A stretch of DNA of 43,338 bases, from positions 1-43,338 of the forward strand of contig CAZMIO010000009.1 in the NCBI GenBank assembly GCA_964566535.1, read 5' to 3'. This document shows, piece by piece, positions 1 to 43,338 of the stretch (position 1 is its first letter; each line of letters starts with the position of its first letter). Origin of the DNA: an uncultured Methanosarcinales archaeon (GTDB taxonomy: Archaea; Nanobdellota; Nanobdellia; Woesearchaeales; CAZOXR01). Under the pieces are notes generated by a model, which saw only the letters and a list, made by a program, of their open reading frames with translations, was not told the origin of the DNA and did no database searches. A program made the position numbers and the translations under genes.

Positions 1-438
1 AAGGGGGAGTTGGCTAGTAAGCCAGTTGTTTCTATAGTTCTTGAGGAAGCACCTAGGGTATTAGGTAAGGATGTGCTTGAGAATGGGCCTAATATCTTTT
101 CAACAATTGCTCGTGAGGGTAGGAAGTTTAAAGTTGGTTTAACTGCTATAACTCAATTGCCTTCTCTTATTCCTAGGCAGATTCTGGCTAATATGAATAC
201 TAAGATAATTTTAGGGATTGAGATGAAGCCTGAGAGACAGGCAATAATTGATTCTGCTTCTCAGGATTTGTCTGATGATGATAGAAATATTGCTTCGCTT
301 GATGTGGGGGAGGCGCTTATTACTTCTAATTTTTCTAGGTTTGCTATGCCTATTAGTATTCCTTTTTTTGAGGATGTTGTTCGGGAGAGTAAGAAGGGGG
401 AAGAGAGTGTTAAGAAGGATTTTTCGGGGATACAATGA
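1..438 (+). CDS. herA: HerA DNA translocase/helicase, C-terminal part (5'-truncated by window)
   Basis: Walker B-like IVLEEA, AREGRKF..GL..ITQ.PS motif typical of HerA/FtsK; frame open from base 1; overlaps mre11 start (ATGA). Confidence 0.88.
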
Positions 439-1646
439 AGTTTGCTCATCTTGCTGATTGTCATATTGGTTCGTGGCGTGATCCTAAGCTTAGGGATGCT
501 AGTACTCTTGCATTTGGGAAGGCTATTGACAAATGTGTTGAGGAGAATGTTGATTTTATTTTAGTTGCAGGTGATTTGTTTAATACTTCTTTGCCTTCTA
601 TTGATGGGTTGAAGATTGTTGTTTCTAAGCTTAAGGAAGTTAAGGATAAGGAGATTGGAGTATATATAGTTGCTGGGTCTCATGACTTTTCTCCGTCTGG
701 GAAAACGATGCTTGATGTTTTAGAGAATGCTGGACTTATTGTTAATGTTGCTAAAGGAGAGGTTGTGGAGGACAAGATTAAACTTAATTTTTCTGTTGAT
801 GCAAAGACAGGAGTTAAAATTACTGGGATGCTTGGGAAGAAAGGTGGGTTGGAGAAAGGTTATTATGAGAATTTGATGACTGAGGATATTGAGCAGGAGG
901 AAGGTTACAAGATATTTATGTTTCACTCACTTATTACTGAGTTGAAGCCTAAGAGTTTGGAGAAAGTTGATTCACATCCTATTTCTTTATTGCCTAAGAA
1001 GTTTAATTACTATGCTGGTGGGCATCCTCATTTTGTTCATAATGAAGTTCAGGAAGGTTACGGAAGGATTACTTATCCTGGGCCGTTGTTTCCTAATAAT
1101 TTTAAGGAGCTTGAGGAATTAGGGAATGGTGGATTTTATATTGTCGAGGATGAAAAGATTGAATGGCATCCAATACAGATCTACAATACATTTCCAATTA
1201 ATATTAGGGTTGAGCATAAAGTTCCTGAGCAGATTAGGGATGAAATTTTGGCTCAGATAAACAATAAAGAGTTTAATAATACAATTGTAACTATAAGAGT
1301 TTCTGGAGTACTTGAGTCTGGAAAGATTTCTGATATTAACTTTAAGGAAATTTTTAATCAGATTTATGATAAGTCTGCCTATTTTGTTATGAAGAATACT
1401 AATGCATTGACCACTAAAGAGTTTGAGGAGATTAAGGTTGATGCTGGTTCTGTAAAAGAGGTTGAGGAGAATTTGATTAAGGAACATTTAGGACAGGTTA
1501 AGGTTGAGGGGATGGATAATGCTAGAGAGGAAGGATTAATTAAAGATTTGATGCATAGTTTGAGTACTGAGAAGAAAGAAGGAGAGAGAGTAGTTGATTT
1601 TGAGAAGAGAGTTAAGTCTGAAATTTCTAAACTAGTTAATCTTTGA
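435..1646 (+). CDS. mre11: Mre11/SbcD DNA double-strand-break repair nuclease
   Basis: Phosphoesterase motifs [25 protein letters not shown]; follows herA. Confidence 0.9.
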
Positions 1647-3048
1647 GTTCTTTTTTAATTATTTCTTTTACTATGTCGGGTTTTGCTTTGCCTCTTGATT
1701 TTTGCATGACTTTTCCGACGATAAAGTTGAGTGCTTTTTCTTCTCCGTTTTTGTAGTCTTCTACTGCTTTGGGACATTCTTTAATTGCTTCCTTGCTGAA
1801 CTTTTCTATCTCTCCTTCGTCTGAGACCATTCCTAGGCCTTCTTTTGCTATGTATTCTTTAACGTCAAAAGGTTTTTCTATAAGCTTTTCAATTAATCTT
1901 TGACCTGTTTTTTCAGTAATTTCTTTTTTTTCTATAAGTTTTAGGAGGACTATTAGATTTTTTTCATCTAGTTTAATGTCGTTTAGTGTTTTTTTATTGT
2001 AGTTTAGTACTCGTGCTAGTTCTCTTCTTAGCCATTTGGCAGCCAGGACTGGGTCGATTTCAACTGCGACTCGTTCGAAAAGTTCTGCCATTTCTCTCTC
2101 TTGTCCAATTATTTCTGCATCTTCTTTTTTTATCTTATGGGTGTCTACGAATTTATCAATCTTTTTTTCTGCTAGTTCAGGTACATCTTTTTTTGTTTCT
2201 TCGATGAACTCTTTTGTCATCTCAATCTTTACTAAATCTGGATCTATTATGTAGCCATAATCTTCATCTGTTTCTTTTGTTCTTAATGAGAAAGTAACTC
2301 CGCGGTCTGAGTCCCACGCTCTTGTTTCTTGTACTAATCTTTTTGTTTTTACTTCTTGTCTTTGTCTCTCTAATTCGTAATTTAGTGCTCGTTCAATTTC
2401 TTTGAATCCAGTTACGTTTTTTACTTCTGCTCTTGTGTAGTTAGATTCTTTGATTGAGATATTTGCATCTGCTTTTATTATTCCATTGTCGATGTCAAAT
2501 ATTTTTAGATATTGTAATACTGTAATTAGTTGTTTCATGAAATCTCTTGCTTCTTCTGGTGATGTTAGTTCTGGTTCTGTAACTATTTCTAGCAATGGGT
2601 TTCCTGATCTATTGTAGTCTACAAGGACATATGGGCTTTTTTGCATTGAGTCTGGATGCACTAATGATGCAGGGTCTTCTTCCATGTGGATTCTTACTAA
2701 GTTTACTTCTTTTCCTGATTTTAGTTTTAGTTTTCCTTTTGTTGCTATTGGAATCTCATATTGAGTAATCTGATAGTTTTTACTCATGTCGGGATAGAAA
2801 TAAGATTTTCTTGAGAAGATTAACTCATCACTGATATTAGAATTAGTTGCTAAAGCCAGTTTTAGTGCATATTCAATTGCTTTTTTATTTAGGACTGGCT
2901 TTGAGCCAGGCATTCCCAAACAGACTTCACAAGTTCTTGTATTTGGCTTCTCACTGCCTGATGTTGGACAGCTACAGAATAGTTTGCTGTTCGTGTCGAG
3001 TTCGATATGAACTTCTAAGCCTATAACAATATCACTTGTGAATTTCAT
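1636..3048 (-). CDS. gatB: Asp-tRNA(Asn)/Glu-tRNA(Gln) amidotransferase subunit B
   Basis: IGLEVHIEL, RKSYFYPD..KNYQITQY, DYNRSG.PL.EIVTEP, C-terminal YqeY-like domain. Confidence 0.97.
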   Translation of the reverse strand: MKFTSDIVIGLEVHIELDTNSKLFCSCPTSGSEKPNTRTCEVCLGMPGSKPVLNKKAIEYALKLALATNSNISDELIFSRKSYFYPDMSKNYQITQYEIPIATKGKLKLKSGKEVNLVRIHMEEDPASLVHPDSMQKSPYVLVDYNRSGNPLLEIVTEPELTSPEEARDFMKQLITVLQYLKIFDIDNGIIKADANISIKESNYTRAEVKNVTGFKEIERALNYELERQRQEVKTKRLVQETRAWDSDRGVTFSLRTKETDEDYGYIIDPDLVKIEMTKEFIEETKKDVPELAEKKIDKFVDTHKIKKEDAEIIGQEREMAELFERVAVEIDPVLAAKWLRRELARVLNYNKKTLNDIKLDEKNLIVLLKLIEKKEITEKTGQRLIEKLIEKPFDVKEYIAKEGLGMVSDEGEIEKFSKEAIKECPKAVEDYKNGEEKALNFIVGKVMQKSRGKAKPDIVKEIIKKELKD

Positions 3049-3055
3049 AGTTTAT

Positions 3056-3232
3056 TTACTTTTTTTTCTTTTTGGATTTAGCTGCTTTTTTTGGAGCTTT
3101 CTTCTTTGACGTCCCTGCACATACTGAGCACATACCTGGTTTTGATGTTGACTCTGTTATTCCTTTTGGTTTTACAATCAAATTGTATCTAAAACCTTCT
3201 ATAGATTCGCCGCAGCCTTTACATGTTCTCAT
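3056..3232 (-). CDS. 58-aa zinc-finger microprotein with Lys/Ala-rich tail
   Basis: CKGC...CSVC then KKKAPKKAAKSKKKKK; SD GAGGTGA 5 nt before ATG at 3232 (ORF-track GTG lies inside the SD); sits between gatA and gatB. Confidence 0.7.
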   Translation of the reverse strand: MRTCKGCGESIEGFRYNLIVKPKGITESTSKPGMCSVCAGTSKKKAPKKAAKSKKKKK

Positions 3233-3269
3233 ACTATTCACCTCTTTTTTTAAACTTTACTTATATTAA

Positions 3270-4673
3270 CTACAGTGCAGATCCGATTTGTAATAACTTT
3301 CCTTCGTTTAAGTGATCTGCTGTGAGCATCATTCCAATTGGTAAATTGTTTTCGTGTCCAACTGGTATGTTGATGTGGGGGAGACCTGCTAAATTTGGGC
3401 CAACCGTTAATACGTCAATCATATAATTTTCAAGTAATGATAGTTGTTCTATATCTTTGAATTTTGGAGGTAATATTGGAACTGTTGGGCTGATTAATGC
3501 ATCATACTTTTTGAAAAGTTTTTTGTATTCTTCGATTATTAATGTTCTTATTTTTGTTGCTTTTATGTAGTAGGCGTCTCTGAAGCCAGCCATCCTTGCG
3601 AATGTTCCTAAGATGATTCTTCTTTTTGCTTCCTGTCCTAGATTTTTGCTTCTTACTTTTGTGAAATATTCGTTGAAGTTTCCTTCAAGTTGTTCGTGTT
3701 TTCCGTATCTCATTCCGCAGTATTTTGCTAAGTTGGTTGATGCTTCTGCAGTTGCAATGAGGTAGTATGCTGCTAATGAATGTTTCATCGTTATTGGCAA
3801 TGAAACTTCTTCATAGCTAATATTTTGATTCTCAAGTTGTTTAATACTGTCCCACACCTTGTTTTTAACTGAACTGTTCACTCCCTCTGCTAATGACTCT
3901 TTAATTACTCCTATTTTAATGTTTTTATTTTCTTTGTTTAAATAGCTTATAAAGCTTTCTACTTTGGTATTTAGTGAAGTTGATTCTTTTGGATCATGAC
4001 CTGAGATAATTTGTAGGGCTAGTGCTGCATCTTCAATGGTCCTTGTCATTGGACCTATTTTGTCTAGTGAGTTTGCATAATCTAATAATCCATATCTTGA
4101 AACACGGCCGTAAGTTGGGCACATGCCTACAACTCCGCAGAATGAGGCAGGATTTACTATTGAACCACCAGTTGATTCTCCTAGGCTTATATGTGGGAAG
4201 GTTGCTTTTTGTGTTATCCCTGCTGAGCCTCCTGAAGATCCTCCACAAGAACGTTCTTTGTCGAATGGGTTTAATGGAACTTTGAAATCAATTCCTACAT
4301 TTGTTGAGAATCCCCCAAAGCCAAATTCATCTTGGGAAGTTTTTCCTATTATTATTGCCCCCTCTGCCTTTAGTTTTTCAACTGCTGTTGCGTTAAATAA
4401 TGGTTTGTAGCCCTCTAGTATTTTTGAGCCTGCTCTTGATTCTACATCTTTTACGCAGATACAGTCTTTTATGGAGATTGGAAGTCCTGCTAGTTTTCCT
4501 TTTGGAGACTTCTTTAGTTGTTCTGCTTGTTCTAATGCTTGGTCCTCAGAAATTGTGTTTAGGTAGTTGTACTCTTTGTTTATCTTCTTTGTTTCTTCAA
4601 TAACTTTATGAGTATGTTCAACCACATCTATTTCTTTGTTTTGTACTTTTTTTATGAATTCTAAATTACTCAT
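3270..4673 (-). CDS. gatA: Asp-tRNA(Asn)/Glu-tRNA(Gln) amidotransferase subunit A
   Basis: Amidase signature ([23 protein letters not shown]), [22 protein letters not shown]. Confidence 0.96.
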
Positions 4674-5251
4674 TTTTTGATCTTGGCTGTTTTTATTAGT
4701 ATCGGTTCTAATGGTACGTCTTGCATTCCTTTTACTTCGCCTGTTTGAACTGCTTTTATTTTGTCTACTACCTCTATTCCACTTATTACTTTTGCGAATA
4801 CAGCATAACCATACCCTTGAGGAGTGGGGGCTGTGTGGTCAAGGAATGTGTTATCTACTACGTTTATGAAGAATTGGGATGTTGCTGAGTCTACAACTCC
4901 TGTTCTTGCCATTGCTAGTGTTCCTCTTTCATTCTTTAATCCGTTTGTTGCCTCATTCTTTATTGGGTCTTTTGTTTCTTTCTGGTTCATGTCTTTGTCA
5001 AAGCCTCCGCCTTGCACCATGAAGTTACTGATAACTCTATGGAATATTAAGTTGTCGTAATAACCTTCATTTACATAATCAATGAAGTTTTTTGTTGAGA
5101 TTGGAGCTTGTTCTTCGAATAGTTCAATTTCAATATTTCCTTCTGATGTTTCTAGAATTACGATTGTATTTTTAGTTTCCATGTTATCTCCTCCATTTGT
5201 ACAACCTACTAATAATGTTAATATAAGTAGTATTGGTATTAATGCTTTCAT
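4670..5251 (-). CDS. ppiA: Cyclophilin-type peptidyl-prolyl cis-trans isomerase with lipoprotein-like signal
   Basis: [40 protein letters not shown]-terminal hydrophobic stretch ending LLVGC. Confidence 0.93.
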
Positions 5252-5270
5252 TTTCTAACCACCTCTGTTT

Positions 5271-5555
5271 TTAAACTGCTTTTGGTCCTTTGAAGTAACC
5301 ATCTTTTTTATGTTCTGTTAATGATAGTGCTTGTTCTTGGGTTAGGCATTCGCCTGCTTTATCTTCTCTTGTTACGTTCTTTATTTCCACTGGTTGGAAA
5401 GATGATTTTACGTCTTTAGTGTCTATCCTGTCTAGTTTTGAGAATGATTCTAGTACTTCTTTAAGTTGAGGTAGAAATTCTTTTATTTCTTTTTCAGTAA
5501 GATCTAGCTTTGCAACATTAGCTACATGCTCGATAAGTTCTTTGTCTATTTTCAT
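5271..5555 (-). CDS. gatC: Amidotransferase subunit C
   Basis: IEHVANVAKL...RED...GYFKGPKAV pattern; upstream of gatA/gatB. Confidence 0.93.
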   Translation of the reverse strand: MKIDKELIEHVANVAKLDLTEKEIKEFLPQLKEVLESFSKLDRIDTKDVKSSFQPVEIKNVTREDKAGECLTQEQALSLTEHKKDGYFKGPKAV

Positions 5556-5589
5556 CTTGTTTTATAGGGATATTTGTCTTTTATATAGT

Positions 5590-6084
5590 TTACTGTCCTA
5601 AAACTTTCTCAAATTCAGTTACCATATCTTCGTCTTTGTCAATTAGAATAACTTCCTTTAGTGATTTAGGATTGTGGTTGACTAAGACTTCTATTATTGC
5701 TTTTGCCGCTTCATCTTTTGGCACTTCCCCTACACCAGTTCCCATTCCTGGCATTGCTATTTTTTTTAGATTATTTTCTTCTGCGCATTCTAGTGCTGCT
5801 TTTACTGCTTCTTTTATGTTATCTATTGTTGTTAGTGAGGCCGGTTGTTCCATGGTTGGTGCGTGGATGATATGTTTTGCTTTTAGTTTTCCTGCTGTTG
5901 TTATTACTGCGAATCCCATCATTATTGGAGCTTTGCTTGTTGCTTCTTTTTCTATCTCCATTCCGCCTTCTTTTTTTATTGCTCCTGCTACTCCACCACC
6001 CATATAACCATATGAATTTGCTGGATTTACAATTGCATCTACTTCTGCTTCAGTTATATCGTCTTCTTCAATTGAGATGTTCAT
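5590..6084 (-). CDS. Macro domain (ADP-ribose-binding/hydrolase) protein
   Basis: DIT..EVDAIVNPANS...GGGVAGAI, IIHAPT, IAMPGMGTGVG. Confidence 0.93.
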   Translation of the reverse strand: MNISIEEDDITEAEVDAIVNPANSYGYMGGGVAGAIKKEGGMEIEKEATSKAPIMMGFAVITTAGKLKAKHIIHAPTMEQPASLTTIDNIKEAVKAALECAEENNLKKIAMPGMGTGVGEVPKDEAAKAIIEVLVNHNPKSLKEVILIDKDEDMVTEFEKVLGQ

Positions 6085-6653
6085 CTTCTATTAGTTTGCC
6101 TCATCTTAGATATTAATCTTTCTAAAGTGTCTATCTTTTTCATCAGTTCTAGTTTTTCTCTATCTGTTTCTAGGAGCTTATTAGCGTGATTAGTTAATTC
6201 AAAATCTTCCTTTTTTATGTTTTTTCCGATTTCATTTAGGTTAGTTATGTTATTGTTTAATTCTGATGTTTGGTCAACTAACGATGCTAGTTTTTGTCTT
6301 GCATCGTCGTATTTTTGATGGTCTTCTTTTAGTTTTTCTAGGTTAATGTTTAGTTCGTTTTTTAATTCTGTTTCGAATTTTTCAACTAATTTTGTTTGTA
6401 GTTGTGATTTTAATAAGTTGAACTCGTAAACTTCTTTTTTTAGGTCTTCTTTTATGTTGTCAATAGAACCTAAACTTTCTTTTAGGTAATTTAATAGTTC
6501 AGTTTGAGATTCTTTTAAGGTACTGATTTGGTTCTTTAGGTTGTTTATTTCTTCTTTTAGTGGGGAAAGGGTTTTGGTGTGGTTGGCTGTAATTTCATTT
6601 ATCTGATGTATGTGGTCTTTTATTTGCAGAAGGTCTTTTATGTTTTGTAGCAT
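6081..6653 (-). CDS. Hypothetical coiled-coil protein
   Basis: 190-aa heptad-rich ORF, ATGA-coupled to macro gene. Confidence 0.75.
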   Translation of the reverse strand: MLQNIKDLLQIKDHIHQINEITANHTKTLSPLKEEINNLKNQISTLKESQTELLNYLKESLGSIDNIKEDLKKEVYEFNLLKSQLQTKLVEKFETELKNELNINLEKLKEDHQKYDDARQKLASLVDQTSELNNNITNLNEIGKNIKKEDFELTNHANKLLETDREKLELMKKIDTLERLISKMRQTNRR

Positions 6654-6654
6654 T

Positions 6655-7326
6655 TTATCTTAGTGATTGTGTTAGTTCGTCTAGTTTTCTTGCATAGGTT
6701 TCAGTTAATTCTTCTCTTCTTACTGGGTCGGTTTCTCCTCCCTGGATTAATCTTTGGGTGCTGACTAAGTATCCTAGGTCAGATTCATATTCTGGAGATG
6801 TTACTTTTGAAAATAGATTTAGTGCATCAGCAGCTTGACTTATTCTTGCTATTGCTTTAAGGTATTCTTGTTGGATTTCAAAGTCTGGAGATTTAGTTAA
6901 AAGACTTACCATAATGCCAAATGGTTCTGCTTGTGATTCTAGGGTAACTCCATTGGTTTGCATCGAATCTGGTTGAAGGTAGATTTCAGAAGATGCTCTT
7001 ATTATGCTCTCTCCCTCGCTGTGATTTAATGGGTAGTCATGAAGCGTTACTCTTGCCCTTGCTCCGTTTTTTTCTGAGTATGATGGGGAAATGTGCTTTA
7101 CGTTTAAACCATGACTCCTAAATAATGGTCTTAAGGCTGTAGTTAATAGTTTTCTTAATTGTTTTTGAACATCTTTATCTATAACAGTTATTGGTGGGTC
7201 ATCCCTCATAGGTTGTTCTTGGTTTAAATTTTGAAAATCATCTAAGAGTCCTTGATACCTTCTTATAGATCTATCATTTACCCTTAAGTAAGTGGAATCT
7301 TCTTGTTCGTCTAGTTCTAGTCTCAT
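6655..7326 (-). CDS. Hypothetical (orphan) protein
   Basis: 223-aa ORF tightly packed in operon; no recognisable motif. Confidence 0.7.
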   Translation of the reverse strand: MRLELDEQEDSTYLRVNDRSIRRYQGLLDDFQNLNQEQPMRDDPPITVIDKDVQKQLRKLLTTALRPLFRSHGLNVKHISPSYSEKNGARARVTLHDYPLNHSEGESIIRASSEIYLQPDSMQTNGVTLESQAEPFGIMVSLLTKSPDFEIQQEYLKAIARISQAADALNLFSKVTSPEYESDLGYLVSTQRLIQGGETDPVRREELTETYARKLDELTQSLR

Positions 7327-7329
7327 TTT

Positions 7330-7875
7330 TTATCTTAGTAAATGTCTTCTCAATTGCTCTGCTGCTCTTCTTCTGAAGTTTTTAAGTTCTTCAACGTTGC
7401 TCATCTGTCCGTAGGTTTGTTCAGAATCTTTTGGTATGAAGATGGGGTCATGACCGAATCCATAATCCCCTTTTATTTCTGTTGAGATTGTACCATTTTC
7501 TGTTCCTAGGAATGAGATTGGGCGTTTACTTGGCTCGCAAAAAGCAACTGCTGATTTGTACAGTGCAGTTCGGTCTTCAATGCCTTCCATAAGTTTTAGG
7601 ATCCCTTTTAATCCGATTCTTTTGTGGATGTATGCTGAAGAGGTTCCTGGAAAGTCTTTTAATGCAGTTATGAAGAGTCCTGAGTCTTCAACTACTACTG
7701 GCTTTTGGAATTTTTCTGCCATTTGTTTTGCTGCTAGTTTTGCTATTTCTTCTGGACTGTCTGATCTTAGTTCTAGGTAGTTGTAGTCTAATTGTTCGAC
7801 TTTTATCTCTGGCTCTAGAATTTGTTTGAATTCTTTTACTTTGTTTAGGTTTTTAGTTACGAAGGTTATTTTCAT
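7330..7875 (-). CDS. rdgB: Non-canonical purine NTP pyrophosphatase (Ham1/RdgB)
   Basis: VT.N..K..E, VEDSGL.I.AL..FPG..S, GFGHDPIF motifs. Confidence 0.93.
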   Translation of the reverse strand: MKITFVTKNLNKVKEFKQILEPEIKVEQLDYNYLELRSDSPEEIAKLAAKQMAEKFQKPVVVEDSGLFITALKDFPGTSSAYIHKRIGLKGILKLMEGIEDRTALYKSAVAFCEPSKRPISFLGTENGTISTEIKGDYGFGHDPIFIPKDSEQTYGQMSNVEELKNFRRRAAEQLRRHLLR

Positions 7876-7935
7876 GAGAAAGGGGAGGAATTAGTAGTTT
7901 AAAATTTTATCTATTCTATAGTCAAAATACAAGTC

Positions 7936-10170
7936 CTACTTTGAGAAGTCTGCTGATTTTGCTTGAGTGGCTTTTACTAAATCTTTTGCTTTCATCCTGA
8001 TTGATTTTGTATGTAATGCAGCATTGAAAGCTATGTGTTCATTTTTTAGAACTGAATTGTCTAGGTAAACTTCAATTTGGAATAGGTTGCCAAATGGCGG
8101 GACTGCTCCTATGCTTAAGCCTGAGAGTTCTTTTACTTCTTCTGCTGTTGCCAATTCTATCTTTTTTGTGTTCAGGACATCTTTTAGTTTGTGTAGATCA
8201 ATTTCTTTTGCTCCGGAAACACATGCTTGTACAAATCCTTTTTCTGTTTTGCAGATTAGTGCCTTGCAGCCTTGGTCTAGGGAAGTTCCGCGTACTTTTG
8301 CTGCTTCTTCTGAAGTGTAGACTGGTTTGTGCTCAATAATTTCGTATTCAATATTTGATTTGTTTAGTAAGTCTGTTATCTTTTCGAATATGACTTCTTT
8401 TTTTTGGGCTTTTACAAAATCTAATTTTACATGAAGTTCTTTTAATTGTTTTTCATCAACTTCTGAAGGGGAACCTTCCATCAGTGATTCTGCTGCTTTT
8501 GTCTTTGGGAATGCGATTACTTCTCTTATTGATTCGTTTCCAGTTAGGATTGCAATTAGTCTGTCAAGTCCGAATGCAATTCCGCCGTGAGGTGGAGCTC
8601 CGTATTTGAAAGCATCTAGTAAGAAGCCGAATTTTTGTTTTGCTTCTTGTTTACCGATTCCTAAGATCTTAAACATTTTTTCCTGGAGTTCTGCTTTATG
8701 GATTCTGATTGAGCCTCCGCCTAGCTCTACACCATTTAGCGTCATATCATATGCTTTTGCTCTTACATCTAATGGGTTTGAATCCAGAAGTTCTAAGTGT
8801 TCATCTTTTGGAGATGTAAATGGGTGGTGAATAGCTATGTGTCTTTGTGCATCTTCATCATATTCTACTAATGGGAAGTCGGTTACCCATAGGAAATTGA
8901 ATTTTGTTTTGTCAACAAGTTTTAGTCTTCTTGCTAATTCTAGTCTTAACTGGCCTAATGCAGTATCTACAACGAAATGTTTGTGGTCTCCTACGAAAAG
9001 AAGCAAGTCATCTTTCTCTGCTTTTGTTTTTTTGATTATTTTTTCTTGTAGGTCTTTATCGAAGAACTTTACAACTGATGATTCTAATTTATCTGTGTAT
9101 TTCATCCATGCTAATCCTTTTGCTTCGTAGATAGCTACAAAACTTGTTAGTTCATCAATATCTTTTCTTGAGAAGTATGCACAGCCTTTTGCATTTATAC
9201 ATCTTACTTTACCGCCCGACTTTACTGCATCTGCGAAAACTTTGAATTCTGAGTTTTTTACTATGTCGCTGACATCAATTAATTCTAGTTCGAATCTTGT
9301 ATCTGGTTTGTCAGTTCCATATCTTTCTATTGCCTCTTTGTGAGTTAATCTTGGGAATGGTGTTTTGATATGGGTGTTCATTATTTTTTCCCATATGTCT
9401 ACCATCAATCCTTCCATTACTGTGTAGATATCTTCTTCGTCTATGAAACTCATTTCAGCGTCTATTTGGGTGAATTCTGGTTGTCTGTCTGCTCTTAGGT
9501 CTTCATCTCTGAAACATTTTACAATTTGGATGTATCTGTCAAATCCTGAGACCATAAGTAATTGTTTGAATAACTGAGGTGATTGTGGAAGTGCGAAGAA
9601 TGTTCCTGGGTTTACTCTTGAAGGTACTAAGTAGTCTCTTGCTCCTTCTGGTGTTGATTTTGCAAGCATAGGTGTTTCGATTTCTATGAAATTGTGCTTG
9701 TCGAAATAATCTCTTACGACTTTTGCTGTTTTGTGCCTTATGATTAAGTTGTTTTGCATGCTTGGGTTTCTTAAGTCCAAGTAACGGTACTTTAATCTCA
9801 TATCTTCGTTTATTTCTACTCTGCCGTCGATTTCTATTGGAGGAGTTTCTGCTTTGTTAAGTATGATTAGTTTGTTTGTGAAAACTTCTATTTCTCCTGT
9901 TGGAAGTTTTTTGTTTTCCATGCCTTCTTTTCTTTTTTTTACGATTCCATGGACTTCTAGAACATCTTCTCTTCTTAGGTGTTCAGCTTCTTTGTGAACT
10001 TCTTCGTTGAACTCTGGGGAGAATGCTACTTGAGTAATTCCATATCTGTCTCTTAAGTCTATGAAGATAACTCCGCCATGGTCACGTCTAGTATCTACCC
10101 AACCATTTAGGGTGACTTTCTTATTCTCGTTTCTTAGCTTTAGCTCTCCGCATGTATGTGTTCGTTTCAT
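7936..10170 (-). CDS. aspS: Bacterial-type aspartate-tRNA(Asp/Asn) ligase with C-terminal YbaK/ProXp deacylase-like domain
   Basis: RTHTCGEL, RRDHGG..FIDLRD, STPEGARDYLVP, CFRDEDLRADRQPEFTQ, GAD insert, HHPFT, GAPPHGG.A.GLDR; extra ~155-aa tail with GCKALI and GAVPPFG. Confidence 0.96.
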   Translation of the reverse strand: MKRTHTCGELKLRNENKKVTLNGWVDTRRDHGGVIFIDLRDRYGITQVAFSPEFNEEVHKEAEHLRREDVLEVHGIVKKRKEGMENKKLPTGEIEVFTNKLIILNKAETPPIEIDGRVEINEDMRLKYRYLDLRNPSMQNNLIIRHKTAKVVRDYFDKHNFIEIETPMLAKSTPEGARDYLVPSRVNPGTFFALPQSPQLFKQLLMVSGFDRYIQIVKCFRDEDLRADRQPEFTQIDAEMSFIDEEDIYTVMEGLMVDIWEKIMNTHIKTPFPRLTHKEAIERYGTDKPDTRFELELIDVSDIVKNSEFKVFADAVKSGGKVRCINAKGCAYFSRKDIDELTSFVAIYEAKGLAWMKYTDKLESSVVKFFDKDLQEKIIKKTKAEKDDLLLFVGDHKHFVVDTALGQLRLELARRLKLVDKTKFNFLWVTDFPLVEYDEDAQRHIAIHHPFTSPKDEHLELLDSNPLDVRAKAYDMTLNGVELGGGSIRIHKAELQEKMFKILGIGKQEAKQKFGFLLDAFKYGAPPHGGIAFGLDRLIAILTGNESIREVIAFPKTKAAESLMEGSPSEVDEKQLKELHVKLDFVKAQKKEVIFEKITDLLNKSNIEYEIIEHKPVYTSEEAAKVRGTSLDQGCKALICKTEKGFVQACVSGAKEIDLHKLKDVLNTKKIELATAEEVKELSGLSIGAVPPFGNLFQIEVYLDNSVLKNEHIAFNAALHTKSIRMKAKDLVKATQAKSADFSK

Positions 10171-10228
10171 TGTTATAATATGGATAGTTGTAAAAGGATT
10201 TATAAATGTTATTGTAAATAGTAATTAT

Positions 10229-10636
10229 ATGGTAAGAAAACTGTTTTTGTTGGTTGTTTTGATTTTGTTAGTTGGTTGTTCTAGTGGTTCTTATGTTGAG
10301 ATTGATGGGAAGAGGTTTGATGTAGAGATTGCTGATTCTGCTGCTGAGATGGCTAAGGGACTGATGTTTAGGGCAGAGTTGTGTTCTGATTGCGGGATGT
10401 TGTTTGTGTTTGAGGACGGGGGAGTTCATAGTTTTTGGATGAAGAATACTTTGATTCCACTTGATATGGTGTTTATTGATGCTGATTTTAGGGTTGTTGA
10501 TGTTTTTCATGCTACGCCTTGTTTTGAAGATCCATGTGGGCGATATGTTTCTTCTGGTCTTTATGTTCTTGAGGTTAATTCTGGGGAATTTGATGAGGGT
10601 GTTGTTGGTGAGAAGGTTGAGATGATTATTGAGTAA
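10229..10636 (+). CDS. DUF192 family protein, lipoprotein-like signal
   Basis: EIAD....AKGLMFR, GMLFVF, FWMKNTLIPLD, YVLEV; ATG at 10229 lies 22 nt after a TTTATAAA box (ORF-track start overlaps aspS). Confidence 0.9.
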   Translation: MVRKLFLLVVLILLVGCSSGSYVEIDGKRFDVEIADSAAEMAKGLMFRAELCSDCGMLFVFEDGGVHSFWMKNTLIPLDMVFIDADFRVVDVFHATPCFEDPCGRYVSSGLYVLEVNSGEFDEGVVGEKVEMIIE

Positions 10637-10668
10637 TTTTTTATAATTGCTGATATTTTTAGGTGTAA

Positions 10669-11013
10669 ATGGATGAGAAAACTCTTTTGAAGATTGCTTT
10701 AATCGGTTCTTTAATTGGGTTGTTTGCTTTGTATATTGTTTCTGAGGTTGTTATGATTGAGGAGATTACTCTTGATAGATTGGATGGGATTGATTATGGT
10801 AGGAATGTAAAGGTTAAAGGAGTTGTTGAGAATGTTATTAATGCTGAGAATGTGGTTATTTTTGAAGTGATGCAGCCGAATAGTGTTACTGTTGTTTTGT
10901 TTGAGTCTGGTGTTGAGGTGAGTGAAGGTGATATGGTTGAGGTGATTGGAGAGATTGAGGAGTATGAGGGCAAGAGGGAAGTTATTGGAAATAAGGTGAG
11001 GGTGATAAGTTAA
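10669..11013 (+). CDS. Membrane-anchored OB-fold nucleic-acid-binding domain protein
   Basis: N-terminal TM helix, then V.VKGVV...GD.VEVIG.I.EYEG..EV OB-fold pattern. Confidence 0.75.
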   Translation: MDEKTLLKIALIGSLIGLFALYIVSEVVMIEEITLDRLDGIDYGRNVKVKGVVENVINAENVVIFEVMQPNSVTVVLFESGVEVSEGDMVEVIGEIEEYEGKREVIGNKVRVIS

Positions 11014-12233
11014 TGTTTCTTGAGTTAGTTGTGGCTTTGGTTGTTGGTGTGGTGGCAGGAATATTTACTGGCCTTATTCCAGGAGTTCATATTAATCTGG
11101 TTTCGATATTACTTGTTAGTGTTAGTGGTTATTTTTTAGGCTTTACTAGTCCTTTGGTTTTAGGTGTGTTTATTATTGCGATGTCAGTTACTCATTCGTT
11201 TTTGGATTCGATTCCTTCTGTTTTTTTAGGTGCCCCTGATCCTGATATGGCTTTAGCTGTTTTGCCTGGGCATAGGCTGCTGCTTGAGGGCCGTGGTTAT
11301 GAGGCTGTTAAGTTGACGGTTATTGGTTCGTTGTTGTCACTTATTATGGTAGTTTTGTTGATTCCTGTTTTGATTCCTGTTGTTCCCTTTGTTTATGAGT
11401 TTATTCAACCTTATATTGGTTGGATATTGGTAGCGGTTGTAGTGTATATGATTTTGAAGGAGATTGGGTTGCTTAAGAAGTTGTGGGGAACGTTTGTCTT
11501 TATGTTGTCTGGAATTTTGGGAATAATTGTTTTTAGTATTCCTAATTTGAAGCAGCCGCTTTTTCCTATGCTTTCTGGGTTGTTTGGTGTGAGTACTCTA
11601 TTGATGTCTTTGACAAGCAATACTGAGATTCCTGAGCAGAAGATTACTGAAGAGATTAAGGTGGAGAAGAAGAATCTGGTTAAGGCGGTTGGAGCTGCTA
11701 CTTTTTCTGGTTCACTTACTGGATTGTTTCCGGGTTTGGGTTCTGCTCAGGCTGCTATAATTGCAATAATTGCAGTGCAGATTGTTGGAGATATTGGGGC
11801 GCATGCTTTTATGGTGCTTATTGGTGGGATAAATACAGTTAATTTTGTTTTTAGTTTGGCTACATTTTTTACTCTGTCTAAGGCTCGGAATGGGGCTATA
11901 GTTGCTGTTATGGAGATTTTGGAGTCAATAAATGTTTATGAGTTGGTTGTTTTTTTGGCTGTTGCTTTGATTGTTGGTGGAATTGCTAGTTTTTTAGCTA
12001 TGAAGATAACTAAGGTGTTTGCTAAGTTTATTGGTAAGGTGAATTATAGGATTTTATGTTTAAGTGTTATTGGTTTTATTTCGGTTTTGGTGCTTTATTT
12101 TAGTTCTTTTATTGGTTTTCTAATTTTGTTAGTTTCTACTGTTGTTGGGCTGATTCCTGGGTTAGTTAATGTTAAGAGGAGCCTTGCAATGGGTTGTTTG
12201 TTATTGCCAGTGATTTATTATTTTGTTTTTTAA
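11013..12233 (+). CDS. TctA-like (DUF112) tripartite tricarboxylate transporter permease family membrane protein
   Basis: GIFTGLIPGVHIN, IPSVFLGAP, LPGH motifs; many TM segments. Confidence 0.85.
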   Translation: MFLELVVALVVGVVAGIFTGLIPGVHINLVSILLVSVSGYFLGFTSPLVLGVFIIAMSVTHSFLDSIPSVFLGAPDPDMALAVLPGHRLLLEGRGYEAVKLTVIGSLLSLIMVVLLIPVLIPVVPFVYEFIQPYIGWILVAVVVYMILKEIGLLKKLWGTFVFMLSGILGIIVFSIPNLKQPLFPMLSGLFGVSTLLMSLTSNTEIPEQKITEEIKVEKKNLVKAVGAATFSGSLTGLFPGLGSAQAAIIAIIAVQIVGDIGAHAFMVLIGGINTVNFVFSLATFFTLSKARNGAIVAVMEILESINVYELVVFLAVALIVGGIASFLAMKITKVFAKFIGKVNYRILCLSVIGFISVLVLYFSSFIGFLILLVSTVVGLIPGLVNVKRSLAMGCLLLPVIYYFVF

Positions 12234-12283
12234 GTATGTTTACATAGCAATCTTTTTAAAGGGGGAATAATTCCTATCTGTAT

Positions 12284-12541
12284 ATGAAAGGAGTAATTTC
12301 AAACTTTAGGATGGCAAGACATCACCAGAAGGGAAACCAGATGATAGTTAAGCCAGAGGGAGTTTCTGATAAAGATAGTGCTGTTAAGTTAGTTGGTAAA
12401 GAGGTTGTGTGGACTAGTCCTGCTGGGAAAGAGATTAAAGGCGAGATAAGAAAGGAGCACGGTAGGAATGGTTTTGTTCGAGTTCTGTTTGAGACTGGTA
12501 TGCCTGGTCAGAGTATAGGCGGAAAAGTAGAAATAAAGTAA
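12284..12541 (+). CDS. rpl35ae: 50S ribosomal protein L35Ae
   Basis: MKGVI.NFR..RHHQ, VGKEVVW, G.I...HG.NG.VRV.F..GMPGQ.IG. Confidence 0.93.
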   Translation: MKGVISNFRMARHHQKGNQMIVKPEGVSDKDSAVKLVGKEVVWTSPAGKEIKGEIRKEHGRNGFVRVLFETGMPGQSIGGKVEIK

Positions 12542-12559
12542 AAAAATTTAATTTCTTAT

Positions 12560-13015
12560 TTATGTTCCTGACATGAGTGCGCTTCCTGAATTTCTCATTA
12601 GTCCATTTAATTTACTAAGTCTTGCAAGAGCTTGTCTTTTTAGTTCTTCTGCCTTTCCTTCAGGGAATCCTTTGGCACTTATTTCCTCGTTGTCTTTTAT
12701 TACTTCTGTGATTATGCCAATTTGCCAATGGGCAATCATCATTACATCCCTTACTGATTGTTTTATCTCTTCAGTTACTTCATCTACAATTTTTAATATG
12801 TCCATTTCATCTCTGTCAATTTTTTGAATAATCCCCTTTTTGATGTCCTCATTGAAACCCTTTATTTTCTTAAGTTCAATCTGCATTTCTCTGAATATTT
12901 CAGTACCTCTTCTTCTCATGTCCCTTGCAGGGAACCTTGCTAGATGGCCTTTTTGTGCTACTTTTACAGAAGCTTGTGCAAATGCGCCCCTTATTGGATT
13001 AGCTATTATACTCAT
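12560..13015 (-). CDS. Hypothetical helical protein
   Basis: Long ORF; strong SD AGGAGG 8 nt before ATG at 13015; TATA-like TTTATATA upstream. Confidence 0.7.
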   Translation of the reverse strand: MSIIANPIRGAFAQASVKVAQKGHLARFPARDMRRRGTEIFREMQIELKKIKGFNEDIKKGIIQKIDRDEMDILKIVDEVTEEIKQSVRDVMMIAHWQIGIITEVIKDNEEISAKGFPEGKAEELKRQALARLSKLNGLMRNSGSALMSGT

Positions 13016-13092
13016 ATTAATCATCCTCCTTTGGTTGATAAACTGACTTTAGAAATACTAGTATATAAAATTATTGAAAAAAAAGAAAAAAG

Positions 13093-13221
13093 TTAGCAAA
13101 CCGGTATTGGTACTGGGATTGTGCCTTTTGCAACAAAGTACATAAATGCTGCTCCAAGGATAAATGCTCCTGCGATCCAAGTTCCTGGATGCATAATAAA
13201 TGCTTTTTTTGATTTTAACAT
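13093..13221 (-). CDS. 42-aa membrane microprotein (MLKSKKAFIMHPGTWIAGAFILGAAFMYFVAKGTIPVPIPVC)
   Basis: Not in ORF track; SD GGTGA before ATG, TTTATATA box upstream, one TM helix, T-tract after stop. Confidence 0.7.
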   Translation of the reverse strand: MLKSKKAFIMHPGTWIAGAFILGAAFMYFVAKGTIPVPIPVC

Positions 13222-13355
13222 AGTATCACCTTTTTTAGTTATATACTGATTTTGGAGGAGGAGATATATAAATGTTATGGTTAATTGGTTTTTGGTGAGG
13301 CTTAAGGGAAAATTTTATAAATTTAGTTGGGATAGTTTGTTTAGGTGAACTCCTT

Positions 13356-13469
13356 ATGAAAAAAGAGAAAGTAACTGGGCGAGAAGTTAGTGCTGAAGTA
13401 TGTGAAGTAAAGGGCGGAAGAGTTGTCTGCAAAAAAGAAAAAGTTAAGGTGCTGAAAAAGAATGGATAG
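13356..13469 (+). CDS. 37-aa basic microprotein ([37 protein letters not shown])
   Basis: Not in ORF track; TTTATAAA box and AGGTGA SD upstream; stop overlaps dCMP deaminase start. Confidence 0.55.
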
Positions 13470-13935
13470 GCCAAGTTGGGATGAGTATTTTATGAAGATA
13501 GCTACTTTAGTTGCTGAAAGATCTACTTGTAGAAGGCATCATGTTGGTGCTGTTATTGTAAGGGATAAAAGAATATTAACGACAGGATATAATGGGGCGG
13601 CTTCTGGTGTTAAGGATTGTTTAGAACTAGGGTGTTTGCGTGATGAGAATAATATTCCTTCTGGGGAGAGGCATGAAGTTTGTCGTGCTATCCATGCTGA
13701 ACAAAATGCCATTATTCAAGGTGCTTTGCATGGGATTAATGCTGAGGGATCTACAATTTACTGTACTCATCCTCCTTGTATACTTTGTGCTAAGATGCTT
13801 GCGAATGCTAAGATAAAGAGATTTGTAACTTCTGGAGAATATAATGATGAGGCTGCTAAGGAGCTTATGAAAGAGGTAGGGATTGAGTTTGTTAAAGTTA
13901 GTAAACCTGAAGGGAAGATTAATGTTCTAGATTAG
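13462..13935 (+). CDS. dCMP deaminase (ComEB-like)
   Basis: [13 protein letters not shown]...VGA, TGYNG, HAEQNA, PC..C zinc motifs. Confidence 0.93.
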
Positions 13936-14026
13936 CCTGGTTAGGTCTTTTATTCAATAATTTATAACAAAAGCTTTAAAAAGTATTAATTAGTTCTTTA
14001 GATGATTAACTTAGGAGGTTATTACT

Positions 14027-14221
14027 ATGGCAAAATTTAAAATTGAAGTGAATGAAGAAACATGTATTGGATGCGGAGCTTGTACTGCTCAGTGTGATAA
14101 TTTTGAGATGGATGAGAACAATAAGGCGAAAGCAAAGATGGCAGAAGTTGAAGATGTAGGCTGCAACAAAGATGCTGAAGGAGTCTGTCCAGTTAGCTGT
14201 ATTAAAATAACAGAGATATAA
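14027..14221 (+). CDS. Ferredoxin (monocluster 4Fe-4S)
   Basis: CIGCGAC...C and CPVSCI; SD AGGAGG. Confidence 0.9.
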   Translation: MAKFKIEVNEETCIGCGACTAQCDNFEMDENNKAKAKMAEVEDVGCNKDAEGVCPVSCIKITEI

Positions 14222-14439
14222 TGGCAAAAGTAACTAAAGAGATGGGAATTTCTGAGCTTGCAGAGAAATATCCAGATGCTATTCCTGTTCTGATGAAGAA
14301 TGGGATGCATTGTATTGGATGCATGGCTTCTCAGTTTGAGAATATTGAACAGGGAGCTAAGGCTCATGGAATGGATGACGATAAGATAAAGAAGATGATG
14401 GATGAGATTAATGACGTTTTAGAGAAAGGTAGTAAATAA
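14221..14439 (+). CDS. DUF1858 domain protein
   Basis: M.I.E....YP....VL...GMHCIGC......E.IE.GA.AHG pattern. Confidence 0.88.
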   Translation: MAKVTKEMGISELAEKYPDAIPVLMKNGMHCIGCMASQFENIEQGAKAHGMDDDKIKKMMDEINDVLEKGSK

Positions 14440-14451
14440 TTTTATTCTTTT

Positions 14452-17400
14452 TTAATTTGTTCTGCTACCTTCCCAATCTATTTTCCAGATTGTTATTCTA
14501 TTGCCAAATAAGTTTTCTTTATCGCTGAATTTCTTAAAGTGATTTAGGCCAATCCCGTCTAGGAAGTAGAGTCTTGTGAACATACTTTCGGTTAATTCTG
14601 GGGACATTGCTATATTTTTGTATCCTTGTTCAGTTGGGACAAGTATGATACTATATCTGATTGTGTTATTATATTTCTTCTTTATGATTTTGCCATCTTT
14701 GGGATATAGTAATGTATCTGGATGTTTGATACCTTCAGTGGTTCCAATAGAAAAGTCCATTGTTGTAGTGTTTAATAGTCCTGTTCCTCCTCCTATCTTG
14801 CAAGCAAACGTTTCATTGGTTAATTTTGAACAATCCTCGAAATCTGAATAATATGTTGGAATTGGAGAAATCCATTCGTCCACATCTTCATTAGTGGACA
14901 AGGAAATGAACTGAGTGTAGACGGTTTCTGATTCTTCCTTAGTAAAATTGAACTTTTTGGATAAATAATTAAGCGATGATTGCTTATTATCTTTATATTC
15001 AGGAGTATTTAATGTACTGTAGATTTGAGCTTTATTAAAATCCCATAATCCAAAATGCGCCCAAACTCCTGATTTTTTGATCATGTCACTTGAAGTTATG
15101 AAATAGTTCTCTAGTGGATTACAGTGAGTAAACTCTAACATATCATTTATTTGTTCATCGTCTTTGAGATAGTTGGTTAACTTATTTCTTGCTTCTTCCT
15201 TATTAAGGGGCATTATTTCATCTAATATTTTAATTGATTTTGTAGTCTCATCTAACAGCCCGTTTAGTCTAATAAATGCATTTACTTTACAGATTAATCC
15301 ATCTCCTGGGCAAATAGTGTCTGACTTATTAAAACTCATAATTTTCCTACAATGCACCATCCTTAATGTGCCAATGGCTTCCTTTTCATCTGTAGTTGTG
15401 AGTATCTTTCCTACCCAATGTATATCTGGAGTATTTTGACTAGCTCCATCAAAGGTAACTGCTCTTTTGCCGATTGATTTGAACCAGTGGCCATAGTCCC
15501 ACCAGGAGGTTATTATTGCATCTTGTGAAGCTTCTTTGTTTATTTTGTCCAATGAGCTATACCATACGTCATTCATTACGGGTGTAGTGCCACTTGCGCT
15601 ATTATTTGATTCATTAAAAGGGGAAATTAAAATAAGACTTAATAGTAAAATAAGTGACACTCTTAAGACATTTTTACTTATATCGAAACTTTTTGTAAGA
15701 ATGGCACTTAATCTTTTAAATAAGTTACCAAGTGCAATTCCCACTAAGATTGAAAATGGGGCGGCGAACAATAATAACCACCTTACTCCTTTCTCAACTG
15801 CAAATAAAGTTGCTACAAACCACAAGATAATCAGGATACTAGAACTTACCCTTAACTTGATTTCTTTGTTTATTAAAGACCATACAAATCTGAATATAAT
15901 TGGTAGACTAAAGAGGATGATGAGTTGAGTGATATTTTCTATTAATGTTATAAAAATAACTCCTACTGAGGCTAATATTATAAATAACCCATTCTTTTTT
16001 TTGGTATCTTTAGTTATTAAGAACAAAGCACCTATTAAAGATACCATAAATAATAATTCTCCGATCATGGGCTTAACTTTGTTGAACGGTATTTGTACTT
16101 GTTCAGCAATGCTCAAGAATACATTTGGCCATATACTTTCAATACTTTTAATCTTTGTAAATTGGAATGGTTGAAAAGGAGTTTCAATGAATACATTAAA
16201 ACTACTGAACAACGATACAAATATTCCTGAGAAAAATATAAATAAAACGAAAAGGAGCAGTGTTTTTTTAATTATTGGAATCTTTAAAAAATTGATTATT
16301 CCTTTTTTTATCTCCCTTATATGGTTGAGGAAATGGTACCCTATTGAGATTATATAAGTTGCAAGGATAAAATCAAAAATGTACCACCACCCACTCCCCC
16401 AGGTGAATGAATACACTCCGATTAAGAGACCTTGTAACAAGCTTAGGAGTAATATGTTTATCTTATTTTTTGATTGGAATAATTCTATCGATACCCATAC
16501 GATTAATAAGGGGAAGAGTACATTGTAACTGTCTGTATCTGAAAAACCACCTATTGTTCTAGTTAATGCCATGGGGTGAATCATTAATAGAGCAGATGCA
16601 ATAAATCCAGCAAAATTACCTCCGAATCTTTTCGCAATAAAAAATGCTGGAATAGCCGATAAAGTCATAATTAGTACAGGGACGTAGAAAAAGAAATTGG
16701 CCAATGGTAACTTATTATTAAAAAAGCTAGTTAATTTGAATAAGTATGCTGCAAAGTAAGGGAAGAACATATCTGGAGGGGTTGGTCTTCCTACTGGAGC
16801 ATACATTAAATCGTCATATGGTTCACCGTCTTTTATTGAGTCTCCTGGATGTCCATTTTTAAGAATGTTACTGGTATGTCTTAACCAGAAGTAGGGGTCT
16901 ACTGCTAGTAGATATGTTTGACCATTCTCATCTTGGAATTCTGATTTTAAAATGTCTGATTCAGATTTAATTAGTTTTTTTATATCAGAATTTCTTTGTT
17001 GGAGAGTTCTTCTGAAATTGGTTTCCACTAGAGCATTTTTTTCATCTTCAGGAAGGCTGAAATATCTCTCGTTGATGTCTTCCTGAATATTTAATCTTAT
17101 ATTAAGGTGAACTTGTTCTTTTGCTATCTCATCAGCCATTGGAAAAAATGCAGGTTGTACCCTTAAATAGACACTTAAAGACATTACAAATAGGATTAGT
17201 AGTAAAGGGATGAGGAGTTTTTTGTTATTTGAAACTAGGGTAGGAAGAGTTGGTTTTTTATCTTTTTCTTCTTTGAGGGTTGTATTGCTCTGTTCTGGTT
17301 CTTCGTTTGTTTGTTTGGTCTTTAGTATATCCTTGTTTTCTTTTACTTCTTCCTCTATTTGTTCTGATTCTTGTTTTACCTGATTCTTTTGCTTATTGAA

Positions 17401-17478
17401 TTCTTCTTCTGTGATTACTCCTTCTCTGAAACTCTCTTCTAGAATTCTTAATTTCTTTGATGAATCTGATTCTATCAT
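14452..17478 (-). CDS. aglB: Oligosaccharyltransferase AglB (STT3 family) with N-terminal SHOCT-like motif
   Basis: DPYFWLR, DTD, WWDYG motif, DMIKK (DK-type) motif, multiple TM helices. Confidence 0.93.
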   Translation of the reverse strand: MIESDSSKKLRILEESFREGVITEEEFNKQKNQVKQESEQIEEEVKENKDILKTKQTNEEPEQSNTTLKEEKDKKPTLPTLVSNNKKLLIPLLLILFVMSLSVYLRVQPAFFPMADEIAKEQVHLNIRLNIQEDINERYFSLPEDEKNALVETNFRRTLQQRNSDIKKLIKSESDILKSEFQDENGQTYLLAVDPYFWLRHTSNILKNGHPGDSIKDGEPYDDLMYAPVGRPTPPDMFFPYFAAYLFKLTSFFNNKLPLANFFFYVPVLIMTLSAIPAFFIAKRFGGNFAGFIASALLMIHPMALTRTIGGFSDTDSYNVLFPLLIVWVSIELFQSKNKINILLLSLLQGLLIGVYSFTWGSGWWYIFDFILATYIISIGYHFLNHIREIKKGIINFLKIPIIKKTLLLFVLFIFFSGIFVSLFSSFNVFIETPFQPFQFTKIKSIESIWPNVFLSIAEQVQIPFNKVKPMIGELLFMVSLIGALFLITKDTKKKNGLFIILASVGVIFITLIENITQLIILFSLPIIFRFVWSLINKEIKLRVSSSILIILWFVATLFAVEKGVRWLLLFAAPFSILVGIALGNLFKRLSAILTKSFDISKNVLRVSLILLLSLILISPFNESNNSASGTTPVMNDVWYSSLDKINKEASQDAIITSWWDYGHWFKSIGKRAVTFDGASQNTPDIHWVGKILTTTDEKEAIGTLRMVHCRKIMSFNKSDTICPGDGLICKVNAFIRLNGLLDETTKSIKILDEIMPLNKEEARNKLTNYLKDDEQINDMLEFTHCNPLENYFITSSDMIKKSGVWAHFGLWDFNKAQIYSTLNTPEYKDNKQSSLNYLSKKFNFTKEESETVYTQFISLSTNEDVDEWISPIPTYYSDFEDCSKLTNETFACKIGGGTGLLNTTTMDFSIGTTEGIKHPDTLLYPKDGKIIKKKYNNTIRYSIILVPTEQGYKNIAMSPELTESMFTRLYFLDGIGLNHFKKFSDKENLFGNRITIWKIDWEGSRTN

Positions 17479-17504
17479 ACTATCTTTCCCCTTTATTTAG
17501 AAAC

Positions 17505-18860
17505 TTAGACTTCTTTGTCCACCATAATATATTTAGCTAGTAATGGATGTTTTTCTTTGATTAAGTCATACATTTGCCATGCTACTTGCCTGTAAGACAA
17601 ATGTCCTGTTTTTCCGCTTCTTAATTTTATGAAATGGAATAATGACCTTAAGTTCATTTTCATGAGAACTCTTTTTCTGTATGCCATTGGGATGATGTAG
17701 GATGCTTCGTCTAATTCTTTCATTTGTTTGTATGCTTGTTCTGCTTTTTCCATGCATTCAACGTAAGTGTTTTTGAATCCTGCTTTTATTATCTCATCTG
17801 GGATTATGTATCCTTGGTCAACTGTGAAGTCTTGGTTTGTTTGAGTGCACATCCTATGTCTTTGCACGTCTCTAAATGCTCCGTAGTCGATTAATACGTC
17901 GAATGTGTAGAAGATGTGTTCTAACTTTCTTAATGGTGCGTCAAATTTGCCTAGTCTTCTTAATGATTCGTCTATGATATTCTCTTTTTCTTCGTTTGAG
18001 AGTGCTAATACTTTCTCTTTTGCTTGGTTGTAGTTTAGTTGCGAATATTTGTAGATTAATGATGCTAAGAGTTTTGTTTCGGCGTCATTGTCGAACTCAA
18101 CTAATGTGACTTCGTTTTGGTTCGTTTTGTTATTTACCGGTTCTTTGAATTTCAATGACCCTCTTAGTGCTTTGTCTGTTTCACCAATGTATTCATTATA
18201 TTTTATGTGTTTGATTAATGTTGGTGTTACTTTTAATGCACTTTCTTTTAGTTCATTTCCGATTTCTTGCATTTCGTTGAAAGGGTGAGTTAAGAGTTTT
18301 ATTATTCCATGTTCTAGGTTCCTTGCATTTAATGTCATCCCTAAGTTTGTTAGGGTTGAGACTGGTAATAGGTATCTACAAGCGTCTAGTGCTAAGTTTT
18401 TTATTTCGATTTCTGATTTGTCTTTGAATTTATTTTTGAAGAAGTCGACCATCTTTGGGACGAGTTTTGTGTACTGGTCCATTATGAAGTTTGTTGTTTG
18501 TTCGTAGATGTCTTTGAACTTTGATTCCATTATCTTTTTTGGTTTTAAGTAAGTTGTTTTGTCGAAGACTTGGTATCTTGTGGATTTTTCAGTGTAAGAA
18601 GCTAGTCTGTTGTCTTCTAATACTTTTGTTGCTAGCATTGAGACGTTTTCTAGTGCTATGCTTAATACTGCGTGCTCTGCAACAGAAGAATGACCGTAGC
18701 CGACAACCCATTTTTCATGGAATTTTCTTGATTTGTCTGCGTTTAGCTCTGCTGCTATCTTATCGAATGGTTCTGGAGACCTTGAGCACTTTGCGAATGC
18801 AACTGCAACGACTTCTGGTGGAAGTCCTGTAAGAGTATAGATCCTTCTTTTTTTGTCCAT
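17505..18860 (-). CDS. thyX: FAD-dependent thymidylate synthase, tandem Thy1-domain form
   Basis: GHSSVAEHA, RLASYTEKSTRY, second domain FRDVQRHR, NLRSL.HFI.LR. Confidence 0.9.
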   Translation of the reverse strand: MDKKRRIYTLTGLPPEVVAVAFAKCSRSPEPFDKIAAELNADKSRKFHEKWVVGYGHSSVAEHAVLSIALENVSMLATKVLEDNRLASYTEKSTRYQVFDKTTYLKPKKIMESKFKDIYEQTTNFIMDQYTKLVPKMVDFFKNKFKDKSEIEIKNLALDACRYLLPVSTLTNLGMTLNARNLEHGIIKLLTHPFNEMQEIGNELKESALKVTPTLIKHIKYNEYIGETDKALRGSLKFKEPVNNKTNQNEVTLVEFDNDAETKLLASLIYKYSQLNYNQAKEKVLALSNEEKENIIDESLRRLGKFDAPLRKLEHIFYTFDVLIDYGAFRDVQRHRMCTQTNQDFTVDQGYIIPDEIIKAGFKNTYVECMEKAEQAYKQMKELDEASYIIPMAYRKRVLMKMNLRSLFHFIKLRSGKTGHLSYRQVAWQMYDLIKEKHPLLAKYIMVDKEV

Positions 18861-18944
18861 GGATTTTGAGAAATGGTGGTTGTTTATAATTTTTTTGATT
18901 GAAAACGAAAATATATTTAAATGAATGAATTGTTACGACTGAAT

Positions 18945-19490
18945 ATGATAATAGGGCTAACAGGAACAATGGCATCTGGGAAGGGAGAGGTTGCTAAGTA
19001 TTTGATTTCTAAGGGGTTTGAGCATTTGATGTATTCTGATATTTTGAAAGAGGTTGCTAATGAGAGGGGGATTGAACTGACTCGGAAGAATCTTCAGAAG
19101 TTAGGCAACGATATTAAGCAAGAGGAAAAGAATCTGGGTATATTATCTAAGAAGATTATTGAGAAGGCTAAGACTGATAAGGTTGTTGCAGATGGAGTTC
19201 GGAATCCTGATGAGATTAGGGAATTTAAGAAGAGGAAAGATGCTTATGTTATTGCTGTTACTGCTTCACAGAGAGTTAGGTTTAAGCGGATGAAGATGAG
19301 GGGACGAGAAGGAGATCCTACTGGGTTTAGGGAGTTTAAGAGGTTGGATAATATTGAGAACAGGGGAGTTACAAAAGGGCAGGAGATTAATAACTGTATT
19401 AAGATTGCTGATTATGTTATTGAGAATATTGGGACATTAGATGAGTTGAAGAAGAAGGTCGATGAGATTTTAGAGAAGGTTAACGTCTAG
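18945..19490 (+). CDS. P-loop nucleoside monophosphate/dephospho-CoA kinase-like protein
   Basis: IIGLTGTMASGKG, DGVRNPDE, R.RE.DP, ADYVIEN; start placed at MIIG, just after a TATA-like box. Confidence 0.82.
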   Translation: MIIGLTGTMASGKGEVAKYLISKGFEHLMYSDILKEVANERGIELTRKNLQKLGNDIKQEEKNLGILSKKIIEKAKTDKVVADGVRNPDEIREFKKRKDAYVIAVTASQRVRFKRMKMRGREGDPTGFREFKRLDNIENRGVTKGQEINNCIKIADYVIENIGTLDELKKKVDEILEKVNV

Positions 19491-22128
19491 TCATTCTTTC
19501 TGCACTTTTTCTTTCTTCATAGAGTGATCTTATTTCATTGTAGACTACTCTTTTGTTGCCATGGGAGAGTTGGTTGTAGGTTTTGAGGATTTGTATATAG
19601 ATTTTTTTAGCTCTTCTAGTGTCTAAGTTTAATAGTGATTCTCTTGCATCTGCTATTCTGAAGTTGATAAATTCAATGTCGTTGTTGTCAGAGATTACTT
19701 TCTTTAGTGGAATTTGTTGTTTTTCCATTGGTTCGAAGAAAGATACTGATTCTTCTTTTTTTGTGAATTCTATTGGAGTGGAACGGTCTACTTCTTCATT
19801 TATTTGAGGGTGGGGTTTTGGTGTTTCTTTGATTATGGTTGGTTTGAAAGGATGTTTCTTCTTAATTGGAACTTTAAGGGCATCTATGGCTTTTTTGATT
19901 TCTTGTTTAGGATCTTGTTTTTTTGTTTTGAAAAGATGGATAAATTGTTTTCCTTTGGTTATCTCATGTTTTTCTTTGTTTCTTGTTTCCTCGTGTTTCT
20001 GCAGTTTTTCTTGAAGTATGTCTTTTTCTTCTATCTTTTCTTTTTTTGGCTTTGGAGGAAGTGTATTTATTATTGGTTTCTTAGCCTTTCTTTTTTTTGC
20101 ACTATTCTTCCTTATTTCTTCGACAACATAATTTAAGTCATTGAATATTTTTTTGATTGTAACTGTCTTTTTTCTTCCTTGTAATAGTCTTTCCATCTCT
20201 AGGACTCTGTCTTTTTCTTTCTCAAGTTCTTCTAATGTTGCGGATACTTTTTTATCTTGAATTTCTTTAGATCTTTTCTTATGCTCTAATTTTATTCTCT
20301 TTTCTTGTTCTTTTTCTCTTTTAATCTTTAACTTTTCAAGTTCTTCTTCTTTCCTGATGAGTTCTAATTCACTTTGTTTCTTTAGTTCTTCATTTCTAAT
20401 CTTTCTCCTTTCTTCTCTTTCTTCTCTAAGTCTCTCCTGCCTTTGTCTTTCCTTTTCTTCTTTTTTCTTTTTTTGTTCTTCGGCTGTTTTTTCTCTTTCT
20501 TTTCTATTTCTGTTCTCTTCTTCTATTTTTAACTTAGTTAGTTCAGTTAACCTCTTCTCCTCTTCTCTTTTTCTTCTCCTTTCTTCTTCGTGTTCCCTTT
20601 TTTCTTCTTCTAGCTCTAACTTTCTTAGTTCCAGTTGTCTTTTTTCTTTTTCTTCTCTTGACTTTTCAATCTCTTTTTGGTGTCTTATTTTTTTAGCTTC
20701 TCTTTTTTTCTCTAATTCTGATTTTTTTATCCAGTTGAACCATTTATTCCTTTGTAATTGTTTTTGTCTTAATCTTTCTTCAGATTCTTTTTCCTTGATT
20801 TGTTCTTGTAGCTTTACCTTTTCTTGTCTTCTTATTTCTTTTTCTTCTTCAAATTTTCTTCTTTTCTCTTCTTCATTTACCCTTCTAAGCTCGTTCTTTC
20901 TCTTTTTTCCTTCTATTTGTTTTTCCTCTTTTGCCCTTAGCTTTAATTTGAGTTCTTCTTCTTTTATCTCTCTGAGTTTTTCCAGTCTCTTTGTTTCCCT
21001 TATCTGTTTTTCTTCATCTCTTTTTTGTTTTGTCTTTAGCTTCTCAAGTTCTAAATTTTGAAGTTCTTCGTCTCTTTCTTTCTCACCTAATCTTTCTCTT
21101 TTGCGTTCTTTTTGTTTTTCTATTTCTTGTATTCTTTTTTGTTGTTTTAGCCTTTCTTTTTCTTCTTTTTGCTTGTCTTTTTTTGTTTTGTATATCCCTA
21201 TCTTTCTGAAAATGTTTTTGAATTCTTGTATTGCTCGTTTTTTTTCTACATTTTCTTCAGCATCAAATATTATTTCTTTTTCTTCTTCAATGATTTTTTT
21301 CTTTTTTTCTTTTGATGAGACCTTTGAATGAACTTTTTTTATTAGATTTAATTTTGCCAGGATGGCCCGTCTTATACCCTCTGACTTATGGATATATTTT
21401 TCGTACCTTTGTTTTAATTCTTTGAGTGGTTTTCTAAGGCCTTTTTTTCCGTCAAGGACCATGTCCTCCAAATCGTTAATCCTTTCCCTTATTTTCTTAG
21501 ATTCATTAAGGTAATCTTCTTCCGTCTTAAGATCTATTTCAATTTTTTCCAGTTTGGTTTTGGTTAATCTCAGGCTTTTTTCGATGTCGTTACTTAGAAT
21601 GTGTTCGTGTTTATCAATTGCTTTTATGCCTGCATCAAGTCTAGAAAGAATGTTTTTTGTTTCTCTTAATGTGTTTTTATTCTCTTTTTTCTCTTCTACC
21701 GTTTGTATTCTTTTGAAATAATCTTCGTGTTTTGATTCTTCTTTCTCATGCTGTCGTCTTTGGGATTCTAACTCTTTTTCTGTTTCTTCTTCAATGAGTG
21801 ATGTTTCTTCTGCTTTTTTTATTAATTTTCTTAGTTCTTCTTGAGCTTCAATTTCAGATTCTATCTTTTGTTTTTCCCTTTCATTAGTCTCTTTTCTTTT
21901 CTTTTCTTGAGACTCTATTTTTCTGAGTTCTTTTAGTCTTTTCTTGTGTTTTCTCCCTCTTTTTGGTTTTTGGGGCTTGTCCCATTCAATGTCTTCGGAA
22001 TGTTTTGACGGTGGGGGAGGAGGTAGTATGCCTAGGGAATCGTCTATGTTGTGTGATTTTTTAATCTTTAATGGTTTAATTGGAGGAGGAATATCGTATT
22101 TTTTGGGTTTTAATTTAGGAAAGAACAA
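19480..22128 (-). CDS. Large highly charged (E/K/R) low-complexity helical protein with Pro-rich N-terminus
   Basis: 882-aa ORF; PPPPPP, long ER/K tract, helical C-terminal domain; start codon uncertain. Confidence 0.8.
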   Translation of the reverse strand: MFFPKLKPKKYDIPPPIKPLKIKKSHNIDDSLGILPPPPPSKHSEDIEWDKPQKPKRGRKHKKRLKELRKIESQEKKRKETNEREKQKIESEIEAQEELRKLIKKAEETSLIEEETEKELESQRRQHEKEESKHEDYFKRIQTVEEKKENKNTLRETKNILSRLDAGIKAIDKHEHILSNDIEKSLRLTKTKLEKIEIDLKTEEDYLNESKKIRERINDLEDMVLDGKKGLRKPLKELKQRYEKYIHKSEGIRRAILAKLNLIKKVHSKVSSKEKKKKIIEEEKEIIFDAEENVEKKRAIQEFKNIFRKIGIYKTKKDKQKEEKERLKQQKRIQEIEKQKERKRERLGEKERDEELQNLELEKLKTKQKRDEEKQIRETKRLEKLREIKEEELKLKLRAKEEKQIEGKKRKNELRRVNEEEKRRKFEEEKEIRRQEKVKLQEQIKEKESEERLRQKQLQRNKWFNWIKKSELEKKREAKKIRHQKEIEKSREEKEKRQLELRKLELEEEKREHEEERRRKREEEKRLTELTKLKIEEENRNRKEREKTAEEQKKKKEEKERQRQERLREEREERRKIRNEELKKQSELELIRKEEELEKLKIKREKEQEKRIKLEHKKRSKEIQDKKVSATLEELEKEKDRVLEMERLLQGRKKTVTIKKIFNDLNYVVEEIRKNSAKKRKAKKPIINTLPPKPKKEKIEEKDILQEKLQKHEETRNKEKHEITKGKQFIHLFKTKKQDPKQEIKKAIDALKVPIKKKHPFKPTIIKETPKPHPQINEEVDRSTPIEFTKKEESVSFFEPMEKQQIPLKKVISDNNDIEFINFRIADARESLLNLDTRRAKKIYIQILKTYNQLSHGNKRVVYNEIRSLYEERKSAERMTRR

Positions 22129-22314
22129 GAAAGATAAAACTATGCCTATTTCAACTCTTTTTTTGATTCATATCACCCTTTTTATTGATTAAAATGAGGG
22201 TTCTGATATTTAAACCTTTTTGTTAGGGGATTTTAAAAGTTCCATTAAATCTTTCAAATGGGGGAATACTTTCTTGTTGCTCTTTATCTCGTCTTTTTTA
22301 AGTTCTCCACCCAC

Positions 22315-22363
22315 AGAAAATCTAAGATTTTCTTAGTTGCGAAAAAGCCTTGCTTTTTGCAAC
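22315..22363. repeat. Two adjacent hairpins with 3-nt loops (intergenic palindromic element)
   Basis: agaaaatc-taa-gattttct and gttgcgaaaaagc-ctt-gctttttgcaac (one bulge). Confidence 0.65.
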
Positions 22364-22419
22364 CTCTTGCACTTTTGTGATGGATTGAGCTGTTTTGCTT
22401 AGTTATATTTGTTAATTGC

Positions 22420-22692
22420 TTAGTACTTTATCTCAAATGTGGAGAATTCGTTGGTTACTGGTTCGTATTCTACTATTGCGTTGGTTACATCGGCTGCATC
22501 TGGGCCTATTTTACAATATTTGAGGAGTTCTTTGATTTGGTCTTCTTTGCCTTCTACTATTATTTCTACATCTCCAGTTGGGAGATTTCTGACAAAACCT
22601 TTGAGATTTAGTTTTTTTGCTTGTTTTTTAGTGTGATCTCTGAAGTAAACACCTTGAACACGTCCTGAGACTATTATGTGGGCCCTTTTCAT
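22420..22692 (-). CDS. acyP: Acylphosphatase
   Basis: GRVQGVYFR, GFVRNLPTGDVE, GP. Confidence 0.95.
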   Translation of the reverse strand: MKRAHIIVSGRVQGVYFRDHTKKQAKKLNLKGFVRNLPTGDVEIIVEGKEDQIKELLKYCKIGPDAADVTNAIVEYEPVTNEFSTFEIKY

Positions 22693-22753
22693 ACACATCT
22701 TATTATGTATTCTATATTAAAAATTATCGATAATTATTTATACTCTCCCCTCA

Positions 22754-23035
22754 ATGGAAGTGTATGAGGGAAAATTAATGCATGAAGAAGAGATTGGAGT
22801 AATATCTCATTTTTTTTCTAATATAAATGTTGCAGTGATAAAAATAGAGAAGCAGACTCTTGATGTTGGAGATACAATACACATTAAAGGTCATACAACT
22901 GATTTTGAGCAGAAGATTCTATCGATGCAGATTGAGCGCGAAAAGGTCGAGAAGGCTAAGAAAGGACAGAGTATTGGTTTGAAGATTGATCAAGCGGTGA
23001 GGGTACATGATAGGGTTTTTAAGATGATGGAGTAA
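22754..23035 (+). CDS. Translation elongation factor-like small beta-barrel protein (peptidase U32 C-terminal-like)
   Basis: IG.I.HFF..I.VA.I, GD.IHIKG.TTDFEQ...SMQI, V...D.VFK; start may be 22778. Confidence 0.8.
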   Translation: MEVYEGKLMHEEEIGVISHFFSNINVAVIKIEKQTLDVGDTIHIKGHTTDFEQKILSMQIEREKVEKAKKGQSIGLKIDQAVRVHDRVFKMME

Positions 23036-23037
23036 AG

Positions 23038-24120
23038 TTATTTTCCTAGAACTATCTTTTTTGCTAATGGCAGTTTGGTTTTTACTTTGGCCTGGTGTTT
23101 TGTTAATGTTTCTTGTAAGAATTTGATACAAATTTGTTTGTCTTGTCCACACATTAGTTTTCCTGCTTTGCATTGTTTGTATGTTTTTTGGATGAATTTA
23201 GAATCTGGATGGTGGAATTTGTAGATCTCATAGATTTTACAGATTTCTGGTTCTCCGCCATCCTTTTTTTGTTCTTCTATTGTATCTTTCCCGCCGGTAA
23301 ATGCTCTTGAAAGTTTTCTTTTGATGTCTTCTGGTTTGTCGTTTAGGAAAATTGCAGTGTCTGGTTCTGATGATGACATCTTTTTCCCTTTTTGTAGGCC
23401 AGATTGATGTTTGAAGTAGATGAATGATGGGACTTCTAAATTGTAAGGTAGGCGTCTTGCAATATCCCTTGTTATTTTAGCGTGAGGGTCTTGTTCTAAT
23501 CCCATTCCTGTTACTGAAGGCATAATACCTTCGTATTCTTCTAATTGGGGATGTAGGATGTCTGCTATTTGGAGAAGGACTGCTTGCATCTTTCCTAAGT
23601 CAGTATGGCCATAGATCCCCTCGTACATGTTTTTTGTTATTTTTTTTGCTATTTCGAATGTGAATTCATAATATTTTGGAGAACCCTGGCTTTGTACGTA
23701 ACAATCTTTTTCTTCTAAGCCTAGTGCTAGTGCGTGGGCTAGATTGTCTATTGCAAATTCTTTTGCTTCAGTCATTGTTTTTATTTTTTCTCTTGAATTG
23801 TATGCGTCAATGTCGCAGACTGCGAAGAAGTTCTTTGCTCCTAGTTTTTTGAAGAGGACGAATAAGTCTAAATCAACTTTGTGGCCTAAGTGTAATGGTC
23901 CTGATGTTGCTATTCCAGTCATGTTAATGAATGGTTTTTTTGCAGATATTCTGGCCATTACTTTTTCAAAGTCTCTGTGAGCTACTATTATGTTTCTTTC
24001 GAAGAAGATATGGTTTAATTTCTTTCTTAGATTGGATGGGAATTCCTTTAGTCCGAACTTTTCGAAGATATGGCTATAGTCAGTGATTTCAGCTGAGCTC
24101 CAAGGGTCTATTTTTGTCAT
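23038..24120 (-). CDS. trpS: Tryptophan-tRNA ligase (archaeal type)
   Basis: SGPLHLGH, QDPH, KMSSS, AFTGG..T.EEQK..GG.P; last gene of trp operon. Confidence 0.95.
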   Translation of the reverse strand: MTKIDPWSSAEITDYSHIFEKFGLKEFPSNLRKKLNHIFFERNIIVAHRDFEKVMARISAKKPFINMTGIATSGPLHLGHKVDLDLFVLFKKLGAKNFFAVCDIDAYNSREKIKTMTEAKEFAIDNLAHALALGLEEKDCYVQSQGSPKYYEFTFEIAKKITKNMYEGIYGHTDLGKMQAVLLQIADILHPQLEEYEGIMPSVTGMGLEQDPHAKITRDIARRLPYNLEVPSFIYFKHQSGLQKGKKMSSSEPDTAIFLNDKPEDIKRKLSRAFTGGKDTIEEQKKDGGEPEICKIYEIYKFHHPDSKFIQKTYKQCKAGKLMCGQDKQICIKFLQETLTKHQAKVKTKLPLAKKIVLGK

Positions 24121-24920
24121 TTTGTTTTTGCCTTTAATGCTTTTATGAATTCCTGTATTTTAGTTAACATTAATTCCTTATTATTTAAACTTTCCTCAAT
24201 TATCTTTACTAATGATGAGCCAACTATTGCTCCGTCTGCTCCTGCACTGGTGATTTCTTTTACTTGGTTTGGGTTAGAGATACCGAATCCTACGCAGATT
24301 GGTAGGGTTGTGTTTGGTTTTATTGATTTTATTAGTTCTAAAGTGTTTTGTTGGATGTCTGCTCTTGCTCCTGTTACTCCTAATCTTGAAACGACGTAAA
24401 TGAATCCCTTTGTGTTTTTTGCTATGTTTTTTAGTCTTGCTTCGTTTGTCAAGGGTGAGACTATGAATACTGGGTCTATCTTGTTTGCTTTTGCTTCTTT
24501 AATGAATGGGTCTGCTTCTTCTATTGGTAGGTCTGCTACAAGTACAGAGTCTACTCCTGCTTCTTTTGCGTCTTTGTAGAAGTGATTGATACCTCTTTGG
24601 ATTATTAGGTTGGAGTAGAGTAAGAGTCCAATTGGGATTTTGCTGTTGTAGTCTCTTATTTCTTTTATGAATTCGAAGTTTTTGTCTGTGTCTATTTTTG
24701 ATTTTAGTGCCCTTATATCTGCGGATTGGATTGTTGGTCCGTCTGCGATTGAGTCACTAAATGCGAAGCCTAATTCTAGGATGTCTGCACCACTGTCAAT
24801 TATCTTTTTTACTATCTCTAAGGATGTTTTGTAGTCTGGATCTCCAATTACGACGAATGGAACTAGTGCTTTTTCTTTGTTCTTGTTTAGTTTGTTGAAT
24901 GTTTTTTTGTATCTGCTCAT
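24117..24920 (-). CDS. trpA: Tryptophan synthase alpha subunit
   Basis: GDPD, LELG..FSD..ADGPTIQ, GVTG, VGFGIS, DGAIVGS. Confidence 0.97.
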   Translation of the reverse strand: MSRYKKTFNKLNKNKEKALVPFVVIGDPDYKTSLEIVKKIIDSGADILELGFAFSDSIADGPTIQSADIRALKSKIDTDKNFEFIKEIRDYNSKIPIGLLLYSNLIIQRGINHFYKDAKEAGVDSVLVADLPIEEADPFIKEAKANKIDPVFIVSPLTNEARLKNIAKNTKGFIYVVSRLGVTGARADIQQNTLELIKSIKPNTTLPICVGFGISNPNQVKEITSAGADGAIVGSSLVKIIEESLNNKELMLTKIQEFIKALKAKTK

Positions 24921-24921
24921 T

Positions 24922-25404
24922 TTAGATCTTTTTTATCATCAATTTCAGATTCTCTTTAAAACCAATTTTTTCCCAGGCTTTTATTGAAGATGTATTTTTT
25001 GAATGAGTCCTTAACATTACAAATTTCATTTTTTTTGATTTAAACCATTTTAGTAATTCATTTGTTAATTTTTTCCCAATGCCTTTTTTTCTATATTTTT
25101 TTGTAACTGTTGCTTCGAGTATAAATCCATTCTTTTTTATCGCTAAATCTGGAGGTCTATCTTCAATCCGGCCTCCGATGTGACCTATTATGGTTTTATT
25201 AATCTCTGCTATAATATATTTTGAATTCTTATCTTTAATTTCTTTATTTAAAAATTTCTTATAACTTTGAACAGTATTTTTATCTTGGCTATAAAAAAAT
25301 GGATCAATTTTGATGTGGTAATCCATCATCTCTAACCAAAGCTTTGCCATTCCTGGTATGTCTTTTTGAGTTACATCTCTTACTTTTATCATATCTTTTG
25401 GCAT
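24922..25404 (-). CDS. GNAT family N-acetyltransferase
   Basis: YRKKGIGKKL motif A; N...IKAWEKIGF. Confidence 0.9.
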   Translation of the reverse strand: MPKDMIKVRDVTQKDIPGMAKLWLEMMDYHIKIDPFFYSQDKNTVQSYKKFLNKEIKDKNSKYIIAEINKTIIGHIGGRIEDRPPDLAIKKNGFILEATVTKKYRKKGIGKKLTNELLKWFKSKKMKFVMLRTHSKNTSSIKAWEKIGFKENLKLMIKKI

Positions 25405-25405
25405 T

Positions 25406-25876
25406 TTAGAGTTTGATGTACATCTGTTTTACTTTTTCTTTGAATCCGATTTTATCCCATGATTTTACCCCTTGGGTGTTTGAGGTGTCTGCTCTTAGGT
25501 AAACTCTGTTCATCTTTTTCTTTTTGAAGAATGTTTTTGCTTTGCCTACTAGTTTTTTCATTATGCCTTTTCTTCTTTTTTCTTTTATTACGAATCCGTC
25601 GCTGATGTAACCTATCTTGTCTTCGTTGTAGATTGGTGGTTCGTCTCTGATGAAACCCATTAGGTAACCAATAAGTTGTTTGTCTTCTTCTGCCACTATT
25701 AATATTGAGTTTTTGCTTTTGATGTTTTTTATTATGAATTTTTTAAAGATTGATTTTGAATTCTTTTTGAGTCTTGAAGGGTTTGTGATTACATCTTGAT
25801 GGTGGTCCATCAATCCTTTCCAAAGTGTTGCAATCTGTTCTGTATCTTTTACGGTAGCGTCTCTTATCTTTATCAT
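25406..25876 (-). CDS. GNAT family N-acetyltransferase
   Basis: [20 protein letters not shown]; paralogous to neighbour. Confidence 0.9.
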
Positions 25877-27057
25877 ATTTCTAAACCCATCTCTTTTGCT
25901 GCGTGAGTGACGTCTTTGTCTCCTCTGCCTGAGAGGTTTATTATTATTAATTGGTTTTTGAATTGTGTTTTGTTTTTTACTAGGTAGCCTACTGCATGGG
26001 CAGATTCTAGGGCAGGGATTATTCCTTCTTCTTTACTTAATAGTTGGAATGCATCTAAACATTCTTTGTCGGTTGCGTAATCGTATTCTGCTCTGTTGAT
26101 TTCTCTAAGATGGGAGTGTTCAGGTCCTATTGCGCAGTAATCTAATCCAGCTGAGACTGAGTGGGTATTGAAGATTTGTCCGAATTTGTCTTGTAGGACG
26201 TAAGTGTATGCTCCGTGGATAATTCCTTTTCTGCCTATTTCTTTGTCTGCGAATCTTGCTGCATGTTTTTTTGATTCAATTCCTAGACCGCCTGCTTCTA
26301 CTCCTATTAATCTTGTGCTTTTGTCGTTTAGGAATGCTTTGAAGATTCCTATTGAGTTTGATCCGCCTCCGACGCATGCTATTACTGCGTCAGGTAACTT
26401 GTTTTCTGCTTTTAGGATTTGTTTTCTTGCTTCTTTTCCTATTGTTTGGTGGAAGTAAGCTACCATTGTAGGATATGGATGTGGTCCTAGTGCAGACCCT
26501 AATAAGTAGTGGGTTGTTTGGACGTTTGTTGTCCAGTCTCTTAGGGCTTCGTTGATTGCGTCTTTTAACGTTTTTGAGCCGGTGTCTACTGGATTTACTT
26601 TTGCGCCTAGAAGTTTCATTCTGAAGACATTTAGTTTTTGTCTTTCGATATCAGTTGTTCCCATGTAGATTTCGCATTCTAATCCTAGTTTTGCTGCTGC
26701 AGTTGCCGTTGCTACTCCGTGCTGTCCTGCCCCGGTTTCTGCTATGATTCTTTTCTTTCCCATGTATTTTGCTAATAGGGCTTGTCCTAATGCGTTGTTT
26801 ATCTTATGGGCTCCGGTGTGTGCTAAGTCTTCTCTTTTTAGATAAAGTTTTAATTCTAATTTTTTACTTAGGTTTTTGCAGAATGTCAATTGAGTTGGGC
26901 GTCCTGCGTATTCGGTTAGTAGATTGTGGAATTCGTTTGTGAATTTTTTATCTGATTTGTATTTGTTGAAGGCTGCCTCTAGCTCTTCGCAGGCTGGCAT
27001 TAATGTTTCTGGAACGAAAATGCCCCCGTATTTTCCGAATCTTCCTTTTGATTTCAT
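25873..27057 (-). CDS. trpB: Tryptophan synthase beta subunit (TrpB1)
   Basis: [45 protein letters not shown]. Confidence 0.98.
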
Positions 27058-27695
27058 TTTTTTGCGTATTCTATGATTTTTTTTAGTTTGGTTCTATCTT
27101 TTAATCTTGGTTTTGCTTTGACACCACTGTTTGTGTCTACTGCAAATGGTTTTACTTCTTTAATTGCTTTTTGAATATTTTTTGGGTTTAGGCCACCTGC
27201 AAGGAATACTTTGGTCTTTACTGATTTAACTATTTTTTTGCTTATTTCCCAATTGTGAGTAATTCCTGTTCCGCCTAATTTATCCTTTGTTTTTGAGTCT
27301 AGGAGTATGAAGTCAACATGTTTTTCATATTCTTTTGCTTGTTCTATTGCTGATTCGTCTTGTACGTGGATTACTTTTGTTAACTTTATTTTTGGTAATG
27401 CTTTTCTTATTTTTCCGATTGTCTTTAGGTCGATTTCTGGATTGTGAAGTTGGATGATGTCCGGGTTTATTTCTTCTGCTAATTCTATTATATGGGTCGG
27501 GTTTGTTAGGTAAGTTACTAGGACTGGTTGAACTTCTAATGGTAGTTTTTTTATTAGTATTTTTGCTTCTTCCCTTGTTATTGAATCTTCTGAAAAGTCG
27601 ATTTCGACTAGGAAACCGAGATAATCTGCTCCGTAGTTAACTGCTGCTAATGCGTCGCTGATGTTTGTTATTCCGCAGATTTTTACTTTAGTCAT
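27054..27695 (-). CDS. trpF: Phosphoribosylanthranilate isomerase
   Basis: [28 protein letters not shown]. Confidence 0.96.
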
Positions 27696-28095
27696 TTTTA
27701 GTCAATTCCATTGCAACTATCCCTTTTCTTATCTTACATATTTCTAGTTTTTGTTTGATTGATTTTGGAGGGTTAGTTGAAGGTATAAAACCAAAATGTT
27801 CCATGAGTTTTGGAATGTCTGTTGTTGCGTAAAGTTTTTTTGGTCCTTTTTTGATTAATTCGTTAATGATTGTTCTTGCAATTCCCTTTCTTCTATATTT
27901 AGGTATTACTCCTAATGATCCAATTTCAACTGCGTCGTTGTATGGCTTTAGTCTGCCAAAACCTACGGTTTTGTTTGATTCTTCTGCGATGATGAACTGG
28001 TTTTCTTGTAAATCTTCTGGGTCTAATTTGAACTCTTCTATTTTTTCTTTAATGAAATGCATGTCTTCTCCTTTTGCTTTTCTTAGACTAACCAT
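27688..28095 (-). CDS. GNAT family N-acetyltransferase (ArgA-like short form)
   Basis: EIGSLGV.PKYRRKGIA; ATG at 28095 (MVSLRKA) preferred over upstream TTG. Confidence 0.85.
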   Translation of the reverse strand: MVSLRKAKGEDMHFIKEKIEEFKLDPEDLQENQFIIAEESNKTVGFGRLKPYNDAVEIGSLGVIPKYRRKGIARTIINELIKKGPKKLYATTDIPKLMEHFGFIPSTNPPKSIKQKLEICKIRKGIVAMELTKND

Positions 28096-28119
28096 TTGCT
28101 TAAATTTTTTGTTTTCCAA

Positions 28120-28270
28120 TACGGTTTTAATTTTTTATCCAATGGTTTTGATTTTCAATAGGGGGAATATTTGCTTTATGCTCTTGATCTCTTTGAGGAG
28201 ATGTTCCCCACACCCTTGCGCTTTTGTTCTTTAATGGAGCAAAGGGTTAATGATTAGTTTTCTATTGGTA
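28120..28270 (-). pseudogene. Possible decayed GNAT fragment
   Basis: Minus strand reads KEQKRKGVG, then EHLLKEIK in a shifted frame (GNAT motif A-like); stops in all frames. Confidence 0.35.
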
Positions 28271-28275
28271 ATTTT

Positions 28276-28923
28276 TTATTGCTTTGCGGCGTCTCTTAGT
28301 TCCTTAATCGCCTTAACGCGGTCTTCTTGTCCGAAGACTGCTGAGCCTGCTACAACAATGTTTGCTCCTGCTTTTACTGCTTCGTGGATTGTTTCTTTTT
28401 TTATTCCACCGTCAATTTGAATATCTAGGTTTGGTTCTGCTGCTCTTAGGTCTCTGACTTTCTTTAGGACTTCTGGGATGAAGTCTTGCCCTGCATAACC
28501 TGGATTTACTGACATTACTAATACCATGTCTACATTTTTTAGGTAGGGTGCTAATTTACCTATTTTTGTGGGTGGGTTTAATGAAAGCCCTACTTTTACT
28601 CCTTTTCTTTTGATGTGGTTGATACACGCTCCAACATCATCACTTGCTTCTACATGTATGGTAATTGAGTTTGCTCCGGCATCTATGTAGTCATCTATGA
28701 ATCTATCTTTTAGCGGATGTTCAACCATCAGATGAACGTCTTTGAATATTTTTGAGGTGATTTCTTTAATTTGCTCTGGTTTGAAGGTTGTTGGGGGAAC
28801 GAATTTTCCGTCCATAACATCAACATGGATCATTTCTACATGTTCTTCTATTTGTTCAACTTCTTTTTGCAGACTGTTTATCTCTGCTGATAGAATAGAT
28901 GGTGCTATTTGTAGTGGTTTCAT
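28276..28923 (-). CDS. rpe: Ribulose-phosphate 3-epimerase
   Basis: IAPSILSA, HVDVMDG.FVP, DVHLMV, MSVNPG..GQ, IDGG, VAGSA. Confidence 0.97.
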   Translation of the reverse strand: MKPLQIAPSILSAEINSLQKEVEQIEEHVEMIHVDVMDGKFVPPTTFKPEQIKEITSKIFKDVHLMVEHPLKDRFIDDYIDAGANSITIHVEASDDVGACINHIKRKGVKVGLSLNPPTKIGKLAPYLKNVDMVLVMSVNPGYAGQDFIPEVLKKVRDLRAAEPNLDIQIDGGIKKETIHEAVKAGANIVVAGSAVFGQEDRVKAIKELRDAAKQ

Positions 28924-29678
28924 TTTAGTAACTCTCCTATTTTTTTGTTTATGTTCTTTGCTTTCATAAATGTTGTGCCTATTAGGACTGCGTTTATGTT
29001 TTTTAGTTTTTTTATGTCGGCTTTTGTTTTGAATCCTGATTCGGATACTATGAGCTTGGTTTTGGGGATTAGTTTTTTTAGTTTTAATGTTGTGTTGATG
29101 TCTATCTTGAATGTTTTTAGATTTCTGTTGTTAATGCCTATGATATTTGTAGATGTTTTTAGAACTTTTTCTAGTTCTTCTTTTGTGTGGACTTCAACTA
29201 AGCAATCCATGTTGTAAGTTTTGGCTATTTTAATAAATTTATTGATTTTTTCTTTTGTTAGGATGGCTGCTATTAGTAGTATTGCGTCTGCTCCGTAGAG
29301 TCTTGACTCGTAAACTTGGTATTCGTCAATAATGAAGTCTTTTCTTAATAATGGTTTTTTAGTTAGTTTTTTAGTTTCTGCTATGCATGTTGGGGCCATG
29401 AAGAAGAATTCCCAGTCAGTTAGAACCGATATTGCCTTTACATGGTTGTTTTTTTGATATGTTTTTGCTATGTTTTCTAGGTTGAAGTTTTTGTTGATGA
29501 TTCCTTCTGAGGGGGAACCTTTTTTTATTTCCGCGATTATGCTTAATGGTTTTGAGATTGCTTTTTTGAAGTTTCTGTTTGAATTCTTTAGTTTCTGCTT
29601 GAAACTAGCTAAAGGAAGTGTTTTCTTCCTTAATTGAACTTCTTGTTTTTTTGCGATTACAATCTTATCTAGTATCAT
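28920..29678 (-). CDS. trpC: Indole-3-glycerol phosphate synthase
   Basis: IAEIKKGSPSEG, ISVLTD, LRKDFIID, LVEVH, GINNRNL, VSESG. Confidence 0.97.
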   Translation of the reverse strand: MILDKIVIAKKQEVQLRKKTLPLASFKQKLKNSNRNFKKAISKPLSIIAEIKKGSPSEGIINKNFNLENIAKTYQKNNHVKAISVLTDWEFFFMAPTCIAETKKLTKKPLLRKDFIIDEYQVYESRLYGADAILLIAAILTKEKINKFIKIAKTYNMDCLVEVHTKEELEKVLKTSTNIIGINNRNLKTFKIDINTTLKLKKLIPKTKLIVSESGFKTKADIKKLKNINAVLIGTTFMKAKNINKKIGELLK

Positions 29679-29712
29679 TGTTTTAATCCTCAGAATATTA
29701 ATTGAGAGGACC

Positions 29713-30726
29713 CTATTTATTAGTCCAAACTTTTAACTTATTAAGCTTTTCTAATGCTTTGCCAGAATCAATAGAATTTTCTGCTACTTTTATGGCTGCT
29801 TTAATGCTGTCTGCTTTACCTGCTGTGTAGATAGCGGCTGCTGCATTAAGAATTGTTATGTCTCTTTTGGGGCCTTTTTCTTTTCCGTGTAGGATATTTA
29901 GGATTATTTTTGCGTTGTCTTTTGGTGAGTTGCCTTGTATCTCTTTTGAGGAGGATAGTTTTATGTTGAAGTCTGCTGGATTAATTTCATATGTTGTTAC
30001 GTGGTTATCTTTGTATTCTGCTACTTTTGTTTTTGTTTCTAATGTTATTTCGTCCAATCCGTTTCCGTGGACAACTAATGCATGTTTTGTTCCAAGTTTG
30101 CCTAGGACTTTTGCTAATGGTGTTACTAATTCTTCGCTGAAAACTCCCATTAACTCAAAAGGTGCTTCAGCTGGATTTGTTAATGGTCCTAGGATGTTGA
30201 AGATTGTTCGTACTCCTAGTTCTTTTCTTGGTGCGATTGCGTATTTCATTGCTTTGTGGAATTTTGGGGCGAACATATAGCCAATTCCAATCTCTTCGAT
30301 GCACTTTTCAACTTGTTTTGGTTCTAGGTTTATGTTTACTCCAAGTTCTGTTAGAACATCTGCTGAGCCTGACTTAGATGAGACGGATTTGTTGCCGTGT
30401 TTTGCAACTGGGATTCCTGCTCCAGCTACTACGAATGCAGCTGCCGTTGAGATATTGAATGTGCCTGATGAATCTCCACCTGTTCCTACAACGTCAATTA
30501 AGTGTTTGTGGTTTTTTGGCTTTATTCTTTCTGCTTTTTGTCTCATTACTTTTGCGCAGGCAGTTATTTCATCAATCGTTTCTCCTTTTTGCCTTAATGC
30601 TATAAGAAAACCAGCTATCTGAGCGTCAGTTGCTTTGCCTGACATAATCAGGTTCATTGCTTCTTCTGCTTCATTTGAGGTGAGGTCTTGTGTGTTAAGA
30701 AGTTTCTGGATAGTTGCTTGTATCAT
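29713..30726 (-). CDS. trpD: Anthranilate phosphoribosyltransferase
   Basis: GTGGD..GTFNIST, KHGN.SVSSKSGSAD, RTIFN.LGPL.NP, GLDE; ATG at 30726 directly after trpG stop. Confidence 0.97.
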   Translation of the reverse strand: MIQATIQKLLNTQDLTSNEAEEAMNLIMSGKATDAQIAGFLIALRQKGETIDEITACAKVMRQKAERIKPKNHKHLIDVVGTGGDSSGTFNISTAAAFVVAGAGIPVAKHGNKSVSSKSGSADVLTELGVNINLEPKQVEKCIEEIGIGYMFAPKFHKAMKYAIAPRKELGVRTIFNILGPLTNPAEAPFELMGVFSEELVTPLAKVLGKLGTKHALVVHGNGLDEITLETKTKVAEYKDNHVTTYEINPADFNIKLSSSKEIQGNSPKDNAKIILNILHGKEKGPKRDITILNAAAAIYTAGKADSIKAAIKVAENSIDSGKALEKLNKLKVWTNK

Positions 30727-30727
30727 T

Positions 30728-31309
30728 TTAACTATCTCTGGCAAACTTGATAATGTTGTCAATAAGTTCTCCACCTAAGGGAGTTAGAATGCTTTCAGGA
30801 TGATATTGGACTCCAATAATGGGATGTTCTTTATGCCTGATGCCCATGATTACTCCTGTATCTGATCTTGCGGAGATTTCTATTGAGTAAGGGACGTCAA
30901 GTCCAGTTAATGAATGGTAACGGCCAGCCTGGAATGGGTTTTCAATATTTTTGTAGATTCCAGTATTGTCATGCTTTATCTTTGAAGGCTTGCCATGGAC
31001 AATTTCAGGTGCTTTTCCAACCATCCCTCCAAATGCTTCTATGATGCATTGATGGCCTAAGCAGATTCCGAAGATTGGGATTTTGTCAAAGTATTGTTTC
31101 ACTATTTCAACTGAGTTTCCAGCTTGTTTTGGAGTTGAAGGTCCTGGTGAAATTACAATTAGGTCTGGTTTGAATTTGGTTATTGTGGAGTCTATTACCC
31201 TTAGGTCCACGTTGTTTCTGTATACAACTACTTCGCAGTCTCGTTTTTGGAATTCATCTACTAAATTGTAGGTGAATGAGTCGAAGTTGTCGATAAATAG
31301 GATTTTCAC
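30728..31309 (-). CDS. trpG: Anthranilate synthase component II (glutamine amidotransferase)
   Basis: IDNFDSFTYNL, SPGP, GICLGHQ, RYHSL, HPES; GTG start. Confidence 0.97.
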   Translation of the reverse strand: MKILFIDNFDSFTYNLVDEFQKRDCEVVVYRNNVDLRVIDSTITKFKPDLIVISPGPSTPKQAGNSVEIVKQYFDKIPIFGICLGHQCIIEAFGGMVGKAPEIVHGKPSKIKHDNTGIYKNIENPFQAGRYHSLTGLDVPYSIEISARSDTGVIMGIRHKEHPIIGVQYHPESILTPLGGELIDNIIKFARDS

Positions 31310-32931
31310 TTAAATCCACCTGCTTCGCTAATTGCCTTTAGGCAAGACATAGCTTTTTTTTCGGTTTCTATGAATTCTTTTTCTGGAATTGAATCGTGTA
31401 CTATGCCTGCTCCTACTCTTATGTATGCTTTGTCTTTTTTTATTCTCATTGTTCGGATTACTATTGTGCTGTCGAAATCGTTTGATGGAGTTAGGTAACC
31501 AACTGAACCGCCGTAAAAACCTCTTTTTGTTTTTTCAACTTGTCTTATCAGTTCCATTGCTTTTACTTTTGGTGCTCCAGTTAATGTTCCCATGTTCATT
31601 GAAGCTAAGTAGGCGTGGAGGGAGTCTAGGTCGTCTTTTAGCTTTCCTTTTACATTTGATACTAGATGTTGAACGTGAGAATATTTTTCTACAATGAATG
31701 GTTCATCTACAAATCTTGTTCCTGGTTTTGAGATTCTTGCAACATCGTTTCTTGCTAAGTCAATAAGCATTGTATGTTCAGCAAGTTCTTTTTGGTCTAT
31801 TTTTAATTCGGCTTCATATTTTGAGTCTAAGTCTGGGTCAATTTTCTCGTTTATTACTCCTCTTGGTTTTGTTCCTGCAATTGGTCTTATTTCAACTGTT
31901 TTTTCTTGGTCTCCTTCTACTCTTAGGAACATTTCAGGTGATGCGCCTAGTAATATGCCGTTATTGTTGTTAATGAAGAACATATATGGGCTAGGGTTAA
32001 GTTCTCTAAGTTTTTGGTAGATATCTAATGGTTCTGCGTTTATGTTAGACGTTATTGTTCTTGAAGGGACTACCTGGAAGACATCTCCTTCAACTATGTT
32101 TTGCTTTAATTTTGTTACGATTGCTTCGAATTCCTTTTTTTCAGTGTCTGTTTCTATTAGTTGTTTTTTTGGTTTAAGCTTTTTTATTTTTGGTAATGTT
32201 TCTTTTAGCTTTTTTTCGTAAGATTCAATTGTTTTTATGCATTCTTTGTAGATTTCTTCTCTTTTGTTGTCCATAATCAATGCATTTGCTATTAGATATG
32301 TTTTATTTTGCTTATGATCGGTCATGAATAGGTTGTCTAAGAAGTAAAGTTCGTAATCTGGATCATTTAATGGATCTTCTGGGTTGTTTGGTAGATCTTC
32401 AAATTGGTCTATGAAATCGTATGAGATGTTGCCGAAAAGTCCTGCGTAGGGTATTACTGGTTTAGATGTTGGCTTGAATTTGAATGCTATTGTTCTTATA
32501 ATGTCCATATGAGTCTTAAGTCTTAACCTTTCTTCTTCATTTACTGTTTTTCTGGTTGGCTTTAGGATTCCTGAGATTGAATCTGGCTTTATTTTTAGCT
32601 TTTCACAGAAACTTAGGTCTTTTTTGATGAATTTTAGGAATTGTTTTCCTAGGTTGTTGAATGCTTTTATTTCGAATTCTTCTCCTTTTCCTTTTACGGA
32701 TAGGCATGGATCTGATGAGCCTAAGCTTAATTCACCGTATTTTTCAACGATATCAGCTGATTCTAAGAGAATTGAGTGCTTTTTTTGACCATAATTAGAT
32801 AATTTGGCGAAATATTCTACTGAGTCTAATGGAGTATTAATTACTTTGAATACTGGTACGATAGAGCCAATTTTGGCTTGCTTAATATGTTCTAATGCGT
32901 TTTCCATGCTTAAAACCATCCCCTTGCTCAT
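31306..32931 (-). CDS. trpE: Anthranilate synthase component I
   Basis: LLES, NPSPYM, GASPE, PIAGT, EH.MLIDLARND, GAPK; true start may be ATG at 32907 (MENALE) given the TATA spacing. Confidence 0.97.
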   Translation of the reverse strand: MSKGMVLSMENALEHIKQAKIGSIVPVFKVINTPLDSVEYFAKLSNYGQKKHSILLESADIVEKYGELSLGSSDPCLSVKGKGEEFEIKAFNNLGKQFLKFIKKDLSFCEKLKIKPDSISGILKPTRKTVNEEERLRLKTHMDIIRTIAFKFKPTSKPVIPYAGLFGNISYDFIDQFEDLPNNPEDPLNDPDYELYFLDNLFMTDHKQNKTYLIANALIMDNKREEIYKECIKTIESYEKKLKETLPKIKKLKPKKQLIETDTEKKEFEAIVTKLKQNIVEGDVFQVVPSRTITSNINAEPLDIYQKLRELNPSPYMFFINNNNGILLGASPEMFLRVEGDQEKTVEIRPIAGTKPRGVINEKIDPDLDSKYEAELKIDQKELAEHTMLIDLARNDVARISKPGTRFVDEPFIVEKYSHVQHLVSNVKGKLKDDLDSLHAYLASMNMGTLTGAPKVKAMELIRQVEKTKRGFYGGSVGYLTPSNDFDSTIVIRTMRIKKDKAYIRVGAGIVHDSIPEKEFIETEKKAMSCLKAISEAGGFK

Positions 32932-32948
32932 GTTAATAGGCCCCGGAT

Positions 32949-32963
32949 TATATAAAGTTTTTT
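32949..32963 (-). promoter_or_regulatory. BRE/TATA-like promoter of trp operon
   Basis: Minus strand AAAAAAC-TTTATATA immediately upstream of trpE. Confidence 0.6.
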
Positions 32964-33191
32964 ATTGAGAAGGGAGGAGTGAAAATAGATAAGGCTTTTT
33001 AGGCTTGGAAATAGGTTGAATAAGGGTTTTAATGCTTTGTTTTTTCTAAGAAAGCTTAATTCTGGTTCTTTGGCTATATAAGACTCTGATTTTGCTTTAT
33101 CCACGCCAAAGACAATCACTTTTCATTTTTATTCTAGGTTATGTGGTTTGAAGGGGTTTATTTAATTGTTTTGTTTAGTGATTTTTGTACT

Positions 33192-33851
33192 TTATCTTTC
33201 ACCATAAAAGAGCCTTAACAAAATATCATGGCATTTTGAGATATCTTTTTGGTTAATAACAATATCAAATGAAGGCATACCCCCCATTGTTTGTATGATG
33301 TTAATGTTATTTATTCCAAGCTCATTTATTATTGGACCTACAATACCAGGCATGTCTCCATATTTTTCTGAGAAATGTATGATTAATTCTCCAATGTTTT
33401 CTATTGTCTTTATTAATTCATCCTTTGGGATTAACTTGAGAATCTCTTCTTTTTTTGAATGATCTATAAGGAACATTATTGATTCGCGGCCACCCAAAAT
33501 TCTAAAAACATCACCTTTTGATTCGTGCATCTTGCTTAGGATTGAAGGTATCATATTTTCTAGATCTTTCAAATGTCTTTTTACCTCAATTATTGTTAAT
33601 CTTGATTTTGTTGATATCCTGGATTCTTTGTAGATTTTACTGAGGTATTCTTTTTTCTTTTTTTCCTTTGAACTTTCTTTGTGGTACCTTCTTACTGCTG
33701 TCATTACTGCATCTAATGAAGCAGGTATTCCTGTGTTTTTTATTATGTAAAGAGAAAGTGCTCTGACATTTATTATTTTTTCATTTAATGATTTCACAAT
33801 AAATGGGTTTTTGTTCAGATAATCTCTGATTTTTAATGTAACACTTGTCAT
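33192..33851 (-). CDS. Putative archaeal ACT-domain regulatory protein (N-terminal HTH-like region)
   Basis: IN..ALS.YI...AV.TAVRRY N-terminus; C-terminal PGIVG.I...LGINNINI ACT-like motif. Confidence 0.7.
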   Translation of the reverse strand: MTSVTLKIRDYLNKNPFIVKSLNEKIINVRALSLYIIKNTGIPASLDAVMTAVRRYHKESSKEKKKKEYLSKIYKESRISTKSRLTIIEVKRHLKDLENMIPSILSKMHESKGDVFRILGGRESIMFLIDHSKKEEILKLIPKDELIKTIENIGELIIHFSEKYGDMPGIVGPIINELGINNINIIQTMGGMPSFDIVINQKDISKCHDILLRLFYGER

Positions 33852-33945
33852 AATAGTTATAAATTGGACATTTTATTTAAATTTTTTTATTAATTGACAA
33901 AATATTAAGAATAAAGAAAAATTGTTAGCCATTTGATGAATAATA

Positions 33946-34671
33946 TTATCTAACTAAACTAGCAAACTCTTCTAGACTTTGAGTGGGATGTGGACTTCCT
34001 GAAGTGTCATCTCTAAATGCAACTCTGGGATTCCATGCCAAGACTCTTATTTGATCTAATGGAAGTGAATAGTGATTTCGTGAAGTTCCATTACCATTAT
34101 GCGTAAAGGATAATCTATCTCCCCTTACAGAAACTAAGACATCATCACTTAAACTAGGGTTTCCATACAATACTCTTGATTCCATATTACCGATTATTAA
34201 TCCGTTTCCATTCGAGTTACCAGTCCATTCAGATTGTGCTGGCATATACCCATCTCTAAGACTCTTTAGTTTATCAGAACTTAGAACAGCATACAATAAA
34301 TGCCCGCTAAACAAATCATCTAAAAGTGATTGTAAGCTAATGGGAGTTTGGTTCATATCTTGACCACCCATTGTAGTATGGCTTCTTCCCGGTAGATCTA
34401 TAGTATGTGGGTCGTAGTCAAGAACAAGAACATTTTCAGGACTTATTGGTCCTCTGGATTGTGAAGTGCCATTGTAACCTCCTCCTAATATTCCTGCATC
34501 AGGAACCATACATAAGACATCGTAACCTTCTCCACCCCTTTCAACACCTCTTCTCATTCCCTCAAGGCTTGCATCTGTTTCCCAAGCACCAAGTGAAGAT
34601 AGATCTCCTGCTCTTAAAGCCCTTAGGTGTCCTACACCTAAAACAGTATACGCTGGGGTTTCTCCTGCCAT
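33946..34671 (-). CDS. Hypothetical (orphan) protein
   Basis: Long Gly/Ser/Asp-rich ORF, composition unlike neighbours; ATG at 34671 (TTG at 34689 alternative). Confidence 0.7.
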   Translation of the reverse strand: MAGETPAYTVLGVGHLRALRAGDLSSLGAWETDASLEGMRRGVERGGEGYDVLCMVPDAGILGGGYNGTSQSRGPISPENVLVLDYDPHTIDLPGRSHTTMGGQDMNQTPISLQSLLDDLFSGHLLYAVLSSDKLKSLRDGYMPAQSEWTGNSNGNGLIIGNMESRVLYGNPSLSDDVLVSVRGDRLSFTHNGNGTSRNHYSLPLDQIRVLAWNPRVAFRDDTSGSPHPTQSLEEFASLVR

Positions 34672-34757
34672 TTTTTTATTACCGTCCAATTAATGTAATA
34701 GTAAGTAATTATAATTTATATATACTCTTTGACCAAAATCACAAATTTTTAATAAAA

Positions 34758-34791
34758 ATGACAAATATATGGTAAAGATGACAAATGTATG
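34758..34791. promoter_or_regulatory. Direct repeat ATGACAAATRTATG x2, possible transcription-factor site
   Basis: 34758-34771 and 34778-34791, 20-bp period, upstream of the orphan gene's TATA box. Confidence 0.35.
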
Positions 34792-34895
34792 AAATATGGA
34801 GATTCTTAGATTTTGAGCCAAGTATTAAGAAATAAGTCAATAGAGGTATCTAGAAGTGATTTAAGGCAACAATATCTTTGAGGTGGGTTTGGAGG

Positions 34896-35348
34896 TTAAG
34901 TTTTGAATATCTTCTTAACAATCTCCATTGCGATTTCTCTTTTGGCTGGGAAGGCTGCTATGCTGATTTTAATGTGGAAGCAGTCTCCTGAGTCCGTAAG
35001 TTTTAATTCGTTGTCTTTGATTAACTTGCTTTTGTCTAATCTTATGAAGAGGTTTAGTTTATCATCTAATCTTGACTCTGCTTGGTCTAGAATTGTTTGT
35101 TTTTGTTCTTTTGTTAGTTTTTCTAGAAGCTGGTCTAGGAATTCTTTTGTATGTTTCGTTCTTTTTAGGATTAGTTCGAAAACTCTGATTTTTCTGTTTT
35201 CGAATCCTTCTGCAACAGTGTTTTCTGTCTGTAGTTTTTCTTCTTCTAAATCGAAAGGGAAAAGTGATAGGAATGACTTGAGAACTTCTTCTTCATTATC
35301 TTCTTCTTTAGAATAGACTCTTACTCTTATTAGGTGAGTTAATTTCAT
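34896..35348 (-). CDS. Archaeal RNA-binding protein (exosome-associated, DUF54-like)
   Basis: RV....ED.EEV, EG, R.D....LFIRLDK, D.GD..HIKI...FP pattern. Confidence 0.8.
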   Translation of the reverse strand: MKLTHLIRVRVYSKEEDNEEEVLKSFLSLFPFDLEEEKLQTENTVAEGFENRKIRVFELILKRTKHTKEFLDQLLEKLTKEQKQTILDQAESRLDDKLNLFIRLDKSKLIKDNELKLTDSGDCFHIKISIAAFPAKREIAMEIVKKIFKT

Positions 35349-35431
35349 TTATGCTTACTGTTTTTGCACTATTTTATTTAAATTTTTTCTTTTTCGCAAC
35401 CTTTTTATACTATCGGTCAAAAAGTTAGTAT

Positions 35432-36367
35432 ATGAAACATACTGTTAAAGTGACGATTATTCTTATTGGTTTGTTTTTGTTGACTCAAATTGTTGGATTG
35501 GCTACTGTTAGTAAATATATTCAAGTTGGTGTTAGTGATACTGGTGAGACAGTAATAACACATGAAGATACTGTTGTTGGGCCTCAGCCAGAAATTGAAG
35601 AGAAGGATTATTCTGCTATATTTATCATAATTGCTGTTTTAGTTGGAACAGGTATAGTTCTTTTGTTGATGCACTTAAAGTTAGGGCATTTTTGGAAGAT
35701 ATGGTTTTTTGTTGCTGTATTTTTGACATTATCAATATCTTTTGATGTGTATATTGCTAGGGTTTATGCAGTAGTCTTGGCTTTGGTTTTAGCTTTGATG
35801 AAAACTATAAGGCCTAATGTTTATGTTCATAATTTTACTGAGATATTTGTTTATACGGGAATTACAATTATTATACTACCTTACTTGAATGTTGTTTCTG
35901 CTATTTCGCTGTTGGTTTTGATATCTATCTATGATATGTATGCAGTATGGAAGAGTAAGCACATGATAAAGCTTGCTAAGTTTCAGACACAAAGCAAGGT
36001 TTTTGCTGGGCTTATGTTAAACTATGGTGCCCAGAAGAAAGAGGAGAAGGTTGTTAAGAAAGAAGCTAAGAAAGAGGTTAGTAAGAAAACAAAAGTAGTT
36101 GTTAAGCAGAAGAGTGCTATACTTGGTGGAGGGGATGTTGCGTTTCCACTTATGTTTTCAGCTGCTGTTATGGAAAGTTTGATTTTTGATGGGTTTACTA
36201 AGCAGGTTGCATTTTTACAAAGTTTGATAATCACTTTGTTTGTTGCAATTGCACTATGGTTGTTGTTTATAAAAAGTGAGAAAGATAAGTTTTATCCTGC
36301 AATGCCTTTCTTATCAGCAGGATGTTTGGTTGGTTATGGGATTATTTTGTTGATTAATTTGATTTAG
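35432..36367 (+). CDS. Presenilin/SPP-family GxGD intramembrane aspartyl protease
   Basis: YD motif (SIYDMYAV), LGGGD, PAMPF (PAL-like), ~9 TM helices. Confidence 0.92.
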   Translation: MKHTVKVTIILIGLFLLTQIVGLATVSKYIQVGVSDTGETVITHEDTVVGPQPEIEEKDYSAIFIIIAVLVGTGIVLLLMHLKLGHFWKIWFFVAVFLTLSISFDVYIARVYAVVLALVLALMKTIRPNVYVHNFTEIFVYTGITIIILPYLNVVSAISLLVLISIYDMYAVWKSKHMIKLAKFQTQSKVFAGLMLNYGAQKKEEKVVKKEAKKEVSKKTKVVVKQKSAILGGGDVAFPLMFSAAVMESLIFDGFTKQVAFLQSLIITLFVAIALWLLFIKSEKDKFYPAMPFLSAGCLVGYGIILLINLI

Positions 36368-36369
36368 TT

Positions 36370-37239
36370 TTATTGAGTAATTTCTGTTTCTTCTTTAATT
36401 TCAGTTATTTTTGGAGAAGGGGTTTCTTTTGATGGGAAGGCATGTAGTGTTCTTTGGCCTTGATGAACTGAATATGAAACTGGGTTTAGGACCATTCCGT
36501 CTTTTGCTGCTATTGTCTGGACTTTAGTTTCTTTTTGAATTTCTCTTGCTTCATATAATGGGTCTGATTTTACCATGTCGATGCCGAAGTGTTGAATGAT
36601 TGCTAATCTTGGATTTACTTCTTTGATTATTTTTTTTGCGTCTTCTGTTGACAAGTTGTCTGACTGTTTTTTGTTTGATAAGATGTTTAGGATTAATATG
36701 TTTGAGTTTTTGTATTGTTCTATTAAATCTGAGGAGTATTTTGTGTCCGAGGTGTAGGCTAGTGTGAATTGTGGTGTGAAGAATTTGAAGCCAATTGCAT
36801 TTGGGTCAGAATGGTTTGTTTTTAGTGCTTGTATTTCAATTTCATTAATCCCTGCTTTTTTCCCCTCTTCTAGGACTATGTATCTTTCTAAGAAGTTTCT
36901 GTAGTACTTTAATAAGAATGGTTCGTAATCTTCTTCTCCGTTGATTAGTGTTTTATTTGCAATTAGAACTCCTTTTTTGTCAAATCCAGAGTAAGTCATT
37001 GCGCTGATTAATGAATTGACTTCAGCGGCATGATTTAGATGGTTATGGGAGACTAGAATTGCGTTTGTTGCTCTTATGTTTACTCCAAATTGAACTGCTC
37101 TTGATAATGCACCTGGACCAGGATCGATATGGAATTGGTTTTCTCCGAGTTGGAGTACTATGCCTCCTGCTGATCTAATCTGCCTTCCTATAACGAAAGA
37201 ATCCCCGCCAGTGCCCAGAAATACTATTGCAGCCGATAT
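36370..37239 (-). CDS. MBL-fold metallo-hydrolase (RNase Z/PhnP-like); non-canonical ATA start inferred
   Basis: Frame extends 80 codons upstream of the ORF-track ATG and holds FLGTGG, IDPGPG, SHNHLNH; downstream H, YTSDT, HFG. Confidence 0.85.
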   Translation of the reverse strand: MSAAIVFLGTGGDSFVIGRQIRSAGGIVLQLGENQFHIDPGPGALSRAVQFGVNIRATNAILVSHNHLNHAAEVNSLISAMTYSGFDKKGVLIANKTLINGEEDYEPFLLKYYRNFLERYIVLEEGKKAGINEIEIQALKTNHSDPNAIGFKFFTPQFTLAYTSDTKYSSDLIEQYKNSNILILNILSNKKQSDNLSTEDAKKIIKEVNPRLAIIQHFGIDMVKSDPLYEAREIQKETKVQTIAAKDGMVLNPVSYSVHQGQRTLHAFPSKETPSPKITEIKEETEITQ

Positions 37240-37311
37240 TTTTATCCCCAGAATATTAGTTAATGAGGTTGATTAATAAATTTTTTGATTTTATGCAGTA
37301 AAAATAGAAAG

Positions 37312-37473
37312 TGTCAAAAATAGAATATTTTTGAGCATGCTTTGAAATACAAAGCATTTCCGACATGTCAAGAATTAAAAATTCTTGAGCATGCTCAGAA
37401 ATGCTTCGCATTTCCGACATGTCAAGAATTAAAAATTCTTGAGCATGCTCAGAAATGCTTCGCATTTCCGACA
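37312..37473. repeat. Tandem repeat, 3 x 54 bp, built of nested palindromes
   Basis: Unit tgtcaagaattaaaaattcttgagcatgctcagaaatgcttcgcatttccgaca at 37366 and 37420 (identical), diverged copy at 37312. Confidence 0.95.
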
Positions 37474-37504
37474 TATTTAAAAATCAGAAGATATTCTTAA
37501 CTAT

Positions 37505-37777
37505 GGGAAGGCTAGGCTGGGTAGATAGTCCCTATCTGTTACCGCAAGCGGACTTTAGGCGGGGCTGAAGCTGGAAGAGCGATATTAGTTTTGGCTGTTA
37601 GTCTTGGTCACTACTATGAGGCTCTGTCCTTTGGGATTGATGTTTTAGTGAATCAAGTCAGGCCAGGAATGGAGCAGCTTTTAGCTTTAACATTGATGCT
37701 CATTGGGTAGCGGAGCTGAGGAATGACGAAGGTCGCTAATAGTTAAGGCTGGTATCCATCTTTTGGTGTGCCTTCCT
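37505..37777 (+). ncRNA. ffs: Archaeal signal recognition particle (SRP, 7S) RNA
   Basis: Helix-8 motif UCAGGCC-A-GGAA-U-GGAGCAGC at 37658-37678; Alu-like 5' GGCUAGGC..CUGUUACC; terminal pairing GGAAGGC/GCCUUCC; GC-rich island; TTTAAAAA box ~22 nt upstream. Confidence 0.88.
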
Positions 37778-37979
37778 ACTTTTCTTTTTTACCTATTCTA
37801 TAGAAATAGACGTCTAAGGCGAATGTTAAGATAATGAATACTGCTGCAAAGTCTGCAGGGTTTGCTATGGTTATCTTGTCGTTAACTACGAATCCAGTTA
37901 TTGTAGGATTTGAGAATGTTAAATATAGTAAGAAAATAAATGAGAAGATGTTTGCCACTAATAATGCTGGTTTCATCAC
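37776..37979 (-). CDS. Small two-TM membrane protein
   Basis: Two hydrophobic helices separated by an ITGFVV motif; coupled to ilvE stop. Confidence 0.7.
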   Translation of the reverse strand: MMKPALLVANIFSFIFLLYLTFSNPTITGFVVNDKITIANPADFAAVFIILTFALDVYFYRIGKKEK

Positions 37980-38881
37980 TCGTTAACGTAGGTTAACCAG
38001 TTATTATACTTTTCGTTTTTCCCGTGAACAATGTCCATGAATAATTCTTTTATTTTGGTTGTTATTGGTCCTGGTGCAGCGTTTCCTATTTTTTTATTGT
38101 CTAGGGATTCTATTGATGTTACTTCTGCTGCTGTACCTGTAAAGAATGCTTCGTCCGCATCGTAGATGTCTTCTAGCTTTAATTCCTTTTCTTCTACTTC
38201 TATGTTTAGATCTTTTGCTAATTGCTTTACAGATGCTCTTGTTATTCCTGGTAATATTGAGCCTGCCTGTGGAGTGAGTATTTTGTTATCTTTTACTATG
38301 AAAATGTTTTCGCCAGGACCTTCAGCTACGTTTCCTTCGTAATCTAATAATAATGCTTCATCATACCCTGCGTTTTTTACTTCAATTGAGGCTAAGATTG
38401 AGTTTGCGTAAAATCCAACTATTTTTGCGTCTGAGACTGCGGACTTAGGATGGATTCTTATGTATTTTGAAGTTTTTACCTTTACTGCTTGGTCACCTAG
38501 GTATGAACCCCATGGCCATACAGCTATTGAGGTATTGACTGGAGCGCTTTTTGGGTTTAATCCCATCTTTCCATAACCGAAGAAGCAGATAGGTCTTATG
38601 TAGCCTGCTTTTAGGTCGTTTTCTTTTACTGTTTGAATTGTTGCTTTTACTATTTCTTTATTTGAGAATGGAATTTTCATATCTACTGATTCTGCTGAGT
38701 AGAATAATCTGTCGATGTGCTCATTTAGTTTGAATATTGCTGCGCCTTTATCTGTTTCGTAGCATCTGATGCCTTCGAACACTCCTGCACCGTAATGTAG
38801 GGTATGTGTAAGTACATGGACATTAGCGTCTTTCCAGGGTACAAGTTTTCCGTCCATCCAGATTAATTTTGTTTCTTTCAT
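37976..38881 (-). CDS. ilvE: Branched-chain amino acid aminotransferase
   Basis: LHYGAGVFEGIR, YIRP, AK, DEALLLD, EGPGENIF, ILPGITR, FTGTAAEV. Confidence 0.97.
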   Translation of the reverse strand: MKETKLIWMDGKLVPWKDANVHVLTHTLHYGAGVFEGIRCYETDKGAAIFKLNEHIDRLFYSAESVDMKIPFSNKEIVKATIQTVKENDLKAGYIRPICFFGYGKMGLNPKSAPVNTSIAVWPWGSYLGDQAVKVKTSKYIRIHPKSAVSDAKIVGFYANSILASIEVKNAGYDEALLLDYEGNVAEGPGENIFIVKDNKILTPQAGSILPGITRASVKQLAKDLNIEVEEKELKLEDIYDADEAFFTGTAAEVTSIESLDNKKIGNAAPGPITTKIKELFMDIVHGKNEKYNNWLTYVNE

Positions 38882-38916
38882 TATTAGATAGAGTTTTTGA
38901 AATTAATTTAAATACT

Positions 38917-38977
38917 TTTTGGAATCAAAGATTCCAAAACCGATTAAAATTAAGAATTTTAATAGTTTTTGGAATCT
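38917..38977. repeat. Overlapping palindromes with 3-nt loops upstream of ilvE
   Basis: ttttggaatc-aaa-gattccaaaa (38917-38939) and agattccaaaa..attaaaatt-aag-aattttaat..ttttggaatct (38929-38977). Confidence 0.7.
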
Positions 38978-39009
38978 TCTATCCTAAATCTAGTTAAAAT
39001 TACAAATTG

Positions 39010-39087
39010 TGTCCAGTGCAGAGAGGGGCTAATTCTTTTGAATTTTTGGTTTATGGAGGTTTTTGGGGGGGCACAACCCACTGGACA
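39010..39087. other. GC-rich element closed by a 9-bp perfect inverted repeat (possible small ncRNA or protein-binding site)
   Basis: tgtccagtg (39010-39018) / cactggaca (39079-39087) enclosing GAGAGGGG, GGAGGT and G7 runs. Confidence 0.45.
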
Positions 39088-39145
39088 TGGACGGGCGTGA
39101 GCTATATAAGTTGGCGAATTAATAGATTAATTGAGGTGATTAGAG

Positions 39146-39289
39146 ATGGCGATATGTAGAATGTGTGGAAAGTCGGTAAATAGGTATAAGGCAATTTGTT
39201 TGGAATGTGAAGAATCAGGGCAGAGTTTTGCTTTTGAAGCTCTTGATGATGATTTTATGCAGCAGGTTGGAATAGTGGGGTGGTACTAA
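39146..39289 (+). CDS. 47-aa zinc-finger microprotein (CRMC...CLEC)
   Basis: Not in ORF track; CTATATAA box, SD GAGGTGA; MAICRMCGKSVNRYKAICLECEESGQSFAFEALDDDFMQQVGIVGWY. Confidence 0.75.
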   Translation: MAICRMCGKSVNRYKAICLECEESGQSFAFEALDDDFMQQVGIVGWY

Positions 39290-39290
39290 A

Positions 39291-39413
39291 ATGAATCCAA
39301 ACGATACAACTCATAAAACAATTAAAGGTTTGTTTTACAAACAAATAAGGGATTTAACTGTGAGGAAAACTGATACTTTTGATTTTCAGTTTAGCGATAG
39401 GTGGTTGGTATGA
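39291..39413 (+). CDS. 40-aa microprotein
   Basis: Starts 1 nt after previous stop, SD-like GGGGTGG; MNPNDTTHKTIKGLFYKQIRDLTVRKTDTFDFQFSDRWLV. Confidence 0.6.
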   Translation: MNPNDTTHKTIKGLFYKQIRDLTVRKTDTFDFQFSDRWLV

Positions 39414-39529
39414 GCTTTTTTAAGAAAAAGAAATTCATAGATTGGGACGCTTACCAAAAGCGCCTTAATTTCTTTGATGAATTTAGGTTTCAACAGGATT
39501 GTAGGAATAGTTTCCTGCGTAATGAATAA
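39410..39529 (+). CDS. 39-aa microprotein
   Basis: ATGA overlap, SD-like AGGTGG; MSFFKKKKFIDWDAYQKRLNFFDEFRFQQDCRNSFLRNE. Confidence 0.6.
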   Translation: MSFFKKKKFIDWDAYQKRLNFFDEFRFQQDCRNSFLRNE

Positions 39530-39566
39530 CACAAAGTATAAAAATGGGTAATTAACCCCCCCTCGT

Positions 39567-40133
39567 ATGAAAATACTTACAAAAGATGAGGTTAAGCTTG
39601 AGAAGAATGACCTTGTTGATCAGATAAAGGAAGGTGCTGTTTTTATACATCCTACTGATACTATTTATGGTATTGGGTGTAATGCTGTAGATAGTAATGC
39701 TGTTAAGAAAGTTAGGGAACTTAAGGGAAGAGTTAAGAATCCTTTTTCGGTTATTGCACCATCCAAGAATTGGATATATAAGAATTTTGAAGTTAGTCCT
39801 GAGGCTAAGAAATGGGTTGAGAAATTGCCTGGACCGTATACTCTGATTCTGAAGAGGAAGGATGGTAAGATTGCTGAGTCTGTTGCTCCCGGATTAGACA
39901 CTTTAGGTATTAGAATTCCTGATCATTGGTTTAGTGATGTTGTTAAGGAACTTGGTTTTCCAATCATTACTACATCTGCAAATAAGGTTAGTGAGAATTT
40001 TATGACTTCTATGGAAGACTTGAATTCTCAGATTAAGGAAGGGATGGACTTTATTGTTTATGAAGATAAGAAGAAAGGAAGGCCATCTAAGATTGTTGAT
40101 TTGACTGGTGATGTTAAGGTTATTGAGCGGTAG
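39567..40133 (+). CDS. tsaC: Threonylcarbamoyl-AMP synthase (YrdC/TsaC, single domain)
   Basis: PTDTIYGIGC, K.R..NP, PGPYTLIL, GIRIP, TTSAN, PSKIVDL. Confidence 0.95.
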   Translation: MKILTKDEVKLEKNDLVDQIKEGAVFIHPTDTIYGIGCNAVDSNAVKKVRELKGRVKNPFSVIAPSKNWIYKNFEVSPEAKKWVEKLPGPYTLILKRKDGKIAESVAPGLDTLGIRIPDHWFSDVVKELGFPIITTSANKVSENFMTSMEDLNSQIKEGMDFIVYEDKKKGRPSKIVDLTGDVKVIER

Positions 40134-40542
40134 GTTTTTATATATAGTTATTTCTAGTATATTGGTATGGTTGAATATAATCCTTATTTAGTGGCTGGAG
40201 GTCTAATCGCAGGAGCATTAGCTTTGAGTGTAGTAGTCCCTCTTGTGAGGGAGATGGCTTTTTATCGAAGAGTTGCAAGAAGCACTTATGATTGTATTCT
40301 TTTAACTGCAATTGAAGATTATGAATCTGCTGTAGCACTTTATAGAGAGGTTCCAATGGAAGTAAGCCCAGATTGGGTTGGCATCTATTTAGATAGATTG
40401 ACCGGTCCAAGTAATGAAAAGTACGTTTCACCAACCTTAGTAGAAAGAGCCCAAGCTTGCATAGCGGAACTTAAAGGAATTGAAGAAAAACTTGCTGCAT
40501 AGGAATGTTTTTATATGTAACTATTTCTAGTATATTGGTATG
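40134..40542 (+). repeat. 36-bp direct repeat (33/36 identical) of promoter plus start codon flanking an orphan gene
   Basis: 40134-40169 and 40507-40542; last 21 nt identical (tatttctagtatattggtATG). Confidence 0.9.
40167..40502 (+). CDS. Hypothetical membrane-anchored orphan protein
   Basis: 111 aa, N-terminal TM helix, own TATA box. Confidence 0.7.
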   Translation: MVEYNPYLVAGGLIAGALALSVVVPLVREMAFYRRVARSTYDCILLTAIEDYESAVALYREVPMEVSPDWVGIYLDRLTGPSNEKYVSPTLVERAQACIAELKGIEEKLAA

Positions 40543-41184
40543 AAAGGAACTAAAAAGGAAACTAAATCGAAGCATACTAAACTTAAGATATTAGCTGCAG
40601 GCGATATTCATGGAGATATTGATCTGGCTGAGAAGCTGGCTGAGAGGGCTAAGAAGGAGAAAGTTGATCTAGTGGTGTTGTGTGGTGACTTGACGCTTAG
40701 AGAGAGTTCTACTGAGAATATAATAGGTCCTTTTAAGAAAAGGAATGAGAAGGTTTTGCTTATTCCTGGGAACCATGAAACAATTGCTACTGCTGACTTT
40801 CTTGCACAGCAGTATGGGATGAAGAATTTGCATGGTTACTCTGTTAATTACAAAGATGTAGGTATATTTGGGGCTGGTGGTGCAAACATTGGATTGTTTC
40901 AGTTGGATGAGAAGGAGCTTTACGACTTACTTAAGAAAGGTAATGATAAGGTGAAGTATTTGAAGAAGAAGATAATGGTTACTCATGTTCATCCCTCTGG
41001 TACTAAGATGGAGAAATTTACTAAGCTTGTTCCTGGCTCTGATGGTGTGAAGAGAGCCGTTGATAAGTTGAAGCCTGATCTATTGCTATGTTCTCATGTT
41101 CATGAAGCAGAAGGTATAGAAGAGAAGATTGGTAAGACTAAAGTTATTAACGTTGGAAAAAAAGGAAAAATAATAGAAATTTAG
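40540..41184 (+). CDS. Calcineurin-like metallophosphoesterase
   Basis: GDIHG, CGDL, PGNHE, VTH, SHVHE motifs. Confidence 0.93.
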   Translation: MKGTKKETKSKHTKLKILAAGDIHGDIDLAEKLAERAKKEKVDLVVLCGDLTLRESSTENIIGPFKKRNEKVLLIPGNHETIATADFLAQQYGMKNLHGYSVNYKDVGIFGAGGANIGLFQLDEKELYDLLKKGNDKVKYLKKKIMVTHVHPSGTKMEKFTKLVPGSDGVKRAVDKLKPDLLLCSHVHEAEGIEEKIGKTKVINVGKKGKIIEI

Positions 41185-41618
41185 TTTACGTACAGAAGTC
41201 CGGATGGTCCAACTGCTCCTTTATTTGCTAAAACGCAAGAGTACTTGTAGATTCCTGGCAAGTTTGCCTTGAATGTTAATTCTTTTCTTGTGTTTTTGTC
41301 AACAGTTGTTGTTATCTTGTAACCAGATATCCTGAACTTACATTTATTTACACCGTTTAGGATTAGTGCCACAGTTTCTCCCTTCTTTACGTGGATGTCT
41401 TCTGGATTTAATCCGTCCATGCTTAGGTCGATGTTTATTAACTTTCTTACACTGAAGTGTCCTTGTAAGTCTCCGAACTTTTGTTTGTTTTGACTAAATG
41501 CTTGTTTATGGTTTTTTAAGAATTCTTTATTTGTGTTGCTATCTGGTATTGCCAGAACTATTGCGCTTACTAGAGCTGCTATGACAACAAAAATTAAAAA
41601 TGTTTTTGTAACGTTCAT
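41181..41618 (-). CDS. Membrane-anchored cupredoxin-like domain protein
   Basis: N-terminal TM; P..I.VKKGE.V.L, F.A..PG.Y.YSC, G.LYV; His ligands not evident. Confidence 0.7.
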   Translation of the reverse strand: MNVTKTFLIFVVIAALVSAIVLAIPDSNTNKEFLKNHKQAFSQNKQKFGDLQGHFSVRKLINIDLSMDGLNPEDIHVKKGETVALILNGVNKCKFRISGYKITTTVDKNTRKELTFKANLPGIYKYSCVLANKGAVGPSGLLYVN

Positions 41619-41759
41619 TTTTTTCGGTACCCCCGTAATTTTATTGTTTTAGGGCTGATGTTTCTTATTTAAATTTTATTGTTGTAATTTATAATTGTTA
41701 TTAGTTCATTAGGTAACAAAACGAAAGTTTTTTATGTAAGTTAGGGGATTACTTTAGGT

Positions 41760-41885
41760 ATGACAACAATATTTCCGGTATGCCCAAAATGTGGTAAGGG
41801 GCATATGCTTCCTTTTTCATTTAAAGAAGATACTTTTGAGAAGTGGAAGTGTTCTGACTGCCTTTATACGGTTGAGAAGAGGTAG
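41760..41885 (+). CDS. 41-aa zinc-ribbon microprotein (MTTIFPVCPKCGKGHMLPFSFKEDTFEKWKCSDCLYTVEKR)
   Basis: Not in ORF track; CPKCG...W.CSDC; TATA-like TTTATGTA upstream; converges on rtcB stop. Confidence 0.75.
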   Translation: MTTIFPVCPKCGKGHMLPFSFKEDTFEKWKCSDCLYTVEKR

Positions 41886-43295
41886 TTAACCTTTTAGAAC
41901 TCCTATAGGACTTAACTTAGCCACTTTTAATGAAACGCCTGCTCCATGTACACTTTCAATTACTTCATCTACATCTTTGTAAGCTAATGGTGCTTCTTCT
42001 GCTAAGGATTTGAAAGAGGTTGCTTTTGTTACGATTCCTTTATGATGGAGAAGTTCGTTGCTTATCTTTTCTCCTCTGAATTGTCTTAGAGCTTGAGTTC
42101 TTGACATTGCTCTGCCTGCTCCATGTACTGTTGATCCGAATGTTTTTTCCATTGCTTCCTCTGTTCCTTTACATATGTATGAGGCAGTGCCCATAGTTCC
42201 TGCAATTAATGCTGGAGTGTCTGGAAAGGCTCTTGTAGCTCCTTTACGGGTTATGTATACTTCTTTCTTTTTTCCGTCTATCTTATGTTCTTCTTTTTTT
42301 GTTATGTTATGGGCGATAGCATAGATTGTATGCATGTCCATAGATTCCCAATCTTTTTTGAATATTTTTTCAAATGTGTCTCTGATCCATTGAGTCATTA
42401 TTAGTCTGTTTGTGAAGGCATAGTTAACTGCTGCTTGCATTGCTTTGTAATAATCTTGACCTTCTTTTGAATTGGCTGGTGCTCCAACTAATTGTTTGTC
42501 CGGTAGCCAGATGTTGTATTTTTTTACAGCTTGCTCATGAATTTTTAGGTAGTCTGATGCTACTTGGTGGCCTAAACCTCTACTTCCGCAATGTAACATG
42601 ATTACGACTTGGTCTGGGTTGGTTAAGCCTAGTTTTTTTGCGTATTCTTTGTCGTAAATGGTTTCTACTTTTTGTATTTCTAGGAAATGGTTTCCTGCTC
42701 CTAGAGTCCCACACTGAGGTTTTCCTCTTTTTTTTGCTAGGTCTGAAACTTTAGATGGGTCAGCACCTTGCATACATCCATTTTCTTCTGTGTTTTTGAT
42801 GTCTTCTTTTACCCCATATCCGTTTTCAACTGCCCAATTGCATCCGTTTTTTAGGACATCGTCTAATTGAGGTAGTTCTAGTCTTAGTTTTCCTTTAGAG
42901 CCTACTCCACATGGTACTGCATCGAATAAAGCAGGAATTAATTCTTTTACTTTGTCTTTTACTTCGTCGAATGTTAGATTAGTTCTTATAGAATTTACAC
43001 CGCAGTTAATATCAAAGCCTGTGCAGCCGCTACTTATCATACCTTCTTCTGCATCAAATGCCATGACGGCTCCCATTGGTAATCCATATCCGAAATGTGC
43101 ATCACTCATTGCACAGACTGGTTCAACAACACCTGGTAGGCAGCAGACGTTGCTTAACTGTTCAATTGTGCCATCTTCCATTGTGCTATGTATTGCTTTG
43201 TTTGCAATTAGTTTTCCATCTACTTTCATTTCCTTTCTAGACTCTTTTGGAAGTATCCATTCGTAGTCGTTGATCTGTTTTAGTTTATCTTTCAT
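41886..43295 (-). CDS. rtcB: RNA-splicing ligase RtcB
   Basis: DAHFGYG, GFDINCG, GTLGAGNHF, HCGSRGLG, HN, RKGAT, STVHGAGR, EEAP.AYK. Confidence 0.97.
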   Translation of the reverse strand: MKDKLKQINDYEWILPKESRKEMKVDGKLIANKAIHSTMEDGTIEQLSNVCCLPGVVEPVCAMSDAHFGYGLPMGAVMAFDAEEGMISSGCTGFDINCGVNSIRTNLTFDEVKDKVKELIPALFDAVPCGVGSKGKLRLELPQLDDVLKNGCNWAVENGYGVKEDIKNTEENGCMQGADPSKVSDLAKKRGKPQCGTLGAGNHFLEIQKVETIYDKEYAKKLGLTNPDQVVIMLHCGSRGLGHQVASDYLKIHEQAVKKYNIWLPDKQLVGAPANSKEGQDYYKAMQAAVNYAFTNRLIMTQWIRDTFEKIFKKDWESMDMHTIYAIAHNITKKEEHKIDGKKKEVYITRKGATRAFPDTPALIAGTMGTASYICKGTEEAMEKTFGSTVHGAGRAMSRTQALRQFRGEKISNELLHHKGIVTKATSFKSLAEEAPLAYKDVDEVIESVHGAGVSLKVAKLSPIGVLKG

Positions 43296-43338
43296 GTAGA
43301 ATTAGTTGTTATGATAAACTTATAAAGGTTTTGTTTGG

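Follow-up and report, generated by a model that had tools for sequence, protein, structure and literature searches.

A predicted YeaK-related aminoacyl-tRNA deacylase domain fused to bacterial-type AspRS in a woesearchaeal archaeon and its relatives

To our knowledge, AspRS is normally counted among the synthetases that work without editing. About half of all synthetases are held to do so, in a passage of PMC7373986. Where an INS-superfamily editing domain does form part of a class II synthetase, the described partner is ProRS, either in bacterial ProRS with an INS domain or in protist ProXp-ala-ProRS fusions (sections of PMC11295145). The same 2024 review, in those sections, describes INS-family members as single-domain proteins save for the ProRS-linked cases, and a prokaryote-wide synthetase survey, in the portion consulted, mentions YbaK only together with ProRS (PMC5388404). 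Among the free-standing members is E. coli YeaK/ProXp-ST1 (b1787), a Ser/Thr-tRNA deacylase with a related protein, FthB. ProXp-ST1 is described as hydrolysing Ser/Thr-tRNAs with indifference to N73, while ST2 and ProXp-x favour A73 (sections of PMC11295145). On the synthetase side, the closest described system is the non-discriminating AspRS of P. aeruginosa (4wj3/4wj4), which together with GatCAB forms an Asn-transamidosome.

Here we describe a gene that joins an AspRS of the latter kind to a domain related to the former. It lies in the window (the whole stretch of 43,338 nucleotides that was analysed), in a genome of 1.45 Mb that is 91% complete, and it forms a single uninterrupted open reading frame without an internal stop codon. 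The preliminary description of this DNA had quoted five motifs from the product, and all five stand where it had placed them: RRDHGG at residue 28, QLKELHV at 575, EH at 613, GTSLDQGCKALICK at 628 and GAVPPFG at 688 of the 744-residue protein. It had put the extra residues after the AspRS end at some 155; 163 residues follow V581, and about 155 of them make up the deacylase domain (Table 1). The gatC, gatA and gatB genes that it had reported nearby all score above their NCBIfam cut-offs and lie 2.4–6.3 kb downstream of the fusion gene, on the same strand. In relatives, the Ham1/RdgB gene is the usual downstream neighbour of the fused gene. A promoter and terminator scan at the locus returned chance level only. 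The host of the gene is archaeal on sequence evidence; the nearest named homologues of the fusion protein are from Woesearchaeota/Nanoarchaeota, and the sequencing runs that share at least half of the words of the stretch are seawater or marine metagenomes.

Table 1 Features of the fusion gene and its surroundings, in window coordinates
Feature	Position	Strand	Basis and remarks
aspS-ProXp fusion gene	7936..10170	-	744 aa; ORF, Pfam and NCBIfam matches; junction bridged by contigs
OB-fold anticodon-binding domain, residues 19-103	9862..10116	-	PF01336; H31 = 10078-10080, G83 = 9922-9924
Class IIb catalytic domain, residues 121-558	8497..9810	-	PF00152, E 1.3e-128
GAD insertion, residues 312-402	8965..9237	-	PF02938; mark of bacterial-type AspRS
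Linker, residues 582-591	8398..8427	-	Full-length model pLDDT <50; presumably flexible
Predicted INS-superfamily (YeaK-related) aminoacyl-tRNA deacylase domain, residues 590-744	7939..8403	-	PF04073, model, tree
Deacylase-domain sites	K636, 8263-8265; G688-P692, 8095-8109	-	H614, R627-G628-T629, K636, G688-P692, N716, S723, D730
Ham1/RdgB NTP pyrophosphatase	7330..7875	-	Pfam; context only, no part in the mechanism
gatC	5271..5555	-	TIGR00135 over cut-off
gatA	3270..4673	-	TIGR00132 over cut-off
gatB	1636..3048	-	TIGR00133 over cut-off

The synthetase part compares closely with the P. aeruginosa enzyme. OB fold, GAD insertion and catalytic core are about 50% identical, and H31 and G83 align with the His and Gly of the Asp/Asn ligase 4wj3, where E. 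coli AspRS (1c0a) has Leu and Lys; as for P. aeruginosa GatCAB, gatCAB genes are found here, close by. Unlike 4wj3/4wj4, the fusion protein has an additional deacylase domain of 155 residues, and none of the solved AspRSs that it matches by fold extends past about residue 590 in the alignment. The core matches the NCBIfam aspS_bact model at 809 bits against a cut-off of 374 and carries the GAD insertion, as expected of a bacterial-type AspRS. We take the H31 and G83 positions to govern tRNA discrimination; our literature search found no paper showing that they do. AsnRS was not found in the 91%-complete host genome by PF00152 and TIGR00457 profile searches. With H31 and G83, no AsnRS match and gatCAB present, the core looks like a non-discriminating AspRS, which agrees with what the preliminary description had read from the RRDHGG motif. 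That description had also singled out a bacterial-type AspRS in an archaeon. It was right about both enzyme and host, but there is no oddity in the pairing: of 40 relatives sampled, 31 match bacterial-type AspRS over its full length, so this type is normal in the order.

The tail was proposed to belong to the YbaK superfamily, and both profile and model bear this out. It matches PF04073 over residues 614–733 (E 1.6e-30, 106 bits against a cut-off of 25.5), and its AlphaFold model (pLDDT 95.7) superposes on ProXp-x (2cx5) with a TM of 0.86 (Z 21.9, rmsd 2.0 over 151 aligned residues), on YbaK with Z 20.5 and on ProXp-ala with Z 15.9. Judged by this model, the tail has the INS/YbaK fold with its catalytic residues intact. 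Among 41 Woesearchaeales-type fused tails, residue 636 is Lys in 90% and Arg in 10%, and G688 and P692 of the GXXXP loop (here G688-A-V-P-P692) are each conserved in 100%. A conserved Lys is stated, in a passage of PMC10164551, to be required for deacylation in all INS members tested. In the full-length model the pLDDT of the linker is below 50 and therefore fits a tethered domain.

Within the superfamily, the best characterised sequence match of the tail is E. coli YeaK (85.5 bits, 29% identity). The two have in common the fold, the catalytic Lys, the GXXXP loop and the H614, RGT, FNA and S723 motifs. More broadly, H614, R627, N716, A717, S723 and D730 are common to the tail and a 12-row YeaK/FthB-like group, and R627, N716 and S723 are missing from the YbaK, PrdX and ProXp-x-like reference rows. 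YbaK (active on Cys-tRNA-Pro), ProXp-x and ProXp-ala share the fold, but their sequence scores are lower (phmmer against solved chains, on a different scale from the YeaK score: 52 bits for 2cx5, 37 for YbaK and 28 for ProXp-ala), their pocket-lining residues are others and they stand on separate branches. Similarly, the NCBIfam YbaK model TIGR00011 gives the tail 69–74 bits, far below its cut-off of 153, and PrdX, on a branch of its own, has the His of its FHP motif where the tail has Asn (716). We built a FastTree phylogeny of 229 domains (156 columns; identity reduction from 499, with 24 fragments dropped), whose sampling is biased toward homologues of the query and includes only one PrdX reference. 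In this tree the tail comes out on the YeaK side with a support of 94, away from the rows for YbaK, PrdX and ProXp-x-like proteins, but it falls outside the 12-row YeaK/FthB-like clade that holds E. coli YeaK (97). We thus class the tail as YeaK-related rather than as YeaK; the YeaK/ProXp-ST1 affinity proposed earlier holds for best match and side of the tree, and not for membership of the clade.

Differences from E. coli YeaK are found at T619, S620, A623 and H720, where YeaK has K, C, V and L, and the small A623 and the conserved H720 set the tail apart. The tail is also fused to AspRS, and many of its relatives are fused or linked to aspS/asnS, unlike YeaK. Compared with INS-bearing ProRS and the ProXp-ala-ProRS fusions, a class IIb AspRS takes the place of ProRS here, the domain sits at the C terminus behind a low-confidence linker, and it belongs to a YeaK-like subfamily rather than to INS or ProXp-ala. 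Intact residues and a placement on the YeaK side, outside the strict clade, lead us to a domain that looks active and YeaK-related and that forms a lineage of its own, namely a predicted INS-family deacylase with its catalytic residues in place.

A fusion of this kind could come from an assembly artefact or from a recent read-through of two genes, and in relatives free copies do occur directly downstream of aspS. In addition, one 151-residue record (P0121) holds the tail on its own, with its start called at I594; this is probably a contig-edge fragment. We compared the junction with contigs of four runs (X5, X7, X8 and X10). Contigs of X5 (8177–9200) and X7 (7992–8828), from two studies separate from the possible sources of the assembly, bridge it without other letters or gaps, which rules out the loss of a stop codon between two genes that the preliminary description had named as a danger; a piece from X8 (7700–8472) also spans the linker, and X10 has a gap at the junction. 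The identical 744-residue protein is present in NCBI, JGI, Logan and ENA records, and a second 744-residue cluster member exists. Searching long proteins with the tail gave 194 matches, and in all of the 120 that were listed PF00152 and PF04073 occur together. These independent runs and fused homologues, with the presence of the fusion in 22 of 301 genomes of the same order, leave the artefact or read-through explanation a negligible chance.

The preliminary description had called for a survey of the fusion in DPANN/CPR genomes. We surveyed 301 genomes of the same order that are at least 85% complete and found a match in 91, with the fused form in 22 (15 families) and a strong free copy in 47. 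The 22 include the host genome, G072 (where a frame change divides aspS) and two unpublished genomes, G120 and G183; leaving out these two unpublished ones gives a count of 20. A strong copy, fused or free, is present in only 69 of the 301 genomes; the domain is dispensable. The tails of the 22 fused genomes may stem from one fusion, as they belong to a 45-row group with a support of 89, and within Woesearchaeales this one fusion may have been followed by losses.

The loci examined comprised 78 of the 100 places listed plus those of G004 and G035, leaving aside the host genome, G027, two unpublished genomes and the weakest matches. Among the 48 strong free copies (the 47 and that of G004; distances measured between open frames), 22 have aspS, asnS or a gat gene no more than 1 kb away and 26 have one no more than 3 kb away, and 22 are more than 3 kb from any Asp/Asn gene. 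For the weaker copies of other subfamilies, only 1 of 12 has such a gene within 3 kb. No proS or thrS was found beside the strong free copies when we probed with the host's own ProRS and ThrRS; one free copy is about 1 kb from alaS, and two are 1.1 and 6.5 kb from serS. Two Woesearchaeales copies that are nested in the true YeaK/FthB-like clade (L110 and L111) have no Asp/Asn gene near them.

We then tallied the domain by the route to Asn that each genome appears to use. Genomes with asnS and no gatB match have no fused and 34 free copies (of 123); those with gatB and no asnS match have 16 fused and 8 free (of 122); those with both have 4 fused and 5 free (of 46); and those in which neither matched have 2 fused and none free (of 10), in tallies that include a few unpublished genomes, where kin are not independent, so that a Fisher test overstates, and where no match does not equal absence. 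Presence is thus similar (20–28%) whichever the Asn route, and route-independent; the form, fused or free, tracks the route. Indeed, 18 of the 22 fused genomes have no asnS match, and gatB is matched in 20, with a partial gatB in the locus of a 21st. Many AspRSs of the genomes with asnS and no gatB match keep His at the H31 position, and most of the asnS-linked free copies (70%) have Ser rather than Asn at 716. A role specific to the transamidosome, as had been suggested, is weakly supported at best, since a free gene is found in 34 of 123 AsnRS genomes without a gatB match.

The tie to the Asp/Asn system that had been proposed is seen in gene context both in this order and in Patescibacteria. 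Taking the phylum to which a Patescibacteria genome belongs, we obtained a match in 44 of 301 genomes. Among the best 30 loci, read with flanks of about 1.5 kb, the domain is fused to AspRS in 7, stands directly after aspS in 7 and between aspS and asnS in 1, is joined to what looks like a D,D-peptidase in 2 and has no Asp/Asn gene nearby in 13; overall, 15 of the best 30 have no Asp/Asn gene within 1.5 kb. In 29 of these 30 genomes gatB is present, which is uninformative because bacteria also use GatB for Gln. Of the 120 fusions among the matches listed, 90 have a GAD-bearing core, 21 a GAD-less bacterial-type one and 9 an archaeal-type one, so that three types of AspRS are represented. In a tree of the cores, archaeal-type and bacterial-type split with a support of 100, and 13 changes of the fused state are required over 108 rows; in the tail tree, the tails on archaeal-type and GAD-less cores intermingle. 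As the tails intermingle while the cores separate, the domain seems to accompany aspS across changes of aspS lineage. A lead from the ESM Atlas gives clusters of AspRS with PF04073 in which the commonest taxa are Chlamydiota and CPR3.

The PF04073 family has further partners, including peptidase S11, RuvX, GmrSD, redoxin and a class I W/Y synthetase, and such fusions to unrelated neighbours count against a reading dedicated to Asp/Asn. In G067, GatB itself carries a PF04073-like domain, and in G301 one stands between gatA and gatB; in the domain tree, both (L139 and L106) fall outside the lineage of the tail.

In the host genome, the tail is the only PF04073 match. ThrRS and AlaRS have editing domains of their own, ProRS is a 480-residue archaeal-type enzyme without an INS domain match, and an archaeal D-aminoacyl-tRNA deacylase is present (PF04414, E 2.8e-60); DTD1 was not found in this genome. 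ARAGORN identified no tRNA-Asp in the host genome, and a lowered threshold gave noise. Its single 'Asp' call resembles an intron-bearing tRNA-His, and a tRNA-Asn candidate at C1:278995 is ambiguous.

Our preferred reading, held tentatively at somewhat less than an even chance, is that the fusion protein is a tethered post-transfer editor dedicated to Asp/Asn, which clears tRNA-Asn and tRNA-Asp of a small, wrongly attached residue, probably Ser or Thr. The non-discriminating AspRS would charge both tRNAs, as known for its family, and GatCAB would then convert Asp-tRNA-Asn. The C-terminal YeaK-related deacylase, whose dedication to this tRNA system is suggested by gene context, would most likely hydrolyse the wrong residue off the mischarged tRNA after transfer, probably once the tRNA has been released or repositioned, and not in the manner of a rigid cis site. 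In genomes with separate AspRS and AsnRS enzymes, the domain would mostly be a free gene beside them and could act for either in trans; in those where a single enzyme charges the two tRNAs, it would often be fused to that enzyme. Tethering may also keep a discriminator-blind deacylase off correct Ser-tRNA-Ser. Ser and Thr are our best guess because ProXp-ST1, the nearest relative that has been characterised, acts on Ser/Thr-tRNAs whatever the base at N73, which is usually G in tRNA-Asp and tRNA-Asn, because the aligned pocket positions are small and polar, and because CHO cells are reported to misincorporate serine at Asn positions (in works cited in a passage of PMC7595273). Our literature search found no report of AspRS mischarging Ser or Thr. 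This specificity need not carry over to the tail, as it lies outside the strict YeaK clade and differs at T619, S620, A623 and H720, and the Ser716 of most asnS-linked free copies appears to count against a Ser/Thr editor.

The tail could instead be a YeaK-like editor of general use, which would act in trans on many tRNAs charged with Ser or Thr and would be parked on aspS for co-expression, with AspRS as its carrier and not its client. A broad tRNA range is described for ProXp-ST1 (sections of PMC11295145), a ProRS-fused ProXp-ala is expected, in a passage of PMC11286415, to edit mostly in trans, the fusions of the family to unrelated neighbours fit such a role, and so does a patchy presence that is independent of the Asn route. 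We nonetheless consider it unlikely, while giving it serious weight: the link to aspS/asnS recurs in three AspRS lineages and in two domains of life and does not extend to other synthetase genes, the members of the true YeaK/FthB-like clade, L110 and L111, are not near Asp/Asn genes, and ThrRS and AlaRS of the host already have their own editing. Help in trans to ProRS on Ala- or Cys-tRNA-Pro is suggested by a sole PF04073 match in a genome whose 480-residue ProRS has no INS domain. This is very improbable given a score far under the YbaK cut-off (69 against 153 bits), the absence at 716 of the PrdX FHP-motif His, the separation from YbaK and PrdX in the tree and the lack of any strong free copy near proS.

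Other explanations start from the product of AspRS or from its complex with GatCAB. The domain may remove an acidic or AspRS-made product, such as surplus Asp-tRNA-Asn, Glu-tRNA, D-Asp-tRNA or a non-protein Asp analogue. The non-discriminating core agrees with this, as do A623 and H720, which differ from YeaK; furthermore, free copies are commonest in the genomes with asnS and no gatB match, where many AspRSs keep His at the H31 position and where any Asp-tRNA-Asn could not be amidated. However, the fused form is found mostly where Asp-tRNA-Asn is a required intermediate, the genome already has a D-aminoacyl-tRNA deacylase, and aligned positions 620, 716 and 723, which we take from alignment to line the pocket, are S/N/S in the tail, small, polar and not basic. 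Bacterial AspRSs are, moreover, stated to have formed no Glu-tRNA-Asn or Glu-tRNA-Asp (a passage of PMC6523644), and we regard this reading as decidedly unlikely. A non-catalytic scaffold that holds the tRNA 3' end or GatCAB in a transamidosome would suit the gatB matches, full or partial, of nearly all fused genomes and the gat-embedded domains of G067 and G301. We give it a slim chance, as the catalytic residues vary little or not at all, free copies are present in 34 genomes in which gatB was not matched, and those gat-embedded domains lie outside the lineage of the tail.

We found no description of an AspRS-INS fusion in the literature, although Liu et al. 2015 (PNAS), Wen et al. 2009 (JBC) and the Kuzmishin Nagy 2020 chapter or supplements may mention it, and the pairing of AspRS with PF04073 is already visible in public Pfam annotations. 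The fusion is a real, widespread and new arrangement of known parts, to which we ascribe a putative editing role. We judge it an evenly balanced proposition that a distinct, unnamed INS lineage serves as a dedicated proofreader of the Asp/Asn system in DPANN, CPR and apparently some Chlamydiota, repeatedly attached to unrelated AspRS types. If the domain were merely a general YeaK parked on AspRS, the finding would be a modest new architecture. If the lineage is dedicated, these AspRSs would be the first to have an editing domain built in and would point to an unrecognised AspRS/AsnRS error, whether this involves Ser/Thr, an analogue of Asp or an excess of Asp-tRNA-Asn. The recurrence of a conserved deacylase with aspS/asnS, in three AspRS lineages and in two domains of life, predicts such a charging error, and the enzyme is directly assayable. 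It would show small-genome symbionts gaining, rather than losing, quality control.

The fused gene keeps recurring company. The cyclophilin gene beside gatC/gatA and the Ham1 gene behind aspS are seen again in many fusion-bearing relatives. In genome G072, the fused aspS lies in two frames of 351 and 439 aa, a split that is either a frameshift or an assembly error. Some Woesearchaeales encode a short AspRS (about 430-480 aa), GAD-less or archaeal-type, and at every one of these loci (L066, L069, L070, L074, L078, L079, L082, L068, and L088) a free ProXp gene lies within 1.4 kb of it.

Beyond AspRS, the tRNA_edit domain (PF04073) was found with a range of other partners. Two PF04073-like domains reside in gat loci of related genomes, one of them divergent and fused to GatB, and the tree placed both outside the lineage of the AspRS tail. 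Seven further proteins (P0239, P0243, P0285, P0384, P0279, P0291, and P0356) include tandem arrays of two or three tRNA_edit domains and chains in which the domain is joined to RuvX, GmrSD_N, redoxin, or a W/Y synthetase of class I. Among the best 30 Patescibacteria loci, a D-Ala-D-Ala carboxypeptidase-like gene often follows the ProXp gene (L180-L189, L203, and L209). Proteins P0301 and P0318 combine the two in one chain (Pfam S11), and the loci L202 and L204 appear to carry the same fusion.

DPANN genomes usually encode few pathways for making amino acids. The window holds a near-complete tryptophan pathway cluster, in which trpE, trpD, trpC, trpB, and trpA were assigned by Pfam and trpG and trpF by eye, adjoined by a TrpRS-like gene. 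No tRNA-Asp was recognized in the source genome assembly; a tRNA-Asn-like gene with an intron and an ambiguous anticodon has an apparent C1:G72/A73 end.

Coordinates of features in the window, the source genome (G000), and related genomes
Feature	Location	Remark
Cyclophilin	window 4670-5251	beside gatC/gatA
Ham1	window 7330-7875	after aspS
ThyX-like protein	window 17505-18860	451 aa, two Thy1 stretches
Tryptophan cluster	window 23038-32931	
tRNA-Asn-like gene	G000:C1:278995-279139	
Fused aspS, split	L065:5132-7418	G072
PF04073-like domain	L139:5607-7469	G067, GatB N-terminus
PF04073-like domain	L106:7008-7499	G301, between gatA and gatB

In the tree, two Woesearchaeales ProXp genes (L110 and L111) form a tight group (support 99) with a plasmid protein of Streptantibioticus cattleyicolor that is unannotated in its record and may be FthB. 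This grouping suggests gene transfer.

Finally, fused and free copies differ at position 716 of the fusion protein. In the alignment, this residue is Asn in fused tails (98% and 96%), whereas aspS/asnS-linked free copies mostly carry Ser (70%), as does YbaK. Judging from these residues, the two forms possibly have two specificities.
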